From positions 14,997 through 78,996 of the IMG/VR virus record IMGVR_UViG_3300037504_000588: a stretch of DNA of 64,000 nucleotides; one strand, given 5' to 3'. Made by a program: the position numbers and the translations under genes. The stretch comes from a virus. Below, piece after piece: positions 1 to 64,000 of this stretch. Each line of letters starts with the position of its first letter. Positions within the stretch are counted from its first letter, which is position 1. The notes below the pieces were generated by a model. That model made no database searches. It was given only the letters and a program-made list of their open reading frames with translations, and was not told where the DNA came from.

Positions 1-195
1 GGTATAAATGCAGAGAAAACAGGAGAAACTTATGAGTCAGACAATGTATTAGGTTATAATATGTCGTTGGAAGGAGCAATTAAAAAACTAATACATTTAA
101 CATTGCATACCAAAAAATTAAAATTAACTTTATCTGAATTTCTTGAAGAATATAAAAAAGAAAAAGAAAGAATAGAAGAATTAATCAATGTTTAA
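1..195 (+). CDS. 3' end of a hypothetical protein (partial)
   Basis: Frame 1 is open from the window edge to TAA at 193-195. Confidence 0.6.
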   Translation, partial: GINAEKTGETYESDNVLGYNMSLEGAIKKLIHLTLHTKKLKLTLSEFLEEYKKEKERIEELINV

Positions 196-213
196 CAATT
201 AAAATTAATTAAA

Positions 214-1581
214 ATGAGTGAATCAATCAGAAATCGCTTTAGAGGAGCAAAATTGTCTAATTTACAAGACACAATTAAAGAAGCAAAATCAAAGTCTTAC
301 AGCCAAAACGAAAGGCCAGGATTTCATAATGTAACAAAAGAACCAGGGGTGTATAAATTAAGAATTGCACCTCCACACAACGTGGATACAGGTGTTAGTT
401 TTCGACCGATTCGTACAACTTTCCTAAAGTGTGAACTTCCTAAGTTGGATGAAAATAAAAAAGAAATAGAAGGAGAGGTTGAAATTAGAGGAAAAAAGGT
501 TTTTATTGCTACAATGCATGGAGATTCTATTGAAAAAGACCCTGTAGAGCTCTATATTGAGCACGTTAAAAAACAAGTATATGATCAATATCAAGATAAA
601 GATGAAAGGCAAAAAAGATTAATACCGATTACAGGAAATTTTAAAAAAGGAAAAGATAATATCCCAGGAATCACTCCCCAAACTAATTATGTAGCCTATG
701 CATGGATGAATGGAAGGTTAGGTAGAGTAGAGGTTTATCAGTCCATTATGAACAAAATAGAAGAATTAAATATAGCAGAACAATCAGATGAAGAGATTAA
801 GATAGATATTTTCGCTGACCCCGTAGAACCTATTTTCCTTGTAATAGATAATGACCCTTCAAGGGGAAGCAAGCAGAGATATATTGTATCTAAAGAATCT
901 CCAAATTTTGCTAAGTATTTGAAAGAATATAAGAATAAAGAAGAGGCTATTGAGAAATATGAAAAAGCTTGTGAGGGTTATAAAGTATCAGACGAACAAT
1001 TAAAAGAACTCCTTGAAAAAGAATCTTTAGAGGAATTATATGTGAATGTTTACACGAAAAGAGATTTTGATCTTGCGCTGAATGGGTTAAAAATTTTCGA
1101 TGAACAAAATGAATATAAAATTTTTGAAAATGAGGAGTTTTTAAAAGAACTTGAAGAGATTGAAAAACAAGTTCCTGAGAAGACTGAAAAAGAGAATTCA
1201 AATGAGGAGAAGGATGTAGAAGATAATTTTAAAAAAACACAAGAGGAACAAGAAGAAAGCGTACAAGAAGATTACACAAAGTGGAGTAAAATTAAATGCA
1301 GGAAACATCTTGAGGCTTATATTCTTGAGAATTATGGTAATGATGCAATGTTGCCAGAAAAAGTAGAAGGTGATTTGGATGTTTTGAGGAAGTGGGTTGA
1401 GCTTTCTATTAAAGAAGAAGAGCTACCATTTGAAGATTATCAAGAGCAAGAAAAAGATGATTCAAATGAAAAACAAGAAGGATCAAGTAATAATAAAGAA
1501 GATGTAAAAGAAGAAAAAGATTTAAATCCTGATTTAAGAGCAAAATTAGAAAAATTAAAAAATAAATCAAAAAAGGGTTAA
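214..1581 (+). CDS. Putative single-stranded DNA-binding protein (T4 gp32-like)
   Basis: N-terminal KLRIAPP pattern, long acidic C-terminus, first gene of the recombination cluster. Confidence 0.55.
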   Translation: MSESIRNRFRGAKLSNLQDTIKEAKSKSYSQNERPGFHNVTKEPGVYKLRIAPPHNVDTGVSFRPIRTTFLKCELPKLDENKKEIEGEVEIRGKKVFIATMHGDSIEKDPVELYIEHVKKQVYDQYQDKDERQKRLIPITGNFKKGKDNIPGITPQTNYVAYAWMNGRLGRVEVYQSIMNKIEELNIAEQSDEEIKIDIFADPVEPIFLVIDNDPSRGSKQRYIVSKESPNFAKYLKEYKNKEEAIEKYEKACEGYKVSDEQLKELLEKESLEELYVNVYTKRDFDLALNGLKIFDEQNEYKIFENEEFLKELEEIEKQVPEKTEKENSNEEKDVEDNFKKTQEEQEESVQEDYTKWSKIKCRKHLEAYILENYGNDAMLPEKVEGDLDVLRKWVELSIKEEELPFEDYQEQEKDDSNEKQEGSSNNKEDVKEEKDLNPDLRAKLEKLKNKSKKG

Positions 1582-1610
1582 GTTAGGCGCAATTAAGTGT
1601 TTTTAGGTTG

Positions 1611-1653
1611 GAAGGATGTGAGTTTTATTTGTTTCCTCACATCCTTCTTTTTT
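1611..1653 (+). terminator. Intrinsic terminator
   Basis: GAAGGATGTGAG / CTCACATCCTTC perfect 12-bp stem followed by a T tract. Confidence 0.8.
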
Positions 1654-1675
1654 AATAAATTTAAAATATTAGAAT

Positions 1676-2671
1676 ATGGATCAGTCTATTTTAATTTCAA
1701 CAGATTGGCATTTAAAGGAAGATAATGTTGATCTAATTAAACATTTAGCTATACAGAAAAGAAATTTAGCTAAAAAATTAGGTATAAAGAAATTGTTCAT
1801 CTTAGGAGATGTGTTTCATAACAGAATTTCTCAGAAGCAACAAGTATTGTCAGCTTTACATACTATACTTGTTGATATTTTTTATGGATACGAAGTATAT
1901 ATTATTCCAGGAAATCATGACAAAACTGATTATAATTTAAAAGAAAGTTTTTTAGATTGTTTTTCTGCTTATAAAAAAGTAATTAGTAATTATGAATATT
2001 TACAATTAGGGGATGTAAGATTTCATTTTATGCCCTTTTTTAAAGAAAATATTTGGATTGAAGAGTTCACTCCAAAATTGAATAATGATTGTTTTAATAT
2101 ACTTTTGACACATATTGCAATAACAGGAAGCAAAAACAATGACGGTTCGTTGGTAGAGTCTTCATTGAATGCAAAAATGTTTGAAAAATTTGATCTTGTT
2201 CTTTCAGGACATTACCACAATAAACAAAAAATTGGTGAAAATTTTTATCACATTCCTTCAATATGCCAGCATAATTATGGAGAAGATAAAGAAAAGGGGT
2301 TTACAATATTACATAATGACAATAGAATAGAGCTATATAAATCAACCTTTCCTACATACGAAAAGATAATTGTTAATGTGGACGAAAAAAGCAAAAAAGA
2401 AATAGATTCTATTGTAGAAAAATATAAAGACAAAGATAATTGTAGAATAGAGTTAATAGGCAGTGAAAGCAATATTAATAGTATTGATAAAAACAAAATA
2501 CTTTCACAGGGTATTGACGTTAAGGCAAAGATAAATGAAATAGAAGACACATCTATACAAGGGCAAATTACTGAAAAAATAACTGATAAAAGATTAAAAG
2601 AGGAATTTAAAGAATTTTGTGAAAAAGAAAAATTAAATTTTAAAGAAGGTTTAGAATTATTAAAAAATTAA
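1676..2671 (+). CDS. sbcD: SbcD/Mre11-like nuclease (T4 gp47-like)
   Basis: Metallophosphoesterase motifs DWH, GDVFH, GNHD, GHYH; next to recA and an SbcC-like ATPase. Confidence 0.85.
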   Translation: MDQSILISTDWHLKEDNVDLIKHLAIQKRNLAKKLGIKKLFILGDVFHNRISQKQQVLSALHTILVDIFYGYEVYIIPGNHDKTDYNLKESFLDCFSAYKKVISNYEYLQLGDVRFHFMPFFKENIWIEEFTPKLNNDCFNILLTHIAITGSKNNDGSLVESSLNAKMFEKFDLVLSGHYHNKQKIGENFYHIPSICQHNYGEDKEKGFTILHNDNRIELYKSTFPTYEKIIVNVDEKSKKEIDSIVEKYKDKDNCRIELIGSESNINSIDKNKILSQGIDVKAKINEIEDTSIQGQITEKITDKRLKEEFKEFCEKEKLNFKEGLELLKN

Positions 2672-2676
2672 CAAAT

Positions 2677-3651
2677 ATGACAAAAGAAAACACTATTACA
2701 ATAAATCAAGTAATTTCTAATATTGAAAAAAGATTTGGAAAAGAAGCAATCGCAGGAAAACAAGAAGGGGTTGAGTTTGTTTCTTCTGGCTCAATTTCCC
2801 TTGATGTTGCATTAGGAGGAGGATGGGCTAAAGGAAGGATTGCTGAGATATATGGATGGGAAAGTAGTGGTAAGACAACAGTAGCCTTACATCTTGCAGC
2901 AGAAATACAAAGGTTAGGTAAGGCTGTTGTTTATATAGATACAGAGAATTCTCTTGACACAGTCTATGCACATAAGTTGGGAGTAAATATTGAAGATAAG
3001 GGTGGTTTGTGGTATTTAAGTCAACCGGAAGATGGAGAAACAGCAATTGAAATAGGAAGAGAGTTTGCAAAATCGAAAGATGTAGGGTTAGTAGTGTTTG
3101 ACAGTGTAACCTCTATGTTACCCCGTGCACAAATACAGGGAGAAGCAGGTGATCAAAAAATGGGGTTGTTGGCAAGATTAATGTCACAATACATGCCAAC
3201 ATTAAAAGACCCGATAAAACGCTCAGGTTGCATTATTTTATTTATCAATCAATTGCGTGAAAAAATTGGAGTAATGTTCGGAAGCTCCGAAACTACAACA
3301 GGTGGCAATGCTCTTAAATTTTATGCATCGCAAAGGGTAAAGATTTCAAGAAGCGGACAAACTAAAGACAACAATAACGATATAATAGCTAACGGAACAA
3401 AATGTAAAGTGGTTAAAAACAAAGTTGATTTACCTTTTAAAGAGGCGTTATTTAAAATACGCTTTGGGGAAGGTATTGACAAGCTAAGTGAAATTATTGA
3501 TATAGCTGCAGATGCTAATATTATACAAAAAAGGGGAAGTTGGTATAATTATGGAGACATTAAACTTGGACAAGGTGAAGAGAAAGTAAGAGAACTTTTG
3601 AAAGATAATCCTGAACTTGTAGAAGAAATTAAACAAAAAATAAAACAATAA
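2677..3651 (+). CDS. recA: RecA recombinase
   Basis: GWESSGKTT Walker A, FINQLREKIGVMFG, TTTGGNALKFYAS. Confidence 0.97.
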   Translation: MTKENTITINQVISNIEKRFGKEAIAGKQEGVEFVSSGSISLDVALGGGWAKGRIAEIYGWESSGKTTVALHLAAEIQRLGKAVVYIDTENSLDTVYAHKLGVNIEDKGGLWYLSQPEDGETAIEIGREFAKSKDVGLVVFDSVTSMLPRAQIQGEAGDQKMGLLARLMSQYMPTLKDPIKRSGCIILFINQLREKIGVMFGSSETTTGGNALKFYASQRVKISRSGQTKDNNNDIIANGTKCKVVKNKVDLPFKEALFKIRFGEGIDKLSEIIDIAADANIIQKRGSWYNYGDIKLGQGEEKVRELLKDNPELVEEIKQKIKQ

Positions 3652-3656
3652 TTACT

Positions 3657-5660
3657 ATGTTTTTAAATTCATTATATTTAAAAAATTTTATTTCTTTTGA
3701 AGAACAAGAATATGTTTTTAAAAGAGGTGTTCCTGTTTTAATTCAAGGAAAAAATTATTACAGAGAAGGGCAAGAAAGTAATGGAAGTGGTAAAACTGCT
3801 TTGCAGGCAGGAGTAGAATATTGTTTATTGAAAACAACTTCACGTAAAGAAAGGGACGTAAATCTTATTCGCAGAGGCTATAAGCAATCTATCTTGAAAT
3901 TAAATGTAGAATGTCCTATAAGGAAAGAAACGTTGAAGATACTAAGGGAGATTAATTTAAAAGGCTCTTCTACATGCAGGATAGAAATAAATAATGAAGA
4001 ATTATTTGACACAAAGAAAGGTAATGGAACCAATGACGAAGCAAATAATTTTATTATGAAATGGTTTGCATTTGAAGATAAAGAAGATTTAAAGAATTAT
4101 TATATAATGAATAAAGAAAGTCACAGATCATTCTTTAAATCTTCTAATACTAAAAAACTTGAATTAATTGCCAGATTATATGACTTTTCAAGTATAGATA
4201 ATGCGGTTATAAAATTAAATAATAAAATATCTGAAAAAGAAAAAGAAGTTTCAAAGTTACAAGAAGAAATTTATAAAATAGAAGGTAAGATTGAAGCAAA
4301 TGAAGAAAGTATTGAATCTTCGTCTTCTAAAAAAGATTGGGAAAAGCAAAAAGAATTAAAAATAAAAGAAAAAGATGTTGAGATTATAAATGAAGAAAAA
4401 TTATTAAAAGAATTAGAAAACGATATATTTAAAAATAAAAAGGAAAAAGATTCATTACAAAATGAAATTGGTAAAATAAATAATGAAATTAATGAAGTTA
4501 CAAAAGATTTAAAGGAAAAATCAAAAGAGTTTGAAGGAAATATTGAAAAACTTGAAGCAAAAAAGGAAGATAGTCAATCTTTAATAGATGAAAGCAATGA
4601 TATTAAAGATAGCTATAATCAAGAACTTGAAAAAATAAACAAAAAACTTTCTTCTATTAACAAAAATTTGATGGATTCTGTTGTTTGTCCAAATTGTGAA
4701 TTTGAATTTTTACCGGGAAAAGATGTTGATGTAAAAGAAGAAGAAAAAAGGAAGAATGAAATTGAAGAAAGTCTTAAGTCTATTAATAATAGCATTAAGG
4801 AATGTCAAGAGTTAATAGATAACGGAAAAGAGCAAAAATTAGCCTTTAAAGAAAAAATTAAAAATGAACAAGAGAAAAAACAAATTAAAACTAAAAAAAT
4901 AAGAGAATCTCTTGAATCAATTGAAGAAAATTTAAATACAAAAAAGAAAAATCTTTCAAGTGTTGAAGAATCTATTTATGCCAAAGAACAAAAAAAGAAA
5001 AGATATAGTGATAATATAAAAACCATTAAGGAAGAAAAAGCAAATATTATAAAGGAGGAATACAATGATAAATACATTTTACAATTAAAAGAAAAAAATA
5101 AAGAATATTTAACAGATAAAACAAACAAAGAAGATGAAGTGTCTTTAATAGAAGAAGAAATAACATCTTTAAAGAAATGGATTAGCGATTTTAATAAATT
5201 TAAAATGTTTCTTTCTAATAAAGTCTTATTAATTATTCAAAATAAAATTAATAAATGTTTAAAAGATATGAAAAGCGAATTACGTGTTAAAATTGAAGGA
5301 TTTAAGCAAAATTCTGATGGAACACTTAAAGAACAGATCACTCCTTATGTTTTAGATAATTCAGATATTTGTTCTTTTAATAGTTTTTCAGGAGGAGAAA
5401 GAGCGAGATTAAATTATGCAGAAATTGTAGCAATACAAGAGCTTATAAACAATTCTCATCCTCACGGAGGGTTAGATTTAATGTGGGCTGATGAAATTAA
5501 TGAAGGATTAGACCCACTGGGTACTGTTAATGTGCTTAAATCTTTAAAACACTTAAATAAAACTATTTTGTTAACTACCCATGTTTCGGTTGATGATATG
5601 TATGATAATAAAATAGTTGTGGAAAATAGAAATGGGGTAAGTAAAATACAAACAAATTAA
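3657..5660 (+). CDS. sbcC: SbcC/Rad50-like ATPase (T4 gp46-like)
   Basis: SNGSGKT Walker A, coiled coils around a CPNC zinc hook, FSGGE signature, ADE Walker B. Confidence 0.92.
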   Translation: MFLNSLYLKNFISFEEQEYVFKRGVPVLIQGKNYYREGQESNGSGKTALQAGVEYCLLKTTSRKERDVNLIRRGYKQSILKLNVECPIRKETLKILREINLKGSSTCRIEINNEELFDTKKGNGTNDEANNFIMKWFAFEDKEDLKNYYIMNKESHRSFFKSSNTKKLELIARLYDFSSIDNAVIKLNNKISEKEKEVSKLQEEIYKIEGKIEANEESIESSSSKKDWEKQKELKIKEKDVEIINEEKLLKELENDIFKNKKEKDSLQNEIGKINNEINEVTKDLKEKSKEFEGNIEKLEAKKEDSQSLIDESNDIKDSYNQELEKINKKLSSINKNLMDSVVCPNCEFEFLPGKDVDVKEEEKRKNEIEESLKSINNSIKECQELIDNGKEQKLAFKEKIKNEQEKKQIKTKKIRESLESIEENLNTKKKNLSSVEESIYAKEQKKKRYSDNIKTIKEEKANIIKEEYNDKYILQLKEKNKEYLTDKTNKEDEVSLIEEEITSLKKWISDFNKFKMFLSNKVLLIIQNKINKCLKDMKSELRVKIEGFKQNSDGTLKEQITPYVLDNSDICSFNSFSGGERARLNYAEIVAIQELINNSHPHGGLDLMWADEINEGLDPLGTVNVLKSLKHLNKTILLTTHVSVDDMYDNKIVVENRNGVSKIQTN

Positions 5661-5690
5661 TTATATTTATAAACCTTTAAATTAAAAAAA

Positions 5691-6077
5691 ATGGAAATAT
5701 TAAATTCTATATTGTTTTCTTCTATTATTGCGATAGCAGTGGTTTTTGGAATGGTTTACGTTAATAAGTATAAATGGATGAGGTATCACGAAAAAGCTGT
5801 TGGGGTAACTTGGGCTAATTTAAGCAAGGAATTAAGAATATTAATCAGATCATTTATGATTATTATAGGATTCTCCTGGTGTTCAATTGCCATAATAACT
5901 GTATGTTTTTATCATCTAACAAAGGATATACCTATATCTATAATTCCAATATTTTTGATGAATATAGGGACATTTATTGGGTCTTTTAAGTTAAAGTTTG
6001 ATACAAGAGGTAATCCTCCTGTATGGTTGTCTCTTTTATTATTTATTATTATGATATTTTTAGTTTTAAATTTTTAA
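5691..6077 (+). CDS. Hypothetical membrane protein (about 4 TM)
   Basis: Four hydrophobic segments. Confidence 0.6.
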   Translation: MEILNSILFSSIIAIAVVFGMVYVNKYKWMRYHEKAVGVTWANLSKELRILIRSFMIIIGFSWCSIAIITVCFYHLTKDIPISIIPIFLMNIGTFIGSFKLKFDTRGNPPVWLSLLLFIIMIFLVLNF

Positions 6078-6085
6078 TATATATT

Positions 6086-6568
6086 ATGAAAATATTAGCA
6101 ATAGATCAAGGAGACGTTGAAAGTGGTTATATTATTATGACAGATAAAGAAGAGATTATAGAAAAAGGTAAAATAAATAATGAAGAATTATTAAAAATCA
6201 TTAAGCGCAATAATATAACAGAGCTTGCGATAGAAAAAATTAAAAGTTTTGGAATGTCTGTTGGTCAGACAACTTTTGATAGCTGTGTGTGGGCAGGCAG
6301 GTTTATACAATGTTTTTTGGATAATGGAGGAGTAAGGTTTCAGGAGATACCCAGAAAAACTAAAGAAGGAGTTTGTAAACATATTTGCAAGAACTCTAAT
6401 GCAACAGATTCAAATATTCGACAGGCATTGATTGATCGTTATGAACCTAATTTAAAACCACGTCAACGACCAAAAAATAAATTAAAAGGGGTATCAAAGG
6501 ATATTTGGTCAGCATTGTCCATATGTGTAACTTATATAGATAAATTTATTAAAAAAGAGGAGGGATAG
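6086..6568 (+). CDS. RuvC-like Holliday junction resolvase
   Basis: MKILAIDQG start (ATG 6086), LAIE, and C-terminal DIWSAL; RNase H-fold acidic pattern. Confidence 0.7.
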   Translation: MKILAIDQGDVESGYIIMTDKEEIIEKGKINNEELLKIIKRNNITELAIEKIKSFGMSVGQTTFDSCVWAGRFIQCFLDNGGVRFQEIPRKTKEGVCKHICKNSNATDSNIRQALIDRYEPNLKPRQRPKNKLKGVSKDIWSALSICVTYIDKFIKKEEG

Positions 6569-6886
6569 ATGTCAAATAATTTTAAATGCATTGATTGTGA
6601 TAATTATTTTTTTATACCAAATTATTATTACAAGATTAATGCTAAAGATGGTCAAGTTGAATGGTACGATAAGTATGATAGAATTAAATGTAACAAATGT
6701 AACTCAAAAAACATACAATCTTTATCCAAACAAGGATATGGAGCTCCATTTATCGGTAAATTCAGAGGAATGACATCTTTTGAAAAAAAACAAGTATTAA
6801 AAAAACGTGCAGCTCAAAAAGCAAAAACAGATTCAGAGATATTGGATCGTAAAGCACATAATAATAATAAATTTAAAGGAATATAA
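6569..6886 (+). CDS. Zinc-ribbon protein (FmdB-like)
   Basis: CIDC...CNKC. Confidence 0.55.
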   Translation: MSNNFKCIDCDNYFFIPNYYYKINAKDGQVEWYDKYDRIKCNKCNSKNIQSLSKQGYGAPFIGKFRGMTSFEKKQVLKKRAAQKAKTDSEILDRKAHNNNKFKGI

Positions 6887-6888
6887 AG

Positions 6889-7170
6889 ATGATAACAAAA
6901 GAAAAATTTAAAATCATTAAGGATATAATTTCGTGGGAAGTAAAGGTTATATACATTGAAGATTTGGGTTTTTTTAACCCTGAAAAATTCACCCCCTCCT
7001 ATAGCCAAAATGGAATTGAATTCCATGAACTTGAAGGGTATGATATAACACATCTAATTGATAACTTTAGTTCAAATTATGATTCTAAAAAATTTATTTC
7101 ACAAATTGAAAAAATGAACAAAATTCATTTAAAAATACATAAATCAATAAAATTTATTGTGTTCATGTGA
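6889..7170 (+). CDS. Hypothetical protein
   Basis: ORF directly follows the upstream gene. Confidence 0.5.
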   Translation: MITKEKFKIIKDIISWEVKVIYIEDLGFFNPEKFTPSYSQNGIEFHELEGYDITHLIDNFSSNYDSKKFISQIEKMNKIHLKIHKSIKFIVFM

Positions 7171-7208
7171 AAACAATGTAAAAATAATGAATTTTTATTA
7201 ATTTATAT

Positions 7209-7241
7209 AAAAGTGGTTTCTAAATAGTTACCACTTTTTTT
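7209..7241 (+). terminator. Probable terminator hairpin
   Basis: AAAAGTGGT...ACCACTTTT stem with a T tract. Confidence 0.55.
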
Positions 7242-7252
7242 ATATTTTTTTT

Positions 7253-7313
7253 AAAAAATAATTGTAAAAATATTTTGTTTTTATATATAAAAGTATTATA
7301 TTTGTATTGTATT
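7253..7313 (+). promoter_or_regulatory. Repeated host-type (Bacteroidota sigma-A-like) promoter, copy 1
   Basis: About 60-bp element with TTTG-N19-TATATTTG; near-identical copies at 12253, 21843 and 29946. Confidence 0.8.
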
Positions 7314-7346
7314 TTAATATTTTTTAAACCTAAAAACGCAAGAATT

Positions 7347-7661
7347 ATGAAAGCAACAGAAATTAATTTAAAAAAAGACGGTTTTAATTTTAACTGCAAC
7401 ACTTATCCAGCTCGCTCACATTACAGGTTTACCATGCGCTTAGGATGTGTTTTTCCTACAACAAGAGCACAAGCAAAATACTTTATTACAGAAGATATTT
7501 GGTTAGATGTATTAAACGGTGATGATGTTGAAACGGTTGAATCTATGCTTGTTAAGCATGGATTTGAAGGGGATTACAGATTTACAAAATCAAAAAAATG
7601 GGTTAGGCTTCAAAACCAAATTGATTTACACGAAGCATTAAAAAAAGAATATAACTTATGA
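7347..7661 (+). CDS. Hypothetical early protein
   Basis: ATG 7347 lies downstream of the promoter; the ORF-track start at 7275 lies inside the promoter. Confidence 0.65.
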   Translation: MKATEINLKKDGFNFNCNTYPARSHYRFTMRLGCVFPTTRAQAKYFITEDIWLDVLNGDDVETVESMLVKHGFEGDYRFTKSKKWVRLQNQIDLHEALKKEYNL

Positions 7662-7767
7662 ATAACGAGCAATCAAACGGGCAACAAAAATTATTTCATA
7701 TACAAAATATTAAATTTTATAAAATGAAAACAAAGAACGAAATTATTAAACAGTAAATAACATTGAT

Positions 7768-8055
7768 ATGAAAAATAAAAATAACAATACAATAGAAACT
7801 GAGACCATACCGTATGATGCGATGTTAGCAGCTGATCTTTTTAAGAGTGGGAAGGCATATTATTGTCAGCATTACCCAAGCCGTGAAGAGTGGCTTATAC
7901 TTGGCATAAGTAAAGACTTTAAAAAAGTGTGTGTTGCTGGTTGGCCTCCAACAATTGCTAATGCGGAGGATTGTGAATTATGGAAACTTGCAAGGGATTT
8001 GACAGAAGATGAAATTGAATATAGACAAAAAGAATTTGGCAGCGGGTGGCTTTAG
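7768..8055 (+). CDS. Hypothetical protein (cassette-borne)
   Basis: ORF bracketed by GTTAGCAGC / GCTGCTAAC. Confidence 0.65.
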   Translation: MKNKNNNTIETETIPYDAMLAADLFKSGKAYYCQHYPSREEWLILGISKDFKKVCVAGWPPTIANAEDCELWKLARDLTEDEIEYRQKEFGSGWL

Positions 8056-8173
8056 GCTTGCTGCTAACCATTATATATAAAATCAACAACGAAATAAAAT
8101 AAATTATTAACCAACAATGCTGAATAAATATGCCGATAATGGCGTTTGATGTATTGTTATAAAAAATGTTTTT

Positions 8174-8368
8174 ATGAAAGATGTAGAGATAGTGTATTGG
8201 GGTAAAACACCTTTAACAAACATAGATGTATATATGTTAAATATAATTAATGAAGATGGAACTAAAACACCTGTTTATAGTAATGATAGGGTGTTTGAGG
8301 ATGTACGGTTGATGTGTGATTATGAAACGGCAACAGCTAAAAAAGTAGAACTGTTAAATGTTTTATAA
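8174..8368 (+). CDS. Hypothetical protein (cassette-borne)
   Basis: Stop codon lies within TTTTATAAC. Confidence 0.6.
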   Translation: MKDVEIVYWGKTPLTNIDVYMLNIINEDGTKTPVYSNDRVFEDVRLMCDYETATAKKVELLNVL

Positions 8369-8479
8369 CGGTAAGCATAAGGCAAGTGCCTAAACGAATA
8401 TTGAATAAATGGACTACAACGTTGAGCGTATGCGCCTGTTGGCGTTTTGGTTGAAATTACAAACCTTAAAAACAGACAA

Positions 8480-9028
8480 ATGATAAACGAGATACGAAAC
8501 GACAAAAGTAAGATGGCTATGCAGTATGACACATTGTTATGCCCCGTTATTTTAGACGCCTGCTGTGGTAGTAGAATGTTTTGGTTTGACAAGAAGAATC
8601 CAAATTGTTTATTCATAGATAAACGAAGCGAGACAGTAACAGCAAAAGACAGCAGTCAAAAAAGTGGTTTAAGAACTATTGAAGTAAAACCTGACTTGAT
8701 TGCGGACTTTACAGATATGCCTTTTGAAGATGAGCAATTTGCAATGGTGGTATTTGACCCACCACATCTAAAAACCCTTGGACAAAATAGCTGGATGGCT
8801 AAGAAGTATGGAAGATTGCCTAATGATTGGGAATATATGATTGCAAAGGGTTTTGATGAATGTATGCGAGTGTTGAAACCAGAGGGAACTTTAATCTTCA
8901 AATGGAATGAGCACGAAATTAAATCAAAGCAGGTTTTAGACCTAATACCTTATAAGCCACTTTTTGGACATACAACAGGGAGACAATCTAAAACAATTTG
9001 GATGGCTTTTATGAAGGGTGTCTCCTAA
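8480..9028 (+). CDS. SAM-dependent (amino) DNA methyltransferase
   Basis: ILDACCGSRMFW SAM motif, VFDPPH catalytic motif, RVLKPEGTLIFKW; start uncertain. Confidence 0.85.
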   Translation: MINEIRNDKSKMAMQYDTLLCPVILDACCGSRMFWFDKKNPNCLFIDKRSETVTAKDSSQKSGLRTIEVKPDLIADFTDMPFEDEQFAMVVFDPPHLKTLGQNSWMAKKYGRLPNDWEYMIAKGFDECMRVLKPEGTLIFKWNEHEIKSKQVLDLIPYKPLFGHTTGRQSKTIWMAFMKGVS

Positions 9029-9067
9029 GTAATTTTTATTGTACCTATTTAGGTGTTATTTTTTACG

Positions 9068-9504
9068 AATTATTAACCATAAAATTTTATAAAATGAAAA
9101 CACATATTATCCCAAGAAGAAAAGGAAAAACAACCGAACTTATAAAAAAATCCGCTGAAACTGGTGACTATATAGTTTGCCATAAACTTGATGAAGCGAA
9201 TAGAATACAAGTAGAGGCTCAAGAAATGGGACTACAAATACCACTACCAATCACTTATGATGAATTTTTGAAGAAACGATATTACGGAAAAGATATCAGC
9301 GGTTTTTTGATTGATAATGCAGATATGTTCTTGCAATCACTTTCAAATGTGCCAATAAACAGTATTACAGTTAGCTCTTAATTGCGCACAACTATTATAT
9401 ATAAAACCAACAATGTAAACATTTGAATATGAATGTAAAACACAAATCAACTTTAGCAAATTTCAAAACAATTATTAACCATAAAATTTTATAAAATGAA
9501 AACA
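9068..9504 (+). repeat. 35-bp perfect direct repeat (9068-9102, 9470-9504) covering two translation starts
   Basis: AATTATTAACCATAAAATTTTATAAAATGAAAACA occurs twice. Confidence 0.9.
9094..9381 (+). CDS. Small P-loop-like protein
   Basis: PRRKGKTT and hhhD (FLIDNAD); ATG at 9094. Confidence 0.55.
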   Translation: MKTHIIPRRKGKTTELIKKSAETGDYIVCHKLDEANRIQVEAQEMGLQIPLPITYDEFLKKRYYGKDISGFLIDNADMFLQSLSNVPINSITVSS

Positions 9505-9690
9505 ATAAAAACAAACGATACAACAACAATTAAACTTCACAAACTTCCAACTTCAACTCTTAAAGAAATAATAAGTTTGCAAGAAAACACCCCAGAAAGT
9601 AATATTATATGTAGAGAATGTTACGAAGAGCTTCTCAAAAGAGGAAAAATTAAACCAAAATTTGAAACTAAAAATGTAAAAAAACGATAA
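9496..9690 (+). CDS. Hypothetical protein
   Basis: Starts within the second copy of the 35-bp repeat. Confidence 0.5.
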   Translation: MKTIKTNDTTTIKLHKLPTSTLKEIISLQENTPESNIICRECYEELLKRGKIKPKFETKNVKKR

Positions 9691-9710
9691 AATTTAAAAA
9701 CAAAGATAAA

Positions 9711-10058
9711 ATGATAACAACCAATATAAAAATAAAAAATGAACCTGAATTCCATCAAAACACATCTATTGAATTTACAGATTCAGGAATGATACTAAGG
9801 GTTTCAATTAATATCCCCTATTCTTTAATTAAATATCTACCATATTGCAATGTATCAAAAGGTAAAGAATTGTGGGTTTATGCTTTAAGCAAAGAAATTA
9901 AATCTGGTGCAATTAAAAAAGAAAGAGTTCAGCAATTACATAATCATTTAATTAAAAATTGTATGATCATTATAAGAGAAGCAAAAAAGAAACACCTCAA
10001 TGATCAAATTTTAAAAATTAAAAACAGACAACCTAAACAATTAACTTTTTTTAATTAA
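9711..10058 (+). CDS. Hypothetical protein
   Basis: ORF track. Confidence 0.5.
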   Translation: MITTNIKIKNEPEFHQNTSIEFTDSGMILRVSINIPYSLIKYLPYCNVSKGKELWVYALSKEIKSGAIKKERVQQLHNHLIKNCMIIIREAKKKHLNDQILKIKNRQPKQLTFFN

Positions 10059-10356
10059 TTTTACATTAAAATCTTAAATATAAGAGGGTTTTTGTGAATA
10101 ATAGTATAAAGTTATTATTTAACTTTAATCTTTCTTATATACCTTTAAAAACCATTAAAAATTTAACAATTATGGCAACACAAAATCTATTTGAAAAGAT
10201 TGTAAAAGACTACCAAGAAGAAATTTTTAAATCATCCGGGAAACAAATAACAAGAGAGCAAGCCATTGAAAGTCTCAAAAATCATGGAATATATAATCCT
10301 AACTGTGATAATATTAATAAAATTGAAAAAAACAACATCATAAAATAAGATTATAT

Positions 10357-10785
10357 ATGGGGAAAGGAAATAAAAAAAGAACACCTCTAAATGAAAGATT
10401 AATGTTATATAATCAAAAGTATGGAGATAAAAGGTTCTATCTTTATAATATTCACATTAATCAAAAAGCTGTTATAGAGAATCAATTCTACCTCCTGGAT
10501 TTGTATGATATATGTATATTTCAAGCAGTCAAAGAAATATCAGGAGGAGGATTCTGTGGGAGAATGGAAGATGAATTAGGAGTGTGGTATAATATAACAG
10601 AAAATTTAATAATTAGTTACGTTCCTATAATAGGAATTACAAACAAAACAGCAATTTCTAATAGATTGGTTAAATTAGAAGATTATAAATTAATAGAAAG
10701 AAACCCAAAAAATTCTCCAGGTAGAAAGAAATATTTGAGGCTTGGTTCAAATGCCCATAAACTAACATTTTGCGAACATAAGTAA
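10357..10785 (+). CDS. Winged-helix DNA-binding protein, replication-initiator N-terminus-like
   Basis: TNKTAISNRLVKLEDYKLIER wHTH pattern; followed by an extremely AT-rich tract. Confidence 0.45.
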   Translation: MGKGNKKRTPLNERLMLYNQKYGDKRFYLYNIHINQKAVIENQFYLLDLYDICIFQAVKEISGGGFCGRMEDELGVWYNITENLIISYVPIIGITNKTAISNRLVKLEDYKLIERNPKNSPGRKKYLRLGSNAHKLTFCEHK

Positions 10786-10950
10786 ATTCTAAATAATATT
10801 TAAATATTATTATAATAAATAATAAATATTATTTCTATTAACTTTAAATATTATTATAATTTATCGAATATATATATAATATAATAATATAGAAAAATAG
10901 GTAAGGGAAGCTAACGCTTCTAATCTTTTTTTTTAAAAAGAAAAAAATAA

Positions 10951-12261
10951 ATGTATATATTAAGAGATTATCAAAAAGAAGCAAGTAGAAAAGGATATGA
11001 ATATCTCATCTCTAATAATAAAAAGAATGGATTAATTATTATTCCAACCGGAGGAGGAAAAAGCCTCATCATAGCAGATATAGCTTCTAAATTAAATGAA
11101 AAAATAATAGTTTTACAGCCTTCTAAAGAACTTTTAGAGCAGAACTATAATAAATACCTCTCTTATGGTAACGATGCCACTATCTATTCAGCATCTAAGA
11201 AATCTAAAGAGATAGGAGAAGTTACTTTTGCAACAATTGGAAGTATATATAAAAATCCTGAATTATTTTCTCATATTCCTTATATAATATGGGATGAATG
11301 TCATATAGGATCACCCAATGAAAAGAGTATGCATAAACAATTTTTTAACAATATTGGAGTTAAACTATTAGGAATGACAGCTACTCCATTTAGATTGAAA
11401 AGTTATAATTATCCTGAACCTCATTCTAAGCTTTGTTTTCTAACACGTACACGGCCTAAGTTTTTCCATGATGTTGTACATATAACTCAAATACAAGAGT
11501 TAATAAATGAAGGGTTTTGGAGTAAATTAATATATAAAAAACATGAATTTGATACTTCTAATTTAAAGGTTAATTCAACTGGTGCAAATTATAAAGAATC
11601 TTCTATAAAGGAAGAAATATCAAAACAAAACATCATAGAAGAAGTTGTAAAAGAGGCAAAGCAATTAAAAGATCGTAAACATATTCTTATATTCTTACCA
11701 GATATTAATTCAGCTTTGCAATGCTCAAGAAGGTTAAATTGTAAAACCTTAACAAGTGAAACAAAAAAGAAAGAAAGAGATAAAATAATTGAAGATTTTA
11801 AAAGTGGAAAAGAAAAATTTTTGTGTAATGTTGAAATAATGGGTGTTGGGTTTGATTTTCCTTCATTAGATTGTATTATTGATGCCTATCCTACAATGTC
11901 TTTTGCAAGATATTATCAACGTATTGGAAGACTTGTAAGGCCTGAATCAACAAAGAAAGATGCTTTATATGTTGACATGGTGGAAAACAGTAAATTGTTT
12001 GGCAAGGTAGAAGATTTTGTCATAGAGAATGTAAATGGATGGTATGGATTTAATGGCAAGAAGATAATCACAAATGTCCCTTTGGTAAAGAAAGAAGAAG
12101 TTCCAGATTTAGATAATATAGAAATAGGTTTTGGAAAGTTTAAAGGAACAAAATTTAAAAATCTTCCAAATTGGTATCTAAACTGGGTCAAGGATAATGT
12201 AAAAAAGAATCAATATAATCAATCGTTGTTTCAATACATTAATATTATTTTTAAAAAATAA
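10951..12261 (+). CDS. Superfamily 2 helicase (RadD/YejH-like)
   Basis: PTGGGKS, DECH, TATP, QRIGR, C-terminal FGKFKG domain. Confidence 0.9.
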   Translation: MYILRDYQKEASRKGYEYLISNNKKNGLIIIPTGGGKSLIIADIASKLNEKIIVLQPSKELLEQNYNKYLSYGNDATIYSASKKSKEIGEVTFATIGSIYKNPELFSHIPYIIWDECHIGSPNEKSMHKQFFNNIGVKLLGMTATPFRLKSYNYPEPHSKLCFLTRTRPKFFHDVVHITQIQELINEGFWSKLIYKKHEFDTSNLKVNSTGANYKESSIKEEISKQNIIEEVVKEAKQLKDRKHILIFLPDINSALQCSRRLNCKTLTSETKKKERDKIIEDFKSGKEKFLCNVEIMGVGFDFPSLDCIIDAYPTMSFARYYQRIGRLVRPESTKKDALYVDMVENSKLFGKVEDFVIENVNGWYGFNGKKIITNVPLVKKEEVPDLDNIEIGFGKFKGTKFKNLPNWYLNWVKDNVKKNQYNQSLFQYINIIFKK

Positions 12262-12313
12262 TTGTAAAAATATTTTGTTTTTATATAAAAAAGTATTATA
12301 TTTGTATTGTATT
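12253..12313 (+). promoter_or_regulatory. Repeated host-type promoter, copy 2
   Basis: Same element as at 7253. Confidence 0.8.
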
Positions 12314-12342
12314 TATTTTTTTAACCTAAAAACAAAAAAATT

Positions 12343-12501
12343 ATGACACGTACACAATTAGTATCAGAGATGGCAAAAGCATTAAAAGACAATTATGATT
12401 GTATAATGAAAATAGATGCTATCAAATGGTTAAAAGACCTTTATCCAAATACAAGTTTAACGCTAAAAATTAACGCTTATCATTTAGCTTATGAAGACTA
12501 A
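12343..12501 (+). CDS. Small hypothetical early protein (52 aa; absent from the ORF track)
   Basis: ATG follows the AACCTAAAAAC leader behind promoter copy 2. Confidence 0.55.
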   Translation: MTRTQLVSEMAKALKDNYDCIMKIDAIKWLKDLYPNTSLTLKINAYHLAYED

Positions 12502-12635
12502 AAAGAAACTAATAGACATACCAGAAAAAAATCCTCGAAGATTTACAAATAAAAGCGGTTAAAGCAAAGAAACTTCTCAAAAATTATATTGAGGGCTTAC
12601 TTGTAAAAGACGTGCGAGGCAAAAGAATTAACTAA
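12491..12635 (+). pseudogene. Ribbon-helix-helix-like regulator frameshifted in an A7 run
   Basis: Removing one A gives MKTKKKLIDIPEKILEDLQIKAVKAKKLLKNYIEGLLVKDV. Confidence 0.5.
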
Positions 12636-12675
12636 CTTTTTTTAATTAATTTTACATTTACAAAACTAAATTAGA

Positions 12676-13224
12676 ATGAAAGTATTAATAGCTTGTGAAT
12701 ATAGCGGAACAGTTAGAGAGGCATTTTCCAAATTAGGACATGACGCTTGGAGCTGCGATATATTAGAAACTGAAATACCTGGCAATCATTACAAGGGTGA
12801 TGTTAAGGAAATTCTTTGCGATGGTTGGGATTTAATGATAGCACATCCACCCTGCACTCATTTAGCCGTAAGCGGTGCAAGATGGTTTAAGTACAAACAG
12901 AAAGAGCAGGCAGAAGCGTTGGAGTTTGTTCGGTTGCTTTTAGACGCACCTATTGAACAGGTAGCACTTGAAAATCCAATAAGCATTATTAGCAGCCAAA
13001 TAAGAAAGCCAGATCAGATAATACAGCCCTGGCAATTTGGACACGGTGAAACGAAGGCAACCTGTTTATGGCTGCAAAACTTACCGAAACTGCATCCGAC
13101 AAATATTGTAGAGGGTAGGGAGAAAAGAATTTGGAAAATGCCACCTACCCCTGATAGATGGAAAGAACGAAGTCGAACATTTGAAGGAATTGCACAAGCT
13201 ATGGCAACTCAATGGGGCGTTTGA
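12676..13224 (+). CDS. Short DNA cytosine-C5 methyltransferase-like protein
   Basis: VLIACEYSG motif I, HPPCT catalytic PC, ENP. Confidence 0.85.
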   Translation: MKVLIACEYSGTVREAFSKLGHDAWSCDILETEIPGNHYKGDVKEILCDGWDLMIAHPPCTHLAVSGARWFKYKQKEQAEALEFVRLLLDAPIEQVALENPISIISSQIRKPDQIIQPWQFGHGETKATCLWLQNLPKLHPTNIVEGREKRIWKMPPTPDRWKERSRTFEGIAQAMATQWGV

Positions 13225-13458
13225 TAGAAGTACAGACGTAGCCATATTATGCACAAACGTGCCGACTGTATGTTGTCGGTTTTTATGCGATTTTAAAACC
13301 CAAATATTATAATATTATGAGCTCACATGAATTATTTAAGAAACATTTTGGTAACCAGATAGCGGTTGACTTGAAACACCCTAACATTGAAAATTTTTTT
13401 GAAGAACTAAACGAAGAATGCTTGCAGGAAGATAAGCATAAAAAATGCAATATACAGC

Positions 13459-13680
13459 ATGTTAGCAGCCGTGTTTTTTTTTGACCATTTTTTACCGAAA
13501 GTCACCAAGCTAACTTTGATTGAAAAATTAGTGCTAAAATTTAAGAAGAAACTCCTTTATAGAGACGAACTGGAATTAATTACCATCGTCTATAAAAAAT
13601 GGAGAGGTAAAACCTACGTACTTGATAGTTTTTATAATCCACCCGATCATTTTAATTGCAGGTGTTTTTTACGAATTTAA
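13459..13680 (+). CDS. Hypothetical protein (cassette-borne)
   Basis: ORF track; ends in an HFNCRC motif. Confidence 0.45.
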   Translation: MLAAVFFFDHFLPKVTKLTLIEKLVLKFKKKLLYRDELELITIVYKKWRGKTYVLDSFYNPPDHFNCRCFLRI

Positions 13681-13692
13681 AAATGATAACAG

Positions 13693-13924
13693 TATGAAAA
13701 ATTTAATAAAAGAACTAAACAATCTAAGACCAACAAAAGAACAAGTAAAAGATAAACCTGCTTACTATGCTTTTGGTTATGTAGATGCTATAAATGCTGC
13801 AATAGAGTTAGTAAAAAATAACGAAGTGGCGGTTTGCGAAAAATGCACACACTATAATAAAGAACAAAAGCCTGAAATATGCAGAAGGTGCTTTAGTAAT
13901 TCACATTTTATTGAGCAAACTTAA
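13693..13924 (+). CDS. Hypothetical protein with C-terminal Cys cluster
   Basis: MKNLIKEL... CEKC...CRRC; start approximate. Confidence 0.5.
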
Positions 13925-13962
13925 TGCTAACGGGATGCGGCTAAAATTTTAAAATAGATACA

Positions 13963-14205
13963 ATGAGGATTACACGCACACATTCGATTAAAAGCAAATA
14001 CTTAGCAATGATTTATGACGCATTGTTATATGTTGTATTTGCTGCTTTTGAATTTATACACTACCAGCATTATAAGCAAACTTGGAACGGTAAGAAACGT
14101 TTAAAAACAATACAAATTACAGGAATAAGAAGTGCTTTATGTGATGATGTTAGCCAACGAATCAGAATAAAGTTTTACTGGAAGGTAGGCAAATATTACA
14201 TATAA
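13963..14205 (+). CDS. Hypothetical protein (cassette-borne)
   Basis: Stop codon lies within CATATAAC. Confidence 0.5.
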   Translation: MRITRTHSIKSKYLAMIYDALLYVVFAAFEFIHYQHYKQTWNGKKRLKTIQITGIRSALCDDVSQRIRIKFYWKVGKYYI

Positions 14206-14225
14206 CGGTATAAAGACTAAAATAA

Positions 14226-14576
14226 ATGGGTGGAAATAACGATTATTTAAGCAGAAAAGAGTCATGCAATATACACGGTGTTAGGGTTAGTACCTACATA
14301 ATTTGCTCGGCAATACATTTTGTAAATAACAAGAAATACCCACACCAACCAAAGAATATAAAGACAGGGATAGTAGTTGCAGGACGTAGACACCATAATG
14401 TATTTACAAGTATGAGTGCGTTGGGTGTTGACCATAAAGACTATGATGCAGTAGTGCAAGGGTTTTTAACTAATGATGATAGGTTTGTTGACCGTGAAGA
14501 GGGTGGGCGCATTGCCTACGAAGCACGGCAGATTAATAAGCTAACAAAAAGGTTGTTTAGTGAGGATTTGTATTAA
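14226..14576 (+). CDS. Conserved-looking phage hypothetical protein
   Basis: IICSAI...GRRHH...QGFLTNDDRFVDREE...LFSEDLY pattern. Confidence 0.65.
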   Translation: MGGNNDYLSRKESCNIHGVRVSTYIICSAIHFVNNKKYPHQPKNIKTGIVVAGRRHHNVFTSMSALGVDHKDYDAVVQGFLTNDDRFVDREEGGRIAYEARQINKLTKRLFSEDLY

Positions 14577-14642
14577 CCATAACGAATGGGTATAAGATGT
14601 AGTGATAGCGACCCGTAGGGTGCATTTTATACCGTGTTATCT
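14577..14642. other. attC-like recombination site (best example)
   Basis: CCATAAC-5nt-GGTATAAGATGTA ... TGCATTTTATACC-GT-GTTATCT. Confidence 0.7.
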
Positions 14643-14702
14643 ACTGGCACGGTAAATACAGTAGAATGTTAATTAAAAGTACTAACGTAATAATTTATAA
14701 AA

Positions 14703-15494
14703 ATGTGGGATGGACAATATGCTTTTGAAAAAAGCAAAATAATACAAGGTGACTGCCTTGAAAAAATGAAACTAATACCTGATGGAAGTGTTGATATGAT
14801 ACTTGCGGATTTACCTTATGGAACGACTGCTTGTAAATGGGACAGTATTATTCCCTTGGATTTGCTTTGGAAAGAGTACGAGAGGATTGTCAAAGAAAAT
14901 GGAGTTATATGCTTAACTGCAAGCCAACCATTTACAACAAAACTTATTGCAAGCAATTACGGTATGTTTAAGTATGAATTTATTTGGAATAAAGGCAAAA
15001 GCTCAAACTTTATGCTTGCAAAAAAGCAAATACTTAAAATGCATGAACAAATATTAGTGTTCTATCGTAAGCAACCATTCTTTAACCCACCAAAAATAAA
15101 AAGGTGTGAAAAAGATAAACGACCAGCAAATGTAAACAACATTAAGGTTGTTGAGGTTACTGGACAAAAAAGAATAGTTGTTGAATGTAAAAGTAATGAA
15201 AAATTAGAAGGTAGTGTATTTGAACTTAGAGATAGAGAGTATGGCTTGCACCCAACACAGAAGCCAACAAGACTCTTTGAAAAGATGATAAAGACTTACA
15301 CAAACGAAGGCGACATAGTACTTGATAATGTTGCAGGAAGTGGAACAACAGGAGAAGCCTGTATAAACCTAAACAGAGACTTTATACTAATTGAAAAAGA
15401 ACCTAATTATTACGAAGTAATAAAAGAGAGGGTGGGGAAGATTTTTAAAAATTATGGGCTTGACCTACAATCTTTATTAAATGAGCAAATGTAG
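14703..15494 (+). CDS. N4/N6 DNA methyltransferase (beta class)
   Basis: GDCLE, DLPY, HPTQKP, VLDNVAGSGTT. Confidence 0.93.
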   Translation: MWDGQYAFEKSKIIQGDCLEKMKLIPDGSVDMILADLPYGTTACKWDSIIPLDLLWKEYERIVKENGVICLTASQPFTTKLIASNYGMFKYEFIWNKGKSSNFMLAKKQILKMHEQILVFYRKQPFFNPPKIKRCEKDKRPANVNNIKVVEVTGQKRIVVECKSNEKLEGSVFELRDREYGLHPTQKPTRLFEKMIKTYTNEGDIVLDNVAGSGTTGEACINLNRDFILIEKEPNYYEVIKERVGKIFKNYGLDLQSLLNEQM

Positions 15495-15658
15495 TGCTTG
15501 TGGGTAACGGTAACTTGTAAGGTGTCGTGGCTGCCTTAATCAAAGCCACACAATTTCAAATTTAAAATAAAATTAGATATGACTACAAAAAATTCAAAAA
15601 CTACTGAAATCTATACACAAGTAAGCACTAATGTATTACATAAACTACCATTAGCATT

Positions 15659-16192
15659 ATGATAACAGCATATACAGACGGTTCAGCAAGTGTAAAATCT
15701 ATGAAAGGGGGATGTGGTTCTTGGATTAAATATAAAGACAGCAAAGAACATTTCATCTCCAAAGGATTCTACCCAACCAAAACGGGACGTATGGAATTAA
15801 TGGCAGTCATTTTAACCCTACAATCTATAAAAGACAAAAGTGAAACTGTATTAATATACAGTGATAGTAAATATGTTGTGAATACAGTAATGCAAGGATG
15901 GTTGGATAAATGGGAAAGAGAATTCTGGCAAAACAATAAAAATACTGATATTTGTAAGGTTTTAAAAGAAGAATTATTTAAATTTACCTTATCAAACGGA
16001 AAAGTCATATTAAAGCATATAAAAGGACACCAGGATAATCTTCAAGATGAACATATTTATGGTAATAATGTAGCTGATGCATTGGCAGATTTGCATAATT
16101 TCACAGAATTTGAAAAGGATTTAGAAGTAACCAGAGAAGAAATAAATGAAAGTGAGTTAAAATTTTATAATAAAGAAAATGGACAAAAGTAA
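15659..16192 (+). CDS. rnhA: Ribonuclease HI
   Basis: YTDGS, RMELMA, YSDSKY, KGH, NNVADALA. Confidence 0.92.
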   Translation: MITAYTDGSASVKSMKGGCGSWIKYKDSKEHFISKGFYPTKTGRMELMAVILTLQSIKDKSETVLIYSDSKYVVNTVMQGWLDKWEREFWQNNKNTDICKVLKEELFKFTLSNGKVILKHIKGHQDNLQDEHIYGNNVADALADLHNFTEFEKDLEVTREEINESELKFYNKENGQK

Positions 16193-16373
16193 AGAATACG
16201 TAAAGATGTGCCAAGAAGCACAAGAGTTACAGGAAATATTTGATAATGGTGGATGTATTGAAAATGCAACTCATAGTGCCGTCTGGCTTCCACGTCAAGA
16301 TCAATTACAAGAAATGTTAAACGATGAAGGTTTATATGATTTTATAGGTGGTTTAAATTTAAATTGGAGGTGA
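16179..16373 (+). CDS. Hypothetical protein
   Basis: YVKMC...WLPRQDQLQEM. Confidence 0.5.
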   Translation: MDKSKEYVKMCQEAQELQEIFDNGGCIENATHSAVWLPRQDQLQEMLNDEGLYDFIGGLNLNWR

Positions 16374-16523
16374 TAATGATAAAGAAATAAATGGTGAATT
16401 GATGTTAGCTCTGCAGTATTTTTTTATATTCTCCTGATTGTATATTTCAGGAACATAAAGCAAACAATGAGGAATGGTATGGTAAGAAATTATTAAAACA
16501 AATAAGAAAAGAATAAAAAAACA

Positions 16524-18044
16524 ATGAAAGATTCGAAATATCAATTAGCAATATACGATGAATACGATAACACAAATAACAATATCTGTATAGAGGCGAC
16601 AGCAGGTTCTGGAAAGACAACTACGATTTTAAACCTCCTCAAAAGAACACCTCCATACAAGAAAGTTATATTTTGCGCTTTCAATAAATCAATACAAGAG
16701 GAGTTATCCTCACGAGTACCTGATCAGGTCAAAGTATCAACAATACACTCCCTGGCTTATTCTATACTTAGATATAACATTAAGGCAAACTTTAAACTAA
16801 CAGAATACAAGAATTATCAACTCGCTTTAAAGTTAGTTAAGAAGAAATTCAAAAAGGATTCATTAAAACAATCATATCTATTCACTATAAGCAACATAGT
16901 AGATTTATATAGGATGAATCTTTGTAAAAACAAAGAGGAATTAATTACAATATTAGACCAAAGAACGATAGATTACAGCAAGGGAGAATTAGAAGATGCA
17001 TTGAAATTAATAAAATACCTTGAAACCTATAATAAAGAAAACCACGACACCTTCCTTATTGATTTTACAGATATGTTGTGGTTAGTTAAAGAATTGGTTC
17101 CAGAGCATAAATTCCCAAGATACGATGTAGTGATGGTAGATGAGGGGCAAGATTTGAATTTACTGCAACACCACATAATAAGTAATATAGTAAAACCAAG
17201 TGGCAGAATAATAGCCGTGGGGGATTCACAACAATCAATTTACAGTTTCATGGGCTCATCACCAGAGGCTTTTAATAAATTAAAAGAAAAACCCAAAACA
17301 ACATCTCTACCTTTATCTGTAACTTATAGGTGTTCAAAGAAAATAGTAGAAGAAGCACAGAAAGTATTCCCGGATAAGATAGAATATTTTGAGGAGGCAA
17401 GTGAAGGTATAGTAAGAAAAGGCTCACTGAACGAATTAAAAGAGGGAGATTTTTTATTATGTAGAAACAACCTCCCTTTAATGGAAGCCTTTATAGACTT
17501 ACTAACACAAGGAAAGAAAGCACATATAATGGGTAAAGATTTTTCAAAATCACTACTTAGAATTATAAGAAAGGTAGAATCTTCAGGTAAAGAACAAGCA
17601 AATGAAGTATTTAAAAAGATGTTAAATGAAAAGTGGGAACAGCTTAAAGAAAAAGGTGTTCATAATATATCAAACAATGCATCATATATAACACTTAAAG
17701 AAAATATAGAGATAGTTAAGATATTGGCTAATGCTTACGGTGGTTATGAAAATCTTGAAAGTAAGATGGATGAAATATTCACAGACGACCAAGAAGGAAT
17801 TACGTTATCTACAATACACAAATCAAAAGGACTTGAGAGTGAAAGAGTGTTCTTCTACATGCCAGAATTACTTCCAAGTAAGTATGCTAAAACAGATTTA
17901 GAATTATTTGCAGAAAAATGTCTTGAGTTTGTAGCAATAACAAGAGCAAAGAAAGAGCTTGTTTATGTAAAAGCTATAACTAATAGAAACGAAGTAAAAT
18001 CTAAAGAAAAATTTGAAGAAAACATTAAAGATGCTGTTATTTAA
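16524..18044 (+). CDS. UvrD/Rep-family SF1 helicase
   Basis: ATAGSGKT, DEGQD, GDSQQSIY, STIHKSKGLE, VAITRA. Confidence 0.92.
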   Translation: MKDSKYQLAIYDEYDNTNNNICIEATAGSGKTTTILNLLKRTPPYKKVIFCAFNKSIQEELSSRVPDQVKVSTIHSLAYSILRYNIKANFKLTEYKNYQLALKLVKKKFKKDSLKQSYLFTISNIVDLYRMNLCKNKEELITILDQRTIDYSKGELEDALKLIKYLETYNKENHDTFLIDFTDMLWLVKELVPEHKFPRYDVVMVDEGQDLNLLQHHIISNIVKPSGRIIAVGDSQQSIYSFMGSSPEAFNKLKEKPKTTSLPLSVTYRCSKKIVEEAQKVFPDKIEYFEEASEGIVRKGSLNELKEGDFLLCRNNLPLMEAFIDLLTQGKKAHIMGKDFSKSLLRIIRKVESSGKEQANEVFKKMLNEKWEQLKEKGVHNISNNASYITLKENIEIVKILANAYGGYENLESKMDEIFTDDQEGITLSTIHKSKGLESERVFFYMPELLPSKYAKTDLELFAEKCLEFVAITRAKKELVYVKAITNRNEVKSKEKFEENIKDAVI

Positions 18045-18116
18045 AAACATTATAAATAAAATAAATTTTTAAGGCTTTATATATAATGTTATTGTTAAAT
18101 TTATTAATTTTATAAC

Positions 18117-18428
18117 ATGAAAAAAATTACATTCCAGGTACCAATATTGACTGATAAAGAAACAGTTACATTTGTAAATGCAGATAAAATAAAATCATTA
18201 AAAGGACTATTACCTCAGAAAGAAGTATTTAATCAATACATTCAAGATCAAAAAGAAATGATGGACAATGGCAAAGAATTTCACACAATGAAAATAATGG
18301 TAGGATTAGCTAAATTTGAAGATTTAAAAAAGGAGTTAAATGGTAAGATGCCAGGACAAAAAGAATTTGATAAATGTATAGATATAACCGTTAATGAGAT
18401 ACCTTTGATACAGATAATGACTAAATAA
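18117..18428 (+). CDS. Hypothetical protein
   Basis: ORF track. Confidence 0.55.
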   Translation: MKKITFQVPILTDKETVTFVNADKIKSLKGLLPQKEVFNQYIQDQKEMMDNGKEFHTMKIMVGLAKFEDLKKELNGKMPGQKEFDKCIDITVNEIPLIQIMTK

Positions 18429-18432
18429 GATA

Positions 18433-18933
18433 ATGAGCAACGTAAGATTCATATCAGACTTACATTTAGGGCACGAAAACCAGGCAATTAAACGCCGTGG
18501 ATTTCCAGATATTTACAATCATGATGAATACATTATAACAAGATGGAATCTTACCGTACATAAGAAAGATTTAACTTTTATCCTTGGTGATCTGACAATG
18601 GAGAAATGCACTTACGAAAACTTTAAAAGATTAACAGGTAGGAAAGTGATTGTCGGGGGCAACCACGACCCAAAGGGAGCAGCCAAGTATTTGTTAGATA
18701 ACCAACTAATAGAAGCATATATCGGGTGCATGAAGTATAAATCAAAACAATATGGAAAATTTTGGCTGACACATATCCCCATCCATCCTAAAGAACTTGA
18801 TTATAAGGTGAATTACAACATACACGGACATATTCATAATGGTAAGATAGAAGATAAGAGATATATCAATGTATGTGCAGAAGTAATTGATTACAAACCT
18901 AAATTATTAAGTGAATTAATGCATGAAAAATAA
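18433..18933 (+). CDS. Calcineurin-like metallophosphoesterase
   Basis: DLHLGH, LGD, GNHD, HGHIH. Confidence 0.88.
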   Translation: MSNVRFISDLHLGHENQAIKRRGFPDIYNHDEYIITRWNLTVHKKDLTFILGDLTMEKCTYENFKRLTGRKVIVGGNHDPKGAAKYLLDNQLIEAYIGCMKYKSKQYGKFWLTHIPIHPKELDYKVNYNIHGHIHNGKIEDKRYINVCAEVIDYKPKLLSELMHEK

Positions 18934-19231
18934 AAAAGTAAGAAAAATATCAGTATCGAAAAGCGGATTGATATATAAAAAGTTGGATATAGACAATCAA
19001 ACCATAGGGCTTTACCTTCCTAAAGAAAAAGAAAAAGCAGATAAACTAAAGGAATTCTATGAGAAAAAAATGAGAGAGATGGGGGTTAAATTAACATACA
19101 AAGAAGATATTCATCACAAAAAACCTTTTTGGAAATTTTGGGGAAAGCTTAACAATTACAGTATAGCAGTTTATAAGACAGTGTTTCCTGTAAGGGTAAC
19201 AGATTCAGAAAAACCAGAAGATATAAATTAA
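18923..19231 (+). CDS. Hypothetical protein
   Basis: ORF overlaps the upstream stop. Confidence 0.5.
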   Translation: MKNKKVRKISVSKSGLIYKKLDIDNQTIGLYLPKEKEKADKLKEFYEKKMREMGVKLTYKEDIHHKKPFWKFWGKLNNYSIAVYKTVFPVRVTDSEKPEDIN

Positions 19232-19279
19232 ATTAAAAAATTTGGAACTAAATTCAGTATTGATATTTAAAAGATAAGA

Positions 19280-21784
19280 ATGTACACAAAAGAACAAGTG
19301 ATTGAAGCAACATTAGATTACTTCAAAGGAGATGGCTTTGCAACAGATGTTTTTGTAAACAAATATTGTTTAAGAGACAGAGACGGCAATTATCTTGAAA
19401 AAACACCTGATGATATACACAGGAGATTAGCGAAGGAATTTACAAGAATAGAGCAAAAATACCTAAATCCATTAAATGAAAAAGAAATATACAGTCTACT
19501 AAAAGACTTCAAATATATAATACCTCAAGGTTCTCCAATGGCAGGGATAGGTAACAATCACCGATTACTTAGTCTTTCAAATTGTTTCGTAATTGATTCT
19601 GCTAAAGATTCATATACAGATATAATAGATACAGAAAAAAGGCAAATATATTTAATGAAGCGCAGAGGAGGTGTTGGACATGATCTTTCAAACATAAGAC
19701 CGAAAAATGTAAAGACAAGTTCTGTGGCAGAAAAAAGTTCAGGTATTGTACTGTTTGGAGAGAGATATAGTAGAGGAACAAGGGAGGTAGCTCAAGATGG
19801 TCGCAGAGGAGCACTTATGTTATCTATATCAATAGATCATCCAGATGCAGAAAGTTTCATAGATGCTAAACTTGATAGAGGAATGATAACAGGAGCAAAT
19901 ATATCAGTTAGGCTTTCTGATTCATTTATCAAAGCAGCTCTAAAAGGAGAAGAATATGAAGCAACATACACCAATCATCAAGGGGAATTTAAAACAAAAG
20001 TAAATGCAAAGAAGTTATGGGATAAGATAATCCATAATGCATGGAAGTCAGCAGAACCAGGTGTTTTATTTTGGGATAATATATTAAGGGAATCAATTCC
20101 TTCGTGTTATGGAGATGAATGGAGAGAAACGAGCACAAACCCGTGCTCCGAAATTCCTCTCTGTCCATACGATAGTTGTAGGTTAATGGCGATCAATTTA
20201 TACAGTTATATTGAAGAACCATTTACAGAAAAAGCAAAATTCAATTTTGAAAAATTTAAGAAACATGTAAGAATAGCTCAAAGGTTGATGGATGATATAG
20301 TTGATTTGGAATTTGAAAAGATTGACAAAATATTGCATCACCTTGAAAATGATCCTGACAAGGAAGCAAATAACGTTGAAGAAATAAGACTATGGAAAGA
20401 GATAAGGAGAAAAGGGGAACAGGGACGTAGAACAGGGTTAGGTATAACTGCCGAAGGTGACATGATAGCTGCAATGGGGTTGAGATACGGAACAAAAGAA
20501 GCAACAGAGTTAAGTATAGAAGTACATAAAACTTTAGCTGTAGAAAGTTACAAATCATCCATTGAGATGGCAAAAGAAAGAGGTTGCTTCCCTATTTGGG
20601 ACTATGATAAAGAAAAAAGAAACCCGTTTATAAACAGAGTAGAAGAACAATTAGCTTGGAATAAATTAAATGAATCAGATGATGAATATTGTTTATTATA
20701 TAGAAAATATGGACGTAGAAACATAGCCAATCTAACCATCGCACCAACAGGAAGTGTAAGTGCTTGTTCACAGACAACTTCTGGAATAGAGCCAGCCTTC
20801 TTAATATATTACAAAAGAAGGAGAAAGGTGAACCCAGAAGATAAAGACCAAAGAGTAGATTTTATAGATGAAACAGGGGACAGTTGGCAAGAATACAACG
20901 TATTTCACCATAAGTTTGTTGAGTGGTGGAAGGTTAATTTCGCACCAGATCACACATACCAGGAAGCACTTTCAAAGCTTCAACAATTAAAAGATCAAGA
21001 AATAGAAGAACTGATAGAAGAATCTCCTTATTATAAAGCAACTTCTAATGATATAGATTGGGAAGAAAGTGTAAAACTTCAAGGAGAGGTTCAGAAATGG
21101 GTGGATCATAGTATATCTAAGACTGTGAATGTTCCAGAAAATACACCTGTAAGTATTATAGATAACATATATCGTAAAGCATATGAGTCAGGATGTAAAG
21201 GAGTGACTGTTTACAGAGATGGATGTAGAAGCGGGATTCTTGTAAACAACAAGGATGAAAGTAAGGGTGAATTTGAATACAAAGATGCATTTAAGAGACC
21301 GGAGGTAACTGATTGTGATATATATCACAAAACAGCTTTAAAGAAGGATTGGACTGTATTGGTTGGCAAGGTGGGAAACAACCCTTATGAGATATTTGTT
21401 TTAAAGCAGTTAGAAAATTCAGCCTTTCCTCACAAGATAACTAAAGGAAAAATAAAGAAAAATAAAAGCAAAAATTATTCCTTAATAGGTGTAGACAAAG
21501 ATAAAAGATATACAATAGATAACATAATTAATTATATGTTGCCAGATGAGAGGGTGAACACTCGTAAGGTATCGTCAATGCTAAGACATGGAATGCATCC
21601 TGAACACATAGTATCTCAAATAAGAGAATATGCTTCAATAACAAGTTTTGATAAAGTTGTTGAGAGAGTATTAAAGAATTACACAGAAGAAAAAGAAGAA
21701 AAATGCCCTAATTGTGGAGATAAATTATTAAGACAAGAGGGGTGTGTAAAGTGCACTAATTGTACATATAGTGTTTGTGGTTGA
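19280..21784 (+). CDS. nrdJ: Class II (B12-dependent) ribonucleotide reductase
   Basis: NCFV, TNPCSE, TIAPTG, KGVTVYRDG, C-terminal EGCxxCxxC; no adjacent nrdB. Confidence 0.93.
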   Translation: MYTKEQVIEATLDYFKGDGFATDVFVNKYCLRDRDGNYLEKTPDDIHRRLAKEFTRIEQKYLNPLNEKEIYSLLKDFKYIIPQGSPMAGIGNNHRLLSLSNCFVIDSAKDSYTDIIDTEKRQIYLMKRRGGVGHDLSNIRPKNVKTSSVAEKSSGIVLFGERYSRGTREVAQDGRRGALMLSISIDHPDAESFIDAKLDRGMITGANISVRLSDSFIKAALKGEEYEATYTNHQGEFKTKVNAKKLWDKIIHNAWKSAEPGVLFWDNILRESIPSCYGDEWRETSTNPCSEIPLCPYDSCRLMAINLYSYIEEPFTEKAKFNFEKFKKHVRIAQRLMDDIVDLEFEKIDKILHHLENDPDKEANNVEEIRLWKEIRRKGEQGRRTGLGITAEGDMIAAMGLRYGTKEATELSIEVHKTLAVESYKSSIEMAKERGCFPIWDYDKEKRNPFINRVEEQLAWNKLNESDDEYCLLYRKYGRRNIANLTIAPTGSVSACSQTTSGIEPAFLIYYKRRRKVNPEDKDQRVDFIDETGDSWQEYNVFHHKFVEWWKVNFAPDHTYQEALSKLQQLKDQEIEELIEESPYYKATSNDIDWEESVKLQGEVQKWVDHSISKTVNVPENTPVSIIDNIYRKAYESGCKGVTVYRDGCRSGILVNNKDESKGEFEYKDAFKRPEVTDCDIYHKTALKKDWTVLVGKVGNNPYEIFVLKQLENSAFPHKITKGKIKKNKSKNYSLIGVDKDKRYTIDNIINYMLPDERVNTRKVSSMLRHGMHPEHIVSQIREYASITSFDKVVERVLKNYTEEKEEKCPNCGDKLLRQEGCVKCTNCTYSVCG

Positions 21785-21842
21785 TTTTTAACATTATCTA
21801 ATTATCAATCAATAATTTATAAATTTTTTTTATATTTTTTTT

Positions 21843-21894
21843 AAAAATAATTGCAAAAATATTTTGTTTTTATATAAAAAAGTATTATATTTAT
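21843..21894 (+). promoter_or_regulatory. Repeated host-type promoter, copy 3 (variant)
   Basis: Same element, ending TATATTTA instead of TATATTTG. Confidence 0.65.
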
Positions 21895-22485
21895 ATGGTA
21901 GATAATTTTGATTTGATTAAGCCAATGTTAAAATTTGAATCGGAAGATGATTTTTACTTCATTCAAATTTTACAAAGGAAGAAAGATAACCCTAATGGGT
22001 GTAATGGAAGTAGTAATAGTGCCAGGTTAATAAAAGCATATTACATCAACTCAATAGAACATTTGGAAAGTTTAAAAGATGAGATGGTATTTTTTGCCAA
22101 TCATTTTAACTCAAGAGTTGGAATAAACCTAAATAAAAGGAGTTATGAAAAAACGGCTTTTAATACTTTGAAAAAAGTTGCAGAAGTGATGCACAATAAG
22201 AATTTTAAAATGGTAAGAAGAGCATGGAATACCTCTTGCGGTGTGCATAATGGTGGCGATAAAATATGGTTGTTAGATATTGATGTTAAAGACGCAGACT
22301 ATATAAAAAATATAAAGGAATTTGTGCAAAATCAACAACCCAAAAGGGATAAGATATTAGGATTAATTCCTTCAAAAAGTGGATTTCATTTAATTACAAA
22401 GGGGTTTGATTTGAGAGCTTTTAAAAAAGAATACCCAGAGATTGAAATACATAAAAACAATCCAACGAACTTATATATTCCATAA
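21895..22485 (+). CDS. Hypothetical protein with AEP/PrimPol-like motifs
   Basis: WLLDID and SKSGFHLI motifs. Confidence 0.45.
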   Translation: MVDNFDLIKPMLKFESEDDFYFIQILQRKKDNPNGCNGSSNSARLIKAYYINSIEHLESLKDEMVFFANHFNSRVGINLNKRSYEKTAFNTLKKVAEVMHNKNFKMVRRAWNTSCGVHNGGDKIWLLDIDVKDADYIKNIKEFVQNQQPKRDKILGLIPSKSGFHLITKGFDLRAFKKEYPEIEIHKNNPTNLYIP

Positions 22486-22505
22486 TTAATAAAAACAAAG
22501 CAATA

Positions 22506-22718
22506 ATGGAAAAATTTGAAATTCACATTGGTAAGATTTACGACTTAGAAAGTAAAACTGAAAAACCAAAACAAACAATGATTATTACAATAGAGCAATT
22601 TGCAGTAATTGAGCAATTTGCAGACATTAGAAAAGATGAATACCTTAATACGATTTACAGACTAAACCAGTGTGAATTTAAGGTAGTACCTCACATTGAT
22701 TTTAAAAGCAAAAAGTAG
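22506..22718 (+). CDS. Hypothetical protein
   Basis: Followed directly by GTGCTAAC. Confidence 0.5.
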   Translation: MEKFEIHIGKIYDLESKTEKPKQTMIITIEQFAVIEQFADIRKDEYLNTIYRLNQCEFKVVPHIDFKSKK

Positions 22719-22746
22719 TGCTAACGGGATTGGCGTAATAAGCCAT

Positions 22747-22959
22747 GTTATAAATCTGTAAAATTATGGATAAACCAACAATTAAGGATTTGCAAAGGTG
22801 GTTAAAATATAATATAGATGAATGTATTCGCTTTAGAAAAAAAGCGGGTGGGGAGGAAAGATATGAAGACGCAATGGAATTGAAACATATGGAGAATACT
22901 TATAAAAAAGTATGGTTAAAATTAGAAAGAATGCAGGAGTAATTTTATTGTTTTATAAC
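22747..22959 (+). mobile_element. Single integron-like cassette carrying a 58-aa ORF (22766-22942)
   Basis: GTTATAAATCTGTAAAATT / AATTTTATTGTTTTATAAC inverted ends (16/19). Confidence 0.65.
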
Positions 22960-23070
22960 GTTGAGTATATGGTAAGTTGGGGATTAAAATGTGCTGACCC
23001 TTCAGCTTGCGACAAATAAAACAAAACGGATTGCGGTATGGTATCGTGCGGAATTTTTAAAACCTAATAT

Positions 23071-23769
23071 ATGAAACATACATGTGAACAGATTTATGAA
23101 ATTGGAGCTAATAACAAAGTGTATGGCCATGAAAAAGGTCTTTGCCGAATAACAGGCAAAGAAAGTACAGGGGTGCTTTTTGATAAGTGGGTTAGAAACA
23201 CATTCAATGACCACGACTATCTTTTTCCTGGTACTATAATTTCAAACGAAGCTTTATTTTGCTTTGATGAAAGCTCAGAGATTGTTCAGCGAAAAACTGG
23301 ACGTGGTAAACCCCAAAGATTCCGCACGTATTCTCATATTATTAAAGATGGTGAGTGGTATTGCGTTACGAAAGGCGATAAACGAAAGATATTTGAATTA
23401 ATAGTTGAAGGTGCTGAAGTGGTTTGTCTGACCGAAACAGGACAAAAACACGTATTGTTTAAGCATAAAAATGGCATGTGGCAGCTTGATGAATTGCATG
23501 TAAAACCAGATATTGAATTATTAGGCTTACTGCATTACCACATGTGTGAGCTACTTGCATATCAATTTTCACAATCTGAAATTATCACAGGAGATTATAA
23601 ATCAAATAGAATTTTGAAAGCTGGTTTAAAAAACTGGAAAGAACACGAAAATATTATAAAAGAATACCGTGGTAGTGGCATATTTGATTTTACTTCATTC
23701 ATACTTTACACGGACGAAAAGAAACAGGCAACGCCCGAACCTGTAAGTAAACCGGGCAAAGAAATATAA
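23071..23769 (+). CDS. csf1: Type IV CRISPR large subunit Csf1 (Cas8-like)
   Basis: Degenerate N-terminal Zn-finger-like region (CRITG...TFNDHD), GQKH motif, first gene of the csf operon. Confidence 0.7.
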   Translation: MKHTCEQIYEIGANNKVYGHEKGLCRITGKESTGVLFDKWVRNTFNDHDYLFPGTIISNEALFCFDESSEIVQRKTGRGKPQRFRTYSHIIKDGEWYCVTKGDKRKIFELIVEGAEVVCLTETGQKHVLFKHKNGMWQLDELHVKPDIELLGLLHYHMCELLAYQFSQSEIITGDYKSNRILKAGLKNWKEHENIIKEYRGSGIFDFTSFILYTDEKKQATPEPVSKPGKEI

Positions 23770-23777
23770 AAATCATT

Positions 23778-24125
23778 ATGGAATTAACTCAGGAATTAGT
23801 TGCCGAAAACCTTCTATGGGGTTTGTGGCGAAGTATTACCGAGGATTACAAAACGCAATATCCTCGTGAAATTTGGGAGCATTACGAAAATGCTCTACGT
23901 TCAGCAAGCTACACAGATAGCTTGAAAGTATTCTTAACCAATTTCCAACGCCGTATACCTATCGATATTCAGGCGCAATACAATAAAGATATTCTTTCAG
24001 TTGTAGAAGCTGGCGAAGATGATACAGTACTTAATTGGCTAAGAACAGAAACCACCTACCTAACCATGTTGGTTAGACTTAGAAATCAGGAAAGAAAAGA
24101 ATCATTAAAAGAATTAAACTCATGA
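23778..24125 (+). CDS. cas11: Type IV-B small subunit Cas11
   Basis: 115-aa helical protein between csf1 and csf2. Confidence 0.65.
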   Translation: MELTQELVAENLLWGLWRSITEDYKTQYPREIWEHYENALRSASYTDSLKVFLTNFQRRIPIDIQAQYNKDILSVVEAGEDDTVLNWLRTETTYLTMLVRLRNQERKESLKELNS

Positions 24126-25024
24126 AAACTTTAATCTTAGAGGGAAATTGCACGGCTTTAAGTTCAATTAGCCATAATGGAGGCGAAAAAAACGGAACAA
24201 TAGTACAATTACGCCGTGAGAAATTTGTACAACCCAAAGGCAAAGTAGTTGAAATTCCTGTTATATCAGGAAATAGTATTCGGGGGAAACTTCGAGACTT
24301 GGCTGCTATTGACATTTTAACAAAAAAAGACGGGGTAAAAGTTCAGGTTGATGCTGATAGTTTTAACTTGTTATTTTCCGGTGGTTCGCTTGAAAGTGTT
24401 GGCGAGAAAAATTTAAACATCGACAAGGTGCGTCAAATGCGAAAAGACATACCAATGATTTCGGTACTTGGATGTTCAGTCGGTAATATAATTGTGCCGG
24501 GTAAAGTTGACATAGGTAAAATGATCCCTATTTGTAAAGAAACCTTACACCTTATTCCCGAAAAATTCCATGGCACGGAAGAAATAAAAACAATTTGGGA
24601 GTATTGTCAGGTCGAAATGAACACCCGAAAAGACGACACAAAAGATGAAAACAAGCGGGAATTTATCAAAGAAGAAGATAAGACCGAAGATTTGCGAGGT
24701 GGGCAGATGATGTACTACACCGAAACTTTAGTTACAGGCACTCGCTTTTACTGGAAAGTTTGTTTGCGAGATACTACCGACATTGAAACAGGTGCTTTTC
24801 TATCTATTCTGCAAAGTTGGGTAGCTCAAAGTTCACAGGTAGGCGGCAATGGGCGTGTAGGGCATGGTCGTTTAAAAGTTGATTTAACCGAAACTTCGGT
24901 TGTTGATTCTGACATGAAGTTTGAAAACTCCGACTTCGTAACCTATATTGACAAAGCTAACGAAGCTAAAAAAGATGTAACAGATTATTTTGAAAAAGGA
25001 GTTTCAAAAACACTATTTAAGTGA
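24122..25024 (+). CDS. csf2: Type IV CRISPR backbone Csf2 (Cas7 RAMP)
   Basis: LSSISH, IPVISGNSIRGKLR, LLFSGG, QMMYYTETL, Gly loop VGGNGRVGHG. Confidence 0.88.
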   Translation: MKTLILEGNCTALSSISHNGGEKNGTIVQLRREKFVQPKGKVVEIPVISGNSIRGKLRDLAAIDILTKKDGVKVQVDADSFNLLFSGGSLESVGEKNLNIDKVRQMRKDIPMISVLGCSVGNIIVPGKVDIGKMIPICKETLHLIPEKFHGTEEIKTIWEYCQVEMNTRKDDTKDENKREFIKEEDKTEDLRGGQMMYYTETLVTGTRFYWKVCLRDTTDIETGAFLSILQSWVAQSSQVGGNGRVGHGRLKVDLTETSVVDSDMKFENSDFVTYIDKANEAKKDVTDYFEKGVSKTLFK

Positions 25025-26292
25025 TGGGAAAGATATATTTAGATAAAAATGTATTTGAAGCTTTTTCAGAGAGAGTAAATTATATATTCGATGAATTTAA
25101 GTTAGTCTATATAAGTTTTTCTGGAGGTAAAGACAGTTCTGTTATGATTCAGCTGGTTAATGAGATAGCAAAAAAGAGAGGTAGAACTTTTTTTGTATAT
25201 TACGTTGATTTGGAAGCTCAATATACTGCAACAATAAATCATGTTTACGAATTAAAACAATTATCTCAAATAGAAAAGTTTTATCATTTGTGCTTACCTA
25301 TGTCATTAACTAATGCATCATCAATACTTCAACCAAAATGGACATGTTGGGATAAAAATGTCAAAGAAAAATGGGTTAGAGATATGCCAGATGATTGCAT
25401 TAATATTGATAACCATGATTTTGGAGATTATTATTTTGAAGGTATCGAGTTTGAGCAGTTTATGAAAAAATTCCCTGCATACTTAATGAAAAAACATAAT
25501 GAAAATAAAATTGCAGGGTTGGTTGGAATAAGAAGTGATGAATCTTTAAATCGGTTCAGGGCGATAGCGTTTGGTAAAAATATTTATAAAGATAAAAAAT
25601 GGACTACTGATAATGGGAACGGTTATTATTCGATATATCCCATTTATGATTGGAAGACACAAGATATATGGGGAGCTACATTTAAGTTTTCTTTAAAGTA
25701 CAATAAGGTGTATGAAATGATGCTTAAAAATGGTGTAGGAATACATGAACAAAGGATTTGCCACCCTTACGGAGCAGACCAAAGAGTATCTTTAAACCAA
25801 TGGGCAGCAATAGAACCGAAAACATGGGATAAAATAGTTAATAGGGTTTCAGGTACTAATTTTGGAAACATCTATTGTAAAACTTCTTTATTAGGACATA
25901 ACGGGACAGAAAAACCAAAACATTTAACTTGGCAAGAATATTCAATATTTCTATTGGAATCTATTGGCATGTACTCACCGACATTAATGAATCATTATGT
26001 CAGAAAATTGAAAATATACTTTAAATACTATAAAGACAATTATAATCTTAAAATAAAAGATATACCTGATTATAGAACACCAAAAGAAGCTAAAGAGCAT
26101 GGTAAAGGTATTCATTGGAAAAAAATTGCTAAATGTTTAGAAAAAAACGATTTTGCTTGTACTTCATTAAGTTACGGATTAACAAATGATGATATTGAGG
26201 ATGCAAAAAAATTAAAAAAAGAATGGAAAGATAGTTTAGGTATTCAAGAAACAACGAAAGTAATGAAAACATTAAAAGAAAAAATATCATGA
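25024..26292 (+). CDS. ibrA: IbrA/YbdN-like PAPS-reductase-family protein (DUF3440)
   Basis: SFSGGKDS, GIRSDESLNRF, PIYDW, QRICHPYG, NRVSGTNFG. Confidence 0.88.
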   Translation: MGKIYLDKNVFEAFSERVNYIFDEFKLVYISFSGGKDSSVMIQLVNEIAKKRGRTFFVYYVDLEAQYTATINHVYELKQLSQIEKFYHLCLPMSLTNASSILQPKWTCWDKNVKEKWVRDMPDDCINIDNHDFGDYYFEGIEFEQFMKKFPAYLMKKHNENKIAGLVGIRSDESLNRFRAIAFGKNIYKDKKWTTDNGNGYYSIYPIYDWKTQDIWGATFKFSLKYNKVYEMMLKNGVGIHEQRICHPYGADQRVSLNQWAAIEPKTWDKIVNRVSGTNFGNIYCKTSLLGHNGTEKPKHLTWQEYSIFLLESIGMYSPTLMNHYVRKLKIYFKYYKDNYNLKIKDIPDYRTPKEAKEHGKGIHWKKIAKCLEKNDFACTSLSYGLTNDDIEDAKKLKKEWKDSLGIQETTKVMKTLKEKIS

Positions 26293-26801
26293 TAAAATTT
26301 CCAGTATTAGATGTAAAAATGGTTGATATAGATTTGGTTTATAGTAATGATTACAATCCCAATGCAGTTGCTCCACCTGAAATGCAGTTGTTGAAGAAAT
26401 CAATAGAAGAAGATGGATATACGCAACCTATTGTAACATTTTACGATAAATTAGAAGATAAATATATAATAGTAGATGGTTTTCATAGATATCGGTGCGC
26501 TAAAGAGTTTTTTAATTTAGATAAAATACCTATAGTTGTAATCAATAAACCTATTCAAAATAGAATGGCATCTACTATAAGGCATAACAGAGCGAGAGGT
26601 ACACATTCTATTAAAGGAATGAGCAGTATAGTTATGGAATTAACAAAAAAGGGTTGGGAAAACACTCAAATTTGTGAACATTTAGGAATGGAATTGGAAG
26701 AAGTTATTAGGTTAAAACAAATAACTGGACTAAAGGAAGCATTTGCAAATCATAAATTTTCAAAAAGTTGGGAAGAATTTGAAATTAATAATAATGGATA
26801 A
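26289..26801 (+). CDS. ibrB: IbrB/YbdM-like ParB/Srx-domain protein
   Basis: NDYNPNAVAPPEM, DGYTQPIV, VDGFHR, STIRHNRARGTH. Confidence 0.9.
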   Translation: MIKFPVLDVKMVDIDLVYSNDYNPNAVAPPEMQLLKKSIEEDGYTQPIVTFYDKLEDKYIIVDGFHRYRCAKEFFNLDKIPIVVINKPIQNRMASTIRHNRARGTHSIKGMSSIVMELTKKGWENTQICEHLGMELEEVIRLKQITGLKEAFANHKFSKSWEEFEINNNG

Positions 26802-27474
26802 AAAAACAGCTTTATTATACGCTCAATTAAAGCCTTATAAAGCCCTGGTGAATAAAACATCAGGCTTTATAAGATGGGCTTTGGAGCGTGTTGGAAATCC
26901 TTACGTTGCTTGTTCTTTCGGTAAGGATAGCACCGTAATGCTTCATTTAATTTTACAACATGATCCTGATATTCCTGTTCGCTTCGCTTCACATCCTGAA
27001 ACAAGGATTTTAGATAATTATGATGAAGTTATAAATGAATGGATAAATAGAGGAATCAATTATCATGAAATTTATTGCAAGGGAGGGTTAGTAAAGGTGA
27101 GATATGCACAAAGAAAAGCATTAGATGCTTTACATGAAGATTGGGATTCTTTTTTTGTTGGTATAAGAAAACAAGAATCATTCGGAAGGCGTGTATCTTT
27201 AAAAAAACATGGAATGTTTCATCAATTAAAATCTACTGGAAGGGTAAAAATAAGTCCATTGTCTGATTGGACAGAAAAAGAAATAGCGGTTTACATTTTA
27301 GTAAATGATTTACCTGTTTTAAATAAATATAATATAGAGGGTTTTTCCGCAAGAACAACAAGCGGAATACCAAGGACTAATATTGAAGAGTGTTTAATAT
27401 CGTTAAAACAACGAGATATTGAAAGCTACAATAAATTATGTCAATTATTTCCTGACACTAAATATTTTGGATAA
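26794..27474 (+). CDS. cysH: Type IV-B-associated CysH-like PAPS-reductase-family protein
   Basis: SFGKDS PP-loop, GIRKQESFGR, PLSDW; ATG at 26794. Confidence 0.8.
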   Translation: MDKKTALLYAQLKPYKALVNKTSGFIRWALERVGNPYVACSFGKDSTVMLHLILQHDPDIPVRFASHPETRILDNYDEVINEWINRGINYHEIYCKGGLVKVRYAQRKALDALHEDWDSFFVGIRKQESFGRRVSLKKHGMFHQLKSTGRVKISPLSDWTEKEIAVYILVNDLPVLNKYNIEGFSARTTSGIPRTNIEECLISLKQRDIESYNKLCQLFPDTKYFG

Positions 27475-28130
27475 TGAACGAATTTAAACAGCTAAGAATA
27501 AGAGCCTATTTAAAAACAGGTGTAATAAGCGACCAATATCTACCTTTAGATGGTGTTTTATATTACCACCTTGTGCGCCGTGAAATGGGCGAAGAAATAA
27601 TAACAAAAAGCCGTGAGAGTAATGTAAGGCAGGGAGCCAATATTACTTTACCGATAAAAAAATCGGGACTAAAGAATAACCTTTGGTTTTACGCTTGCTC
27701 TTTTGCTCAATTTCCAGAATATGTTGTCGAAGATTCAAGTTTTAAAGTAAAGTCGGGCGATTGGCTAAAACATAGTCAACATTTTAACGCAAAAAAGAAA
27801 ATAGACATACAGCGTGGCAAATATAAAAACGCTCATATTAAGCTGTATTACAGGCATTGTGAGTACATAGACTGGTATTGTGTCGGCGTTCCTGAAAAAC
27901 TTGCTGAATTACTTAAATTCTGTACCAATTTAGGCAAAAACACAGGAGATGGATGGGGAGAGGTTTTGAAATGGGAAATAAAAGAGTGGCCAGAAGATTG
28001 GAGTGTAAGAGGTGCTGGCAATAAGTTAATGCGGAATGTACCACTAAAACAAAACGGCAGAGGGATTATGTACGGAATGCGTCCAAGCTACTGGAACCCA
28101 CGACACATTGCTGTATGTAAGATGCCGTGA
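27474..28130 (+). CDS. csf3: Type IV CRISPR Csf3 (Cas5 RAMP)
   Basis: LPLDGVL, WFYACS, Gly loop LGKNTGDGWG, RPSYW. Confidence 0.82.
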   Translation: MNEFKQLRIRAYLKTGVISDQYLPLDGVLYYHLVRREMGEEIITKSRESNVRQGANITLPIKKSGLKNNLWFYACSFAQFPEYVVEDSSFKVKSGDWLKHSQHFNAKKKIDIQRGKYKNAHIKLYYRHCEYIDWYCVGVPEKLAELLKFCTNLGKNTGDGWGEVLKWEIKEWPEDWSVRGAGNKLMRNVPLKQNGRGIMYGMRPSYWNPRHIAVCKMP

Positions 28131-28349
28131 TTGTTGACGTCAGTTCTTTAATTTAAAAAGTTGATGTTGAAACAAGGAAAACAGAAGAAAATTAATCAGC
28201 AATTATTTAGATCACCAAATCAAAAATTAAATCCACAATAAAAAAATAATGATAAAAAATTAATGTAATTCTTTTTAAAATATGTAATTATTTATTAATT
28301 TTATACTTTATTGAATTAAATATTTTAATTTTATATATATAATTTATAT

Positions 28350-29465
28350 ATGGCACAAAAAAATAAAAAAACATCAAATAAGAATCAAAAAGAACAGAAG
28401 AAAGTATTGTCTGTGCCAGATTATGTTATAGAAAAGGGTGAAAATGCCAAAAAGGCTTATATTGAGTGGGTTAAGTTAGATGAAAAGATACACGAACACC
28501 CAAAAAGATTTATACAAGTTCCACATCCAGATGATCCTTCCGATATGGTAGAGATAGATTGTATACAAGCATTATCTGCTATTCGTAAGAAAATCAAACA
28601 TTTACCTAAAAAAGAAAGAGATAAAATAGAGGCAATATGGAAAGAGTTGCAGTCTTTAAAAGCCAAGAAGGGAGGACTAAAGAAACAATGGGATAATGTT
28701 ATGTATAAAGGTAAGATGACCACCCTTTTTGACTACAAGAAGTCTGAATTATTGCAGTTGTTTGGTTCATATAAGACTAATAGTGAGGTATATGAGATTA
28801 TAAAGAAAGATTGGGGCTATCATACAACAATGAACAAACTCAATGAGTTCAAAATGGCTAATAAAGAGCGCATTGCAGAACTTAGAAGAGAATGGACGGA
28901 GAATTGCGGCGATTTTGATCTTGCACACAAGAGAGGAAGGTTAGAAAGGTTAGCATATATTGCTAATACTCAGATAGATAAATATAAAGAAAGTGGACAT
29001 AAACCAATTTATGCTAAACAGGCTCAATCTGCTATTGAGCAGATTAAAAAAGAAGTGGATGGAGAAGAGATAACTCTTAACGTTAAAGGGCATATAGATG
29101 TACGTAAAACATTGATAGTTAATCAATCTATAGATGAAATAACAAAAAAGGTTAACCTTAATAGTTTTATAGTTGCCCTTGTTAGCGCACAAAGAGGACT
29201 TGATTCTATAAAATTTATGAATAGACTGTCAAACAGCTATTACAGTTCATACACAGGTTTTAATAAGAAGGATAGCAATGAGAAAGAAATACAATACCCT
29301 TCTAAATTTATCTATAATTGGAATGAGATAGAATTAAAACATAAACAAGGAGAAGTAAATCAAGATATACAAGATGTTGAATATGAAGAGATTAATGAAG
29401 ATGACGAGTTAAGACAGAAATTGAAATCAAGAATCAAAAAAAGAAGGCAAGAATTGGGTGATTAA
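28350..29465 (+). CDS. Possible terminase small subunit / packaging protein
   Basis: LAHKRGRLERL...AIEQIKKE resembles DUF2280-type proteins; lies upstream of the head module. Confidence 0.35.
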   Translation: MAQKNKKTSNKNQKEQKKVLSVPDYVIEKGENAKKAYIEWVKLDEKIHEHPKRFIQVPHPDDPSDMVEIDCIQALSAIRKKIKHLPKKERDKIEAIWKELQSLKAKKGGLKKQWDNVMYKGKMTTLFDYKKSELLQLFGSYKTNSEVYEIIKKDWGYHTTMNKLNEFKMANKERIAELRREWTENCGDFDLAHKRGRLERLAYIANTQIDKYKESGHKPIYAKQAQSAIEQIKKEVDGEEITLNVKGHIDVRKTLIVNQSIDEITKKVNLNSFIVALVSAQRGLDSIKFMNRLSNSYYSSYTGFNKKDSNEKEIQYPSKFIYNWNEIELKHKQGEVNQDIQDVEYEEINEDDELRQKLKSRIKKRRQELGD

Positions 29466-29488
29466 TATAATTTTAATTTTTAATTATT

Positions 29489-29776
29489 ATGACATTAGAA
29501 GAATCAAAACAATTACTTAAAGATTATCCTCCTATTGTAGAGGTAGAGTTAATAGAAGATAAAGGTTTAGATGCAAATGAGTTAAGGGCATTGTCTCAAG
29601 AATTGAAAAAAAGGATAAATAAACCAGGAACTTTCTGGGAAAAGTCTTTGGTTTTTGCAAAGATAGGCCGGCAACTTGAAATAAAGATTCATTCTGTTTT
29701 AGAGAAAGGAATAGACGAATTTGAAGAAGTAAGAAAAGAGATTTATGAATTTTTAAAAGTCAAAGATAATGGGTAG
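29489..29776 (+). CDS. Hypothetical protein
   Basis: ORF track. Confidence 0.5.
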   Translation: MTLEESKQLLKDYPPIVEVELIEDKGLDANELRALSQELKKRINKPGTFWEKSLVFAKIGRQLEIKIHSVLEKGIDEFEEVRKEIYEFLKVKDNG

Positions 29777-29951
29777 CGGAGATCATCTAAATAATGTGAT
29801 TCAAGAAGAGTGTAATACAGAAAAGCAAAGAAAAAAAGCTTTAAAGGTATTAAACAAATTAAAAGAGAAAAGAAAAGGGAAAAAGTTTGTGTTGATACCT
29901 GTAAAGCACGCTTATAATGTTCCAACTTGGATAGAGAAGGAAGTTAAATAA
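29769..29951 (+). CDS. Small basic hypothetical protein
   Basis: ORF overlaps the upstream stop. Confidence 0.45.
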   Translation: MGSGDHLNNVIQEECNTEKQRKKALKVLNKLKEKRKGKKFVLIPVKHAYNVPTWIEKEVK

Positions 29952-30003
29952 TTGTAAAAATATTTTGTTTTTATATAAAAAAGTATTATATTTGTATTGT
30001 ATT
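29946..30003 (+). promoter_or_regulatory. Repeated host-type promoter, copy 4
   Basis: Same element as at 12253. Confidence 0.8.
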
Positions 30004-30030
30004 TAATTATTAACCTAAAAATTTAGCGAT

Positions 30031-31263
30031 ATGAAAACAAAAAAAGAACAATTAGCCGGAACATATCTTAAATATAATAATAGAATTACTAAAAATGTTT
30101 TTGATAAAGTGATAGAAAAGTTAGAACAGATAGGGTTTAGTTATTCTCTAAAAAGAGAAAAAAGTATGAATAATTCTGGTTTTAATGGAAGCTATGAGCA
30201 GTTTAGTGACTCTAATGGGTGTTTTTTTGGGGGATATTTGGTTATAAGTCCAGATAGGTATCCTGATGAATACTATGTAGATAATCATAGTAGCTCTGTA
30301 ACTAAAGAGGTTACAGTAGAAGACATACTGGGGATACAGTTAATACCAGGAGAGGTGTATTATACAAGTGGGAAATATGGAGCAGCTCCAATTATATTTA
30401 GGTATGATGAAATAAATGGTTACCTTGCAGTGTATGGTAACCATATAATAAAAACATACTATTACTCAAATGATTTGTTCCATAAAGATCACATAAATCT
30501 CTTTTCTTACTTCTTCAAAATAGACAAATCATTGGAAGTAAGACTTGCTACCCAAGAAGAAAAAAGATGGTTAGAAACCTGTGAGAAAGCAGGGAAGTTT
30601 GTACCTAAAGAAACAATAAGCGAATTGAAAGGTTTTGAGATTGGCAAGTGGTATACACATAAAAATAAATCTATGTTAGTCTGTTATAAAGGAGAAGGTG
30701 AAGGATATGGCTTTTTGAATAATATGTGGGGTTCTTATTGGTGTATTACAAAAAGAGAAGATTGGAAGTTAGCTACAGAAGAAGAAGTAAGGGATGCACT
30801 TCTGGAATTTGCAAAGAAGAACTACCCTAAAGGAACGGAGTATGTTTCTATAAGTACCTCGCTAACTTATACAAGTCAAGGTGGTTTTAAATATGATGAT
30901 GGGCAGATAATGGAAGGTAGACCAGATAATCCACGTGTATGCTCTATTTATAAATATGGAAAATGGGCTAAAATAATATCTAAACCAAAAGAGAAAGCAA
31001 TAGATTTATCATGTAGATGCGTAACAGGAACATACAAGGTAGAGGAACCATCTTTAGGTGAATTTAAGAGGCTGTGGAAGGAAGATATGGAAGCAAGAAG
31101 TTATCGTCCTTTTATATTACCAAAAAAAGCTACCACGATTTCATTAGGAACAGCTCAATTGAGCAAAAAGGAACCATTAAAACCTTCTGATTTTATAAAG
31201 TTACCAGAGAAGAAGGAAGAAAAGAAAAAAGCAAGAATAAAAATAACAATAAACAAGTATTAA
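30031..31263 (+). CDS. Mosaic hypothetical early protein
   Basis: Repeated RLATxEE motifs; behind promoter copy 4. Confidence 0.65.
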   Translation: MKTKKEQLAGTYLKYNNRITKNVFDKVIEKLEQIGFSYSLKREKSMNNSGFNGSYEQFSDSNGCFFGGYLVISPDRYPDEYYVDNHSSSVTKEVTVEDILGIQLIPGEVYYTSGKYGAAPIIFRYDEINGYLAVYGNHIIKTYYYSNDLFHKDHINLFSYFFKIDKSLEVRLATQEEKRWLETCEKAGKFVPKETISELKGFEIGKWYTHKNKSMLVCYKGEGEGYGFLNNMWGSYWCITKREDWKLATEEEVRDALLEFAKKNYPKGTEYVSISTSLTYTSQGGFKYDDGQIMEGRPDNPRVCSIYKYGKWAKIISKPKEKAIDLSCRCVTGTYKVEEPSLGEFKRLWKEDMEARSYRPFILPKKATTISLGTAQLSKKEPLKPSDFIKLPEKKEEKKKARIKITINKY

Positions 31264-31292
31264 TTTTTTTTAACAATCAAAACAATAGTAAA

Positions 31293-31769
31293 ATGAAAAA
31301 CAAATTCGTACAGAATGTATTATCATTCAAAAAAGCAGGAAGTAAGTCACAATTAATTAAATTTCACAAGGCACTTGAAGATAAAGTCTTGAAAGAAAAT
31401 AAGAGAGACCTTGAAGACAAAAAAGCAGCTATTCAACACGAGGTATTAAGAATGGAAGAAGAGCTTGCAGAGTATAAAGAAGATCGTGAAAAAGAGATTG
31501 ACGAACTTATTCTAAATGTAGATGAAAAGAGAATAGGAACGAACAAAGACATTAAGGATTATGCTTATGAATACTTCTCTATGATCACAGAAAAAATTGA
31601 ATTTGATGCACACGGTGACAACCTTAGCTCTATTATAAACATCAAGAAAGAAACAATAAAGGCTATTGATTATAAAATCAAAAGACTTGATGAGATAATG
31701 CATCGTATCAACAACACCTCCCACCATATCGAATTTACCCCTGTTGTAAATGATGAGGATGTTGAATAG
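31293..31769 (+). CDS. Coiled-coil hypothetical protein
   Basis: ORF track. Confidence 0.6.
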   Translation: MKNKFVQNVLSFKKAGSKSQLIKFHKALEDKVLKENKRDLEDKKAAIQHEVLRMEEELAEYKEDREKEIDELILNVDEKRIGTNKDIKDYAYEYFSMITEKIEFDAHGDNLSSIINIKKETIKAIDYKIKRLDEIMHRINNTSHHIEFTPVVNDEDVE

Positions 31770-31784
31770 CTGTTAGCTGAATAA

Positions 31785-31829
31785 GGGGAAGTATAATTTC
31801 ACAAGTAGGAAGTTACTTCCCCAAAAAAA
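31785..31829. terminator. Hairpin closing the early unit
   Basis: GGGGAAGTA / TACTTCCCC stem followed by an A tract. Confidence 0.5.
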
Positions 31830-31852
31830 TTTAAATATTTTTTTATTTAATA

Positions 31853-31876
31853 TTTTTTTATTATATTTATAAAAAT
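31853..31876 (+). promoter_or_regulatory. Putative late promoter motif TTTTTTATTATATTTATAAAAAT
   Basis: Variants recur at 39027, 46076, 55421 and 61893, each upstream of structural or lysis genes. Confidence 0.55.
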
Positions 31877-31902
31877 TTGTATTAAAAAAATAGAATAGCG
31901 TA

Positions 31903-32319
31903 ATGTTAGAAACAAAAGAAATAGCAAGAGAAGATTTTGACAAATATGTTGAGGTTAATAATCTTGAGGTTATACCCCATGATAGTTATGTCAAATATAT
32001 AAACCAGATTAATGAGATTATAAACAAATCTGACACATACGAAGAGATGGAAGATGAGGATAGGGATAAATTCGATATTGCAATTGAAGAAGTTAATGAC
32101 TTGAAGAAACATATTGTGTTGGATTATAACAAAGAAAATAATCGAATTACAAAATCAACTGTGTTTACCAGGGAAGAGCAAGTAGAATGGGATAAGGATG
32201 AAGAAACAGGAGAGATTTTAAAGGCACGTTCAGGCAAGTACAAAGATACACCTCTAAATAGAAAACTTGAAAGAGTTGGTGCAGAGTATATTGGCAATAA
32301 AGATGAAGATAAAGAATAA
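31903..32319 (+). CDS. Putative internal head protein
   Basis: KARSGKYKDTPLNRKLERVG motif shared with the 39574 and 59718 ORFs. Confidence 0.5.
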   Translation: MLETKEIAREDFDKYVEVNNLEVIPHDSYVKYINQINEIINKSDTYEEMEDEDRDKFDIAIEEVNDLKKHIVLDYNKENNRITKSTVFTREEQVEWDKDEETGEILKARSGKYKDTPLNRKLERVGAEYIGNKDEDKE

Positions 32320-32351
32320 CATTTGATAGATATTAATAATAAGTTAAAATA

Positions 32352-32663
32352 ATGAAAACTTTAGTATTTAGTAATAGTGACGATAGTAAGATAATTGAAT
32401 TCAACACAGACTTAATTGGTAACGGTGAAGCATTAACTGTATATCAAGTTAAACAAATAATTGACGGGACAGAGTCAATTATCAAAGGGACAGGCGGAAG
32501 TGCTGATATGGACAGTACATTAATATCAAAAGGATTTCTTCCTTATGCAGAGGTTGATGAGTTTGATTTAGGAGATTTTAAAACACTTGCTTCATCAGCT
32601 AATTATAAGTTGACCGTTAAGGAAGATGGGCAAGATGATGTTGTATTAAATACAATAACATAA
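32352..32663 (+). CDS. Hypothetical (possibly virion) protein
   Basis: Position upstream of the portal. Confidence 0.5.
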   Translation: MKTLVFSNSDDSKIIEFNTDLIGNGEALTVYQVKQIIDGTESIIKGTGGSADMDSTLISKGFLPYAEVDEFDLGDFKTLASSANYKLTVKEDGQDDVVLNTIT

Positions 32664-32812
32664 AAGTATTAAAAATTAAAAAAGGGGGTTGTTTAGTGTT
32701 TGGTTAGGATTTCTGTTTTTTCAATAGTGTTTTAGTTTTTAGGTTAATGTTAGATTTATAACAACCCTCTTTTTTTAAAAATTCGCACCCTCATATATAG
32801 GCATACATACAC

Positions 32813-34471
32813 ATGTCCAAAAAGAATATAAAGACATACCAAGATATAGATAAAGAGATAGAAAAGTTACAGGTAGAAAAGAACCTTCTTTTAGAAAAGC
32901 AGTTAAGCTCTAAAGAAAGTGAAGATATAATTAAAGCTCACTCATATTTAGAAAAAAACAATCAAAAGAAAAAGGGGGATGGGGTTAAGGCTTATATGTT
33001 TTCTCCCGAAAGAGAGTTTTATAGTGGATTAGGCTACAAATCTTCATTAAAATCTGTTACTTACGATCTTCTAAGAGGAATGGGAGATGTTCCAATTATT
33101 AAATCAGCTATAACAACAAGAACGGATCAAATTAGAAAGTTTATAAATTTTCAAGTAGAGAGCGATAGAGAGGGGTGGACTATAGCTAAAAAGTTAGGTA
33201 AATTTGAGAAAGCAGAGGGGAATTATGAATTAACAGACGATGACAAAAAAAATATTGAAAAAATTGTTTCATTTATTGAAAACGGAGGATATTATAATAA
33301 ATGGAGTTTAAATGATGATTTTGAAGTTTCTGTTACAAAGATTATAAAAGATTCATTAGAACTTGACCAACCCGCTTTAGAGATAGAGAGAGTCAATAGA
33401 GGAGACCTATACGGATTTACGGCTATAGACGGAGGAACGATAAGAAATCTTGAAACTATAGACCCCAGAGAAGTAAAAAACACAAAATATGAAGAGATAA
33501 ATGGATATTATCCTCGCTATTGCCAAGTATATAACCAAAGAATATTAACACATTGGGAAACCAAAGAACCAATTGTATATTACCCCTGGGAGTTAGCCGT
33601 ACCTATCAGAAACTATTCTTCCGATATAAAGAGAAATGGGTACGGTAAAAGTGAATTGGAGATACTTGTTGAAGTTGTAACGTGGTTATTGTGGGGAATG
33701 CAATATAATGGTAACTTCTTTAAACAAGGTAGTCATCCAAAGGGGTTTATTACATTGCAAGATGCAGGGGATCAAGATACGTTAAATGAATTTAGGAGCG
33801 CATGGCGCAATATGATGTCAGGTGTTCATAATGCACATAAGATTCCTGTTTTTGAAGGGAAAGATATTCAGTGGATGGATATGCATCACTCGAATCGTGA
33901 CATGGAGTTTGGTAATTGGAATGAATTTCTTATTTTAATTGTTTGTAGTGTATATAGAATAGACCCTTCTGAATTGGGGTTTAATTTCAAACAACAAACA
34001 CAGTTATTTGGACAACAAGGACAAAAAGAACGCCTTGATCATTCTAAAGATAAAGGATTAAAACCTTTACTTAGAATGTTAGAGAAGATGTTTAATAAGT
34101 ATATAGTTTCTGAAATAGATGACAGGTATGAGTTTAAGTTTACAGGGATTGATATTGAAGACGAAGAGCAATTATTAAAAAATGATGCTACAAAGATAGA
34201 TAAAGGGATGGTTAGCATGGAAGATATGTTTGAAAAACATAGTGGACGTAAATTTGATCCAAAAAAGGATACAGTATTAAATCCTGTATATTGGCAAGCT
34301 CAACAGGCACAGCAATTTGGTGGACAAGAAAGTAATGAAGCAGTTGACGAAATGACAGGAGAACCCGATGAAGGAGTTCAGAACCCTTTTGATGAATATG
34401 AAAAAGCATGGAAAGATAATCCTATTGCAGAGGAAGCCAATAAGAGAATAGAAGAAATGTTTAACAAATAA
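32813..34471 (+). CDS. Portal protein (SPO1/Twort-like)
   Basis: NGYGKSELE, NFFKQGSHPKG, RDMEF, YRIDPSELG, SKDKGLKPLL. Confidence 0.9.
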   Translation: MSKKNIKTYQDIDKEIEKLQVEKNLLLEKQLSSKESEDIIKAHSYLEKNNQKKKGDGVKAYMFSPEREFYSGLGYKSSLKSVTYDLLRGMGDVPIIKSAITTRTDQIRKFINFQVESDREGWTIAKKLGKFEKAEGNYELTDDDKKNIEKIVSFIENGGYYNKWSLNDDFEVSVTKIIKDSLELDQPALEIERVNRGDLYGFTAIDGGTIRNLETIDPREVKNTKYEEINGYYPRYCQVYNQRILTHWETKEPIVYYPWELAVPIRNYSSDIKRNGYGKSELEILVEVVTWLLWGMQYNGNFFKQGSHPKGFITLQDAGDQDTLNEFRSAWRNMMSGVHNAHKIPVFEGKDIQWMDMHHSNRDMEFGNWNEFLILIVCSVYRIDPSELGFNFKQQTQLFGQQGQKERLDHSKDKGLKPLLRMLEKMFNKYIVSEIDDRYEFKFTGIDIEDEEQLLKNDATKIDKGMVSMEDMFEKHSGRKFDPKKDTVLNPVYWQAQQAQQFGGQESNEAVDEMTGEPDEGVQNPFDEYEKAWKDNPIAEEANKRIEEMFNK

Positions 34472-34485
34472 AAACTAAAAAGCTA

Positions 34486-35112
34486 ATGAGATATATATTA
34501 TATGCTATATTGTTTATTTTCTTAACTTCTTGTTTAACAAAGAAGAACTTGCCTAAACATATGTATAAATTTAGAGGAGATGCTGCTAAAATTAGCAATC
34601 AAATGTTTCCGGCAAATGATAGTATTGTTACCAAAATTATAAAAGAAAAAGAGTGGATAGACACAACATCTAAATTTAAGTTACCTTTTAACGTGGACTT
34701 TAAAGAAAAAGAGGTAATTTTTGACACAATTAATTTGTATGAAAATTTTGGAGTTGATCCTTGTGATTATTGTAATTCCGATACTGTATACACACAAACT
34801 TCTACTTCATTCAATAAATGCTGGACGGAAAAAGGAATGATCAGATCAATTTCACAAAGTAAAGATTCACTTGAATTGAAGTACAAGTATCTTGTAGTAA
34901 GACATGATTCTATTGTTAAATCATATAAAGAGTACGAAAGGGAGTGTATTTTTAAAGATTTAGAAATAGATAGACTTGAAAGAAATATTGATAAAATTGA
35001 ATCTAAATTAGAGAGAAACAGAAAATGGAAGTTTAGATTTATGTCGGGATTTTTAGTTTTATTGTTAATAATAGGAGTGAGGGTTTGGATATGGGTGAAA
35101 ACGAAAAGATAG
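34486..35112 (+). CDS. Lipoprotein with C-terminal TM helix (unimolecular-spanin-like)
   Basis: Lipobox FLTSC and a C-terminal hydrophobic helix followed by basic residues. Confidence 0.55.
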   Translation: MRYILYAILFIFLTSCLTKKNLPKHMYKFRGDAAKISNQMFPANDSIVTKIIKEKEWIDTTSKFKLPFNVDFKEKEVIFDTINLYENFGVDPCDYCNSDTVYTQTSTSFNKCWTEKGMIRSISQSKDSLELKYKYLVVRHDSIVKSYKEYERECIFKDLEIDRLERNIDKIESKLERNRKWKFRFMSGFLVLLLIIGVRVWIWVKTKR

Positions 35113-35312
35113 AATTGCATGAATTAGATACAGGAATTGCTTTACCTATATCTTGGCAAGATATTACTGATTTTGTGAATATACAAGACGGAACAAAGAT
35201 TTACTTAACTAAATATGAAAAGAATAAAGAGACAACCATAGATATTGATGTGAGAGAATCTCTTGATGAGATAAATGCTAAAATAGGCAACCCTAACATA
35301 ATTATGGAATAG
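35085..35312 (+). CDS. Hypothetical protein
   Basis: ORF track. Confidence 0.5.
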   Translation: MDMGENEKIELHELDTGIALPISWQDITDFVNIQDGTKIYLTKYEKNKETTIDIDVRESLDEINAKIGNPNIIME

Positions 35313-35326
35313 TATATTAATAAAGA

Positions 35327-35530
35327 ATGAAAAATATTAATCCCAAAACAAAACCTTTCCCTAAGCGTAAAAATTCAGAAGTAAAAGACCCTCCTCGGTA
35401 TCCTAAAATCATTAATGCTTATGAAGATAAAGCTAAAAAAGATTATCATCATACATTAAAACAAACAATCAATGAAATTGCTAAAGAAATGATTCATATT
35501 GTTAAAAACAGAAGTAATGACAAAAAATGA
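35327..35530 (+). CDS. Hypothetical protein
   Basis: ORF track. Confidence 0.5.
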   Translation: MKNINPKTKPFPKRKNSEVKDPPRYPKIINAYEDKAKKDYHHTLKQTINEIAKEMIHIVKNRSNDKK

Positions 35531-37541
35531 AAAAAAAAGTAGATTATCAGATAAAAAATTAAGAGGATTAAGTCAATATTGTGCTAAACACGGTGCTGAA
35601 CAAACAGCAATACATTATGGACTTAAATTAGAAACATTAAATCGTTATTTGAGAGAAGCTAAAAAAAGAAATATTAATGTAGAGGATTCTAATAGGTGGT
35701 TACGTGAGATACGTGATAATTTTACAGATGAAGAGCTTAGAGCAATAGCAACAGGAGGAAGGGTGCTTCCAGGCATAGAAAAGGTTCCTATTATATCTTT
35801 TGAAGGACAAAGGATCAGGATAGGCGCTATGACAGATACACATATAGGCAGCAAATATTCAAAAGAAGAAAGAATATATCAAGCTTTCAACGAATTTAAA
35901 AAAGAAAAAGTTGATTTTATTGTCCACTCTGGAGATGTAACTGAAGGTATGTCACATCGCCCAGGACATATATATGAATTAGATGCTTTAGGTTATGATC
36001 AACAAAAAGAAAAAGCTATCAATATATTCGGACAATGGTCAGATACTGATATATATGCTATAGACGGAAATCATGACAGATGGTTTATCAAGAGCAATGG
36101 AGCATATATTGTGAAAGATATTTCTAATCTTTTAAGAAATTTTCACTATCTTGGACAGGACGAGGGAGATATTAGTCTTAAAGGGAAGGCTACATTAAAG
36201 CTGTGGCATGGAGAGGACGGAAACTGTTTTTCAGATGATACAGAAATATTAACTAAAGAGAGTGGATTTATACCATTTTCAAAATTAACAAAAGATATGC
36301 ATGTTGCTACTATGCAAAAAGAAGGACATATCTTTGAATGGCAAAAACCAACCCACATTACAAGTGAAGATTATAGTGGAGAGATGATTAATATAAAACA
36401 TAGATGTGTTGATATTAATATAACTCCCAATCATGGCATGTGGGCTAAACACACTCAATCTGTTTTAAACAGACTTTCTAAATTAAAACACAAAGAAAAA
36501 TCACATAGAAAGTTAAAAGATGGATGGTTTAAAATTACTGCAAAAGAATTGTTATCTAATTTTAGAAAGCAGAAGTTTAAACTTCCTAAAACAGTGAATG
36601 ATTTTGTATTTAAACCTGTGGAAAAATTCATGGAAATACAAAAGATTGAACCTAAAAATAAGGGAATGGATTCACGGATGAACCATGTTGGTACTATTTG
36701 TACGCTTGATTTAGTAAGGTTAATATCTTGGTATGTGACAGAAGGATATGCAAATAAAAACCAAATAACAATATCTCAATATAAGAACATTAACAAAAGT
36801 AATTATAATGAGATATTAGAATTAGTGTCATCTTTAGGTGTGAATTACACTGCATCTGATAAATCAATATCAATTCATGGTAAAGAATTATCGGAATATC
36901 TTATTAAGAGTTGTGGCAGTGGGTCATATCATAAATATCTTCCTGAATGGATCAAAGAAGGAAACAAAACAATATTAAATGTTGCCTTTAAAACTATGAT
37001 AAAGGGAGATGGATGGAAAAGAGGAAAATCTTTTGGGTACAGAAGTGTAAGTAAAAGATTACGTGAAGACTTTGGGCTTATTGCATTAAAACTTGGATAT
37101 GCTGTTAATTATAATGGCGATCAAGTATATGTTAATACAGTACAAATAAATCCCTCTATTGTTAAAAAACCTACAACGTTTTATTATAAAGGCAAAGTAT
37201 ATTGTTGTGAGGTTCCTAATGGATTGATATATGTTAGAAGAAATGGAAAAACATTATGGACACACAACAGCTATGCGCTTAGTTACCGGTTACAGAAGAT
37301 AATAGAGAGTCTTAGCGGAGGAGAGAAACCAAATGCATTAATTTGCGGACATACTCATAAATATGTCAAGATTTTTGAACGCAATATTTATACTATATCT
37401 GTAGGAACGATGCAGCAGCAAACAAAATGGATGAGAGGTAAGCGTATTGCTGCACATACAGGATTCTCTATCATAGATTTATGGGTTAATGAAAAAGGAA
37501 TTTGTAAATTAACAGACACTTGGTATCCGTTCTTTATATAA
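35517..37541 (+). CDS. Metallophosphoesterase with N-terminal HTH-like region, interrupted by an intein
   Basis: DTHIG, HSGDVTEG, GNHD, GHTH; likely ATG at 35517. Confidence 0.85.
   Translation: MTKNEKKSRLSDKKLRGLSQYCAKHGAEQTAIHYGLKLETLNRYLREAKKRNINVEDSNRWLREIRDNFTDEELRAIATGGRVLPGIEKVPIISFEGQRIRIGAMTDTHIGSKYSKEERIYQAFNEFKKEKVDFIVHSGDVTEGMSHRPGHIYELDALGYDQQKEKAINIFGQWSDTDIYAIDGNHDRWFIKSNGAYIVKDISNLLRNFHYLGQDEGDISLKGKATLKLWHGEDGNCFSDDTEILTKESGFIPFSKLTKDMHVATMQKEGHIFEWQKPTHITSEDYSGEMINIKHRCVDINITPNHGMWAKHTQSVLNRLSKLKHKEKSHRKLKDGWFKITAKELLSNFRKQKFKLPKTVNDFVFKPVEKFMEIQKIEPKNKGMDSRMNHVGTICTLDLVRLISWYVTEGYANKNQITISQYKNINKSNYNEILELVSSLGVNYTASDKSISIHGKELSEYLIKSCGSGSYHKYLPEWIKEGNKTILNVAFKTMIKGDGWKRGKSFGYRSVSKRLREDFGLIALKLGYAVNYNGDQVYVNTVQINPSIVKKPTTFYYKGKVYCCEVPNGLIYVRRNGKTLWTHNSYALSYRLQKIIESLSGGEKPNALICGHTHKYVKIFERNIYTISVGTMQQQTKWMRGKRIAAHTGFSIIDLWVNEKGICKLTDTWYPFFI
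36225..37268 (+). mobile_element. Intein with LAGLIDADG homing endonuclease (348 aa)
   Basis: Starts CFSDDTEILT, block B ITPNH, WYVTEG and MIKGDG LAGLIDADG-like blocks, ends VYCCEVP...THN followed by Ser. Confidence 0.92.
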
Positions 37542-37548
37542 AAATATT

Positions 37549-37755
37549 ATGAATACAGAAAAGTTAAAAAAATTAATAAGGTGTTGTTTTTTAGAGAGAG
37601 GTAATGAAGATTATGTCTTATTAAAGGATATTATTGATTTAGTTGATTTGTTCACACAAGAAGGAGATGGTGTGAAAATATTCAAACAAAGGTTTGTAGA
37701 AGTAGACACTACTTTACAAAAAGATAAAATACAATTTCAAAGTAACGTTACATAG
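37549..37755 (+). CDS. Hypothetical protein
   Basis: ORF track. Confidence 0.45.
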   Translation: MNTEKLKKLIRCCFLERGNEDYVLLKDIIDLVDLFTQEGDGVKIFKQRFVEVDTTLQKDKIQFQSNVT

Positions 37756-37757
37756 TT

Positions 37758-38693
37758 ATGTTATTTACTTCAACACAAATTCAAGATATTTTATATATAA
37801 TTGAAAAGAATCATCTTATCTATGCAGGTGTTTCAATAGGATTTGATGTGTTAAGTGAATACGATAAGCGCATCTTGAAAGATTCTGGGATAGATATAGA
37901 TAAGATTAGTAGAGATTGGACTCCCTTTGAACAGAGCTTCTATTTTGGAAGATTAAGTCAATTATTAAACGATCAACAAGTCAAGAAGCTAAAATACAAT
38001 GATTTTGTAAAATACCTTAAAAAGGGACAATACATTCCACTTAATAATCTTGAAAGAGACATGTTGAGCATTGCAAAGCAACGTTCATATAGACATATTA
38101 AGAACTTAGGAAAAAATATTGGAGAAGATGTTAATGGAATGGTGTTTGAAGAAGATAAAAAGTTGAGAATGCGCAGAGAAAAGGTTATAGGAAAAGAGTT
38201 AGAAAGAGGTATTCAGGAACGCAACTCACTTTCTACTATAGTCAGAGAAATAGGAAAGAAAACAGGAGATTGGCAACGTAACTTGGGACGTATTGTAGAC
38301 ACTGAATTTAATACAGTAATGCAAGAAGGGCGTGCATCTCAAATATTAAGAGAGGGTGGAGAAGAAGCAAGAGTTTACAAGACAGTCTATCCTGGAGCTT
38401 GTAGGCATTGTATTAGATTGTATCTGACAGGAGGTATTGGAAGTAAGCCAAAAGTCTTTTTATTAAGAGAGCTTATTGACAATGGTTCTAATATAGGGAG
38501 AAAGGTTGCAGAATGGAAGCCTGTTGTGGAGAGTACTCATCCTCACTGTAGGTGCAATCTATACCATTTAGAAGAAGGGAAGGAGTGGAATGAAGAAACA
38601 GGAAGGTTTGAATATCCAGAAAAATATGAAACACATATAGAAAGAAAAAGTAAGGTTAGGGTAGCGGTAGGAGATAAAGAGTTTTTTGTTTAA
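37758..38693 (+). CDS. Head morphogenesis protein (MuF/SPP1 gp7-like)
   Basis: RIVDTE, ACRHC, HPHCRC. Confidence 0.8.
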   Translation: MLFTSTQIQDILYIIEKNHLIYAGVSIGFDVLSEYDKRILKDSGIDIDKISRDWTPFEQSFYFGRLSQLLNDQQVKKLKYNDFVKYLKKGQYIPLNNLERDMLSIAKQRSYRHIKNLGKNIGEDVNGMVFEEDKKLRMRREKVIGKELERGIQERNSLSTIVREIGKKTGDWQRNLGRIVDTEFNTVMQEGRASQILREGGEEARVYKTVYPGACRHCIRLYLTGGIGSKPKVFLLRELIDNGSNIGRKVAEWKPVVESTHPHCRCNLYHLEEGKEWNEETGRFEYPEKYETHIERKSKVRVAVGDKEFFV

Positions 38694-38707
38694 AGAATTA
38701 AATAAAT

Positions 38708-39001
38708 ATGAAGGAACTAACAGAAGAGCATCTTATTGACTGGTGGTTAAATAAATACCACAACACATCTCTAAAAAAAATAAGAGAAGAGCATCCAGAA
38801 TGGGGGGATCATAATCCAGAATATACATCTCATATATTCTATGATGCATATCCTGTTACGCAAGAACAACATGATGAGTGGTGCGAATGGGCTAAAAAAG
38901 AAGTAAAGAAATATTTTAAACTATCTAAAATAGGTTTAAACAAATCTTTTGGCTTTATATATCTTAATACATCACCTAAAGTAATGAAATTAAAAATATA
39001 G
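38708..39001 (+). CDS. Hypothetical protein
   Basis: ORF track. Confidence 0.55.
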   Translation: MKELTEEHLIDWWLNKYHNTSLKKIREEHPEWGDHNPEYTSHIFYDAYPVTQEQHDEWCEWAKKEVKKYFKLSKIGLNKSFGFIYLNTSPKVMKLKI

Positions 39002-39076
39002 TAAAAATAATGATATTTAATAAAAATTTTTTTATATTTATAAAAATTTGTTTTTTTTGAATAATGTTACTAATTA

Positions 39077-39562
39077 GTGGGGATCAAAAGTAAAATAAAG
39101 CAAGAGAAGTTAGATAGGATTAATTATAGCAATATTTTTAATTTTGATGAAGAAAAAAGAAATAAGATATGTAAATCTCTTAATGTAGAAACCAAAGAAC
39201 TATCAGGAAAAGAAGTTAAAGAGATGTTAAGCCTAAAAGTAAAGCAATCCAAGGTCTTCATATCTAAATTAGAAGATAGTATAATTAAATTGTTGGATAA
39301 GATTGTTATACCTGCTAATTCTTCTGTAGAAGGAAATATTCCTGAAATATTTCGAGATAGGGTAAATATACCTTATAATCTTTATTCTTACAATCAAATA
39401 TTTAGTCGAGACAGCGATGGATTAATGCAGAGTTATAATAGACATGTTATTGAATTAATAGAAAAGAAAGTAGAGTGTAAAAAATTACAAATAATTTGTG
39501 ATAATATTTGTGTTAGTCAAATATATAAAATTCCGATAGTTTTGTTAAATAAACTGGTATAA
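39077..39562 (+). CDS. Hypothetical protein
   Basis: GTG start downstream of a late-type motif. Confidence 0.5.
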   Translation: MGIKSKIKQEKLDRINYSNIFNFDEEKRNKICKSLNVETKELSGKEVKEMLSLKVKQSKVFISKLEDSIIKLLDKIVIPANSSVEGNIPEIFRDRVNIPYNLYSYNQIFSRDSDGLMQSYNRHVIELIEKKVECKKLQIICDNICVSQIYKIPIVLLNKLV

Positions 39563-39573
39563 TAAATTTATAT

Positions 39574-42500
39574 ATGAAAGATATATTTAAAAAAATATTA
39601 GGTATTCCAACTTTAGAAGAAAAAGCAGAAGAATATATACAACTTGAAAATGAAAAGGAGCTGTTAAAAGGTGATATAGACAATGCGGCAGAAGAGTTTC
39701 AATATATGTCATATGTAAGAAAGTCAGGAATTGAAAAATGCAACAACGAAGAGATAAAAGAACGTATTGAAGACAAATACAATGATTTTATCGCCGAGCA
39801 CCTCTCTAATGTTAAGAAATTAAGAGAAAGAAAGAAGGAGATTGACTTACGTTTACAAAAATTAAACAAGGACGAAAGGATAAAAAAGGGAATAGGGGAA
39901 TTAAAAAAGATTAATGCATATAATACTTTAAAAAAAGCGTACAAATTAGGAAGATTATCACACAGTGCATTTGATAAGATTTGTAAAGCCAAGCAAGGTA
40001 AAGTTAAATTTGCAGATGTGTTGGTTTATGATAAAGATTTAAATCAGTTATATTTAAAGCGTAAATCTGATAGTACATTTGAACCCGAAAAGTGGGGTCT
40101 TCCTGGAGGACATGTTGATTTGCATGAAGATTGCAAAGAGGCTGCAATACGTGAATTGCAAGAAGAAACAGGAATAGATGTAAAATCTAAAGATTTAGAG
40201 TTAATTGGTAAATATGATAAAGGTGGTGTATATATTGAATATTATAAAGTTTATCTAAAAGAAGAAAAGCCTCAAATAACACTTGAATCAAGCGAACATC
40301 AAGATTATAAATGGGGAAGATTTGATGATTTTACAAAAGAGGAGATGTTGTTAAATCTACACTCTAATTTAGAGGATATTTTAAATCCTTTAAAAAGAAA
40401 TATAAGTATTATAAAAAAAGCAATAGATCAAGGGTTAATAAGTAAAGATCAATTGATTGATATTGTAAAAGCTAAAAAAGACCCCTGTTGGGAAGGATAT
40501 GAACAATACGGAACAAAAAAGAAAGACGGGAAGGAAGTTCCAAATTGTGTAAAAAAAGCAGACGAAGATTGGGACAGTTGGGAAGAAATGGAAAAAAGTG
40601 AAGACGAAGAAACCCCTTCCAATGGAACAATAAAACCTTCAACCAGAGATGGTAAAAAGGCAATGGTATGGATGGATGGTAAATGGCATCACTTTGGACA
40701 GAAAGGAGCAAAGCATAATTACTCTAAAGAAGCAAGGGAAGCTGCAAAAGCAAGACATAAAAAGAACCTTGAAGGAAGCGATCCTCGATCTAAAGCATTC
40801 AGGGTATATTGGAAGAAGTATTGGGAGAAAGGTGGTAAGGTCAAAGAAACTGACACAACAAAGGCAGAAGCTGATTATTTTAATATTATTGATGAAGATG
40901 ATGATATTTTTAAATCTTGGTCTTCTGATCTTAAAAATAGGTTCCCTAATGGTGATTGGAGAACAATAAATGGAGCTAAGGTTTTTATCAATAATGGTAG
41001 GGTTATAGCTGGGTTAGATGGTTTTAATGGAATGATAGATAATTACTTTAAAGAAAATAAGGAAAGTAAAATTAAAATATCTAAAGAAACAGATAAAGCT
41101 TATTTACTGAATAAAGATGGAGTTGAGTTTTGGGTGCAAAAAAGATGGTACAATAAAGACAAAGAGAAGTTAACTCCAAGAGGGGAGAAGGCATTAAATG
41201 AGGTTTTAGAAAAACAATCTAAAGTTGAAGGTGGGAATAAGGATTTTGATATAAAAAAAGAAACACAGAAAGCTTTTCTTTTAGAAAAAAATGGCGTTGA
41301 GTTTTGGGTTCCAAAGTCTTGGTATAAAGATGGAAGTTTAAACAGTAAGGGTTTAGATAATTATTTAGATGCAAAAGAGAAACAAAGACCATATAAAATA
41401 TGGGAAGCACCAGGAGGAGATATGTTTAGAGCTTATGATAAAGATGGGTCTGGTAACTATATTCAAATATCAGTAAAAGAAAGAAACCCACAGGGGTATT
41501 ATGAGAGGCATAGATATTCAAAAGGAGAGAGCGGATTTTATACTTTTTTCATAAAAGAAAATGGTGATTTTAGTCAAGCAGATAAAAAACAGTTTATAGA
41601 AGATATAGAAGATAAATTTGGAGCATATCATGTTAATTATGTTGAAAAATCTTCTATTGATACCCTAATCAAAGCCCTTGAATCAAATAAATTAGATTGG
41701 AATAGCTTTGAAAAAGCTGGAGGACACAAGTATATCCGTAGAGAAGGTACTCCGGGTAATTATAAGTATATATATAAAGAGAGTAAAACAAAAGGTAAAA
41801 AGGATGATATAATTACTCCAGAGGAACGTGCTAAAAATTTCAAAGAATGGTTTGGGGATTCTAAGGTTGTTGATGAAAACGGAAAGCCTTTGGTTGTTTA
41901 TCATGGAACAGCTTCCGATAAAAAATTTACAGAATTTAAACCTATGTCAAGCAGTGAAGCAAGGCATATACATTTTAATGATAATTTTACATTTTTTACG
42001 TCTAAAAAAGATATAGCAGAAGATTATTCTAACTCTTCTGAATTAATAATGTTTATGCAAGAATATGGGCTTGAAGAAGACGATTATGATCTGTTTTTTG
42101 TTCCACAAAGTGTACGTGAAGAAAATAAAGATAAATTTGAAAATTATTTAAAAAACAGTCATGGGTTAAGCGAAAGTGAAATAGATGAACTTGATGATTT
42201 AGATTTAAATAATTATTGGCAGGATTATTTTACAGATTTATTGGCATATTATGACAAAAAACATATATACAGTACATATTTGAAGATAGAAAAACCTAAA
42301 ATAGTAAATGCTGAAAAATTATTAAACTCTTTAAGTGAAGAAGAAAAAGATACAATAAGGAACGAACATGAAACCCTTAGAGAGTATATTATAAGTTCTT
42401 TTGAAAGAGAGTATAAAGATAAGGGGTATGATGGGCTCATAATTAAAAACATATTTGATTCTCCTAAATATGGTGAAGTTATAGATGATGAAGGGAAAGA

Positions 42501-45237
42501 GATGAAGAGTGATATTTATATAACAGTATCTCCTAATCAAATCAAATCAGCAACAGAAAACAAAGGAACTTTTGATCCAAATTCAAACGATATAACAAAG
42601 TCAAGTGTTGATACCCTACTAAAAGCCTTTGAATCAGGTATCTTAGATTATGACTTATTTGAAAAGGCAGGGGGTCATAAGTATATCCGTAGGGAAGGGA
42701 CAAAGGGTAATTATAAATACATTTATGCAGAACCTCATGGAACAGACGGTGGACATAAAGAGGAGATGGAAGGCTTAGGTCAATTAAATGAAAAAGATTT
42801 TTTAAATAGATTAGGAGAGGCTCTTTATTCGTATAATAAAGAACCTAAAAAAATTAGAGATTTAAGAAAAGATATTATAAATTACCTGTATATTAATTCT
42901 GAAGAATCAATTCTCACCAATAATGATTATTTTAATGATTATGTTCAAGAATGGATTGAAAAAAATAAACCAGTGCACCTTGACAATGATGATTTTGTTA
43001 ATGATTATATACATATAGAAACTGGGGAAAAAGAGAATGCCACTAAATTAATAGAAGAGTATAAAGAATATATAGATTCTTTAGAGGAAAATATGGACAC
43101 TGATGAAGAAGAAGAAGGAGATCAAGAAGAGATAGAAAGATATGAAGAAGAAATTAAGACAATTGTCAAAAATTCTATTACAAGAAGTGATTTACACGAA
43201 ATCTTATCAGATTTAAATGAATTAAAATCTAAATTTTATGAAGATAAAAATAAGATTATTGAAAAATATGGAGAATTTACTGGAATAGTTCATTCCTTTA
43301 AAGGAGATGAAGATAATTTATATCCATTATATAAGATAGGTGGTAATGAATTTCATTTAATTAAAGATAAAGAAGATATAGATGAAAAATATAAAGAAGA
43401 TATAGTAGAATTGGATGAAATAAGAAGAGAATCTAAAAGGGAATTAACACAAGAAGATATTAAGATTTTAAATTATGCATTAGATAATAAAAAAATAATA
43501 AAGTCTCGATACTTTGATCCAAATTCAAACGACATAACAAAAGCAGGAGGTCATAAGTACATAAGACGTGAAGGAACTCCTGGAAATTATAAATATATCT
43601 ATAATGAGCAAAGCAACAATCAAAAAGAAAGGAAGGAAAAAGGTTCTGATAAAGTAAAAAGTAGTTATGGTTTTGATTATGTTAGTGAAGGTAAAGGAAA
43701 GAATGGTGCAGTCTTTAAAGTAAAAAATAGTGAAGGCGAAGAGGTAGCGTTGCTTGAATATCATAATATAAACGATAATAAGGTTGAGGTGGACAGAATT
43801 TATGTTAGAGACAAATTTCAGAAAAAGGGGAATGGTCAAAAAATACTAAAAGATATTTTGGATCACGAAAAAGCAGATAGTTTTGAGTTATATCCCTTAG
43901 ATCATGTCCCCTGGGTGAAGATGGGAATGCAGTTTGAGGGAAAAATGCTAAAAATATCTAAAGAGGATTTTGTAGATAAAAATAAGAAAAAGTTAGAGAC
44001 AGCTAAATCGCAAGACGAAGACATTCAAAAAGCAGAATATACAAAGGATCAACTTCAAAGTATGGTAGAAGAACATGAGAGACTTATTTCTATCATAGAA
44101 CCCCACGCTAAAATGGATGAGAAAGTTGCAAAGGAAGTTGAGATACAAAAGAAGGAACTGGAAGATTATAAAAAACAACTATCTGAATTGATAGGTAAGG
44201 CAGATGGTGATGAACTGAATCCTTTTGAAGAGTTTGAATATATAGAAAAAGCACAAAGAGTATATGCAGACAATGCACTTAACCGTAAACTAAAAAGAGT
44301 GGGGAAACCATATGGAAGCACAGGACAAGAAGAAACTCCTAAAGATAAGCCTTCTAAAGAAAGCGATGAATCAAAGCAATCCTCAAAAAGTGTTGAAGAT
44401 CATGCTAAACAAGCAAGTGGAGAAGCATTAGAAGAAGCAAGTAAGAATGCCAAAGACCCTGAGATGAGGGAAGCAGCACACAAGGAATTACAGAGGAGAG
44501 AAAAGGAAGAAAAACCAAAAGAAGAGAAAGTACAGGAAGAGGGTTTAGATCAATCTAAAGAAAAAGAAGGTAATTCGCAAAAAGAAGAAGGAAAGGAAGG
44601 CGATTCACCTAAGGAGGGAAGTTTTTTAGATAAATATAAAGATAAGATAAAAAATTGGACACAAAAAGAAAAAGAATTTTTTCGTAAGGGGTTACATAAG
44701 GAAGGATCAAGGGAGAGAAGAAAATTTGGAGATTTTATAAAAGACAAATCAAAAGGGATAATTAAAGCAGTTAAGCACGAAGTAGAAGAGTTTAAGGAAG
44801 CTGGTCACGGAATAGCAAAATTATTTCAAGGAAAAAAAATAGAAGATAAAGAGAAGGAAGCAGTAAAGAATGTAAGTAAACATCTTGCATTAACTATTGG
44901 TAGTATTGTTGCAACAGGAGGAGCTGGGCATTTACTTCATGCAGGAATAATGGGGGCATCAAAAGGATTATTTGTACATTATTTAGAACATGTTGGAGTT
45001 CAGACACTTGGAAGAGCATTGATATTTGCATCAGATGAGGGGAATATAGGAGAAGTGAGAGACGTTGACCCAGAAAAAGTTATTGAACAATTATTGTTAG
45101 ATTTTTCAAATTGGGTAAAAAATGAAGAAATTTCAGAAGAAAAGTGGGTTGATATAATGAATGATAGTAAGGAATTATTAGAACAAGAAAAATATAATAA
45201 ATCTGAAAAAGAATCAAATAACAAAAGAGATGAATAA
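39574..45237 (+). CDS. Large polyvalent, probably internal head protein with NUDIX, ART-like and GNAT-like modules
   Basis: Nudix box PGGHVD..E....AAIRELQEETG; FKEWFGDSKVVDENGKPLVVYHGT...NQIKSA; IYVRDKFQKKGNG; three AGGHKYIRREG repeats. Confidence 0.8.
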   Translation: MKDIFKKILGIPTLEEKAEEYIQLENEKELLKGDIDNAAEEFQYMSYVRKSGIEKCNNEEIKERIEDKYNDFIAEHLSNVKKLRERKKEIDLRLQKLNKDERIKKGIGELKKINAYNTLKKAYKLGRLSHSAFDKICKAKQGKVKFADVLVYDKDLNQLYLKRKSDSTFEPEKWGLPGGHVDLHEDCKEAAIRELQEETGIDVKSKDLELIGKYDKGGVYIEYYKVYLKEEKPQITLESSEHQDYKWGRFDDFTKEEMLLNLHSNLEDILNPLKRNISIIKKAIDQGLISKDQLIDIVKAKKDPCWEGYEQYGTKKKDGKEVPNCVKKADEDWDSWEEMEKSEDEETPSNGTIKPSTRDGKKAMVWMDGKWHHFGQKGAKHNYSKEAREAAKARHKKNLEGSDPRSKAFRVYWKKYWEKGGKVKETDTTKAEADYFNIIDEDDDIFKSWSSDLKNRFPNGDWRTINGAKVFINNGRVIAGLDGFNGMIDNYFKENKESKIKISKETDKAYLLNKDGVEFWVQKRWYNKDKEKLTPRGEKALNEVLEKQSKVEGGNKDFDIKKETQKAFLLEKNGVEFWVPKSWYKDGSLNSKGLDNYLDAKEKQRPYKIWEAPGGDMFRAYDKDGSGNYIQISVKERNPQGYYERHRYSKGESGFYTFFIKENGDFSQADKKQFIEDIEDKFGAYHVNYVEKSSIDTLIKALESNKLDWNSFEKAGGHKYIRREGTPGNYKYIYKESKTKGKKDDIITPEERAKNFKEWFGDSKVVDENGKPLVVYHGTASDKKFTEFKPMSSSEARHIHFNDNFTFFTSKKDIAEDYSNSSELIMFMQEYGLEEDDYDLFFVPQSVREENKDKFENYLKNSHGLSESEIDELDDLDLNNYWQDYFTDLLAYYDKKHIYSTYLKIEKPKIVNAEKLLNSLSEEEKDTIRNEHETLREYIISSFEREYKDKGYDGLIIKNIFDSPKYGEVIDDEGKEMKSDIYITVSPNQIKSATENKGTFDPNSNDITKSSVDTLLKAFESGILDYDLFEKAGGHKYIRREGTKGNYKYIYAEPHGTDGGHKEEMEGLGQLNEKDFLNRLGEALYSYNKEPKKIRDLRKDIINYLYINSEESILTNNDYFNDYVQEWIEKNKPVHLDNDDFVNDYIHIETGEKENATKLIEEYKEYIDSLEENMDTDEEEEGDQEEIERYEEEIKTIVKNSITRSDLHEILSDLNELKSKFYEDKNKIIEKYGEFTGIVHSFKGDEDNLYPLYKIGGNEFHLIKDKEDIDEKYKEDIVELDEIRRESKRELTQEDIKILNYALDNKKIIKSRYFDPNSNDITKAGGHKYIRREGTPGNYKYIYNEQSNNQKERKEKGSDKVKSSYGFDYVSEGKGKNGAVFKVKNSEGEEVALLEYHNINDNKVEVDRIYVRDKFQKKGNGQKILKDILDHEKADSFELYPLDHVPWVKMGMQFEGKMLKISKEDFVDKNKKKLETAKSQDEDIQKAEYTKDQLQSMVEEHERLISIIEPHAKMDEKVAKEVEIQKKELEDYKKQLSELIGKADGDELNPFEEFEYIEKAQRVYADNALNRKLKRVGKPYGSTGQEETPKDKPSKESDESKQSSKSVEDHAKQASGEALEEASKNAKDPEMREAAHKELQRREKEEKPKEEKVQEEGLDQSKEKEGNSQKEEGKEGDSPKEGSFLDKYKDKIKNWTQKEKEFFRKGLHKEGSRERRKFGDFIKDKSKGIIKAVKHEVEEFKEAGHGIAKLFQGKKIEDKEKEAVKNVSKHLALTIGSIVATGGAGHLLHAGIMGASKGLFVHYLEHVGVQTLGRALIFASDEGNIGEVRDVDPEKVIEQLLLDFSNWVKNEEISEEKWVDIMNDSKELLEQEKYNKSEKESNNKRDE

Positions 45238-46075
45238 TGTAAATGATTTTAACTTTTTTATAAAAGCTGAACCGAAAGGGAAAAGGGGAAGTTATGATAA
45301 TATGGTATTATATGGTGAAGCGTCTGATAATTCAAAAGATAGTGATGAGGAGATACTTGAACCAAAAGGATATGTTATAGGGAATTTTTTGCAAAATGGG
45401 CTTTTAAATTATGAACATCAAGCTAAACAGTCTTCTAAATTTATTGTTGGAGAACCAACAAAAGCAGAGATTAAGGATAATAAATTTTTTATAAAGGGAA
45501 AATTATGGAAAGGTCAAAAGGTGGCCGAAGATTTATGGGACACTCTTCACATAATGAAAGACAACAAGTCTAATAGAAAGTTAGGTTGGTCTATTGAAGG
45601 AAAAGCATTACAAAGAGACCCCGTTAATCCTAAACGAATAACTAAAGCATTAATAACGAATGTTGCTTTAACTTTTCAGCCTAAAAACAAAAATACTTGG
45701 GCTCAAATATCAAAGGGAGAATACACAGAGCCTTATATTGAACCAGAATTTGATGAAACGGCAAATGGAGGAGCTGAATATTTGTTAGATATTACGAAAC
45801 CTGATGGTACACGTATTACGATAGATAAGGAATTTAATATTAAGATAGATAAGGCAATGTCAGCAGGTCATAAAACTGGCAGGGATTTAGATGGAGTAAC
45901 ATCATCAGGAGCTGCATTAAAAAAAGAAAGTTTAGATGAGAAGTTGAGGAACCTTCAGCCAGAATTAAAAGAAGCAATAATAGCTATTGCAGAAAATAAA
46001 AGAAAAAATAAAATAGAAAAAAAGATATTAGAAAAAACAAAAAAAATAATAAAAAGTTTTTTATTTCAAAATTAA
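45230..46075 (+). CDS. Prohead protease
   Basis: YEH and LGWSIEG catalytic motifs, VALT..PKN; upstream of scaffold and capsid. Confidence 0.85.
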   Translation: MNNVNDFNFFIKAEPKGKRGSYDNMVLYGEASDNSKDSDEEILEPKGYVIGNFLQNGLLNYEHQAKQSSKFIVGEPTKAEIKDNKFFIKGKLWKGQKVAEDLWDTLHIMKDNKSNRKLGWSIEGKALQRDPVNPKRITKALITNVALTFQPKNKNTWAQISKGEYTEPYIEPEFDETANGGAEYLLDITKPDGTRITIDKEFNIKIDKAMSAGHKTGRDLDGVTSSGAALKKESLDEKLRNLQPELKEAIIAIAENKRKNKIEKKILEKTKKIIKSFLFQN

Positions 46076-46137
46076 TTTTTTATTTTTATAAAAATCGTTA
46101 GAAGAAATATTCGTAGAGTAGAAAAATATAATTTATA

Positions 46138-46596
46138 ATGAAAAAAATTAAGTTTTTGGCAATAGGTTTATCATTATTGTCGGCTATTGTATTTATTAAT
46201 GCAACAAAAACTCCGATTAAAAAGTTAGGGGAGGTTTACACACACACAGCTACGTTAGATTCTAACAGTGCAGATACTGTTACATTTACAATTAATTCAA
46301 GTGTTTTTGGTGGAGCAGAAAAGGCACTATTACTTCAAACTATAATTAGCGGAAGCCCTGACTCTTCTTCTATTATTACTGATTTTTATAGGAGTGAAGA
46401 GTCTTCGATAGCTAAAGCTGAAAGTTATTTTAGTGATACATTAAAGGCTGAATCTGATAAGGTTACTATTAATACTAAATCAGATTATGCAAGTTCTGTA
46501 TTGTTTGCTATTATTAGAAATACAAAGAGTGAAGTAAATGACACTGCTGTTTCACAGTCTTATTCTTTGAAGGTAAAAGTATTAGACGAGCAATAA
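46138..46596 (+). CDS. Signal-peptide protein
   Basis: MKKIKFLAIGLSLLSAIVFINA. Confidence 0.65.
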   Translation: MKKIKFLAIGLSLLSAIVFINATKTPIKKLGEVYTHTATLDSNSADTVTFTINSSVFGGAEKALLLQTIISGSPDSSSIITDFYRSEESSIAKAESYFSDTLKAESDKVTINTKSDYASSVLFAIIRNTKSEVNDTAVSQSYSLKVKVLDEQ

Positions 46597-46641
46597 GATA
46601 TATTATAAAAAAATTCGATATTTTTAATTAAGAAAATTATT

Positions 46642-47418
46642 ATGTCAACTGAAAAAGATAAAAAAGAGTTAACACAAGAAGAATTATCTAAGGCATTGCT
46701 TGACATCTTTCAGGATGAAGAATCGGTTAAAGACCTCTTAGAGAAAGGTAAAAAGGGGCAAGATTATGACGATGAGCAAGGTGATGTTCCTGGTGAACAA
46801 GACACCGGACAGGATGAGTACGATGAAGATGAAGACATGAAAAAAGCCAAAGATGAGTATGATAAGGCTGAAAAGGCAATGAAAGCAGCTAAAGATAAGT
46901 TAGAAAAAATGAAAAAAGCTGGAACTTCATGTAAAAAAGGAGAAGAAGACGATCTTAACAAAGATGAAAATAAAGAACAAAATGTTGAAAAAGCTGAATC
47001 TTTAAATATCCTTAAAGGTTTTATTGATAACCTCACCTCTAATGATAAAGAGTTTAAGGAAGAAATTAGAAAATCAATTAATGATTTAAGTGAAAAACAT
47101 GATTCTTTATGTAAAGAATGGGAAAAATTTGCTTCACAGCCAAAAGGGTTGAAGAGTTATAAGGGATTAAATTTTATAGAAAAGGGTGAAGGTTTTGAAA
47201 ATAATGAAGAAGACAATGACCAACTTTCTATTTCAAAAGATAAAGCAAAAATAGAAAAGGCTATAGAATCAATGATAGAGTTAACTGACAATAATAACAA
47301 GAAACAGTCTTACGAAAATCAGTTAATGAATTATAATTCTTCTGGTGATCCACGTTCTTTAAGTAAAGCATTGGTTCAAGATTTACAAAAAAGTCAGGAT
47401 ATAACACTTATTAAGTAA
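46642..47418 (+). CDS. Putative capsid scaffolding protein
   Basis: Acidic coiled-coil between protease and capsid genes, many xKA/KS/KG sites. Confidence 0.65.
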   Translation: MSTEKDKKELTQEELSKALLDIFQDEESVKDLLEKGKKGQDYDDEQGDVPGEQDTGQDEYDEDEDMKKAKDEYDKAEKAMKAAKDKLEKMKKAGTSCKKGEEDDLNKDENKEQNVEKAESLNILKGFIDNLTSNDKEFKEEIRKSINDLSEKHDSLCKEWEKFASQPKGLKSYKGLNFIEKGEGFENNEEDNDQLSISKDKAKIEKAIESMIELTDNNNKKQSYENQLMNYNSSGDPRSLSKALVQDLQKSQDITLIK

Positions 47419-47456
47419 TAAAAAATATTTGGTTAGAGAATAAATTTATATAAAAA

Positions 47457-48944
47457 ATGAACAATAATTTAGATTTTTATCAATATTCAAATCTGGAAAC
47501 AGGACATAAGACAGAATCAGAAGTTTATGATCTTATGAAAGCAATGTCTGCTGGTTCGCAGACTGGTAGAGATTTGGACGGAACAACAACTTCTGGTAGT
47601 GCGTTGAAAGTAGAATCTCTTGATCCTACATTGCGTGTATTGACCAATAGAGACAAACACATTGTTTTTTGGAAAATGCTTCCAAAAGAAAAAGCATACA
47701 ATACAGTAGAAGAATACAATGTATTGGAGGATTATGGAGGAGATATTGGCATATTTAACACCGAAGGTGAAACTCCAAGTTTTACTGACTCACAATACAA
47801 ACGTGAAAGTGTGTTAATTAAATATATGGGTGTTTCTGGTGAAGTAACACACCCCTTTACTCTTGTTAATCTTGGTTCAGGTGTTGGAAATGCACTTGGA
47901 AAAGAAGTTCAAAATAAGACGCAATACCTTGTAAGGACTATTAATAAGAGTTTAGCAACAGCTAACAGTGATCATGTTGGTGAAGAGTTTGATGGAGTAT
48001 TTAAACAACATTATGATGGCATTGTAGGAAGTGGTGACCTTGATACTTATTTTAGTAACTCAACTGTGATTGATGCGAGAGGAAAGGCTCTTTCAGATGC
48101 AAATGTAGAAGATGCTGCACAAGCTGTTGTGAACGATAATTTTGGTGAAATTAGTACAATATTGGGTTCACCTTCTGTGTTCAATAGTTATGTTAAAAGA
48201 TTCCACGAATCTAAACGTATTAATGTTAACAACCCAGTTACTGCAACTACTGGAGCAACCATGGGTCAAAAGGTAAATAATATCCAGACTCAATTCGGAG
48301 ATGTTAATGTTGTTAATGATATTTATTTTGATAAAGATAGGCTTACTGGTGTTGATTACAATAAATCAGCTACATCAAGCAAGTCTCCCGATGCCCCAAC
48401 GGCGTTAAGTTATGCAACTGCTGTAGATACAAAAACCAATTTTGCTGATAGTACAGGGGATTACTTTTATGCTATTGCTGCTAAGAATCGTTATGGACAA
48501 AGTGCTGTCACTATAGTTGACACTACTGCCGTAACGGTTAGTGCAAATGAAAGTGTAGATATTTCTTTTACTTACACTGATGGTTCATATGCAGCTGAAT
48601 CTTTTGTTGTATATAGAACTAAAGCAGATGTAACAGATTATACAACTGCTAAATTTTATCCTATATTTACAGTAAGCGCAAGTGAGCGTACAAGCGGTTA
48701 TGACGGTGCTGCTGCATCAAAAATTAGAGATAGGAATAGATTCCTTCCAGGCACATCAAGTGCTATTGTTTTAGATTTTAATAGTGAAATTATTACATTT
48801 AAACAATTAGCTCCTATGATGAGGATGGATTTAGCAAGAACTTCACCTTCTTATAGGTTTATGGTTCTTTGTTATGGAACTCCGCTCTGTGGTATACCAA
48901 AGAGGATTGCACGTATAGTTAATCTGGGTACAGATATTTCTTAA
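47457..48944 (+). CDS. Major capsid protein (SPO1/Twort-like)
   Basis: GSALKVESLD, AYNTVEEY, EFDG, QLAPMMRMDLA; followed by a strong terminator. Confidence 0.9.
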   Translation: MNNNLDFYQYSNLETGHKTESEVYDLMKAMSAGSQTGRDLDGTTTSGSALKVESLDPTLRVLTNRDKHIVFWKMLPKEKAYNTVEEYNVLEDYGGDIGIFNTEGETPSFTDSQYKRESVLIKYMGVSGEVTHPFTLVNLGSGVGNALGKEVQNKTQYLVRTINKSLATANSDHVGEEFDGVFKQHYDGIVGSGDLDTYFSNSTVIDARGKALSDANVEDAAQAVVNDNFGEISTILGSPSVFNSYVKRFHESKRINVNNPVTATTGATMGQKVNNIQTQFGDVNVVNDIYFDKDRLTGVDYNKSATSSKSPDAPTALSYATAVDTKTNFADSTGDYFYAIAAKNRYGQSAVTIVDTTAVTVSANESVDISFTYTDGSYAAESFVVYRTKADVTDYTTAKFYPIFTVSASERTSGYDGAAASKIRDRNRFLPGTSSAIVLDFNSEIITFKQLAPMMRMDLARTSPSYRFMVLCYGTPLCGIPKRIARIVNLGTDIS

Positions 48945-48950
48945 ATAAAG

Positions 48951-48977
48951 ATAAGGGGGCATTTGCCCCTTTATTTT
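48951..48977 (+). terminator. Intrinsic terminator after the capsid gene
   Basis: ATAAGGGGGCA TT TGCCCCTTTAT followed by T tract. Confidence 0.8.
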
Positions 48978-49002
48978 GTTTTATTAATTAAAAAATATTG
49001 AA

Positions 49003-49476
49003 ATGAAAATACAAGCTAAAGGTAGTAACTATTTAGGTAAAAAAGTAATAGTTTGTAATGAGGTTGTTGAATTTGACAATAATGCTATTGCCGAAGTGAA
49101 AGAGGATAAGGCTAAAGAGATTCTTGAAGCGCACCCAGATAAATTTTATGAAGAGGGTAAAGTCCCTGTGGAAGAAGTTAAGTCGGATGAGGTTAAACCT
49201 GAAATAGACAAAGAAGAGTTAAACAGATTAAAGGATAAACTTACAGAGGTTGAAAAAGAAAACACTAATCTTAAAAAGGAATTAAAAGCAGCTAAAGAGA
49301 GCTCTTTACAAGAGGGTTTTTCAATGCAAGACATTGAACTTGTTTACGATTTAACAAGAAAGAAAAAATCTGAAATAGAGGAACAAATAGAATCACTTGA
49401 ACTACCAAGAGAAGAATGGGAAGGAAAAAGCGCAAAAGAATTAGTTCTTTATTTGTTTCAGCAAATGTCAGAATAA
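49003..49476 (+). CDS. Hypothetical head-associated protein
   Basis: Position directly after the capsid gene. Confidence 0.55.
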   Translation: MKIQAKGSNYLGKKVIVCNEVVEFDNNAIAEVKEDKAKEILEAHPDKFYEEGKVPVEEVKSDEVKPEIDKEELNRLKDKLTEVEKENTNLKKELKAAKESSLQEGFSMQDIELVYDLTRKKKSEIEEQIESLELPREEWEGKSAKELVLYLFQQMSE

Positions 49477-49514
49477 TTTATTATAATATTAGTCAACTTT
49501 ATTTTTTTGCTTAG

Positions 49515-50309
49515 ATGGCAAGTCTTACATTAACAACATCATATAGGAAAAATAATAATCTACTGTTTTCAGCAGACGAATTATTGTCTGTATATTTTTA
49601 TGGAACAGATATAGAAAGTCAGGACGGAACAGACTTAGCCAATTCTACTATTGAATTTTATTTAAAGGCAGCTCAAGAAGAAGTTGAAAGATATTTCGGA
49701 GTTAAATTGTTCCCCGAATTGTTGGTTGAAAATGTTGATTATAATAGAGATGATTATGAATACAATTTTCCATTTGTAAAAGTTAGCGCACCAGTTAGAA
49801 AAGCACGAACACTGATAGGTCGAATTAATAGTTTTGATCAAATAGTTTATCCAGAGGAATGGTTGGTAGAAAAAGCAAGTTCAGAAAAGAAGTATCATCG
49901 TCAATTTTCTATTATTCCAAATGGAAGCGTTGTAAATGCAAATGCTGATGTTGTTTTTACCGGAGTGACCTCTTATTATGGACTCAGGAGCTACCCAAAC
50001 ATCCCTAATTACTGGTATGTTCAATATGAGACGGGATATAAATACGGAGAGGTTCCGAGAGATATAATGCATTTAATAGGAATGTTAGCCTCTATCCCAT
50101 TACTTGCTATTGCGGGAGATTTAATATTAGGGGCAGGGATAGCAAGTCAATCGTTAGGTATTGACGGGTTAAGTCAATCTATTAGCTCTACAAGTTCAGC
50201 AACTAATGCGGGGTATGGAGCAAGAATTGTGGAGTATAGAAAAACAATAGATTCAGTAAAGAAAGAGATGAGGAAAGCATACAAAGGGGTTAATTTTACA
50301 GTTTGTTAA
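49515..50309 (+). CDS. Putative head-tail adaptor/neck protein
   Basis: YETGY, GIASQSLGIDGLSQSIS, YGARI; position. Confidence 0.65.
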   Translation: MASLTLTTSYRKNNNLLFSADELLSVYFYGTDIESQDGTDLANSTIEFYLKAAQEEVERYFGVKLFPELLVENVDYNRDDYEYNFPFVKVSAPVRKARTLIGRINSFDQIVYPEEWLVEKASSEKKYHRQFSIIPNGSVVNANADVVFTGVTSYYGLRSYPNIPNYWYVQYETGYKYGEVPRDIMHLIGMLASIPLLAIAGDLILGAGIASQSLGIDGLSQSISSTSSATNAGYGARIVEYRKTIDSVKKEMRKAYKGVNFTVC

Positions 50310-50319
50310 ATTTAAAGAA

Positions 50320-50721
50320 ATGAAAAAAATATTTATATTATTTATATCTTTTTTAATTGGTTTGGTCTCTTATACACAAGAAGCACAGACTTTTGTCATG
50401 AATATTCATGACAATGATACAGTTAAAACATGGGAGTTTGATTATGATATACCGTTTACTTTGCAGATTAAAGAGAATATACTTTCCGACACTACAAAAA
50501 ATGGAGAATTGAATATTCAAGTAACAACTAAACAAAGTAATGAATATCTTGATTTGATTAATGATTCAATACCCTATACTGTTAACAAAAGTAAAGGGTT
50601 TTTATTTTATCATTCTATTCCGAGAAAATGGAAAGCTGTTTATACAAAGAATTTAGCAGATAGCGGGTATGTTATACTAACAATAGAACCATTAACGCCA
50701 AAATTTTTAAATAAACCATAA
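50320..50721 (+). CDS. Signal-peptide protein
   Basis: MKKIFILFISFLIGLVSYTQ. Confidence 0.65.
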   Translation: MKKIFILFISFLIGLVSYTQEAQTFVMNIHDNDTVKTWEFDYDIPFTLQIKENILSDTTKNGELNIQVTTKQSNEYLDLINDSIPYTVNKSKGFLFYHSIPRKWKAVYTKNLADSGYVILTIEPLTPKFLNKP

Positions 50722-50722
50722 T

Positions 50723-51964
50723 ATGAAAAATTTTTTAACAATTTTATTGTTTTTGTTTTCGGTTTCGTTATTTTCTCAAAATATGCAAGTTGTTGAAAAT
50801 CCTTTAACAAAATCAACAATAGGGTCTGCATCAAGTGCAGATACAGCAAACTATTCCTTAAATTCAGACAAAATAGACAACATAGGTGAAGGTAAGAGAA
50901 TAAATGAAATATATTGGAAGGGAACATCAGGGATGGATTCAGCTATCGCTAACAGAGGTATTATGACAGTTACGGAGATAGATACCTTTTATATAGGCAA
51001 TAAAGAATATTCAATATATACAGATGCAAGTGACAATATTGATATATTTAGCATCATTTATGGCGGTCAAATATGGTCAATGAATAATTCTGGTGAATAT
51101 TTAAGGGATATTGTTATAAATAATGATGATGCCAATATTCAGTTAGATGCATCAACAGGGTCACCTTCTTTGTACTTTGAAGAGTCAAGTGCAAGTAGAG
51201 CAAGAATAACTTACTCTGAATCAGCGAACCAATTATATCTTAAAAATGAAACAGCTGACACGAGGTTTAGAATGTATGATGATACTATAACTGCATTTGA
51301 ATTTTATCAATCAGGCAATGAAGATATTCAGATTAGATTTGACGGTACTTCTAATGATGGATATTTAAGATACAGAGAAGATGAAGATGAATTGGAGACA
51401 ACTTCTTCTTTTAAAGCAGACAGCACTTTTTATTTTAATAGGAATAGTTCAAACATTATAGATATAGGATTTAATGTTTTTAATAATTCAGGATGGAAGT
51501 ATTTTGATGATGGCTATGGTCATCAAATAAGATTAGATGGCAATGGATTGTCTTATAATGTTGCAGGACAAAATTCAAGTGGTTATGGAGCTTCTTCTTC
51601 ACTATCAAATGTGTTTAATGTAAGTAGGGGAGGGGATATTGAAACAGATGGGCAAATAGGGCATTCATCTGCTCAGACTATAACATTGGGAACGGGAGTT
51701 ACTACATTTGCTGTTACAAGTAATGTGGTTATAGTTACAGGAGATGGCGGAGGTAATACTATTGCAACTATAACAGGAGCAAGTGTTGGAACATATACGT
51801 TTATTTTTACAGATTCAAATGTAACAATTAGTAATGATGATACACACGGATCAAACAGTGTTGATCTGGATGTTTCTAATGATTTTAGCAGTGCTGATGA
51901 TAAGGTGCTGCAACTTGTATATGACGGTACAAGTTGGTATTCGGTAAGTATTACAATTAATTAA
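50723..51964 (+). CDS. Signal-peptide, fibre-like beta-rich protein
   Basis: MKNFLTILLFLFSVSLFSQ; C-terminal LVYDGTSWY typical of fibre domains. Confidence 0.6.
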   Translation: MKNFLTILLFLFSVSLFSQNMQVVENPLTKSTIGSASSADTANYSLNSDKIDNIGEGKRINEIYWKGTSGMDSAIANRGIMTVTEIDTFYIGNKEYSIYTDASDNIDIFSIIYGGQIWSMNNSGEYLRDIVINNDDANIQLDASTGSPSLYFEESSASRARITYSESANQLYLKNETADTRFRMYDDTITAFEFYQSGNEDIQIRFDGTSNDGYLRYREDEDELETTSSFKADSTFYFNRNSSNIIDIGFNVFNNSGWKYFDDGYGHQIRLDGNGLSYNVAGQNSSGYGASSSLSNVFNVSRGGDIETDGQIGHSSAQTITLGTGVTTFAVTSNVVIVTGDGGGNTIATITGASVGTYTFIFTDSNVTISNDDTHGSNSVDLDVSNDFSSADDKVLQLVYDGTSWYSVSITIN

Positions 51965-51976
51965 AAATATAAAACA

Positions 51977-52495
51977 ATGAAAAAAATATTAATTATTTTA
52001 GGATTTTTAGTTTGCCTTACAATAACTAAAGCAGAGAATTTATTAATTTATAAAGGAGATACGGTTGATATAGAACAACTTGTATCTGAATTAGATAGTG
52101 TTGATAAAATTGTGACTACTATAAAACTAAATGATGGTGTTGTAGGAGGCAAGATGAACCTTATTAATGCCCTGAACGAGACTAATGATAATCTTGTAAT
52201 TAATTTAAGTCAACAAAACGATAATATTAAAAAAGCAATAAAATTAATTTATGTTGATAACCCTATTCTCGAAAAAGAGTATATACATAGATTAATACAA
52301 GAGTATTACAGGCAGATTGAAATGTGGGATGTTAGTTCTTTTGTGGGGCAAAAAGTTGGAGTTTTGGTTGTTATAAATAACAAGAAAAAGTGGATGACTG
52401 GAACTTATATAGGTCAATTACAAGGATTTGCTATAATTGAACAATACTCTGGAGTTTTAAGAAAGGGAATACTAAAAACAATATTACCTAAATAA
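51977..52495 (+). CDS. Signal-peptide protein
   Basis: MKKILIILGFLVCLTITKA. Confidence 0.6.
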   Translation: MKKILIILGFLVCLTITKAENLLIYKGDTVDIEQLVSELDSVDKIVTTIKLNDGVVGGKMNLINALNETNDNLVINLSQQNDNIKKAIKLIYVDNPILEKEYIHRLIQEYYRQIEMWDVSSFVGQKVGVLVVINNKKKWMTGTYIGQLQGFAIIEQYSGVLRKGILKTILPK

Positions 52496-52497
52496 AA

Positions 52498-54090
52498 ATG
52501 AAATATCTTTTAAATATACTATTATTATTAATAATACCTCTATTGTTGCAAGGACAGAAGTATTATGTAACCGATTCATCAAGAACTTATTATATAACCG
52601 ATTCATCAGTTACATATTATATATATTATGATTTACCTGGAGCTGCTTTAATGCATTTAAACGGAAATGTTTCTACGATTAACAATAAAATTGACACCGT
52701 CTTCGATGAAAACAATCACTATAACGCTATTCAAACTGACACCTCAAAGTCTCCTTCTTTAGTAGATGGAAGCTGGCAATTTGATGGTATTGATGATTAT
52801 GTTGAAGTGGCTGATAACAATAATTTAGATTTACAAAATAATTTTACTGTCAGTGCATGGGTCAACGCTAACGGTATATCAGGAGCGCCTCAAGGCATTT
52901 TGTCTAAAGGTAATTACTCATTAAAAGAGTATGATGATGATTATATTTTTGAAGTTTTAGGAGACGGGACTACATGGAGTAAGTCAGGTGACGTAGGTAA
53001 TACCCCTTTTGGTTTGGCTGCATACGATGGTAAATTATATATAGCATGTCGATATAGTGACGATGTTTACGTATTCGACGGTACTTCCTGGAGCAAATCA
53101 GGTAATGTAGGTGATGAACCTTTTGGTTTAGCCGTCTACGACAGTAAATTATATACAGTATGTCAATATAGTGACGATGTCTACGTATTTGACGGAACCT
53201 CCTGGAGTAAATCAGGCGACGTAGGTAATGACCCTCGTGGTTTAGCTGTATATGATGGTAATTTATATGTAGCATGTTTTGGTAGTGATGACATTTACGT
53301 ATTTGACGGTACTTCATGGAGTAAATCAGGTAACGTAGGTACTTCCCCTCGTGGTTTGGCTGCATATGGTGGTAAATTATATACAGCATGTGCAGGTAGT
53401 AATGATGTCTACGTATTTGATGGAACTACATGGACTAAATCAGGTGACGTAGGTGATACCCCTCTTGGATTAGCCGTCTACAATGGCAAATTATACGTAA
53501 CCAATGCAGGCAGCAATGACATTTATGTATTTGATGGTACTTCCTGGACAAAATCAGGTGACGTAGGTAATGCCCCTTTTGGATTAGCCGTCTACAATGG
53601 CAAATTATACGTAACATGTGTAATCAGCAATGACATTTATGTATTCGACGGAACCTCCTGGACAAAATCAGGTAATGTAGGTGATTTTCCTCGTGGTTCG
53701 ACTACATATGATGGTAAATTATATGTAACATGTTCAGGTAGTGACGATGTCTCCGTATTTAGTACAGGAGAGAGTTTATGGGCAAGTAAAGGTACTGGAT
53801 ACGAACAATTAATAGGAGTTGTGACAGGCGATGAAATTAAATTATATGTCAATGGAGAGGAAAAAGCATCAACTGCACACTCTTTAACATTTGATAATAA
53901 TGATAACTCGTTGTTGATAGGTAAAAGTTATGGTTCTTCACAGTCAGGGCTAACTGGAGGTAATAGTGAAGTATTCAACGGCTCAATAGACGAAGTAATA
54001 ATTTTTGATCGTGCTTTAATTAAGAATGAGGTTCAAGAATTATATAACTCTTGCGATACAACAGGAGGAGTATTAAATTGTAATTATTAA
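52498..54090 (+). CDS. Signal-peptide LamG-domain protein with an inserted 7-blade beta-propeller
   Basis: FDGIDDYV, FTVSAWV, LYVNG, FNGSIDEV; seven 38-aa repeats. Confidence 0.8.
   Translation: MKYLLNILLLLIIPLLLQGQKYYVTDSSRTYYITDSSVTYYIYYDLPGAALMHLNGNVSTINNKIDTVFDENNHYNAIQTDTSKSPSLVDGSWQFDGIDDYVEVADNNNLDLQNNFTVSAWVNANGISGAPQGILSKGNYSLKEYDDDYIFEVLGDGTTWSKSGDVGNTPFGLAAYDGKLYIACRYSDDVYVFDGTSWSKSGNVGDEPFGLAVYDSKLYTVCQYSDDVYVFDGTSWSKSGDVGNDPRGLAVYDGNLYVACFGSDDIYVFDGTSWSKSGNVGTSPRGLAAYGGKLYTACAGSNDVYVFDGTTWTKSGDVGDTPLGLAVYNGKLYVTNAGSNDIYVFDGTSWTKSGDVGNAPFGLAVYNGKLYVTCVISNDIYVFDGTSWTKSGNVGDFPRGSTTYDGKLYVTCSGSDDVSVFSTGESLWASKGTGYEQLIGVVTGDEIKLYVNGEEKASTAHSLTFDNNDNSLLIGKSYGSSQSGLTGGNSEVFNGSIDEVIIFDRALIKNEVQELYNSCDTTGGVLNCNY
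52963..53760 (+). repeat. 7 x 114-bp coding tandem repeat
   Basis: DGTxWxKSGxVGxxPxGLAxYxGKLY...DVYVF unit. Confidence 0.95.
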
Positions 54091-54093
54091 TAT

Positions 54094-54429
54094 ATGAAAA
54101 AACTTTTTTATATACCAATTGTCATATTACTACTTTCTTGTAATAATTCTATATTGAGAATAGAATGCGATTATCGGTATGGTAGTGATTACAGATATGT
54201 ACAGATGCCTGTAAATACTGCAAAACGAATATCCTATAATTACACAGAAAAAAATATTAATACATTTGTTGTAGTGGATACAGCAGAACTGTCGTATTTA
54301 ATGATAGATTGCAACAATATAGATGTAGAAAAGATGAAATTTTTGATCTGGAAGGATGAGATATTGCCAAACAGATTTTGGAATGATCTTTATAAAAACA
54401 TAAAAATAGATTATTATATTGAAAAATAG
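54094..54429 (+). CDS. Putative lipoprotein
   Basis: LLLSC lipobox. Confidence 0.6.
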   Translation: MKKLFYIPIVILLLSCNNSILRIECDYRYGSDYRYVQMPVNTAKRISYNYTEKNINTFVVVDTAELSYLMIDCNNIDVEKMKFLIWKDEILPNRFWNDLYKNIKIDYYIEK

Positions 54430-54462
54430 AATAAAATGTAATATAATTAGATTAATAATAAA

Positions 54463-54864
54463 ATGACAAAAAAAGAAGCTAAGACATATGGTAATTATGC
54501 TTTGATGGTGGTTATATCTGTTTTAGTAACTGCTTTTGTAACTTCAGGACTTAAAAATACAGATAAGGTAATCCCTATATCTCGATACAGACATGAAAAG
54601 TTTAAAGAAAAATATGAACAAAGAGATAGTATTATAGTGTGCAGAATCAAAAAACAACAAAAGATTGTTGAAGATTTGAAAATCACTGTTAATTCTACAC
54701 ATGGAATTGTAGAACAAAACAAATCTGATTTAGATATATTAAAAAAGGGTATGTTCTCTTCTCGTTTGAAGACAAGAGAAATAAAAAATATGTTCAGGGA
54801 GGTTATGAAGGAAGAGATAATGCAGGAATTAGAAAAAGATACATCGTGTGTGATAATTAAATAA
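54463..54864 (+). CDS. Single-TM coiled-coil protein (holin/spanin-like)
   Basis: N-terminal TM helix directly upstream of the endolysin. Confidence 0.4.
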   Translation: MTKKEAKTYGNYALMVVISVLVTAFVTSGLKNTDKVIPISRYRHEKFKEKYEQRDSIIVCRIKKQQKIVEDLKITVNSTHGIVEQNKSDLDILKKGMFSSRLKTREIKNMFREVMKEEIMQELEKDTSCVIIK

Positions 54865-54870
54865 TGATAA

Positions 54871-55416
54871 ATGATAATGACTGAAAGATTTAATAAATGT
54901 ATTCCTATAATATTAGAGCATGAAGGAGGGTATGTTAATCATAAACATGATCCAGGAGGGGCTACGAATTATGGTATATCTTTAAGATTTTTAAAGAAAT
55001 TGGGGTATAATACAAGTGGAGAGTTAATTGGAGATGTGGACAAAGATGGGGATGTAGATGCAGATGATATAAGGATAATGACAATTAACGAAGCCAAAAA
55101 TTTTTATTTTCATTATTTTTGGAAAAAAGAATTTGAGTTAATAGGGTTAGATGAGGTTTCATTGCATCTATTTGATATGTCTGTTAATGTAGGTGTTTAC
55201 AGAGCAGTAAGATTAGCACAGAGAATAACTCACGCTACGGTTGATGGAATAATTGGTAAAGAAACAATAAAAGCAATTAATCAAGAAGGAGAAGCTTACA
55301 TTTATAAATACAAACAAGAAAGAAAGAGGTATTATCATAGATTAGTAGATAATAACCCCAAATTAAAAATATTTCTTAACGGATGGAGAAATAGAGTTGA
55401 AAGCACCGAATTTTAA
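54871..55416 (+). CDS. Endolysin, glycoside hydrolase family 108
   Basis: HEGGYVNH..DPGGATNYGI, FDMSVN.G, VDGIIG, FLNGWRNR. Confidence 0.9.
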   Translation: MIMTERFNKCIPIILEHEGGYVNHKHDPGGATNYGISLRFLKKLGYNTSGELIGDVDKDGDVDADDIRIMTINEAKNFYFHYFWKKEFELIGLDEVSLHLFDMSVNVGVYRAVRLAQRITHATVDGIIGKETIKAINQEGEAYIYKYKQERKRYYHRLVDNNPKLKIFLNGWRNRVESTEF

Positions 55417-55452
55417 GAATTTTTTTTATTATATTTATAAAAATTATTTAAT

Positions 55453-55725
55453 ATGAAAATAGGATTTTTTGAGACTTGGAACCAAGAGGCAAATATGGTT
55501 GAAAGGTCGTTTACAAGGCTGGGTCAATTTATAGTTTTAGCTGTATTTTGTTTTATAAACATAAAAGTGTTTTTTGGAGGATTGCCAGGCAAAGATTTAA
55601 TGAACTGGATGGGGTTTATATCTTTTGATTTATTGCTGTTGACGGCTATTTTTATCCCCTCTAAAATTAAAGATTGGTTCAGTTTAATTAAAAATAAAAT
55701 CTTAAATAATAACATTAAGGGGTGA
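55453..55725 (+). CDS. Putative holin (2 TM)
   Basis: Small, two TM helices, adjacent to the endolysin. Confidence 0.5.
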   Translation: MKIGFFETWNQEANMVERSFTRLGQFIVLAVFCFINIKVFFGGLPGKDLMNWMGFISFDLLLLTAIFIPSKIKDWFSLIKNKILNNNIKG

Positions 55726-55729
55726 TTAA

Positions 55730-56515
55730 ATGACAAAGGTGATTACACAAGCAACTCCGCCAAATCTTACAGGTCAACCTTCTGTAGAGTTCAGAAAAAA
55801 TGATTTTGATGCAACTATATGGAATAAAGGCTATGATGTGTTGATAGAAAAAGCTGTTAAATGTCCTTGTTCTACAAAAGACAATGAAGCATGGAGTAGT
55901 TGTAATAATTGTTTAGGAATGGGGTGGGTATTTATAGACCCAGTTCAGACTAAAGCACTGATGTTTAATATCAATAAAGATACAAAATATAAAAACTGGT
56001 CTTTAGAATTATTAGGAACAATAGGGTTAACTGTAAGAAGTGCAGAAAAACCTTCTTATATGGACAGGATAACTGTTATAGATAGTGGGTCTATATCAAA
56101 TTATAGTTATTTTAGCGAAATATTAAAAATAAGAGATTTAGAAGGAGACCCTTATGTTTTTTGTTCCTATGAACCTTCTTCTATTGAGTATTTATATGCT
56201 TTTGAAGATTATAACAAGGTTCTTGTTAAATTAACTTCTGATGATTATAGCATATCAACAGATAATTCTTATGTTATTAATTTAAGTTATGATTTTAGTT
56301 CTATATCAAATTTTAATGGAGTTGTTTCTGTAAGATATAAACATAAATTACAATATCATGTTTTAGATATTCCTCATGATATAAGAGCAAGCTATAAAAC
56401 AAACAGTGATGGAAAAGAAGAGCAAGTCCAGTTACCTTTGAATGCAATAGCAAGAAAAGCACATAATGTGTTTGAAATGAAAGAAAAAGATGGAAGTGGG
56501 TTTTTAACAAATTAG
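55730..56515 (+). CDS. Putative head-closure/neck protein
   Basis: CPC...C..C.G.GW motif; position. Confidence 0.55.
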   Translation: MTKVITQATPPNLTGQPSVEFRKNDFDATIWNKGYDVLIEKAVKCPCSTKDNEAWSSCNNCLGMGWVFIDPVQTKALMFNINKDTKYKNWSLELLGTIGLTVRSAEKPSYMDRITVIDSGSISNYSYFSEILKIRDLEGDPYVFCSYEPSSIEYLYAFEDYNKVLVKLTSDDYSISTDNSYVINLSYDFSSISNFNGVVSVRYKHKLQYHVLDIPHDIRASYKTNSDGKEEQVQLPLNAIARKAHNVFEMKEKDGSGFLTN

Positions 56516-56518
56516 TTA

Positions 56519-57592
56519 ATGATGAAAAAATATTTGATCATATTATTGTTAATTGTTGGGTATGTAAGTATTAATGCACAAGATCAGGGCGTATTGTCGT
56601 TAAGTCAACTGTCAAGTGCAAATGCAACAGATGCTTATTATGTCTCAACTACTGATAGTGGAGATTTTCACGTTCGTTGGTCAACTTTATACAATGATGT
56701 ATATAATTATTACCCTGATAGATTGACTGGATTAGATACTGTAGACAATAATTATTATCTTATAGTTAATAAAGACAGTGTTGCATATAAAATAAAATGG
56801 AGTGTTTTCTTAGATTCACTTAATGTAGATGTTTATGATAGCGTGAGAGGTATAGTGAATGATACTGCGAATGTATTAAGAATAGAATGGAGAGTTGATA
56901 TAAATGACAGTTTAGGCAGATTTTGGGATTCAGTAGTGGTGGAAGGTTATGTCAACGATACTCTTAATTATTACATTGATTCAGTATCCATTATTGACAC
57001 TATTAATTCAATAATTAATGATAGTTTGGACAGATTTTGGGATTCGGTAGAAGTTAAAAATTACGTAAACGATACTATTAATTATTACATTGATTCAACC
57101 GCAACAATCGACACAATTAATTCCTTGATAAATGACAGCCTATCTACCTATTATGATTCAACAGAGGTAAGAAATCACGTAAACGATACTCTTAATTATT
57201 ACATTGATTCAGCTTCTATAATTGATACTATTAATTCAATCGTTAACAGCAAAATATATTTAAATAAACCTTTTTCAACATATACGTCTAATTCTGTAAC
57301 AATTAGTTGTGATAGCTCGGGATATAGCGAGATTGATATAAGTGGTGACTTAACGATTAATTTCAACCCTCTACCTTCTGCTGGAGAAATGTCGTCCTGG
57401 ACAATAATGATAAATGGGGATGCGACAGCAAGGGACTTGACGATACAAGAATCAGGAACAGCAATTGATTCATTATATTGGAGCAACGCTAATGAATTAG
57501 ATAGTATTCCTGCGAATGATACAATTGTCGTAGGTGCTAACATTAATAATTCAGGGGTATGGTTTATGAATTATTTAAAAAGAGGAAATTAA
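56519..57592 (+). CDS. Signal-peptide protein with 23 D-S/T-hydrophobic sequons
   Basis: MMKKYLIILLLIVGYVSINAQ; three 38-aa repeats. Confidence 0.7.
   Translation: MMKKYLIILLLIVGYVSINAQDQGVLSLSQLSSANATDAYYVSTTDSGDFHVRWSTLYNDVYNYYPDRLTGLDTVDNNYYLIVNKDSVAYKIKWSVFLDSLNVDVYDSVRGIVNDTANVLRIEWRVDINDSLGRFWDSVVVEGYVNDTLNYYIDSVSIIDTINSIINDSLDRFWDSVEVKNYVNDTINYYIDSTATIDTINSLINDSLSTYYDSTEVRNHVNDTLNYYIDSASIIDTINSIVNSKIYLNKPFSTYTSNSVTISCDSSGYSEIDISGDLTINFNPLPSAGEMSSWTIMINGDATARDLTIQESGTAIDSLYWSNANELDSIPANDTIVVGANINNSGVWFMNYLKRGN
56903..57244 (+). repeat. 3 x 114-bp coding tandem repeat
   Basis: NDSL...DS...VNDT.NYYIDS...IDTINS unit. Confidence 0.9.
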
Positions 57593-59181
57593 TGAAAACT
57601 AAAATATTAGTATTATTAACAATATTAACAATAAAAGTATCTGGACAGGGGCTTGTTAGTCCTGTTTGGATGAATGCAACAGAGGAAGATATAGTAAGTT
57701 ATTGTACTGAGGTGGGTTTAATATCTTGCTATACATTTGATGGTTTAACATGGACTAAATCAGGTGACGTAGGTGATGCTCCTTATGATTTAGCTGATTA
57801 CAATAGCAAATTGTATGTATCTTGTTCCAGTCCCGATGGTGTTTATGTATTCGATGGTAGTACTTGGTCTAAATCAGGAGACGTAGGCAGTGGAGCTCGA
57901 GGTTTAGCAGTCTACGATGGTAATTTGTATGTATCTTGTTATGGTTCCGATGATGTGTATGTATTCAACGGTAGTACCTGGACAAAATCAGGAGACGTAG
58001 GCACTTCTCCTCAAGGCTTAGCAGTTTATGATGATAGTTTATATGTTGTTTGTTCTGGTTCTAATGATGTCTACGTTTATGATGGTTCAACCTGGACTAA
58101 ATCAGGTGATGTCGGTAATAGTCCTTATAGTTTAGCAGTTTATAACGATAATTTGTATGTATCTAATGGTGGTTTTAGTGACATCCACGTTTATGATGGT
58201 TCAACCTGGACTAAATCAGGTGATGTCGGTAATAGTCCTCGAGATTTAGCTGTTTATGATGGTAGTTTATATGTTGCTTGTTCTGGTTCTGATAGTGTGT
58301 ACGTATTCAATGGTAGTACTTGGTCTAAATCGGGAAAAGTAGAAGATGCTCCTCATGGTTTAACAACATATAATGGTAAATTGTATGTATCTTGTTCTAG
58401 TTCCGATGATGTCTATGTATTCAATGGTAGTACCTGGTCTAAATCAGGTGACGTAGGTGATTCCCCTTATAGTTTAGCAACATATAACGGTAGTTTGTAT
58501 GTAGCTTGTTATTTAGACAATGATGTCTACGTATTCAATGATTCATTAGATCAATACGGAAGCAATGAACCAATTAAGCCAGTTTACGCTGAATATCTAC
58601 CAGATTCAGGAATATTAGGTGGTACGTATAAATTTGAAAAAGATACAATTAATCTAGATCAAGTTTTCAGTTACAATGATTTTACTTATTCAATGTGGGC
58701 ATACAAAATAGGGGATGCGATTTATGATGTAACAGGAACATTGATTTCAAGATATTCATCAAGTAGTTCTCCTAATGAGAAATCTTTTTATCTTAGGTGG
58801 GAAGATTCTGACTTTGTGGGCAGGAGTGATTCTCTGATGTTTGCTTTGTACGATGGGAGTGTTGCAGGTTTTGGAACTGAATATCTTATACATAGCGATA
58901 CAAGTCTAAATCATCAGCAATGGTATCATATTGTGGCGTCAGTTGGAGATAGTATGAAGTTATATATTGATGGTGAATTGAGTAATACAGGAGCAGCTCC
59001 TGATACTATTAATTATTACAACAATACGTTTAATATAGGAGGTGTTAATAAATCAACAACAAGACCTGATTTACTCTTTAATGGATATATCGATGAATTA
59101 AGAGTGTACAATAGAGAATTAACAGAATCAGAAATACAATGTCTTTATAACGAAGGGTTTGGAATAACTTGCCCTAAATAA
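57592..59181 (+). CDS. Signal-peptide LamG protein with 7-blade beta-propeller (paralog of 52498)
   Basis: ATG 57592 MKTKILVLLTILTIKVSGQ; WYHIV, LYIDG, FNGYIDELRVYNR. Confidence 0.8.
   Translation: MKTKILVLLTILTIKVSGQGLVSPVWMNATEEDIVSYCTEVGLISCYTFDGLTWTKSGDVGDAPYDLADYNSKLYVSCSSPDGVYVFDGSTWSKSGDVGSGARGLAVYDGNLYVSCYGSDDVYVFNGSTWTKSGDVGTSPQGLAVYDDSLYVVCSGSNDVYVYDGSTWTKSGDVGNSPYSLAVYNDNLYVSNGGFSDIHVYDGSTWTKSGDVGNSPRDLAVYDGSLYVACSGSDSVYVFNGSTWSKSGKVEDAPHGLTTYNGKLYVSCSSSDDVYVFNGSTWSKSGDVGDSPYSLATYNGSLYVACYLDNDVYVFNDSLDQYGSNEPIKPVYAEYLPDSGILGGTYKFEKDTINLDQVFSYNDFTYSMWAYKIGDAIYDVTGTLISRYSSSSSPNEKSFYLRWEDSDFVGRSDSLMFALYDGSVAGFGTEYLIHSDTSLNHQQWYHIVASVGDSMKLYIDGELSNTGAAPDTINYYNNTFNIGGVNKSTTRPDLLFNGYIDELRVYNRELTESEIQCLYNEGFGITCPK
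57739..58536 (+). repeat. 7 x 114-bp coding tandem repeat, homologous to 52963-53760
   Basis: xGSTWxKSGDVG unit. Confidence 0.95.
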
Positions 59182-59212
59182 TTTATAACGAAGAACTAAA
59201 ATATAGAAACAT

Positions 59213-59677
59213 ATGAAAAGAATAAAATTAACTAAGAATCTGTATCTTGATGAATATATTCCACGTGAATTATATTTAAGAGAAGGAATATACGGAGATA
59301 TGTATAATAATTTACCTTTAAATACATGGATGGATATATTGCAAAGAAAAATTAACAAACAAATGGTTGCCGCAGATCAAAAATTAAGAGATCAGTTTGG
59401 TGCGGTAATTATTAATAATTGGATATATAATGGCGAAAGAAATTATAGTGGTTATAGGCCAAAAACATGTAGTGTGGGATATTTTTTGAGTGATCACCGA
59501 GAAGGTAATGCATCAGATAAAATTTTTCAAGATGTAAAAACAGAAGAGGTGATAGATTACATTGAAAAAAACTGGGAAGATTTGGGAATTAATATCATAG
59601 AAAAGGGAGTAAGTTGGGTGCATACTTCTGTTGCATGGACAGACATGCCTCTTAAAATTATTTACCCTGTGCGTTAA
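59213..59677 (+). CDS. Peptidase M15-like peptidoglycan hydrolase
   Basis: SGYR...SDH..GNASD...WVH zinc-ligand pattern. Confidence 0.7.
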   Translation: MKRIKLTKNLYLDEYIPRELYLREGIYGDMYNNLPLNTWMDILQRKINKQMVAADQKLRDQFGAVIINNWIYNGERNYSGYRPKTCSVGYFLSDHREGNASDKIFQDVKTEEVIDYIEKNWEDLGINIIEKGVSWVHTSVAWTDMPLKIIYPVR

Positions 59678-59717
59678 AAATTAAAAAATTTGGATGTTTT
59701 TTAAAAATTAATATAAG

Positions 59718-60221
59718 ATGTTAGAATTTGAAAAAGAATTAAAAACGAGGAGACTTCGGGAGATAGATCAAATAGAGAAGTCAGTAGAAGTTGATTTGTA
59801 TAATAATCAACAAAAAAGATTAGAAGAACTTGAGGAGTTTGAAAATAAAATACACTCCCTCTCTATTATAGAGAAAGCCTATGAATTAGGGCAAGTCGAT
59901 AAGGATGTTTTAAATAAAGCACGTTCAGGTGTTTATAAGGATACTCCATATAATCGTAAACACGGAAGAGTAGGTGTGCGGTTTGGTAAGAAAGTAGAAG
60001 GTGGAGATACTAAGGGATTGGATGATGACGGTAAGGAGAAAGAAAAAGAAGCAGATAAGAAAATTTTTGAAGTAGCATCTAAGGTTTACGATAAGGTAGA
60101 TTATAAAGACCTTAATAATAAAAATAAAATAAAATCTGCATTAAAATCATTGGGAAAACCTACAGACCCACTATATGTGGGAACGATAATAAGAAGGATA
60201 AAAAAAGAAATAGGTGAATAA
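59718..60221 (+). CDS. Putative internal head protein
   Basis: KARSGVYKDTPYNRKHGRVG motif. Confidence 0.5.
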   Translation: MLEFEKELKTRRLREIDQIEKSVEVDLYNNQQKRLEELEEFENKIHSLSIIEKAYELGQVDKDVLNKARSGVYKDTPYNRKHGRVGVRFGKKVEGGDTKGLDDDGKEKEKEADKKIFEVASKVYDKVDYKDLNNKNKIKSALKSLGKPTDPLYVGTIIRRIKKEIGE

Positions 60222-60979
60222 TGATTCCCATAACCCTCGACATATCAGAAACCATCAATGAATTCTCTTTAGATAAAGAGGAAAGTAAATCTTTATCAAG
60301 ATACATTATAGGCAATATTTCAAGAGAATATATGATCAATTGGGAAGAGGCTGTTGATAGAAATTTAAAACAAAGCAAGGGGACATATAAATCTGGAATG
60401 AGGGTTGAATATCCAGATGATTACAGTGCTGTGTTTATTCTTGAAGGTAAAGGTGATAGTCGTTTAGCTTTAATGATAGAAGAGGGGACTAATTCATTTG
60501 ACCAAAAGCCATTTTTTGAGAAAAGTGATAAGAAAAAATCTAAAAAGGACGGAGGGTGGTTTTTAACAATACCTTTTAGGATGGCTACAGCAGATGCATT
60601 AGCAGATAGTTCTATTTTTTCAGGTAAAATGCCTGAGCCAATACAAAACATTTCACGTAAAAGCAAAAAGGGTATAAAGTTACAGGATATACCTAAAGAA
60701 TTTCAAATAAAGGGAGTTAGAAGGGAAATAAAGACAGAACAAAAAACATATCCTGAGTATGAACATAAATCAACTAAATATGAAGGAATAATACACAGTA
60801 AAGGAAAGCATCATGGTCAATATATGAAATTTCGTAGAGTAAGTGATACAAGTGATGAAAATGCGTGGATACATCCAGGATTTCAACCGTATAAACTAAT
60901 GGAGAAAGCAATAGAAACAACAAAAATAGATAGGATTGTTGGTCGTTCAGTAGATGAATTTTTAAGTAAAACACTATAA
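60221..60979 (+). CDS. Putative neck/tail-completion protein
   Basis: MIEEG...FLTIPFR...FRRVSD...WIHPG; position upstream of the sheath. Confidence 0.55.
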   Translation: MIPITLDISETINEFSLDKEESKSLSRYIIGNISREYMINWEEAVDRNLKQSKGTYKSGMRVEYPDDYSAVFILEGKGDSRLALMIEEGTNSFDQKPFFEKSDKKKSKKDGGWFLTIPFRMATADALADSSIFSGKMPEPIQNISRKSKKGIKLQDIPKEFQIKGVRREIKTEQKTYPEYEHKSTKYEGIIHSKGKHHGQYMKFRRVSDTSDENAWIHPGFQPYKLMEKAIETTKIDRIVGRSVDEFLSKTL

Positions 60980-61659
60980 TGGCTATAATTATACCTCAAA
61001 TAAGAATAAAAGAGATATTAGATGAAATTATATCATTAATAAAAGAGCAACATAATACTAAAGTAGCTGCAAGCCTTGAAACAGAAAGTTGGCTTTATCG
61101 GAATTTTTATGGAGTAAAAGTTGGAACATTTGATTATTATGAACAAGCAAAAGAGTTGTTTGTAAATAGAGGAGAGGAAAGTAGAGATAGATTAGAGATA
61201 AGGAGAGACTTTGATAGGGACAGGGCAAGTTTACCGACTATATTTATAAATACCCCTTCTGAAAGTCAAGACGGGGTTAACACAATAGGTATGAATTATG
61301 ATGTTGCTTCAACATATTATGAAAATGATGATGGAAGTGAAACAGATTCTTATGGAAGAGCATTTAGAGGAGTGTATGAATTGATGTGTACTTCTTCTAA
61401 CAAAGATGAAGTTGAATTATTATATCGTTTTTTAGAGTGTGTATTTATTGCCTTTGCAGATACTTGGAATGATAATTTTAACGATACATTTACTTTTTCA
61501 GGTAAACAATTAATGCCTAATCCTGATGTTATTCCAACACCATTAATGATAAGGGTTTGGACAATAACAATAGGAGACATTCAAGAAGTTGCTAAATTTG
61601 ATACAGTAGAATACTTAGAAGATGTTCAGTTTGAAGGAACTCCAGAAAATATTGATTAA
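60979..61659 (+). CDS. Putative tail terminator
   Basis: LPTIFI pattern; position upstream of the sheath. Confidence 0.5.
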   Translation: MAIIIPQIRIKEILDEIISLIKEQHNTKVAASLETESWLYRNFYGVKVGTFDYYEQAKELFVNRGEESRDRLEIRRDFDRDRASLPTIFINTPSESQDGVNTIGMNYDVASTYYENDDGSETDSYGRAFRGVYELMCTSSNKDEVELLYRFLECVFIAFADTWNDNFNDTFTFSGKQLMPNPDVIPTPLMIRVWTITIGDIQEVAKFDTVEYLEDVQFEGTPENID

Positions 61660-61678
61660 TATAAAAATATAAAATAAA

Positions 61679-61882
61679 ATGGAAGAAAATAAAAAGAAGA
61701 ATTATACTAAAAAGGTAAAAAAAGAAACAAAGAAAGATGTTAAAATATCTATAAAAGAGGTAAGTAATGGATTAAAGTTACATAAATATTATAGAACCTG
61801 GGCTGAGAAAAAATATAAAGGAATTAATCTTTCTTTAGATAACTGGAAAAAAGTTTTAAAAAGAGATGGTTTGGATTTTTAG
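61679..61882 (+). CDS. Small basic protein upstream of the sheath
   Basis: ORF track; synteny with SPO1-like tail modules. Confidence 0.5.
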   Translation: MEENKKKNYTKKVKKETKKDVKISIKEVSNGLKLHKYYRTWAEKKYKGINLSLDNWKKVLKRDGLDF

Positions 61883-61962
61883 AATTAAATTATTTTTATT
61901 ATTTTTATAAAAATAGTTGTTTTATTAAAACGTTCGGAGGAAATTGATATGTATAATGAAAA

Positions 61963-64000
61963 ATGGCAACAAGTAAATTTTTTAATAACAAAAAGATAAC
62001 AATACCAGGCGTCTATTCTACAATAAAAAGCGGAATTAAGAATCCACCGATTACATCAGATTATAGTAAAGTATTAATTATAGACACAGGAACAACTCCA
62101 ATAGCAGGATGGGGAGGAGGTTCTGGGATCAATGGACAATTAGCCTCTGGACAAGATGCAATTTATCAGTTTACAGACCTTAATACTTATAGAGAATTTT
62201 TAAAGGGAGGTCTTCTTTGGAAGGTTGCGGAGGGTTTGTTTACACCAGACGGCGCAGAAAATGGAGTATCTACCTTATATCATGTTAAAGCGGCAACAAC
62301 AACTAAAGCAACCCTTGTTTTTACAGCAACGGGGGGAGGTGCAGCTGGAGGTACTGTTAATTTTTCTCCTAAAGATGAAGGTATTATTGCGAATGGAAAG
62401 TTAGATTCTTCTAATGATGATAATTTGTATAAAGGCTACGCTTACACTATAGAGAGTGGAGTTAAAGACACTGACAAATGGATATTTAAAGTATGGAGAG
62501 GGTCATATACAGGGTTATACAGCGGAGACTCTATTAGCTATGACGGTGTTTCAAAAACAGCATCTTCACCTATCTTATTAGCACAATCACCAGAATTTGA
62601 CAATATGTCAACTCTTATATCTTGGATGGAAGAAGATGCTTCATTTGGAGAATATTTTGAATTAAATTCTTCTTCAACAACTGGAACAGGCGTGGTAAAT
62701 AGTGCAGATATGACAGGTAAATCTGATTATCAAGTTAGCTCTTCTGTTGGGGTAGAAGGAACTGAAAATTTTAGCGCAAGTGATTTAACAGATGCATTAG
62801 AGGCTGTTAAAGATTTACATTATACTCATATTCTTTGTGATCGTTACGGAACAACAAGTGGAACTGCTCAGATTGAGACTGTAACATTACCTGCTACAAG
62901 TGCAGCAACACAGGGAGATTATATATTATTGTATAATCACACAGGAGAAACGGTTGCCGTATGGTTAGATATAGATGGAGATGGAACAGCACCAACTGGT
63001 ACTAATTATGTTAATGCTAATTATAAGGTTGAAGTAGATATAGCAACAGGAGGTTCATCTGCAACCAACGGAACAGCTTTTTATGAGGCACTTAAAGCAC
63101 AAACATCTTGGTCAAGTCAAGTTACATTATTAAACAATGGAGATGGGACAGTTACAATTACACAGGGAGATGCAGGAGATGTGACTGATGCTATTCCTAA
63201 AGATGCAAGTGATGCAACAGCAGGATCAATAACTTCTTCTACAGATGCAGACGGAGCAGACGGAACTACTACTTATAATGGAAGCCAAGTTGGAGCGATT
63301 GTTACACATATACAAACAGATGCTAAATATGATAAGTATATGTTTTTTGGAGGAGGTAAAGATGTCACTGAATTTGATCAAAGTAGTTCAAGCTCAAAAG
63401 TTTATGCAGAATATTTTGATAGTGAACAAGTTATAGTTGTACATGGAAATGTTAAAAAATCAAGTAATTTAACAGCGTCTGGGTTTAGGACTTGGCCAAC
63501 ACTTTATCATGCTGCTGTGTGTTTAGGTCGAATTGCAGGATTACCACCTCAAGTTCCTGGTACATTAAAATCTATAGGCGTAGAAGGGTTAGCACATAAC
63601 TTGACGGATAATGAAAAAGAAGTGGCTCTTGATGCGGGTATTATGGTAAGTTATTTTGATAATGATTTTAATGACTTTGTAATATTACAAGCAATTAATA
63701 CGGAGCAAAACAATGATAATTTGATTAATTCTGATGCATCTTCTTTTAGTCATCAAATTAATAGAATTAAGGCTCAATTGAATTATGATCTTGTTACAAA
63801 TGCAAAGATTGACTTGTTAGGTGATCCTTCTGGCGTTAACAGAAACACTTTGTCACCAACACAGGTGTACAATTGGACAGAGAAATTTTTAAAATCTAAA
63901 GTTGCTTCTGCGTCTCAAGATAATTTATTGGTTGCAACAGAAGATGTGCCAAATGGATTCAAAGATATAACAGTTACAAGGACACAGGATAATTATAATA
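61963..64000 (+). CDS. Tail sheath protein (partial, runs off the window; absent from the ORF track)
   Basis: MATSKFFNNKKITIPGVYSTIKS...; AAVCLGRIAGLPPQVPGTLK; frame appears open to the window end. Confidence 0.85.
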   Translation, partial: MATSKFFNNKKITIPGVYSTIKSGIKNPPITSDYSKVLIIDTGTTPIAGWGGGSGINGQLASGQDAIYQFTDLNTYREFLKGGLLWKVAEGLFTPDGAENGVSTLYHVKAATTTKATLVFTATGGGAAGGTVNFSPKDEGIIANGKLDSSNDDNLYKGYAYTIESGVKDTDKWIFKVWRGSYTGLYSGDSISYDGVSKTASSPILLAQSPEFDNMSTLISWMEEDASFGEYFELNSSSTTGTGVVNSADMTGKSDYQVSSSVGVEGTENFSASDLTDALEAVKDLHYTHILCDRYGTTSGTAQIETVTLPATSAATQGDYILLYNHTGETVAVWLDIDGDGTAPTGTNYVNANYKVEVDIATGGSSATNGTAFYEALKAQTSWSSQVTLLNNGDGTVTITQGDAGDVTDAIPKDASDATAGSITSSTDADGADGTTTYNGSQVGAIVTHIQTDAKYDKYMFFGGGKDVTEFDQSSSSSKVYAEYFDSEQVIVVHGNVKKSSNLTASGFRTWPTLYHAAVCLGRIAGLPPQVPGTLKSIGVEGLAHNLTDNEKEVALDAGIMVSYFDNDFNDFVILQAINTEQNNDNLINSDASSFSHQINRIKAQLNYDLVTNAKIDLLGDPSGVNRNTLSPTQVYNWTEKFLKSKVASASQDNLLVATEDVPNGFKDITVTRTQDNYN

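Follow-up and report, generated by a model that had tools for sequence, protein, structure and literature searches.

A probable recombinase-less array of integron-like gene cassettes, from a cassette system of Bacteroidota phages

Bacteria gather and shuffle genes by means of integrons, the textbook example of such a device. A complete integron is formed by an intI gene, which encodes an integrase with a specific insertion and adjoins an attI site and a cassette array, together with a Pc promoter. The attC sites are imperfect palindromes of about 57-141 nt with the arrangement R''-L''-loop-L'-R' and the cores RYYYAAC and GTTRRRY; they recombine as a folded single strand, and extrahelical bases set the choice of strand. 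When at least two attC sites lie within a few kb of one another and intI is not nearby, the cluster is known as a CALIN. Gene modules bounded by pdif sites in Acinetobacter plasmids were reportedly described by Blackwell and Hall in 2017. Reports of stray attC clusters in phages are recent: Qi, Rajabal, Ghaly, Tetu and Gillings (2023, Front Microbiol 14:1091391; PMC9892861) described 17 arrays found by IntegronFinder, and IntI1 recombined five of six phage attC sites, the only failure being P12002L_attC1, which IntegronFinder had also called attC. The PeSL motifs of T4-type phages have been proposed to move genes, and mini-circles have been reported for them (Arbiol et al. 2010, PMC2839356; Comeau et al. 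2014, PMC4122927).

The locus described here lies in a window of 64,000 nucleotides (the whole stretch of DNA that was analysed), taken from the virus record IMGVR_UViG_3300037504_000588. A sequence-only reading had proposed that tandem integron-like cassettes with attC-like sites occur in it and that the accessory genome of the phage is assembled by IntI-type recombination; the integron-like units and the attC-like sites stood up to analysis, IntI action was not supported, and unit 1 as a cassette and the inner repeats of two sites are weak. The stretch 13252-15508 is probably a recombinase-less array of an integron-like cassette system of Bacteroidota phages, with three mobile cassettes and perhaps a fourth. 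In outline this type of array is known already, as phage CALINs. The layout comprises four consecutive sites without an integrase, and two further cassette candidates lie elsewhere in the window:

13252..13258, + strand: left edge of the array, box CACAAAC and then G, just 3' of the first methyltransferase gene 12676-13224 (phrog_757)
13259..13460, + strand: site J0 (long), inner stem 13266-13273 with 13450-13457
13461..13931, + strand: unit 1, a doubtful cassette, with ends GTTAGCA / TGCTAAC and ORFs 13459-13680 and 13694-13924
13932..14024, + strand: site J1 between units 1 and 2, boxes TGCTAAC (then G) and GTTATAT
14025..14206, + strand: body of the unit 2 cassette, 18-nt paired ends (16/18), ORF 13963-14205
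14207..14279, + strand: site J2 between units 2 and 3, boxes ATATAAC (then G) and GTTAGGG
14280..14583, + strand: body of the unit 3 cassette, ends paired 12/14, ORF 14226-14576
14584..14635, + strand: site J3, the type member, consisting of G, AATG, stem 14589-14601, loop, stem 14621-14633 and GT
14636..15508, + strand: body of the unit 4 cassette, ends GTTATCTACTGGCAC / GTGCTTGTGGGTAAC, ORF 14703-15494
7824..8068, + strand: extra cassette candidate, ends GTTAGCAGCTGATCT / AGGCTTGCTGCTAAC around ORF 7768-8055
22747..22959, + strand: extra single cassette candidate around ORF 22766-22942

The sites differ in their state of preservation. J0 measures about 200 nt, the usual range in the site family described below being 39-130 nt, and it holds a terminator-like hairpin (13261-13280) and most of a small ORF (13317-13484). 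ORF 13963 has its start codon inside J1, and ORF 14226 has its own inside J2, which also keeps arm remnants, GGTATAAAG and CAATATAC, similar to those of J3. The loop of J3 has two mini-hairpins and ends in a conserved 14-mer, GCGACCCGTAGGGT. All three ORFs of units 2-4 are on the folding strand, and the right end of unit 1 has TT at arm positions 10-11 and then G. The candidate at 7824..8068 has the full CTG/TTG signature, with 6/6 core pairs and 3/4 outer pairs, and its next base is C, not G; the one at 22747..22959 has 12 Watson-Crick pairs and one G.T among 15, is followed by G, and carries the CTG/TTG motif off by one base. The motif TTTTATAACG, which flanks the latter candidate, is found again at 8354. 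Conserved host-type promoter repeats are also present in the window and are located away from the sites.

According to the sequence-only reading, each unit begins with GTT and ends with the reverse complement of its own beginning, and all four pairs that it quoted could be re-located: GTTAGCA 13461 / TGCTAAC 13925 (7/7), 14025 / 14189 (16/18), 14280 / 14570 (12/14) and 14636 / 15494 (11/15). Pairs 2-4 are, as it had said, longer than the classical 7 bp. Inverted repeats could arise by chance where DNA is AT-rich, the more so where TAA stop codons precede a C: a 2.8-kb stretch contains 226 inverted pairs, an unanchored repeat of 11-12/15 between the start zone and the end zone of a gene is ordinary (P 0.24-0.78), a stop codon is part of, or adjoins, two of the right arms, and pair 1 is just a heptamer (P about 0.25-0.3). 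Pairs anchored on GTT...AAC, on the other hand, are enriched, with 6 of 84 genes scoring at least 11/15 against 1.4-1.55 expected and none of 300 shuffles reaching 6, in zones that were tuned on the pairs first quoted. Of all 64 triplets tried as anchors, GTT alone stands out (P 0.003, or 0.0009 when the zones are widened). A scan with the family signature gave 11 matches on the + strand and 2 on the - strand; the shuffle mean was 2.0, and none of 200 shuffles reached 11. A set of 80 helicase loci was set aside as a control in the first pair test, since their G+C content, 37% versus 31% in the window, did not match. The two mismatches of the 16/18 pair, like the wobbles of pairs 3 and 4, are located at arm positions 10 and 11, where an independently collected family of sites has T.T and G.T. 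In the window, position 11 is a G.T wobble in units 2-4; at position 10, units 2 and 4 have T.T and unit 3 has an A-T pair, the form of unit 3 being the commonest in the family. With the family-level controls holding as well, and with independent homology edges falling at the same bases, pairs 2-4 are not due to chance; chance is possible for pair 1, with its 7 nt at chance level, and extremely unlikely as an account of the array.

The inner inverted repeats proposed for the spacers are a more mixed case. Those at 14589-14601 / 14621-14633 and 13266-13288 / 13436-13457 are present, and the inner stems of J0 and J3 pair 8/8 (P 0.018 and 0.028, respectively, against shuffles), but J1 (7/8, P 0.14) and J2 (6/8, P 0.44) are weak and no better than shuffles. 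Likewise, the folds of J1, J2 and the region after 15494 do not beat shuffles. J1 and J2 may have decayed inner stems and be no longer active. The stem of J3 has G.T wobbles only and no bulged base; in our reading, P12002L_attC1 has a bulged T and IntI-linked sites have an extrahelical G. At the RNA level, the fold of 14570-14705 reached a z of only -1.2, Rfam gave no credible match over 12000-17000, and a tRNA search found none.

About 90 related sites with the same signature were found independently in viral and metagenome contigs. Their form is ..YAAC followed by G, an inner hairpin, and GTTR with a 15-nt arm that pairs with the end of the same unit; T.T and G.T occur at arm positions 10 and 11, position 11 being always G.T. 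Of 75 distinct sites, 23 had the complement of their arm downstream with a match of at least 12/15, against 2.5% of trials with foreign arms and 0/59 in the upstream direction. In an alignment of 61 sites, AAC and GTT are invariant, position 4 is Y/R, and the outer RYY/RRY positions deviate from the attC consensus; 10 of the 12 stem pairs vary on both sides with 92% of cells paired, a result reached by none of 500 shuffles. The stems contain 681 Watson-Crick pairs, 87 G.T and 0 A.C, which, together with the unequal spacers, argues from sequence that the sites are selected to fold on one DNA strand. The longest ORF is on the folding strand in 16 of 22 family cassettes and on the other strand in six. 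Many contigs, and Polaribacter phage P12002L, carry 3-7 consecutive cassettes. The J3 type of loop occurs in at least 120 metagenome stretches; a scan of genome contigs with the loop 15-mer gave mostly chance hits among the matches listed.

If the units are mobile, homology between relatives should break off at the GTT sites, and this refutation test, set by the sequence-only reading, was passed in relatives of units 2 and 4, whose homology edges fall at the GTT/AAC boxes. Four homologs of unit 4 (L081, L085, L120 and L324) share 81-86% of nucleotides with the window, confined to 14570-15511, and the unit ends of L081 pair 13/15, with compensating changes. Unit 2 shows 78% nucleotide homology to contig L338 over 14024-14209 only; the flanking sites of L338 are different, its ORF, too, has its start within the loop of the site before it, and the left edge is in the GTT box, not the YAAC box. 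In variant contigs from two tidal-flat runs, the match to the window stops at 13256 and gives way to unrelated sequence, reading ..ACAAC followed by G, and contigs of other runs diverge from the window at 15507 and 15521. A stretch of 763 nt that is 100% identical in two further contigs (L104 and L380) has unrelated flanks in the two and is cut between AAC and G on both sides. Overall, homology starts cluster from -5 to -2 relative to the C of YAAC (71 of 120, some redundant copies included), and homology ends at 0 or +1 of the cassette-end AAC. The edges are mostly in the left YAAC box, and the hairpin therefore travels with the downstream gene; in this, and in having most genes on the folding strand, the family is opposite to the IntI-linked chromosomal arrays of Bacteroidota. 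A gene cassette, typically one ORF with its site, is defined as a discrete unit with edges in the G|TT / AA|C core and a start that pairs with its own end; all this is seen in the family, and the same cassettes occur in unrelated phage contexts. An indel search among the family loci found no clean pair of occupied and empty sites, and neither circular cassettes nor excision joints were seen in assembled contigs; one joint was found there, from 13409 to 14946, away from the sites. No close relative of the whole phage was matched among viral contigs with the helicase as query, and an alignment-based helicase query gave only relatives of at most 50% identity, which have just the RNase H and the helicase in common with this region.

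These edges also bear on whether the hairpins might act in RNA, as processing or termination hairpins with 5'-3' stalks around each cistron, and with exchange by homologous recombination at the linkers in the manner of PeSL. The hairpins are intergenic and for the most part sense-oriented, with many G.U-compatible pairs; the methyltransferase and the leader after J3 are conserved together, and PeSL offers a precedent (PMC2839356, PMC4122927). However, the edges are exact within a 4-nt core and unrelated sequence lies directly outside on both sides, so that homologous recombination cannot produce them; they differ in this from PeSL-type exchange, and no promoter consensus was found tied to the sites. 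In addition, the arms are cassette-specific and those of units 2 and 3 lie within coding sequence, the same architecture in IntI arrays folds antisense to the genes, 6/22 phage cassettes are antisense, and the sites have a strong tie to a tyrosine recombinase. An RNA-level explanation is quite improbable.

That no integrase is in view was borne out for the window and for the whole 79-kb record. Neither PF00589 nor TIGR02249 had a match in the 78,996-nt record, which holds no complete integron, and no site-specific recombinase of any known type was found in it (CheckV 75% complete). IntI was likewise missing from 19 other records carrying such sites. In the wider family, arrays are found directly upstream of the gene for a short (~265-aa) Xer/IntI-like tyrosine recombinase, which lies at the array 3' end. 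When 80 viral loci were fetched by homology to this recombinase alone, 46 of them held arrays; site links numbered 138 in 772 kb of recombinase loci versus 1 in 1575 kb of control phage loci, 100 of 103 sites were upstream of the recombinase gene, and the folding strand was the recombinase sense strand in 15 loci versus 1. Against TIGR02249 (cut-off 265) the enzyme reaches 127-156 bits, its match being split into two pieces between which the centre of the model is left out. Sites of the GCGACCCGTAGGGT type and the recombinase occur together in L095 and in L504/L114. A recombinase inside a cassette of L127 was also considered as a candidate and rejected, being a generic Xer-like enzyme without retrievable relatives. 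As far as sequence goes, the link between sites and recombinase is one of association, and no description of it was found in the searchable literature. The sites of the window agree with those of the recombinase-linked arrays in form and signature. The window record has no homolog of the short recombinase, and its array is therefore at best an orphan member of the recombinase-linked system.

A different origin for the sites would be a true attC cluster (CALIN) from the chromosomal integron of a host, serviced by the host IntI. IntI (TIGR02249, above the curated cut-off) was present in 113 of 401 sampled Bacteroidota genomes, and the arrays adjacent to it have the same plan (YAAC followed by G, spacer, stem, loop, stem, TT, GTTR) with 10-12 nt of own-end pairing in their cassettes. 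IntegronFinder calls a member of the phage family attC, and other phage attC sites are substrates of IntI1 (PMC9892861). Against this, the loop 14-mer of the phage sites was found in 3/401 Bacteroidota genomes versus 6 matches for the reversed control, and so is at chance level there; ORFs are opposite the folding strand in 12/13 cassettes of IntI arrays, whereas 16/22 in phages are on it; and the chromosomal cassettes lack the T.T / G.T signature. The phage arrays are tied to a different, shorter recombinase at their 3' end, and P12002L_attC1 is the very site on which IntI1 failed. Recombination by IntI, as first proposed, is unsupported, and a host-integron origin is unlikely, though less so than the other alternatives. 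Single-strand transposons of the IS200/IS605 kind (or another HUH type) inserting 3' of YAAC would account for YAAC at both junctions, a hairpin beside one end and strand-specific folding. In 20 site-bearing records, however, the Y1 transposase (PF01797) was absent while controls were positive, each unit has one hairpin and no second subterminal one, pairing between the two ends of a cassette is foreign to IS200/IS605, and the arrays adjoin a tyrosine recombinase; such transposons are very unlikely here.

With regard to cargo, the ORF of unit 4 encodes an N6/N4 DNA methyltransferase (PF01555, E 1e-32). Methyltransferases recur among the cassettes of the site family, and the methyltransferase cargo is the only protein common to six site-bearing phage genomes. 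The protein of unit 2 (80 aa) has one hydrophobic helix. That of unit 3 (116 aa, phrog_839, function unknown) has relatives in Sphingomonas phage PAU, Tenacibaculum phage pT24 and T4-like Acinetobacter phages, and used as a query it retrieved no related viral locus. Neither Pfam nor PHROG gave a match for the ORFs of unit 1. The cargo is suggestive of counter-defence and accessory genes.

On the reading of the array as integron-like cassettes, a junction would be one site on the coding strand, in which the upstream cassette ends in ..YAAC and is followed by G and a 3-6 nt spacer, then by the inner stem-loop, a 2-3 nt spacer, and GTTR with about 11 nt that would pair with the downstream cassette's own end. 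In a circular cassette the two ends and the one hairpin would form a single long imperfect hairpin, following the logic of attC. The short recombinase might cut the folded strand between AA and C and move cassettes as circles, a host integron integrase being a less likely cutter; the enzyme could be supplied in trans, or be encoded in the missing quarter of the phage genome. We see about an even chance that the family forms a separate phage-borne integron-like system and not a stray piece of an integron, with one shared cassette pool and with orphan arrays serviced in trans during co-infection. Such a system would be marked by co-directional arrays, folding of the coding strand, a conserved mismatch pair in the 15-bp outer stem, gene starts that are often inside the site loop, and the ~265-aa Xer/IntI-like recombinase at the array 3' end; its pool, shared by unrelated Bacteroidota phages, would hold methyltransferases, HNH and TIR-like genes, and others. 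The data point to a cassette exchange maintained by phages themselves, on the basis of the exact edges, identical cassettes in unrelated phage contexts, a site family not found in sampled host chromosomes, and a candidate recombinase of its own. If true, this would provide a mechanism for the spread of accessory and counter-defence genes, such as orphan methyltransferases, among unrelated phages.

Compared with the known systems, the family shares with PeSL the repeated intergenic stem-loops that bracket small accessory genes in variable regions of phages. PeSL are, however, promoter/terminator motifs thought to act by homologous recombination, and 4-nt-core edges, cassette-specific arms, strand-specific folding and a linked tyrosine recombinase set the present family apart. 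The likeness to pdif, drawn by description only, lies in discrete gene modules that are flanked by sites of inverse orientation and have no recombinase of their own nearby, Xer-type tyrosine recombinases being likewise presumed to act in trans; pdif differs in having 28-bp double-stranded XerC/XerD sites without inner hairpin or folded-strand signature. With integrons the family has in common the plan of the site (R'' box YAAC, spacer, L stem, variable loop, L stem, spacer, R' GTTR), sequence signs that one strand folds, a single site for each cassette, a cassette start that pairs with its own end, edges in the AAC/GTT core, and arrays adjoining a tyrosine recombinase. Unlike in integrons, the phage arrays are without IntI, and no attI or Pc was recognised; the recombinase is at the 3' end of a co-directional array instead of divergent at its head, the genes are mostly on the folding strand, and the outer R-box consensus RYY/RRY is not kept. 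Also close are the phage CALINs (PMC9892861), which likewise consist of attC-like arrays and cassettes in virulent phages without an integrase, carry DNA methyltransferases as cargo and, in P12002L_attC1, include a site of the same form as those of the window. The features that the present family adds to that report, from which they are absent, are a phage-specific site family, 15-nt own-end arms with T.T / G.T, cassette edges that are exact from phage to phage, the placing of genes on the folding strand and a linked short recombinase.

We consider it fairly probable that the cassette region of the window is an orphan array belonging to an integron-like cassette system of phages. It lies in a 78,996-nt record (G000) of 75% completeness (CheckV), seen in sequencing runs of tidal-flat metagenomes only, and genes run on the + strand throughout the window. 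By helicase protein, the closest isolates are Chryseobacterium, Bacteroides and Flavobacterium phages (32-40% identity), and one uncultured fecal phage record is at 45%. A 76-nt intergenic element occurs in four copies, 76-96% alike (7239-7314, 12239-12314, 21828-21903, 29929-30004), each preceding a gene block and holding TTTG-19 nt-TATATTTG, which we take to be the Bacteroidota housekeeping promoter form. From these isolates and promoter repeats, the host is probably a Bacteroidota bacterium. The cassette region sits behind one such element, within the block starting at 12343:

12676-13224, + strand, methyltransferase (phrog_757)
13261-13280, terminator-like hairpin
between the hairpin and the phrog_839 gene, + strand, small ORFs with no family match
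14226-14576, + strand, 116-aa phrog_839 protein
14703-15494, + strand, N6/N4 DNA methyltransferase
3' of the N6/N4 methyltransferase, + strand, RNase H, then UvrD-type helicase

Two genes end in tandem in-frame stops (TAA TGC TAA, 13922-13930; TAA CCA TAA, 14574-14582), the second TAA belonging in both to the ..TAAC box. Upstream of the window, G000 8611-10092 holds further methyltransferase-like frames, several overlapping, similar to 38118-38816 of Polaribacter phage P12002L. Many relatives of the helicase (P0002, P0027, P0044, P0060 and others) have 780-845 aa with intein and homing-endonuclease domains, and the window copy (16524-18044) has neither. Tandem 114-nt repeats, 62-79% alike, form long arrays in structural-region genes (52945-53814, 56900-57246, 57721-58590).

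The sequence-only reading had proposed four cassettes, here units 1-4 (13461-13931, 14025-14206, 14280-14583, 14636-15508), each opening with GTT and closing with its own reverse complement; all the end strings it quoted lie at the coordinates it gave. First chance controls were mixed. Inverted matches of 11-12/15 between the start and end zones of any gene are at chance level, and a fold better than that of shuffles is confined to the junction 14565-14655, where it consists of three small hairpins. Pairs anchored on GTT...AAC, on the other hand, occur at six genes against 1.4-1.55 expected, a number that none of 300 shuffles reached, and GTT is the sole outlier among all 64 possible anchor triplets. 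A scan for the arm signature described below gave 11 + strand matches against 2.0 in shuffles. Further cassette-like units with paired GTT...AAC ends are:

7824-8068, + strand, with the full CTG/TTG signature (signature scan)
8156-8369
22747-22959, + strand (separate scan)

Nearly the same tail follows 8056 and 9382, and TTTTATAACG is present at both 8354 and 22944. The inverted pair 14420-14434 / 15242-15256 (GTTGGGTGTTGACCA / TGGCTTGCACCCAAC) bears the full signature, lies within two coding regions and crosses a cassette edge; with LHPTQ, a motif conserved in methyltransferases, encoded in its right arm, it is probably a chance match. Unit 1 is supported by a heptamer alone. At the sites preceding units 2 and 3 no convincing inner stem survives, and a start codon now lies within each, so that both units may be fixed.

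What settled the mixed controls in favour of the observation was the methyltransferase unit, whose nucleotide relatives in four other contigs (81-86% identity) are confined to 14570-15511, with both flanks unrelated. In one of them, L081, the unit's ends pair 13/15, their differences from the window compensating each other, and the stem 14589-14601 / 14621-14633 is changed on both sides in L081 and in a second contig, L085. Between unit 2 and contig L338 similarity (78%) is limited to 14024-14209, from GTT to AAC; the unit's ORF begins in the loop of the upstream site in both, and those sites differ. The sequence of variant contigs from other tidal-flat runs departs from that of the window at two places: 13256, and 15507 or 15521. 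Across family loci, homology starts at the YAAC box in 71 of 120 cases (some redundant copies counted); the GTT box is the end point of none, and homology ends lie at the last C of the cassette-end AAC or at the following G. Cassettes have moved between contexts with exact edges: L104 and L380 have 763 nt in common at 100% identity, and L106 and L355 a cassette at 92%, all with unrelated flanks and cut on both sides between AAC and G. Boundaries in relatives, which the sequence-only reading had named as a test of its claim, thus bear out the observation. In one contig from another tidal-flat run, 13409 is followed directly by 14946 and nothing else differs; the 1536 nt that it lacks include units 1-3 and the methyltransferase start. 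Since this joint lies away from the sites, the contig is either a variant with an illegitimate deletion or an artefact of assembly.

About 25 viral contigs matched the conserved loop 14-mer, and at least 120 metagenome stretches a 19-base version of it; together they gave 89 distinct sites of a single plan: nnYAAC, G, spacer, covarying stem, loop with two mini-hairpins, stem partner, short spacer and GTTR. An unrelated repeat element occurs four times on one Gallibacterium trehalosifermentans contig (L151, L176, L187, L203), each copy enclosing the same 15-mer, AGCGACCCGTAGGGT, with the arms of a GCTTGC / GCAAGC-type stem. Among 61 aligned sites both sides change in 10 of 12 stem pairs and 92% of cells are paired, against just 32-46% in slid controls; no shuffle matches this. 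The stems count 681 Watson-Crick, 87 G.T and 0 A.C pairs, so selection acts on the fold of one strand only. When an AAC-ended complement (at least 12/15) to the 15 nt from GTTR was sought 100-3000 nt downstream, it was found for 23 of 75 sites, against 2.5% of trials with foreign arms and 0/59 upstream. A T.T mismatch at arm position 10 and a G.T wobble at position 11 are fixed (left ..CTG.., right ..TTG..), which caps the scores at 13 of 15. Window pairs 2-4 all have G.T at position 11, with T.T at position 10 in units 2 and 4 and A-T in unit 3; this pattern, not known when the pairs were picked, explains the 16/18 score of pair 2. In many family contigs 3-7 consecutive cassettes form an array; the sites measure 39-130 nt and their loops are of many kinds.

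No tyrosine recombinase was found in the window record; one is present in 3 of 19 records with such sites and missing from three of the four rated complete, and no Y1 transposase or resolvase occurs in 20 records. The sole protein common to six site-bearing genomes is the methyltransferase cargo. In L095, a 271-aa tyrosine recombinase with relatives at 35-36% in L114 and L361 lies beside the arrays. Of 80 viral loci fetched by homology to this protein alone, 46 contain arrays, with 138 site links over 772 kb compared with a single one over 1575 kb of control loci; the sites of these arrays have the plan and signature of the window sites. Sites lie upstream of the recombinase gene in 100 of 103 cases, and in 15 loci against 1 the strand that folds is the sense strand of that gene. 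Homologs of this short (about 265-aa) recombinase are absent from the window record, P12002L and three of the four complete genomes; the genome G008 gave weak matches only (about 25% identity). These data establish the architecture, the selection of one strand, the exact edges, the movement of cassettes between contexts and the association with the recombinase. Cassettes may be exchanged by cleavage of the folded coding strand between AA and C, via putative circular intermediates, and the orphan array would be served by an enzyme supplied in trans.

No description of a recombinase-linked phage cassette system was found in the searchable literature. Seventeen integrase-less attC clusters have been reported in phages, one of them, with methyltransferases, in P12002L, whose P12002L_attC1 was the only one of six phage sites without recombination by IntI1 (Qi et al. 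2023, PMC9892861). The published primer for that site is the site found here at 29974-30077 of the P12002L genome, in which cassettes bearing the signature and at least five family sites occur; through this IntegronFinder call the family has thus already been published as attC. The best model for the short recombinase is XerA/integron-integrase (171-181 bits, cut-off 220); on the integron integrase model TIGR02249 it scores 127-156 bits in two pieces, skipping the central part. Among 401 evenly sampled Bacteroidota genomes, 113 exceed the TIGR02249 cut-off with full-length matches (270-497 bits), against none of 14 control genomes, Bacteroides thetaiotaomicron among them; the phage loop 14-mer occurs in the 401 at chance level only. 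Arrays adjacent to IntI in Bacteroidota share with the phage family a common site plan and 10-12 nt of own-end pairing, but they lack its T.T / G.T signature, and their genes lie opposite the folding strand in 12 of 13 cassettes, whereas 16 of 22 phage cassettes, and all three window units, have their genes on that strand.

Follow-up and report, generated by a model that had tools for sequence, protein, structure and literature searches.

The phage locus described here is an array-less type IV-B CRISPR effector operon whose ancestral enzyme gene, encoding a CysH-like protein between csf2 and csf3, has been joined by the gene pair ibrA-ibrB through a precise insertion. Comparison with related loci reveals this position as a site at which a coherent set of nucleic-acid-modifying enzymes is swapped, and IbrAB, a module that is common among phages, as repeatedly recruited to type IV-B. 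On balance we lean towards the explanation that the locus is a horizontally exchanged type IV-B cassette in which a Csf ribonucleoprotein (RNP) works with swappable modifying enzymes, IbrAB being an addition. To our knowledge type IV-B is the sole widespread CRISPR-Cas subtype without a known function, and the CysH-like partner has been the only prior clue. The recurrent pairing with IbrAB offers a testable clue to the role of these systems and, if the link is true, the first functional context for IbrAB. Phage-borne, array-less type IV-B loci with cysH were known already; the anatomy of the swappable slot and the recurrence of IbrAB are new, and the literature searched contains no report that connects type IV-B with IbrAB or with methyltransferases.

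The window, i.e. the whole stretch of DNA analysed, comprises 64,000 nucleotides (positions 14,997 to 78,996 of the IMG/VR record IMGVR_UViG_3300037504_000588). The operon spans 23071-28130 and consists of seven plus-strand ORFs, all intact and translationally coupled, in the order csf1-cas11-csf2-ibrA-ibrB-cysH-like-csf3. The original prediction of seven coupled genes in this interval thus holds, and each gene could be given an identity. The features are as follows.

21845-21907, plus strand: repeated intergenic motif, putative phage promoter or regulatory element, heading the transcription block that contains the operon
23071-23769, plus strand: csf1, small Cas8-like subunit, 232 aa, recognised by fold only
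23778-24125, plus strand: cas11, all-helical small subunit, 115 aa, recognised from a structure model
24122-25024, plus strand: csf2, Cas7 backbone subunit, 300 aa, with TIGR03115 and RAMP-family matches
25024-26793, plus strand: inserted ibrA-ibrB segment, exactly 1770 bp, with ATGG at each boundary
25024-26292, plus strand: ibrA, PP-loop (SGGKDS) PAPS-reductase-family domain plus DUF3440, 422 aa (PF01507, PF11922, PHROG 2302)
26289-26801, plus strand: ibrB, ParB/Srx-fold protein with a DGFHR motif, 170 aa (PF02195, ParB_N; PHROG 2159)
26794-27474, plus strand: cysH-like gene, CasCysH-type PP-loop enzyme, 226 aa (PF01507, 3e-15)
27474-28130, plus strand: csf3, Cas5 subunit, 218 aa (TIGR03116)

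The genes at 24122 and 27474, whose products had been predicted to be RAMP proteins, encode Csf2 and Csf3. Csf2 matches TIGR03115 with an E-value of 4e-25 (88.7 bits, below the curated 130), and the profile of Csf2 and its relatives finds its best solved match in the type IV-B Csf2 chain 7jhy_e (7.8e-51), the type IV-A Csf2 matches being weaker (1e-9 to 1e-13). Csf3 matches TIGR03116 over its full length (E 6e-18, 65 bits, below the curated 140), its best solved relatives being the Csf3 chains 8rc3_F and 7xfz_B. Neither Pfam, NCBIfam nor PHROGs recognised Cas11; its structure model (pLDDT 93.9) gives as best Foldseek match the type IV-B complex chain 7jhy_g (probability 0.98, TM 0.67), and hhalign aligns it collinearly with the protein in the Cas11 position of Rhodococcus jostii RHA1 (E 0.0026). 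Csf1 has no match in Pfam, NCBIfam, PHROGs or a PDB sequence search. Its AlphaFold model (pLDDT 82.5) aligns in VIA-align over 186 residues with the type IV-A chains 8rc3_G (Z 9.9) and 7xg1_A (Z 9.4), the next structural match reaching only Z 3.5. We deduce that these are Csf1 chains, since the Csf2 and Csf3 chains are excluded. The model identifies the predicted 23071 product as Csf1; the hhalign match to Rhodococcus jostii RHA1 Csf1 is weak (E 0.06), and the position of the gene is conserved in all related cassettes.

The locus therefore shows the features of subtype IV-B: Csf1, the Cas11-like small subunit that separates IV-B from IV-A, Csf2, Csf3 and a cysH-like neighbour, with no DinG, RecD, Cas6, array, Cas1 or Cas2. 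The features of subtype IV-A (DinG helicase, Csf5/Cas6, CRISPR array) are lacking. Protein families and structures alike support the predicted phage-borne, array-less effector operon with a CysH-like gene. The predicted absences extend to the whole virus record (78,996 bp, about 79 kb), which contains no Cas1, Cas2, Cas6 or DinG, the sole Helicase_C_2 trace being a ResIII/SNF2-type helicase 11 kb upstream; a search for a CRISPR-like repeat also found none. These absences hold for the 78,996-bp record, which CheckV puts at about 75% complete. The record stems from a tidal flat and represents a lytic-type phage; the carrier is a tailed phage with a probable host in Bacteroidota.

The boundaries of the ibrA-ibrB segment are exact. 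At the DNA level at least 40 related cassettes match up to about 25027 and again from about 26792, and the stop-start overlaps are preserved across the insert. A contig of run X4 provides the empty site, joining 25023 straight to 26794 with four shared letters; this variant belongs to a related population from the same habitat. The window's Csf2 clade has 16 other members, and ibrAB is missing from all of them. Since the pair is absent from these members and an empty-site variant circulates, ibrAB is dispensable for the cassette, of which it is not a core part, and may be recent cargo; in this respect the original interpretation is not supported as it stood. An assembly chimera is ruled out as the source of the insert: the run that is probably the source has been assembled a second time, without any difference over 22561-28600, and a run from a separate study bridges the csf2/ibrA junction.

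The ibrA start is most likely ATG 25024, overlapping the csf2 stop (TGATG). IbrA matches PF01507 (2e-13), PF11922 (9e-25) and PHROG 2302 (4e-83), and a PDB sequence search gave no match; IbrB matches PF02195 (7e-10) and PHROG 2159 (7e-67). The pair thus has the make-up of the IbrA/IbrB module of phages and E. coli, a PAPS_reduct plus DUF3440 protein adjoining a ParB_N protein, with the same domain pair, adjacent and coupled. That module is usually found away from Cas genes, in replication or early regions; here it lies within a Cas operon. No biochemical function for IbrAB is established in the literature searched.

The ORF of the CysH-like gene opens with a TTG at 26743, but the most likely start is ATG 26794, since the alignment with homologues begins at residue 17-18 and the DNA match picks up again at 26792. 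Its profile matches PAPS reductases and CysD at about 1e-10. Across 13 sequences SxGKxS is invariant and no cysteine near the C-terminus is conserved. The protein is accordingly predicted to be of CasCysH type, combining a PAPS-reductase fold and a PP-loop with a missing C-terminal catalytic cysteine; CasCysH is described as lacking that cysteine (PMC8175902).

Dnd phosphorothioation also uses a PAPS-reductase-family PP-loop enzyme (DndC) and a protein, DndB, whose fold we take to be ParB-like. The DndC equivalog model TIGR03183, however, gives only 17.6 and 17.1 bits with the two PP-loop enzymes against a cut-off of 290, and no DndA, DndD or DndE was recognised. The analogy to DndC drawn in the original prediction is therefore weak.

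The cassette behaves as a discrete unit: the DNA that it shares with relatives runs from 23055-23071 to 28130-28141, and the flanks beyond are unrelated. Among 57 further non-redundant relatives the general layout is csf1-cas11-csf2-[slot]-csf3; these gene-context counts leave out 587 metagenomic Csf2 homologues. The slot holds a CysH-like gene in 30 loci, a Trm-like (Trm1/Trm5-like) methyltransferase in six, Cas6 plus a CysH-like gene in three and IbrAB in one; in 11 the CysH-like gene follows csf3, and six have no recognised enzyme between csf2 and csf3. Among these six, L105 encodes a DpdA/TGT-fold protein and a beta-glucosyltransferase-like protein. Locus L072 combines a CysH-like protein with a DSP phosphatase and a SpoU methylase. 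The slot recombines separately from the core, since Csf2 identities of 92%, 90% and 74% pair with CysH-like identities of 56%, 30% and 77%, respectively, and the Csf2 tree requires 3-5 changes in the methyltransferase label. The cassette is probably exchanged horizontally.

One might regard such a locus as a decaying, non-functional effector remnant that is passively carried, as the lack of an array, adaptation genes and a nuclease would allow. We consider this very improbable, because the seven frames are intact and coupled, key motifs are invariant, and dozens of phages retain the cassette at Csf2 identities from 44% to 92%. Relative to L015 the csf1-csf2 DNA is 81% identical, and the Csf2 (92%) and Cas11 (94%) proteins are well above that value, and the core is thus under purifying selection.

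The predicted co-occurrence of ibrAB with type IV-B loci was borne out by a survey of viral IbrA loci, taken from an alignment-based scan of viral contigs (a single-protein IbrA scan returned none). In 5 of 80 such loci, on five contigs with four gene orders, csf genes adjoin ibrAB, where about 0.002 would be expected by chance, an estimate based on how rare type IV-B is among viral contigs. IbrAB lies inside or beside four other, distantly related viral type IV-B loci, in different orders. The arrangements are csf2-ibrA-ibrB-csf3 in L063, which has no CysH-like gene over the 28 kb analysed; csf2-cysH-ibrA-ibrB-csf3 in L170; csf3-ibrA-GNAT-ibrB-cysH in L112 and L113; and csf3-cysH-(four small ORFs)-ibrA-ibrB in L117. 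A genome-contig scan with alignment A4 gave nine loci, none with IbrAB. In the IbrA tree the type IV-B-linked genes have at least two origins by well-supported branches and four by the tree as it stands. The window's IbrA is 39% identical to that of L063 and 45% identical to a stand-alone IbrA of a Clostridium phage, and L063 IbrA is 57% identical to a stand-alone IbrA of a Chlorobiaceae phage. Together, the swappable slot and a recurrence above chance point to a functional link, i.e. a Csf RNP with exchangeable nucleic-acid-modifying enzymes.

These data also bear on the view that the locus joins two separate modules, a self-contained IbrAB (e.g. for phage DNA modification against restriction) having landed in a recombination-prone junction where it borrows the expression of the cassette with no mechanistic link to Csf. 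IbrAB is indeed mostly a stand-alone phage module, found in 223 phage records; no csf gene accompanies it in 75 of the 80 viral IbrA loci, and 78 of them have an IbrB-like gene close to ibrA. All close relatives lack IbrAB, and within the habitat it is polymorphic. Other junctions take up unrelated genes too: in L002, L008 and L012 small unknown ORFs separate csf1 from cas11, and in L072 a Vsr/DUF559 endonuclease gene has come to lie between cas11 and csf2. We nevertheless judge two unconnected modules unlikely, given the excess over chance, the at least two origins of the association, the placement of IbrAB between csf2 and csf3 in three lineages, the replacement of the CysH-like gene by IbrAB in the slot of L063, and occupants that are coherent nucleic-acid enzymes, not random cargo.

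In the explanation that we favour, Csf1, Cas11, Csf2 and Csf3 would assemble a nuclease-less RNP filament on RNA supplied from outside the cassette. A type IV-B filament of Csf2 and Cas11 forms on heterogeneous RNA (PMC7937560), and cysH is a nearly invariant type IV-B partner (PMC7038947, PMC8175902). The position between csf2 and csf3 would serve as an enzyme slot in which different phages place different nucleic-acid-modifying enzymes; here the presumed ancestral occupant is the CysH-like PP-loop ATP pyrophosphatase without the redox cysteine, to which IbrA as a second PP-loop enzyme and IbrB as its ParB/Srx partner would have been added by insertion. We infer that the filament holds or locates a nucleic acid, RNA or DNA, and that the slot enzymes, coupled to it physically or functionally, alter that nucleic acid chemically. 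The PP-loop enzymes may use ATP-dependent adenylation to prepare a position for substitution, and the purpose may be to aid the phage in conflict with its host or rival elements. A single shared docking site is unlikely because the slot enzymes have unrelated folds. The canonical substrates are mixed: Trm1/Trm5, SpoU and TGT point towards RNA, and DpdA, a T4-type glucosyltransferase and the Dnd-like PP-loop/ParB pairing towards DNA.

Alternatively, the Csf filament could soak up host crRNAs or other small RNAs, with the PP-loop enzymes disabling the captured RNA and blunting host CRISPR or RNA-dependent immunity. Such a sponge would suit a phage element whose complex lacks array, Cas6 and nuclease, as well as the binding of heterogeneous RNA by the solved type IV-B complex (PMC7937560) and the several slot enzymes from RNA-modifying families. 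Pinilla-Redondo et al. raised sequestration and found type IV-B to be negatively correlated with other CRISPR systems, but judged so costly an anti-CRISPR unlikely (PMC7038947). In E. coli, moreover, the complex failed to load co-expressed type I-E crRNA (PMC8175902), and the DpdA-like and glucosyltransferase-like slot contents suit DNA better. We hold a role as RNA sponge to be quite improbable.

A broader form of the favoured explanation, which we put forward as rather doubtful, would see type IV-B cassettes as CRISPR-derived machines that offer an exchangeable enzyme a nucleic acid which is RNA-bound or RNA-selected, a prokaryotic and viral counterpart of guide-RNA-directed modification, with this phage caught adding or swapping its enzyme. 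Candidates for that enzyme would be PP-loop adenylating enzymes, IbrAB, Trm-like and SpoU methyltransferases and DpdA/TGT-like base exchangers. Box C/D and H/ACA snoRNPs have no homology to type IV-B and would resemble it in possible mode only, as an RNA-bound scaffold with a modifying enzyme; some slot occupants belong to RNA methyltransferase families.

Among known systems, the Csf complex of Mycobacterium sp. JS623 (PDB 7JHY) and plasmid pRHL2 of Rhodococcus jostii RHA1 share the four effector genes, their order and similar sizes and a CysH-like gene, without array, Cas6 or helicase. Among solved structures the actinobacterial Csf2 and Cas11 match best, and Csf2 is only about 30% identical. 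These actinobacterial loci differ in being plasmid-borne with cysH outside the operon, whereas here cysH lies between csf2 and csf3 on the record of a lytic-type phage, with the IbrA/IbrB pair inserted. The virus-borne type IV-B effectors already recorded in Skermania phage SPI1 (Orf40-44) and in Fuxiviridae viruses of Bathyarchaeia (PMC10848311) likewise come with a CysH-like gene and lack an adaptation module. SPI1 has csf3 before cysH and no IbrAB, and the Fuxivirus locus has a mini-array and Cas4. A swappable enzyme slot is described in neither the Fuxivirus nor the SPI1 report, and the same holds for IbrAB.

The cassette has neither a conserved non-coding RNA nor an array alongside it: Rfam matched no family in the window, and the flanks of L063, L066 and L070 contain no CRISPR-like array. 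The 128-nt gap before csf1 was rejected as a candidate RNA partner because its folding is no better than that of shuffles (z 0.11) and it is not conserved in relatives. A scan for sigma-70 promoters and terminators gave no more sites than shuffled sequence. The intergenic motif upstream of the operon has a 34-nt core with four copies in the window (7268, 12268, 21857 and 29958) versus none expected, and a degenerate copy at 28318; it is probably a phage promoter or regulatory element.

Positions 23071-28130 are filled by seven + strand ORFs whose stops and starts overlap or nearly abut. Five of the seven could be named by HMM searches:

Csf2, + strand, the protein at 24122: TIGR03115, E 4e-25
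IbrA-type protein, + strand: PAPS_reduct and DUF3440
IbrB-type protein, + strand: ParB_N
CysH-like protein, + strand: a second PAPS-reductase-family protein, named by HMM
Csf3, + strand, the protein at 27474: TIGR03116, E 6e-18

The two upstream ORFs matched no sequence family in these searches, and both were therefore modelled from alignments of viral relatives. The model of the 232-aa protein (pLDDT 82.5) matches, end to end, one chain each of two type IV-A effectors (8rc3_G, Z 9.9; 7xg1_A, Z 9.4), with the next-best structural match at only Z 3.5. Since these chains are neither Csf3 nor Csf2, the protein is read as Csf1/Cas8 on the basis of the modelled fold and the exclusion of the other chains. 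For the model of the 115-aa helical protein (pLDDT 93.9), the top match is Cas11 of the solved type IV-B structure 7JHY (probability 0.98, TM 0.67). With the Csf2 profile, the type IV-B Csf2 chain 7jhy_e (7.8e-51) scores far above Csf2 of type IV-A. The seven ORFs together with their HMM and structural identities bear out the original prediction of a type IV-B operon csf1-cas11-csf2-ibrA-ibrB-cysH-csf3, including the assignment of the 24122 and 27474 proteins, for which HMM searches and structure prediction had been proposed. The predicted span stands as well, whereas the start of the CysH-like gene is most likely the ATG at 26794 and not the TTG at 26743. The PP-loop of IbrA is the canonical SGGKDS; in the CysH-like proteins the PP-loop is invariant and no C-terminal cysteine is conserved.

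Relatives of the cassette came from one phage isolate, one reference plasmid and scans, anchored on Csf2, of viral, metagenome and genome contigs. As the scans rely on short peptide patterns, locus counts are samples and not a census; ORF calls are over-extended in high-G+C loci, and trees are quick or FastTree builds. The gene order in 57 other non-redundant loci is csf1-cas11-csf2-slot-csf3, or has the enzyme after csf2-csf3. Similarity to the window's DNA begins at most 16 bases from the csf1 start and ends at most 11 bases from the csf3 stop, with no flanking genes common to the window and its relatives; the cassette is thus a block that is exchanged between unrelated phages. One rival explanation, an unlikely one, regards the cassette as a relic. 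Comparison with L015, a related locus, indicates that the cassette core is under purifying selection, the DNA being 81% identical while Csf2 and Cas11 are 92% and 94% identical. In two metagenome contigs (L045 4403-4492 and L046 3603-3692) cassette similarity ends 30 codons into csf2 and the contigs continue for 300 to 1100 bases, so that csf2 may be truncated, replaced or interrupted there. In some cassettes, short ORFs (115-138 aa) that match no known family sit between csf1 and cas11 (L002 2138-2554, L008 3207-3554, L012 2476-2835), and in a 72-kb viral contig, L072, cas11 and csf2 are separated by a gene for a Vsr/DUF559-type endonuclease (5208-6020).

Judging from protein identities, the content of the slot between csf2 and csf3 does not track the cassette core: Csf2 identities to the window of 92%, 90% and 74% are paired with CysH-like identities of 56%, 30% and 77%, respectively. 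In six cassettes a 155-aa class I methyltransferase replaces the CysH-like protein, a swap that amounts to 3 to 5 events on the Csf2 tree (quick or FastTree build). Its nearest families are tRNA/rRNA methylases (one member matches RrnaAD at 3e-6 and TRM5 at 2.6e-4), its profile matches Pyrococcus PH0793, which we take to be a Trm5-type enzyme, at 0.003, and it also matches Atlas clusters carrying the TRM family. Three viral or MAG cassettes have a Cas6 (PF10040, about 1e-14) beside the CysH-like protein (L066 9678-10355, L070 8975-9622, L103 6945-7664); in L066 and L070, the sequence up to 8 kb away showed no CRISPR array. Between cysH and csf3, L072 encodes a dual-specificity-phosphatase-like protein (7613-8140) and a SpoU-family methylase (8137-8538). 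In L105, a contig binned with Massilibacteroides, the CysH-like protein gives way to two proteins (6942-7664 and 7800-8744), one with a DpdA/TGT fold (Atlas TM 0.74-0.80; PHROG 887, 7e-4) and the other beta-glucosyltransferase-like (PHROG 7922, 5e-5). All slot occupants are enzymes that act on nucleic acids by cutting, methylation, exchange or some other alteration, and in this they form a coherent set.

By alignment, the ibrA-ibrB pair of the window is an exact insertion and may be a recent one. The window's Csf2 clade is well supported, and all 16 of its other members lack the pair; homology to them stops at 25027 and picks up at 26792. The 1770-bp insert starts at the ATG of ibrA, where it overlaps the stop of csf2 (TGATG), and ends immediately before the cysH ATG; ATGG is present at both of its ends, so that the coupled architecture is kept. 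Both forms occur in public tidal-flat metagenomes. The likely source run, in a second assembly, covers the whole operon with zero differences, a run from another study spans the csf2/ibrA junction and contains pieces of ibrA and ibrB, and in a contig from a fourth study 25023 is followed at once by 26794, which is the empty site.

As a stand-alone pair, IbrA-IbrB is common in phages: 223 of 50,697 phage records have it, and 78 of 80 viral loci have an IbrB-like gene close to ibrA. The pair might accordingly be unrelated to the Csf complex and have landed at a junction prone to recombination. A distant Csf2 relative, L063 (G+C 61%, Csf2 45% identical), has the order csf2-ibrA-ibrB-csf3, with no CysH-like gene found within 28 kb around the cassette. 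In an IbrA-anchored scan, csf genes adjoin ibrAB in 5 of the 80 loci, the fifth being the L063 contig again:

L112 and L113: csf3-ibrA-GNAT-ibrB-cysH
L117: csf3-cysH-(four small ORFs)-ibrA-ibrB
L170: csf2-cysH-ibrA-ibrB-csf3

Csf2 and Csf3 of the ibrAB-linked loci were independently confirmed by NCBIfam. Type IV-B was found in some tens of 2.9 million viral contigs in sampling scans, so that about 0.002 chance csf neighbours are expected among 80 IbrA loci, and still 0.2 if type IV-B were undercounted hundredfold. Counting well-supported branches only, the IbrA tree implies two or more origins for the genes linked to type IV-B; taken as it stands, it implies four. Of these genes, four, including that of the window, fall in a 7-member clade whose other three IbrAs come from phage records without Csf2. 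The window IbrA is 45% identical to a stand-alone Clostridium phage IbrA versus 39% to the IbrA of L063, which is itself closest to a stand-alone Chlorobiaceae phage IbrA (57%). That IbrAB was recruited repeatedly and independently, on three occasions into the csf2-csf3 interval itself, argues for a functional connection to type IV-B and is hard to explain without one. Phage-borne type IV-B, the missing array and the cysH link have already been described (PMC7038947, PMC8175902, PMC10848311, 2018 preprint 10.1101/270033), and rare Cas6 and ADP-ribosyltransferase neighbours are mentioned in the literature, while our literature search found no report tying IbrAB, ParB-fold proteins or methyltransferases to type IV-B. 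The finding makes type IV-B function approachable by experiment.

Type IV-B Csf2 and Cas11 assemble a filament on heterogeneous RNA (PMC7937560), and cysH is a nearly invariant partner in which the reductase cysteine is missing (PMC7038947, PMC8175902). We therefore favour a nuclease-less Csf ribonucleoprotein that works with an exchangeable enzyme. The ribonucleoprotein would hold or find the nucleic acid on which the slot enzyme acts, and in this phage that role would fall to a pair of adenylating enzymes that use ATP, one of them partnered by a ParB/Srx protein. As to the substrate, RNA would fit the Trm-like, SpoU and TGT families, and DNA would fit the DpdA-like and glucosyltransferase-like proteins and, by analogy, the Dnd-like PP-loop/ParB pairing. 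Alternatively, the Csf complex might be an RNA sponge against host guides. No cassette-linked RNA was found, with neither an array nor an Rfam family in the window, and the gap upstream of csf1 is neither conserved in relatives nor structured.

The window is part of a virus record of 78,996 bp, ~75% complete (CheckV), and across the record no Cas1, Cas2, Cas6, DinG-type helicase, tRNA or CRISPR-like repeat was found, in line with the lack of cas1, cas2, cas6, DinG and array first noted for the window. G+C is about 30%, nearly all ORFs of at least 80 aa lie on the + strand, and the window encodes a ribonucleotide reductase, helicases, a portal and a major head protein. Host assignment is hinted at indirectly and solely by contigs of relatives binned with Bacteroidota and Ignavibacteriota and by the 73% similarity of ibrB DNA to Flavobacterium phages. 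A ResIII/SNF2-type SF2 helicase (10951-12261) and an N6/N4 DNA methyltransferase (14703-15494) are located 8-12 kb upstream of the operon and are not adjacent to it. A 34-nt AT-rich intergenic motif occurs in four + strand copies (7268-7301, 12268-12301, 21857-21890 and 29958-29991; 0 expected), two of which extend to 63 nt with 92% identity, and in a degenerate copy at 28318-28351. Its probable role is that of a phage promoter or regulatory element marking transcription blocks, and the type IV-B operon falls in the block opening at 21857. In the structural region, three large ORFs (52498-54090, 56519-57592 and 57559-59181) contain arrays of a 114-nt (38-aa) tandem repeat (52963-53760, 56900-57240 and 57751-58540), and the repeats look like the beta-propeller-type units of tail-fibre or receptor-binding proteins.

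Follow-up and report, generated by a model that had tools for sequence, protein, structure and literature searches.

Signal-peptide genes inserted among the neck genes of a Bacteroidota myovirus and a possible periplasmic route onto the virion

Tailed-phage particles assemble in the cytoplasm; a protein in the periplasm has no access to them until the inner membrane is breached, and we know of no step in which a periplasmic protein joins particles in this way. The window analyzed here (the whole 64 kb stretch of DNA) encodes late proteins of fibre- and lectin-like character that carry export signals, raising the question of whether these are destined for the virion or for the envelope of the infected cell. 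The reading preferred here, to which we assign a probability of roughly 0.45, is that these late proteins are exported and glycosylated and that the fibre-like members join the virion.

Two insertions in the neck-gene string

The window represents the late region of a myovirus, SPO1-like (Herelleviridae-like) and incomplete, whose host belongs to the Bacteroidota. An earlier note on this DNA described exported genes interleaved with capsid and neck genes, an arrangement that proved real on identification of the prohead protease (45230), the major capsid protein (47457) and two neck genes. The conserved backbone gene 49515 (49515–50309, + strand) encodes a neck adaptor protein (phrog_772 and phrog_442) matching the adaptor/neck protein of phage phi812 (PDB 8q01_b, E = 7e-12). 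Gene 55730 (55730–56515, + strand) encodes a conserved virion protein (phrog_1004 virion structural protein, E = 4e-27) with a cysteine cluster, CPC...CxNCxG, that is invariant in six homologues; it matches a phi812 chain deposited as 'Capsid protein' (PDB 8q01_S, E = 1.3e-6), and because of its position we read it as a second neck-cluster protein. In the relatives L002-L005 and the cultured relative Chryseobacterium phage MA9V-3 the 55730 homologue lies directly after the 49515 homologue or with one gene between.

In the window this otherwise contiguous string is split by two accessory insertions, each with lysis genes at its end. The first has 49515 as its left edge and is separated by 55730 from the second, which is closed by 59213; one extra gene, 46138, adjoins the protease gene outside the two blocks. 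The blocks hold the fibre-like 50723 and 56519, the lectin-like 52498 and 57592, and the small partners 50320 and 51977, with 46138 also of this last type. Gaps between genes inside the blocks range from -1 to 36 nt and no terminator-like sites were found between block genes, a strong terminator sitting after the capsid gene; the blocks share a transcript with the late structural genes. Block contents differ between the window and its closest relative, IMG/VR contig G001, in which an endolysin gene (phrog_435, E = 1e-22) stands at the end of the same slot, while in MA9V-3 the neck genes are contiguous with no insertion and no signal-peptide gene was found. The signal-peptide genes are accessory insertions travelling with lysis genes. 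G001 also encodes fibre candidates without signal peptides in its tail module, after the baseplate genes, indicating that the exported set is not basic adsorption gear.

Lysin genes end both insertions, the G001 slot and the blocks of the Cellulophaga phages phi18:3 and phiSM/phi3:1. In the first insertion a 111-aa lipoprotein without an acidic surface-export motif after its Cys (54094–54429, + strand; lipobox L-L-S-C), a candidate outer-membrane spanin, is encoded directly upstream of three lysis genes. These encode a 133-aa type II membrane protein and candidate inner-membrane spanin with a hydrophobic segment at residues 14-36 and a long charged helical periplasmic part (54463–54864, + strand), a GH108 and PG_binding_3 endolysin lacking a signal peptide (54871–55416, + strand; Glyco_hydro_108, E = 1.9e-20; PG_binding_3, E = 1.4e-11; phrog_315, E = 1.4e-39), and a 90-aa holin-like protein with two hydrophobic segments (55453–55725, + strand). 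The second insertion ends in a 154-aa lysin-like protein, again without signal peptide (59213–59677, + strand; phrog_894 endolysin, E = 4e-11). A second lipoprotein of 208 aa (34486–35112, + strand; lipobox L-T-S-C) has a coiled coil and a C-terminal transmembrane helix; a homologue (38% identity) is encoded near the portal gene in G001, and MA9V-3 encodes a protein matching it in size, topology and position with undetectable sequence similarity.

Spanins are either two-component, as lambda Rz/Rz1, or unimolecular, as gp11 of phage T1. The pairing of lipoprotein 54094 with type II membrane protein 54463, adjoining an endolysin and a holin-like gene, looks like the former, and 34486, with an N-terminal lipobox and a C-terminal membrane helix, has the topology of the latter and is perhaps an ordinary spanin-type lipoprotein. 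The likeness is one of layout, no sequence similarity to known spanins having been found, and there are differences: 54094 is long for an outer-membrane spanin and lies upstream of its partner, whilst 34486 is encoded beside the portal gene, outside the lysis cassette. The earlier note had counted both lipoproteins with the exported set; their lipoboxes are real, but 54094 forms an ordinary lysis cassette with its three neighbours, 34486 is unimolecular-spanin-like, and both look like ordinary envelope-disruption parts.

Export signals and the proteins that carry them

Leaders were called with our own rule set, not SignalP; the rules look for a positively charged n-region with a hydrophobic core of 8 or more residues and small residues at -1/-3, or for a lipobox. 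Exactly seven ORFs were called as signal-peptide proteins (46138, 50320, 50723, 51977, 52498, 56519 and 57592) and two, 34486 and 54094, as lipoproteins, in agreement with the earlier assignments. The rules also flag the lysis-cassette membrane anchors 54463 and 55453, and the sole flag among the remaining + strand ORFs of the 64 kb was an N-terminal membrane-anchor call on the extended early frame 7275. A 61-aa minus-strand frame that scored as a signal peptide looks spurious. Approximately 60 early ORFs had no signal peptide or lipobox, such signals being confined to the late region. Gln occupies the predicted +1 position in 50320, 50723, 52498, 56519 and 57592, five of the seven as previously noted, and in 4/4 exported proteins of the same slot in G001; Gln at +1 of signal-peptidase-I substrates is the Bacteroidota Q-rule (PMC5837995). 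In composition the exported set is high in S/T/D/N/G and low in K/E. No type IX secretion domains were found in the exported proteins, and the surface-export motif is absent from the two lipoproteins. Judged from these leaders, export of the signal-bearing proteins is very probable.

A cytoplasmic location, with the hydrophobic N-termini unused for export and assembly as usual, would make the topological problem vanish; the leader might then tether the protein to the membrane for a time, or a phage protease might remove it, and prohead proteases have been suggested to cut some predicted leaders on phage capsid proteins (PMC10367356). This is nevertheless highly improbable: the leaders show a complete n/h/c layout in which the residues at -1/-3 are small, and Gln at +1, a trait of signal-peptidase-I substrates specific to the host, is conserved in proteins and phages that are unrelated to one another. 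Moreover, the sequon enrichment described below, relevant solely outside the cytoplasm, is confined to exported proteins.

Several exported proteins had been described as fibre- or lectin-like, a description borne out for four of them. The 413-aa fibre-like protein 50723 (50723–51964, + strand) has a conserved C-terminal tip domain of approximately 100 aa, found in 611 cluster representatives, with signal peptides in 83 of the best 150 proteins sharing it. In an AF2 model block-mean pLDDT is at least 86 (mostly at least 90) over about residues 321-410, and Foldseek matches it to the Mu tail fibre 6o38, tailspikes and BFVD tail fibres, among others. The tip domain also occurs on 800-1100-aa proteins without signal peptides from high-GC viral contigs, one of which matches tailspike and virion PHROG families, and bacterial genomes seldom contain it (8 loci in 185,579 species). 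In the 357-aa fibre-like protein 56519 (56519–57592, + strand) a conserved N-terminal domain is followed by a repeat stalk and a C-terminus resembling a fibre tip; in the ESM Atlas the structural neighbours of the protein are C-terminal domains of phage fibres (a lead only). Over residues 1-105 it shares 36% identity with the N-terminus of a 1264-aa Gln +1 signal-peptide protein at the same position in G001, and a 502-aa variant with a different stalk exists; in this family, always encoded after the neck gene, the N-terminal domain is kept and distal parts vary.

The lectin-like 52498 (52498–54090, + strand; 530 aa) has a LamG, YVTN-type beta-propeller, LamG arrangement (Laminin_G_3, E = 3.5e-20; beta_rpt_yvtn, E = 3e-18), and 57592 (57592–59181, + strand; 529 aa), whose start codon overlaps the 56519 stop codon, has a beta-propeller and LamG (Laminin_G_3, E = 4e-21). 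These are paralogues, 59-65% identical across the propeller, with conserved terminal Cys pairs: 52498 has one Cys per blade and a C-terminal pair C519/C528, and 57592 has pairs 38/46 and 517/527. Signal-peptide or lipoprotein signals were present in 62/116 homologues of 57592. The 133-aa partner 50320 (50320–50721, + strand), encoded just upstream of 50723, is 27% identical to a 136-aa Gln +1 signal-peptide protein in the G001 slot, whilst the 172-aa 51977 (51977–52495, + strand; cleavage between T-K-A and E), upstream of 52498, had no family match in family searches. The Ser/Thr-rich 152-aa 46138 (46138–46596, + strand; cleavage between I-N-A and T) is inserted between the prohead protease and a scaffold-like gene, a position with no gene in G001, and its ESM Atlas model resembles small beta-sandwich domains (likewise a lead only).

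Enrichment of an O-glycosylation sequon

The sequon counted was D-(S/T)-(A/I/L/V/M/T), D-(S/T)-hydrophobic being a documented Bacteroidota O-glycosylation site (PMC8550257, PMC8729774, PMC12871550). Earlier counts for 34486, 57592, 46138 and 50320 (6, 7, 3 and 3, respectively) were reproduced exactly, and 56519 and 51977 contain 23 and 2. The seven signal-peptide proteins pooled have 44 sequons in 2286 aa (1.92 per 100 aa) against 38 in 17,354 aa for all other ORFs (0.22 per 100 aa), so that the enrichment proposed in the earlier note amounts to an approximately ninefold difference in density. It is also 3.3 times the shuffle expectation of 13.8, with 44 reached in 0/2000 shuffles. Five control motifs (reversed; E, N or K in first place; a non-hydrophobic third place) occurred at 0.4-0.8 of expectation, and further controls gave ratios of 0.84 for D-[NQ]-hydrophobic and 1.28 with G first. 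In G001 the signal-peptide proteins have 33 sequons against 9.1 expected and other proteins 49 against 52.8.

These data suggest that host O-glycosylation of the exported proteins is somewhat more probable than its absence. The sequon excess might instead be a by-product of structure (Asp-Ser/Thr caps preceding hydrophobic residues within repeats and beta-rich folds) in proteins that are exported all the same. Twenty-three of the 44 sequons lie in the one tandem-repeat stalk of 56519 and could be a structural motif, some in 57592 fall at repeated blade positions, and D-[AG]-hydrophobic shows a mild increase too (ratio 1.65-1.85; P = 0.04 at 1.65). Signal-peptide proteins of other phages show no enrichment, neither at six other phage loci with Gln +1 signal peptides nor in Cellulophaga phages (14 sequons observed against 22 expected), indicating that glycosylation is not a general feature. 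We consider the structural explanation rather unlikely, however, as enrichment persists when 56519 is left out (21 sequons against 10.9 expected, ratio 1.9, P = 0.002), is present in both lipoproteins, is seen again in the G001 signal-peptide proteins, most of them non-homologous, but not in the large G001 tail-module proteins without signal peptide, and is accompanied by depletion of the reversed motif (ratio 0.5).

A proposed route through the periplasm compared with known systems

Late genes of fibre- and lectin-like type that combine a host secretion signal with many copies of the host's sugar-attachment motif point to a possible maturation of some tailed-phage parts outside the cytoplasm, and we found no paper describing such maturation. 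In the route proposed, the block proteins and 46138, which begin with a host-type Sec/signal-peptidase-I leader, would be exported to the periplasm and cleaved, mostly exposing Gln, and would fold there and be O-glycosylated by the host at many D-S/T-hydrophobic sites. Fibre-like members would then most likely, though far from certainly, meet the cytoplasm-built particles once the holin opens the inner membrane, or at lysis, and be carried by the virion as glycosylated accessory fibres, at the neck for instance. The earlier note had likewise proposed periplasmic routing of decoration or receptor-binding proteins added at lysis. Export signals, the specific sequon enrichment, the fibre- and lectin-like members, the conserved terminal Cys pairs and the Cellulophaga analogues described below favour that proposal, but the blocks are accessory and absent from MA9V-3. 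Taken by itself, association of the exported proteins with the virion remains a tentative reading of their domain architecture and of these analogues.

Nearly as likely is the alternative raised in the same note, remodelling of the cell surface, in which the exported proteins never join the virion and act on the infected-cell envelope as an extended module for release or exclusion. They might bind or mask surface and periplasmic glycans, block receptors against superinfection or progeny loss on debris, or assist lysis, and the fibre-like appearance would reflect borrowed receptor-binding domains. The exported phage proteins Lom, Bor, Llp and Cor are of this kind. The blocks always accompany lysis genes and are accessory, variable and missing from one relative, and the lineage has ordinary fibre candidates without signal peptide. 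Furthermore, gp9 of phiSM/phi3:1 is an exported SGNH esterase with a CBM and is not listed as structural, and the Gln +1 genes of Porphyromonas gingivalis prophages were published as outer-membrane modification (PMC10367356). Against an envelope role, proteins with neither type IX domain nor lipoprotein surface-export motif would stay periplasmic, away from outer receptors, and lengths of 350-1260 aa set them apart from known exclusion proteins, which are small. Virion-anchored fibres are built in the same way, with an N-terminal domain that is conserved and a distal part that can be swapped, and MS of three virion preparations detected analogous signal-peptide proteins.

Among known systems, T4 fibritin/whiskers and the lactococcal neck passage structure are fibres encoded among neck genes. 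The fibre-like 56519 is similarly encoded directly after a neck gene, and its conserved N-terminal part could anchor a variable distal part; the comparison is one of gene position, not homology, and the T4 and lactococcal fibres have no signal peptide and are assembled in the cytoplasm. The coliphage proteins lambda Lom and Bor, T5 Llp and Cor are Sec-exported and encoded among or beside late genes, as are those of the window, but are small, not fibre-like and often have their own promoter, whereas the exported genes of the window lie so close together in the late transcript that no space is left for separate signals.

Closer parallels are found in Cellulophaga phages of three different morphotypes, in which phi18:3 gp085-087 (KC821620), phi10:1 gp091-094 (KC821618) and phiSM gp08 (KC821616) have Sec leaders with Gln +1 and are annotated 'structural protein, experimental MS/MS' in GenBank notes, making a virion route plausible, although MS detection could reflect co-purification. 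No paper discussing these leaders was found. The proteins lack sequence similarity to those of the window and are analogues, not homologues. They differ further in that the sequon is not enriched and in their detection in virions by MS/MS, the window phage being uncultured. Like those of the window, they are large late proteins encoded beside genes for lysis or the tail. Exported genes and a lysin are inserted in the head-gene region of the myoviruses phiSM and phi3:1, as in the window, and in the gp085 family the N-terminal 390 residues are kept whilst the C-terminus is swapped between phages of different hosts. The P. gingivalis prophages, which unlike the window phage are temperate, carry genes of unknown function with Q-rule signal peptides, read as use of the host secretion system (Matrishin et al. 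2023, PMC10367356). Their description mentions neither a fibre-like nature nor richness in sequons nor insertion among neck genes, and outer-membrane modification rather than a virion part was proposed by the authors; they share with the window genes a Bacteroidota phage origin and signal-peptidase-I leaders exposing Gln.

A tailed-phage late region with insertions between its neck genes

The window is the final 64 kb of one viral contig of 78,996 bp that has no terminal repeat and ends within its last gene; its genes (named here by start coordinate) lie on the plus strand throughout and its G+C content is approximately 30%. Genes were identified for a portal (32813), a prohead protease (45230), a major capsid protein of SPO1/Herelleviridae type (47457; phrog_752, E = 4e-70), a neck adaptor (49515; PDB 8q01_b, the Staphylococcus phage phi812 neck adaptor, E = 7e-12) and, also in the late region, a GH108 endolysin (54871). 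The product of 55730 matches 8q01_S of the same phi812 entries, deposited as 'Capsid protein' (E = 1.3e-6); because of where it lies in the conserved cluster, we take it to be a second neck-cluster protein. As the capsid, portal, protease and neck genes are all of tailed-phage type, a membrane-containing virion was rejected. A Cys cluster (C-P-C ... C-x-N-C-x-G) is invariant in all six aligned homologues of 55730 (55730–56515), suggesting a possible metal site in a virion protein, and amid the head genes 39574–45237 encodes a protein of 1887 aa with a NUDIX domain at residues 133–287. The closest cultured capsid relatives are Bacteroides phages DAC19/20/22 and SJC03 and Chryseobacterium phage MA9V-3 (approximately 37% identity), and the closest uncultured relative is G001, an 80.8-kb IMG/VR contig (66% capsid identity). 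A megablast search of 46–59.2 kb against cultured phages gave no match.

In relatives L002–L005 and in the complete MA9V-3 genome, the neck genes form a string of capsid, small gene, 49515-like adaptor, 55730-like, 60221-like and 60979-like genes and sheath, with at most one intervening gene. Two insertions interrupt this string in the window. Insertion 1 (50320–55725, plus strand) contains four signal-peptide genes, lipoprotein gene 54094, 54463, the GH108 endolysin and a holin-like gene, and insertion 2 (56519–59677, plus strand) contains two signal-peptide genes and a second lysin-like gene; 46138 (plus strand) represents an additional one-gene insertion beside the protease. The first slot of G001 holds a holin-like gene and the second holds four signal-peptide genes, a small lipoprotein-like gene, a transposase and an endolysin, and a PHROGs search returned nothing for the G001 signal-peptide proteins. 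The transposase (L047:14488–16395, corresponding to G001 34488–36395; 635 aa, phrog_506, E = 9e-123) lies among the exported genes and the endolysin, placing a mobile element at exactly the variable neck-gene site. The tail module of G001 has baseplate genes followed by genes for proteins of 678 and 730 aa, none of which has a signal peptide. In this lineage the exported set is accessory; MA9V-3, a cultured relative, makes a particle of the same type in its absence.

Gaps between block genes range from -1 to 36 nt, with no terminator-like site among these genes; within 45–62.5 kb one strong terminator alone was found, directly past the major capsid gene. This spacing and the lone terminator indicate that the inserted genes are read with the late structural genes and are not autonomous morons flanked by a promoter and terminator of their own; the promoter scan is ill-suited to Bacteroidota. 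The capsid-gene terminator (48948–48977) is a hairpin whose 13 pairs precede a T run, possibly serving as an attenuator to adjust the excess of capsid protein.

Export signals and sequon density

The earlier note had assigned signal peptides to seven ORFs (46138, 50320, 50723, 51977, 52498, 56519 and 57592), and all seven were flagged by our own rule-based test, which looks for a positive n-region, a hydrophobic core and small residues at -1/-3, or for a lipobox. Among the other plus-strand ORFs the sole flag was a membrane-anchor call on one extended early frame; two lysis-cassette membrane anchors were also flagged, and one short minus-strand frame, which looks spurious, scored. Predicted cleavage exposes Gln in five of the seven proteins, as had been noted, and in all four signal-peptide proteins of the G001 slot, consistent with the Bacteroidota Q-rule of Gln at +1 after cleavage (PMC5837995, PMC10653852). 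Judged from these sequence features, export of the signal-peptide proteins is very likely. Cytoplasmic isoforms starting at an internal Met just past the leaders were considered and dropped, as the three such Met residues are no more than expected by chance.

The two lipoboxes recognized earlier were confirmed, with L-T-S-C in 34486 and L-L-S-C in 54094 each placing the Cys at the end of a hydrophobic stretch. Surface-exposed Bacteroidota lipoproteins carry an acidic export motif just past the lipidated Cys. This motif is absent from both proteins, in which the Cys is followed by L-T-K-K-N (34486) and N-N-S-I-L (54094). Nor did any of the nine exported proteins match a type IX C-terminal sorting domain (Por_Secre_tail or type B CTD) in Pfam or NCBIfam, and type IX secretion was rejected on this ground; the C-terminal tip domain of 50723 is phage-borne and is found also on proteins without signal peptides. 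Lacking such a sorting domain, the exported proteins should remain in the periplasm until lysis.

Counts of the Bacteroidota O-glycosylation sequon, D-(S/T)-(A/I/L/V/M/T), agreed with those in the earlier note (six in 34486, seven in 57592 and three each in 46138 and 50320), and a further 23 sequons were found in 56519. The seven signal-peptide proteins together contain 44 sequons in 2286 aa against 13.8 expected, whereas all other ORFs contain 38 in 17,354 aa against 40 expected, and when each protein was shuffled none of 2000 shuffles reached 44 in the signal-peptide set. For all nine exported proteins the count is 51. Relative to shuffles, the enrichment in the signal-peptide set is 3.3-fold. 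The excess persists when 56519 is removed (21 against 10.9 expected, P = 0.002), also with the two lipoproteins added (28 against 11.5 expected). Five control motifs (reversed; E, N or K first; non-hydrophobic third residue) occurred at 0.4–0.8 of expectation, and observed/expected ratios for further controls were 0.84 for D-[NQ]-hydrophobic, 1.28 for the G-first motif and 1.65 for D-[AG]-hydrophobic. The shuffles and control motifs together indicate that the observation is real and specific. The signal-peptide proteins of G001 are similarly enriched (33 sequons against 9.1 expected). No enrichment was detected in six other phage loci encoding signal peptides with Gln at +1, and signal-peptide proteins of Cellulophaga phages were at or below expectation (14 against 22 expected). 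A sequon enrichment extending to Bacteroidota phage signal-peptide proteins at large was therefore rejected, as it holds only for the window and G001, and dense sequons are a trait of this lineage rather than of the whole phenomenon. The exported proteins are probably O-glycosylated.

Fibre-like proteins and ordinary lysis parts

The proposal that several exported proteins resemble virion fibres or lectins was borne out for 52498 and 57592, paralogues with YVTN-type beta-propeller and LamG domains and a conserved C-terminal Cys pair, more than half of whose 116 homologues have signal-peptide or lipoprotein signals. The protein 50723 may likewise be fibre-like. Its AlphaFold2 model is confident at the tip, where block-mean pLDDT is mostly 90 or more, and poor over the body; Foldseek matches were mainly to fibres and tailspikes, among them the Mu tail fibre and numerous BFVD tail fibres, with TM-scores that are low because of the poor body. 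A profile of the tip domain matched no solved structure by sequence, and tblastn of 50723 against cultured phages gave no match. A total of 611 cluster representatives, differing widely in length, end in this domain of approximately 100 aa, and 83 of the best 150 of these have signal peptides, mostly with Gln at +1. It is common on viral contigs and rare in bacterial genomes (eight loci, all metagenome-assembled). On high-GC viral contigs it is carried by proteins of 800–1100 aa without signal peptides, one of which has tailspike and virion PHROG matches; most tip-domain proteins had no match in PHROGs.

The fibre resemblance of 56519 consists of ESM Atlas leads only, and a single homologue was found in a set of 5.8 billion proteins. 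Residues 1–105 of 56519, with the cleavage region A-Q-D-Q among them, are shared with a 1264-aa signal-peptide protein at the same position in G001 and the two are unrelated beyond this point; a profile of the N-terminal domain gave no additional relatives among the loci retrieved. A 502-aa variant (P0002) on a 2.7-kb JGI contig from another sample keeps both ends of 56519 and has the stalk swapped, showing module exchange within the stalk. The variant shares the first approximately 200 residues and the C-terminal tip, has a stalk segment of approximately 170 aa in place of one repeat, and contains 25 sequons. Conserved proximal and exchangeable distal parts are how virion-anchored fibres evolve. 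A predicted complex of 55730 with residues 21–110 of 56519 scored 0.00 in a run without controls and counts neither way. Small signal-peptide genes accompany large ones both in the window and in unrelated phage loci, an arrangement that recalls fibre–chaperone pairs and might have a similar basis. Association of the fibre-like members with the virion is plausible, if still tentative.

The layouts of the two lipoproteins are those of ordinary spanin types. Lipoprotein 54094 and 54463 (type II, with a helical periplasmic part) lie beside endolysin 54871 and holin-like 55453 in the layout of a two-component spanin, although both the order of these genes and the size of 54094 are unusual, and the four genes constitute a lysis cassette of the usual kind. 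With its lipobox, coiled coil and C-terminal membrane helix, 34486 has the layout of a unimolecular spanin, sharing the N-terminal lipoprotein signal and C-terminal transmembrane helix of such proteins; however, rather than lying in the lysis cassette it directly follows the portal gene, 19 kb from the endolysin. A homologue near the G001 portal has the same layout. Two genes past the portal of MA9V-3, a lipoprotein of 209 aa that likewise has a C-terminal membrane helix (L050:2757–3386) matches 34486 in size, layout and place with no sequence similarity, and this type may represent an envelope protein that is conserved in the phage group yet evolves fast. Neither 34486 nor 54094 needs new biology.

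Cellulophaga phages and a possible extracytoplasmic assembly step

According to notes in GenBank records, signal-peptide proteins were reported in three independent virion preparations of Cellulophaga phages. In phi18:3 (KC821620) the leaders of gp085, gp086 and gp087 end S|Q or A|Q, all three proteins are noted as 'structural protein, annotation based on experimental MS/MS proteomics analysis', and their genes are followed by a lysis cassette with a GH108-type enzyme. The tail module of siphovirus phi10:1 ends in a row of four genes for Gln+1 signal-peptide proteins (gp091–094) that carry the same MS/MS note, as does gp08 of myovirus phiSM. The latter protein has a Gln+1 signal peptide, and in the interval from portal to protease its gene is grouped with those for an exported SGNH-esterase/CBM protein and a lysin, a layout resembling that of the window. 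The same esterase gene occurs in phi3:1 as gp9 (L094:7154–10438), likewise with a lysin between portal and protease; its 1094-aa product, annotated 'pectate lyase', has a Gln+1 signal peptide and SGNH/GDSL esterase and CBM_4_9 domains. The gp085 family is present in 38 Cellulophaga phage records, with the first 390 residues kept and the C-terminus exchanged between phages of different hosts. In phi4:1 a relative without a signal peptide adjoins a tail-fibre gene; this protein, gp047 (L101:4206–6527), is an MS/MS-detected structural protein that shares a domain with the phi18:3 gp085 family, so that within the phages of a single host genus the same module comes in exported and non-exported forms. 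No homology connects the Cellulophaga proteins with those of the window.

Under the route envisaged here, fibre or lectin proteins of some Bacteroidota tailed phages would be sent through the Sec pathway, the host would cleave the leader, the new N-terminus would become pyroglutamate, and the proteins would be O-glycosylated by the host in the periplasm and attach to cytoplasm-built particles once the holin opens the inner membrane. We put the probability of this whole route, a virion assembly with an extracytoplasmic, host-glycosylated last step genetically coupled to lysis genes, at roughly one in three. The main rival, that the exported proteins act on the envelope only, is a serious possibility though itself a doubtful one; the earlier note had likewise offered remodelling of the cell surface as its alternative. 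The constant linkage to lysis genes fits both, as a holin needed to reach particles or as envelope-directed release functions. Periplasmic routing as first proposed gains from the export signals and the sequon enrichment, and loses in that the exported set is accessory and its lipoproteins are ordinary.

The accepted view is that every component of a tailed phage is produced and put together in the cytoplasm. Leader-bearing, fibre-like proteins on particles would mean an assembly step outside the cytoplasm timed by lysis, and phage surfaces could carry host glycans, with a bearing on host range, evasion of defences and grazers, and engineering of Bacteroidota phages. Should the proteins act on the envelope only, they would represent a large unstudied class of late phage proteins acting on the periplasm or cell surface. 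Literature searches turned up no publication describing Sec-exported components of tailed-phage virions and no comment on the Cellulophaga leaders. The nearest published remark concerns Porphyromonas gingivalis prophages, in which Gln+1 signal-peptide genes of unknown function were read as possible outer-membrane modifiers (PMC10367356). The window adds a myovirus with exported genes as accessory neck-string insertions coupled to lysis genes, a replicated and motif-specific sequon enrichment, and three cultured phages in which the virion route is directly testable. These Cellulophaga phages, with signal-peptide proteins already on record as parts of the virion, allow either reading to be tested now.
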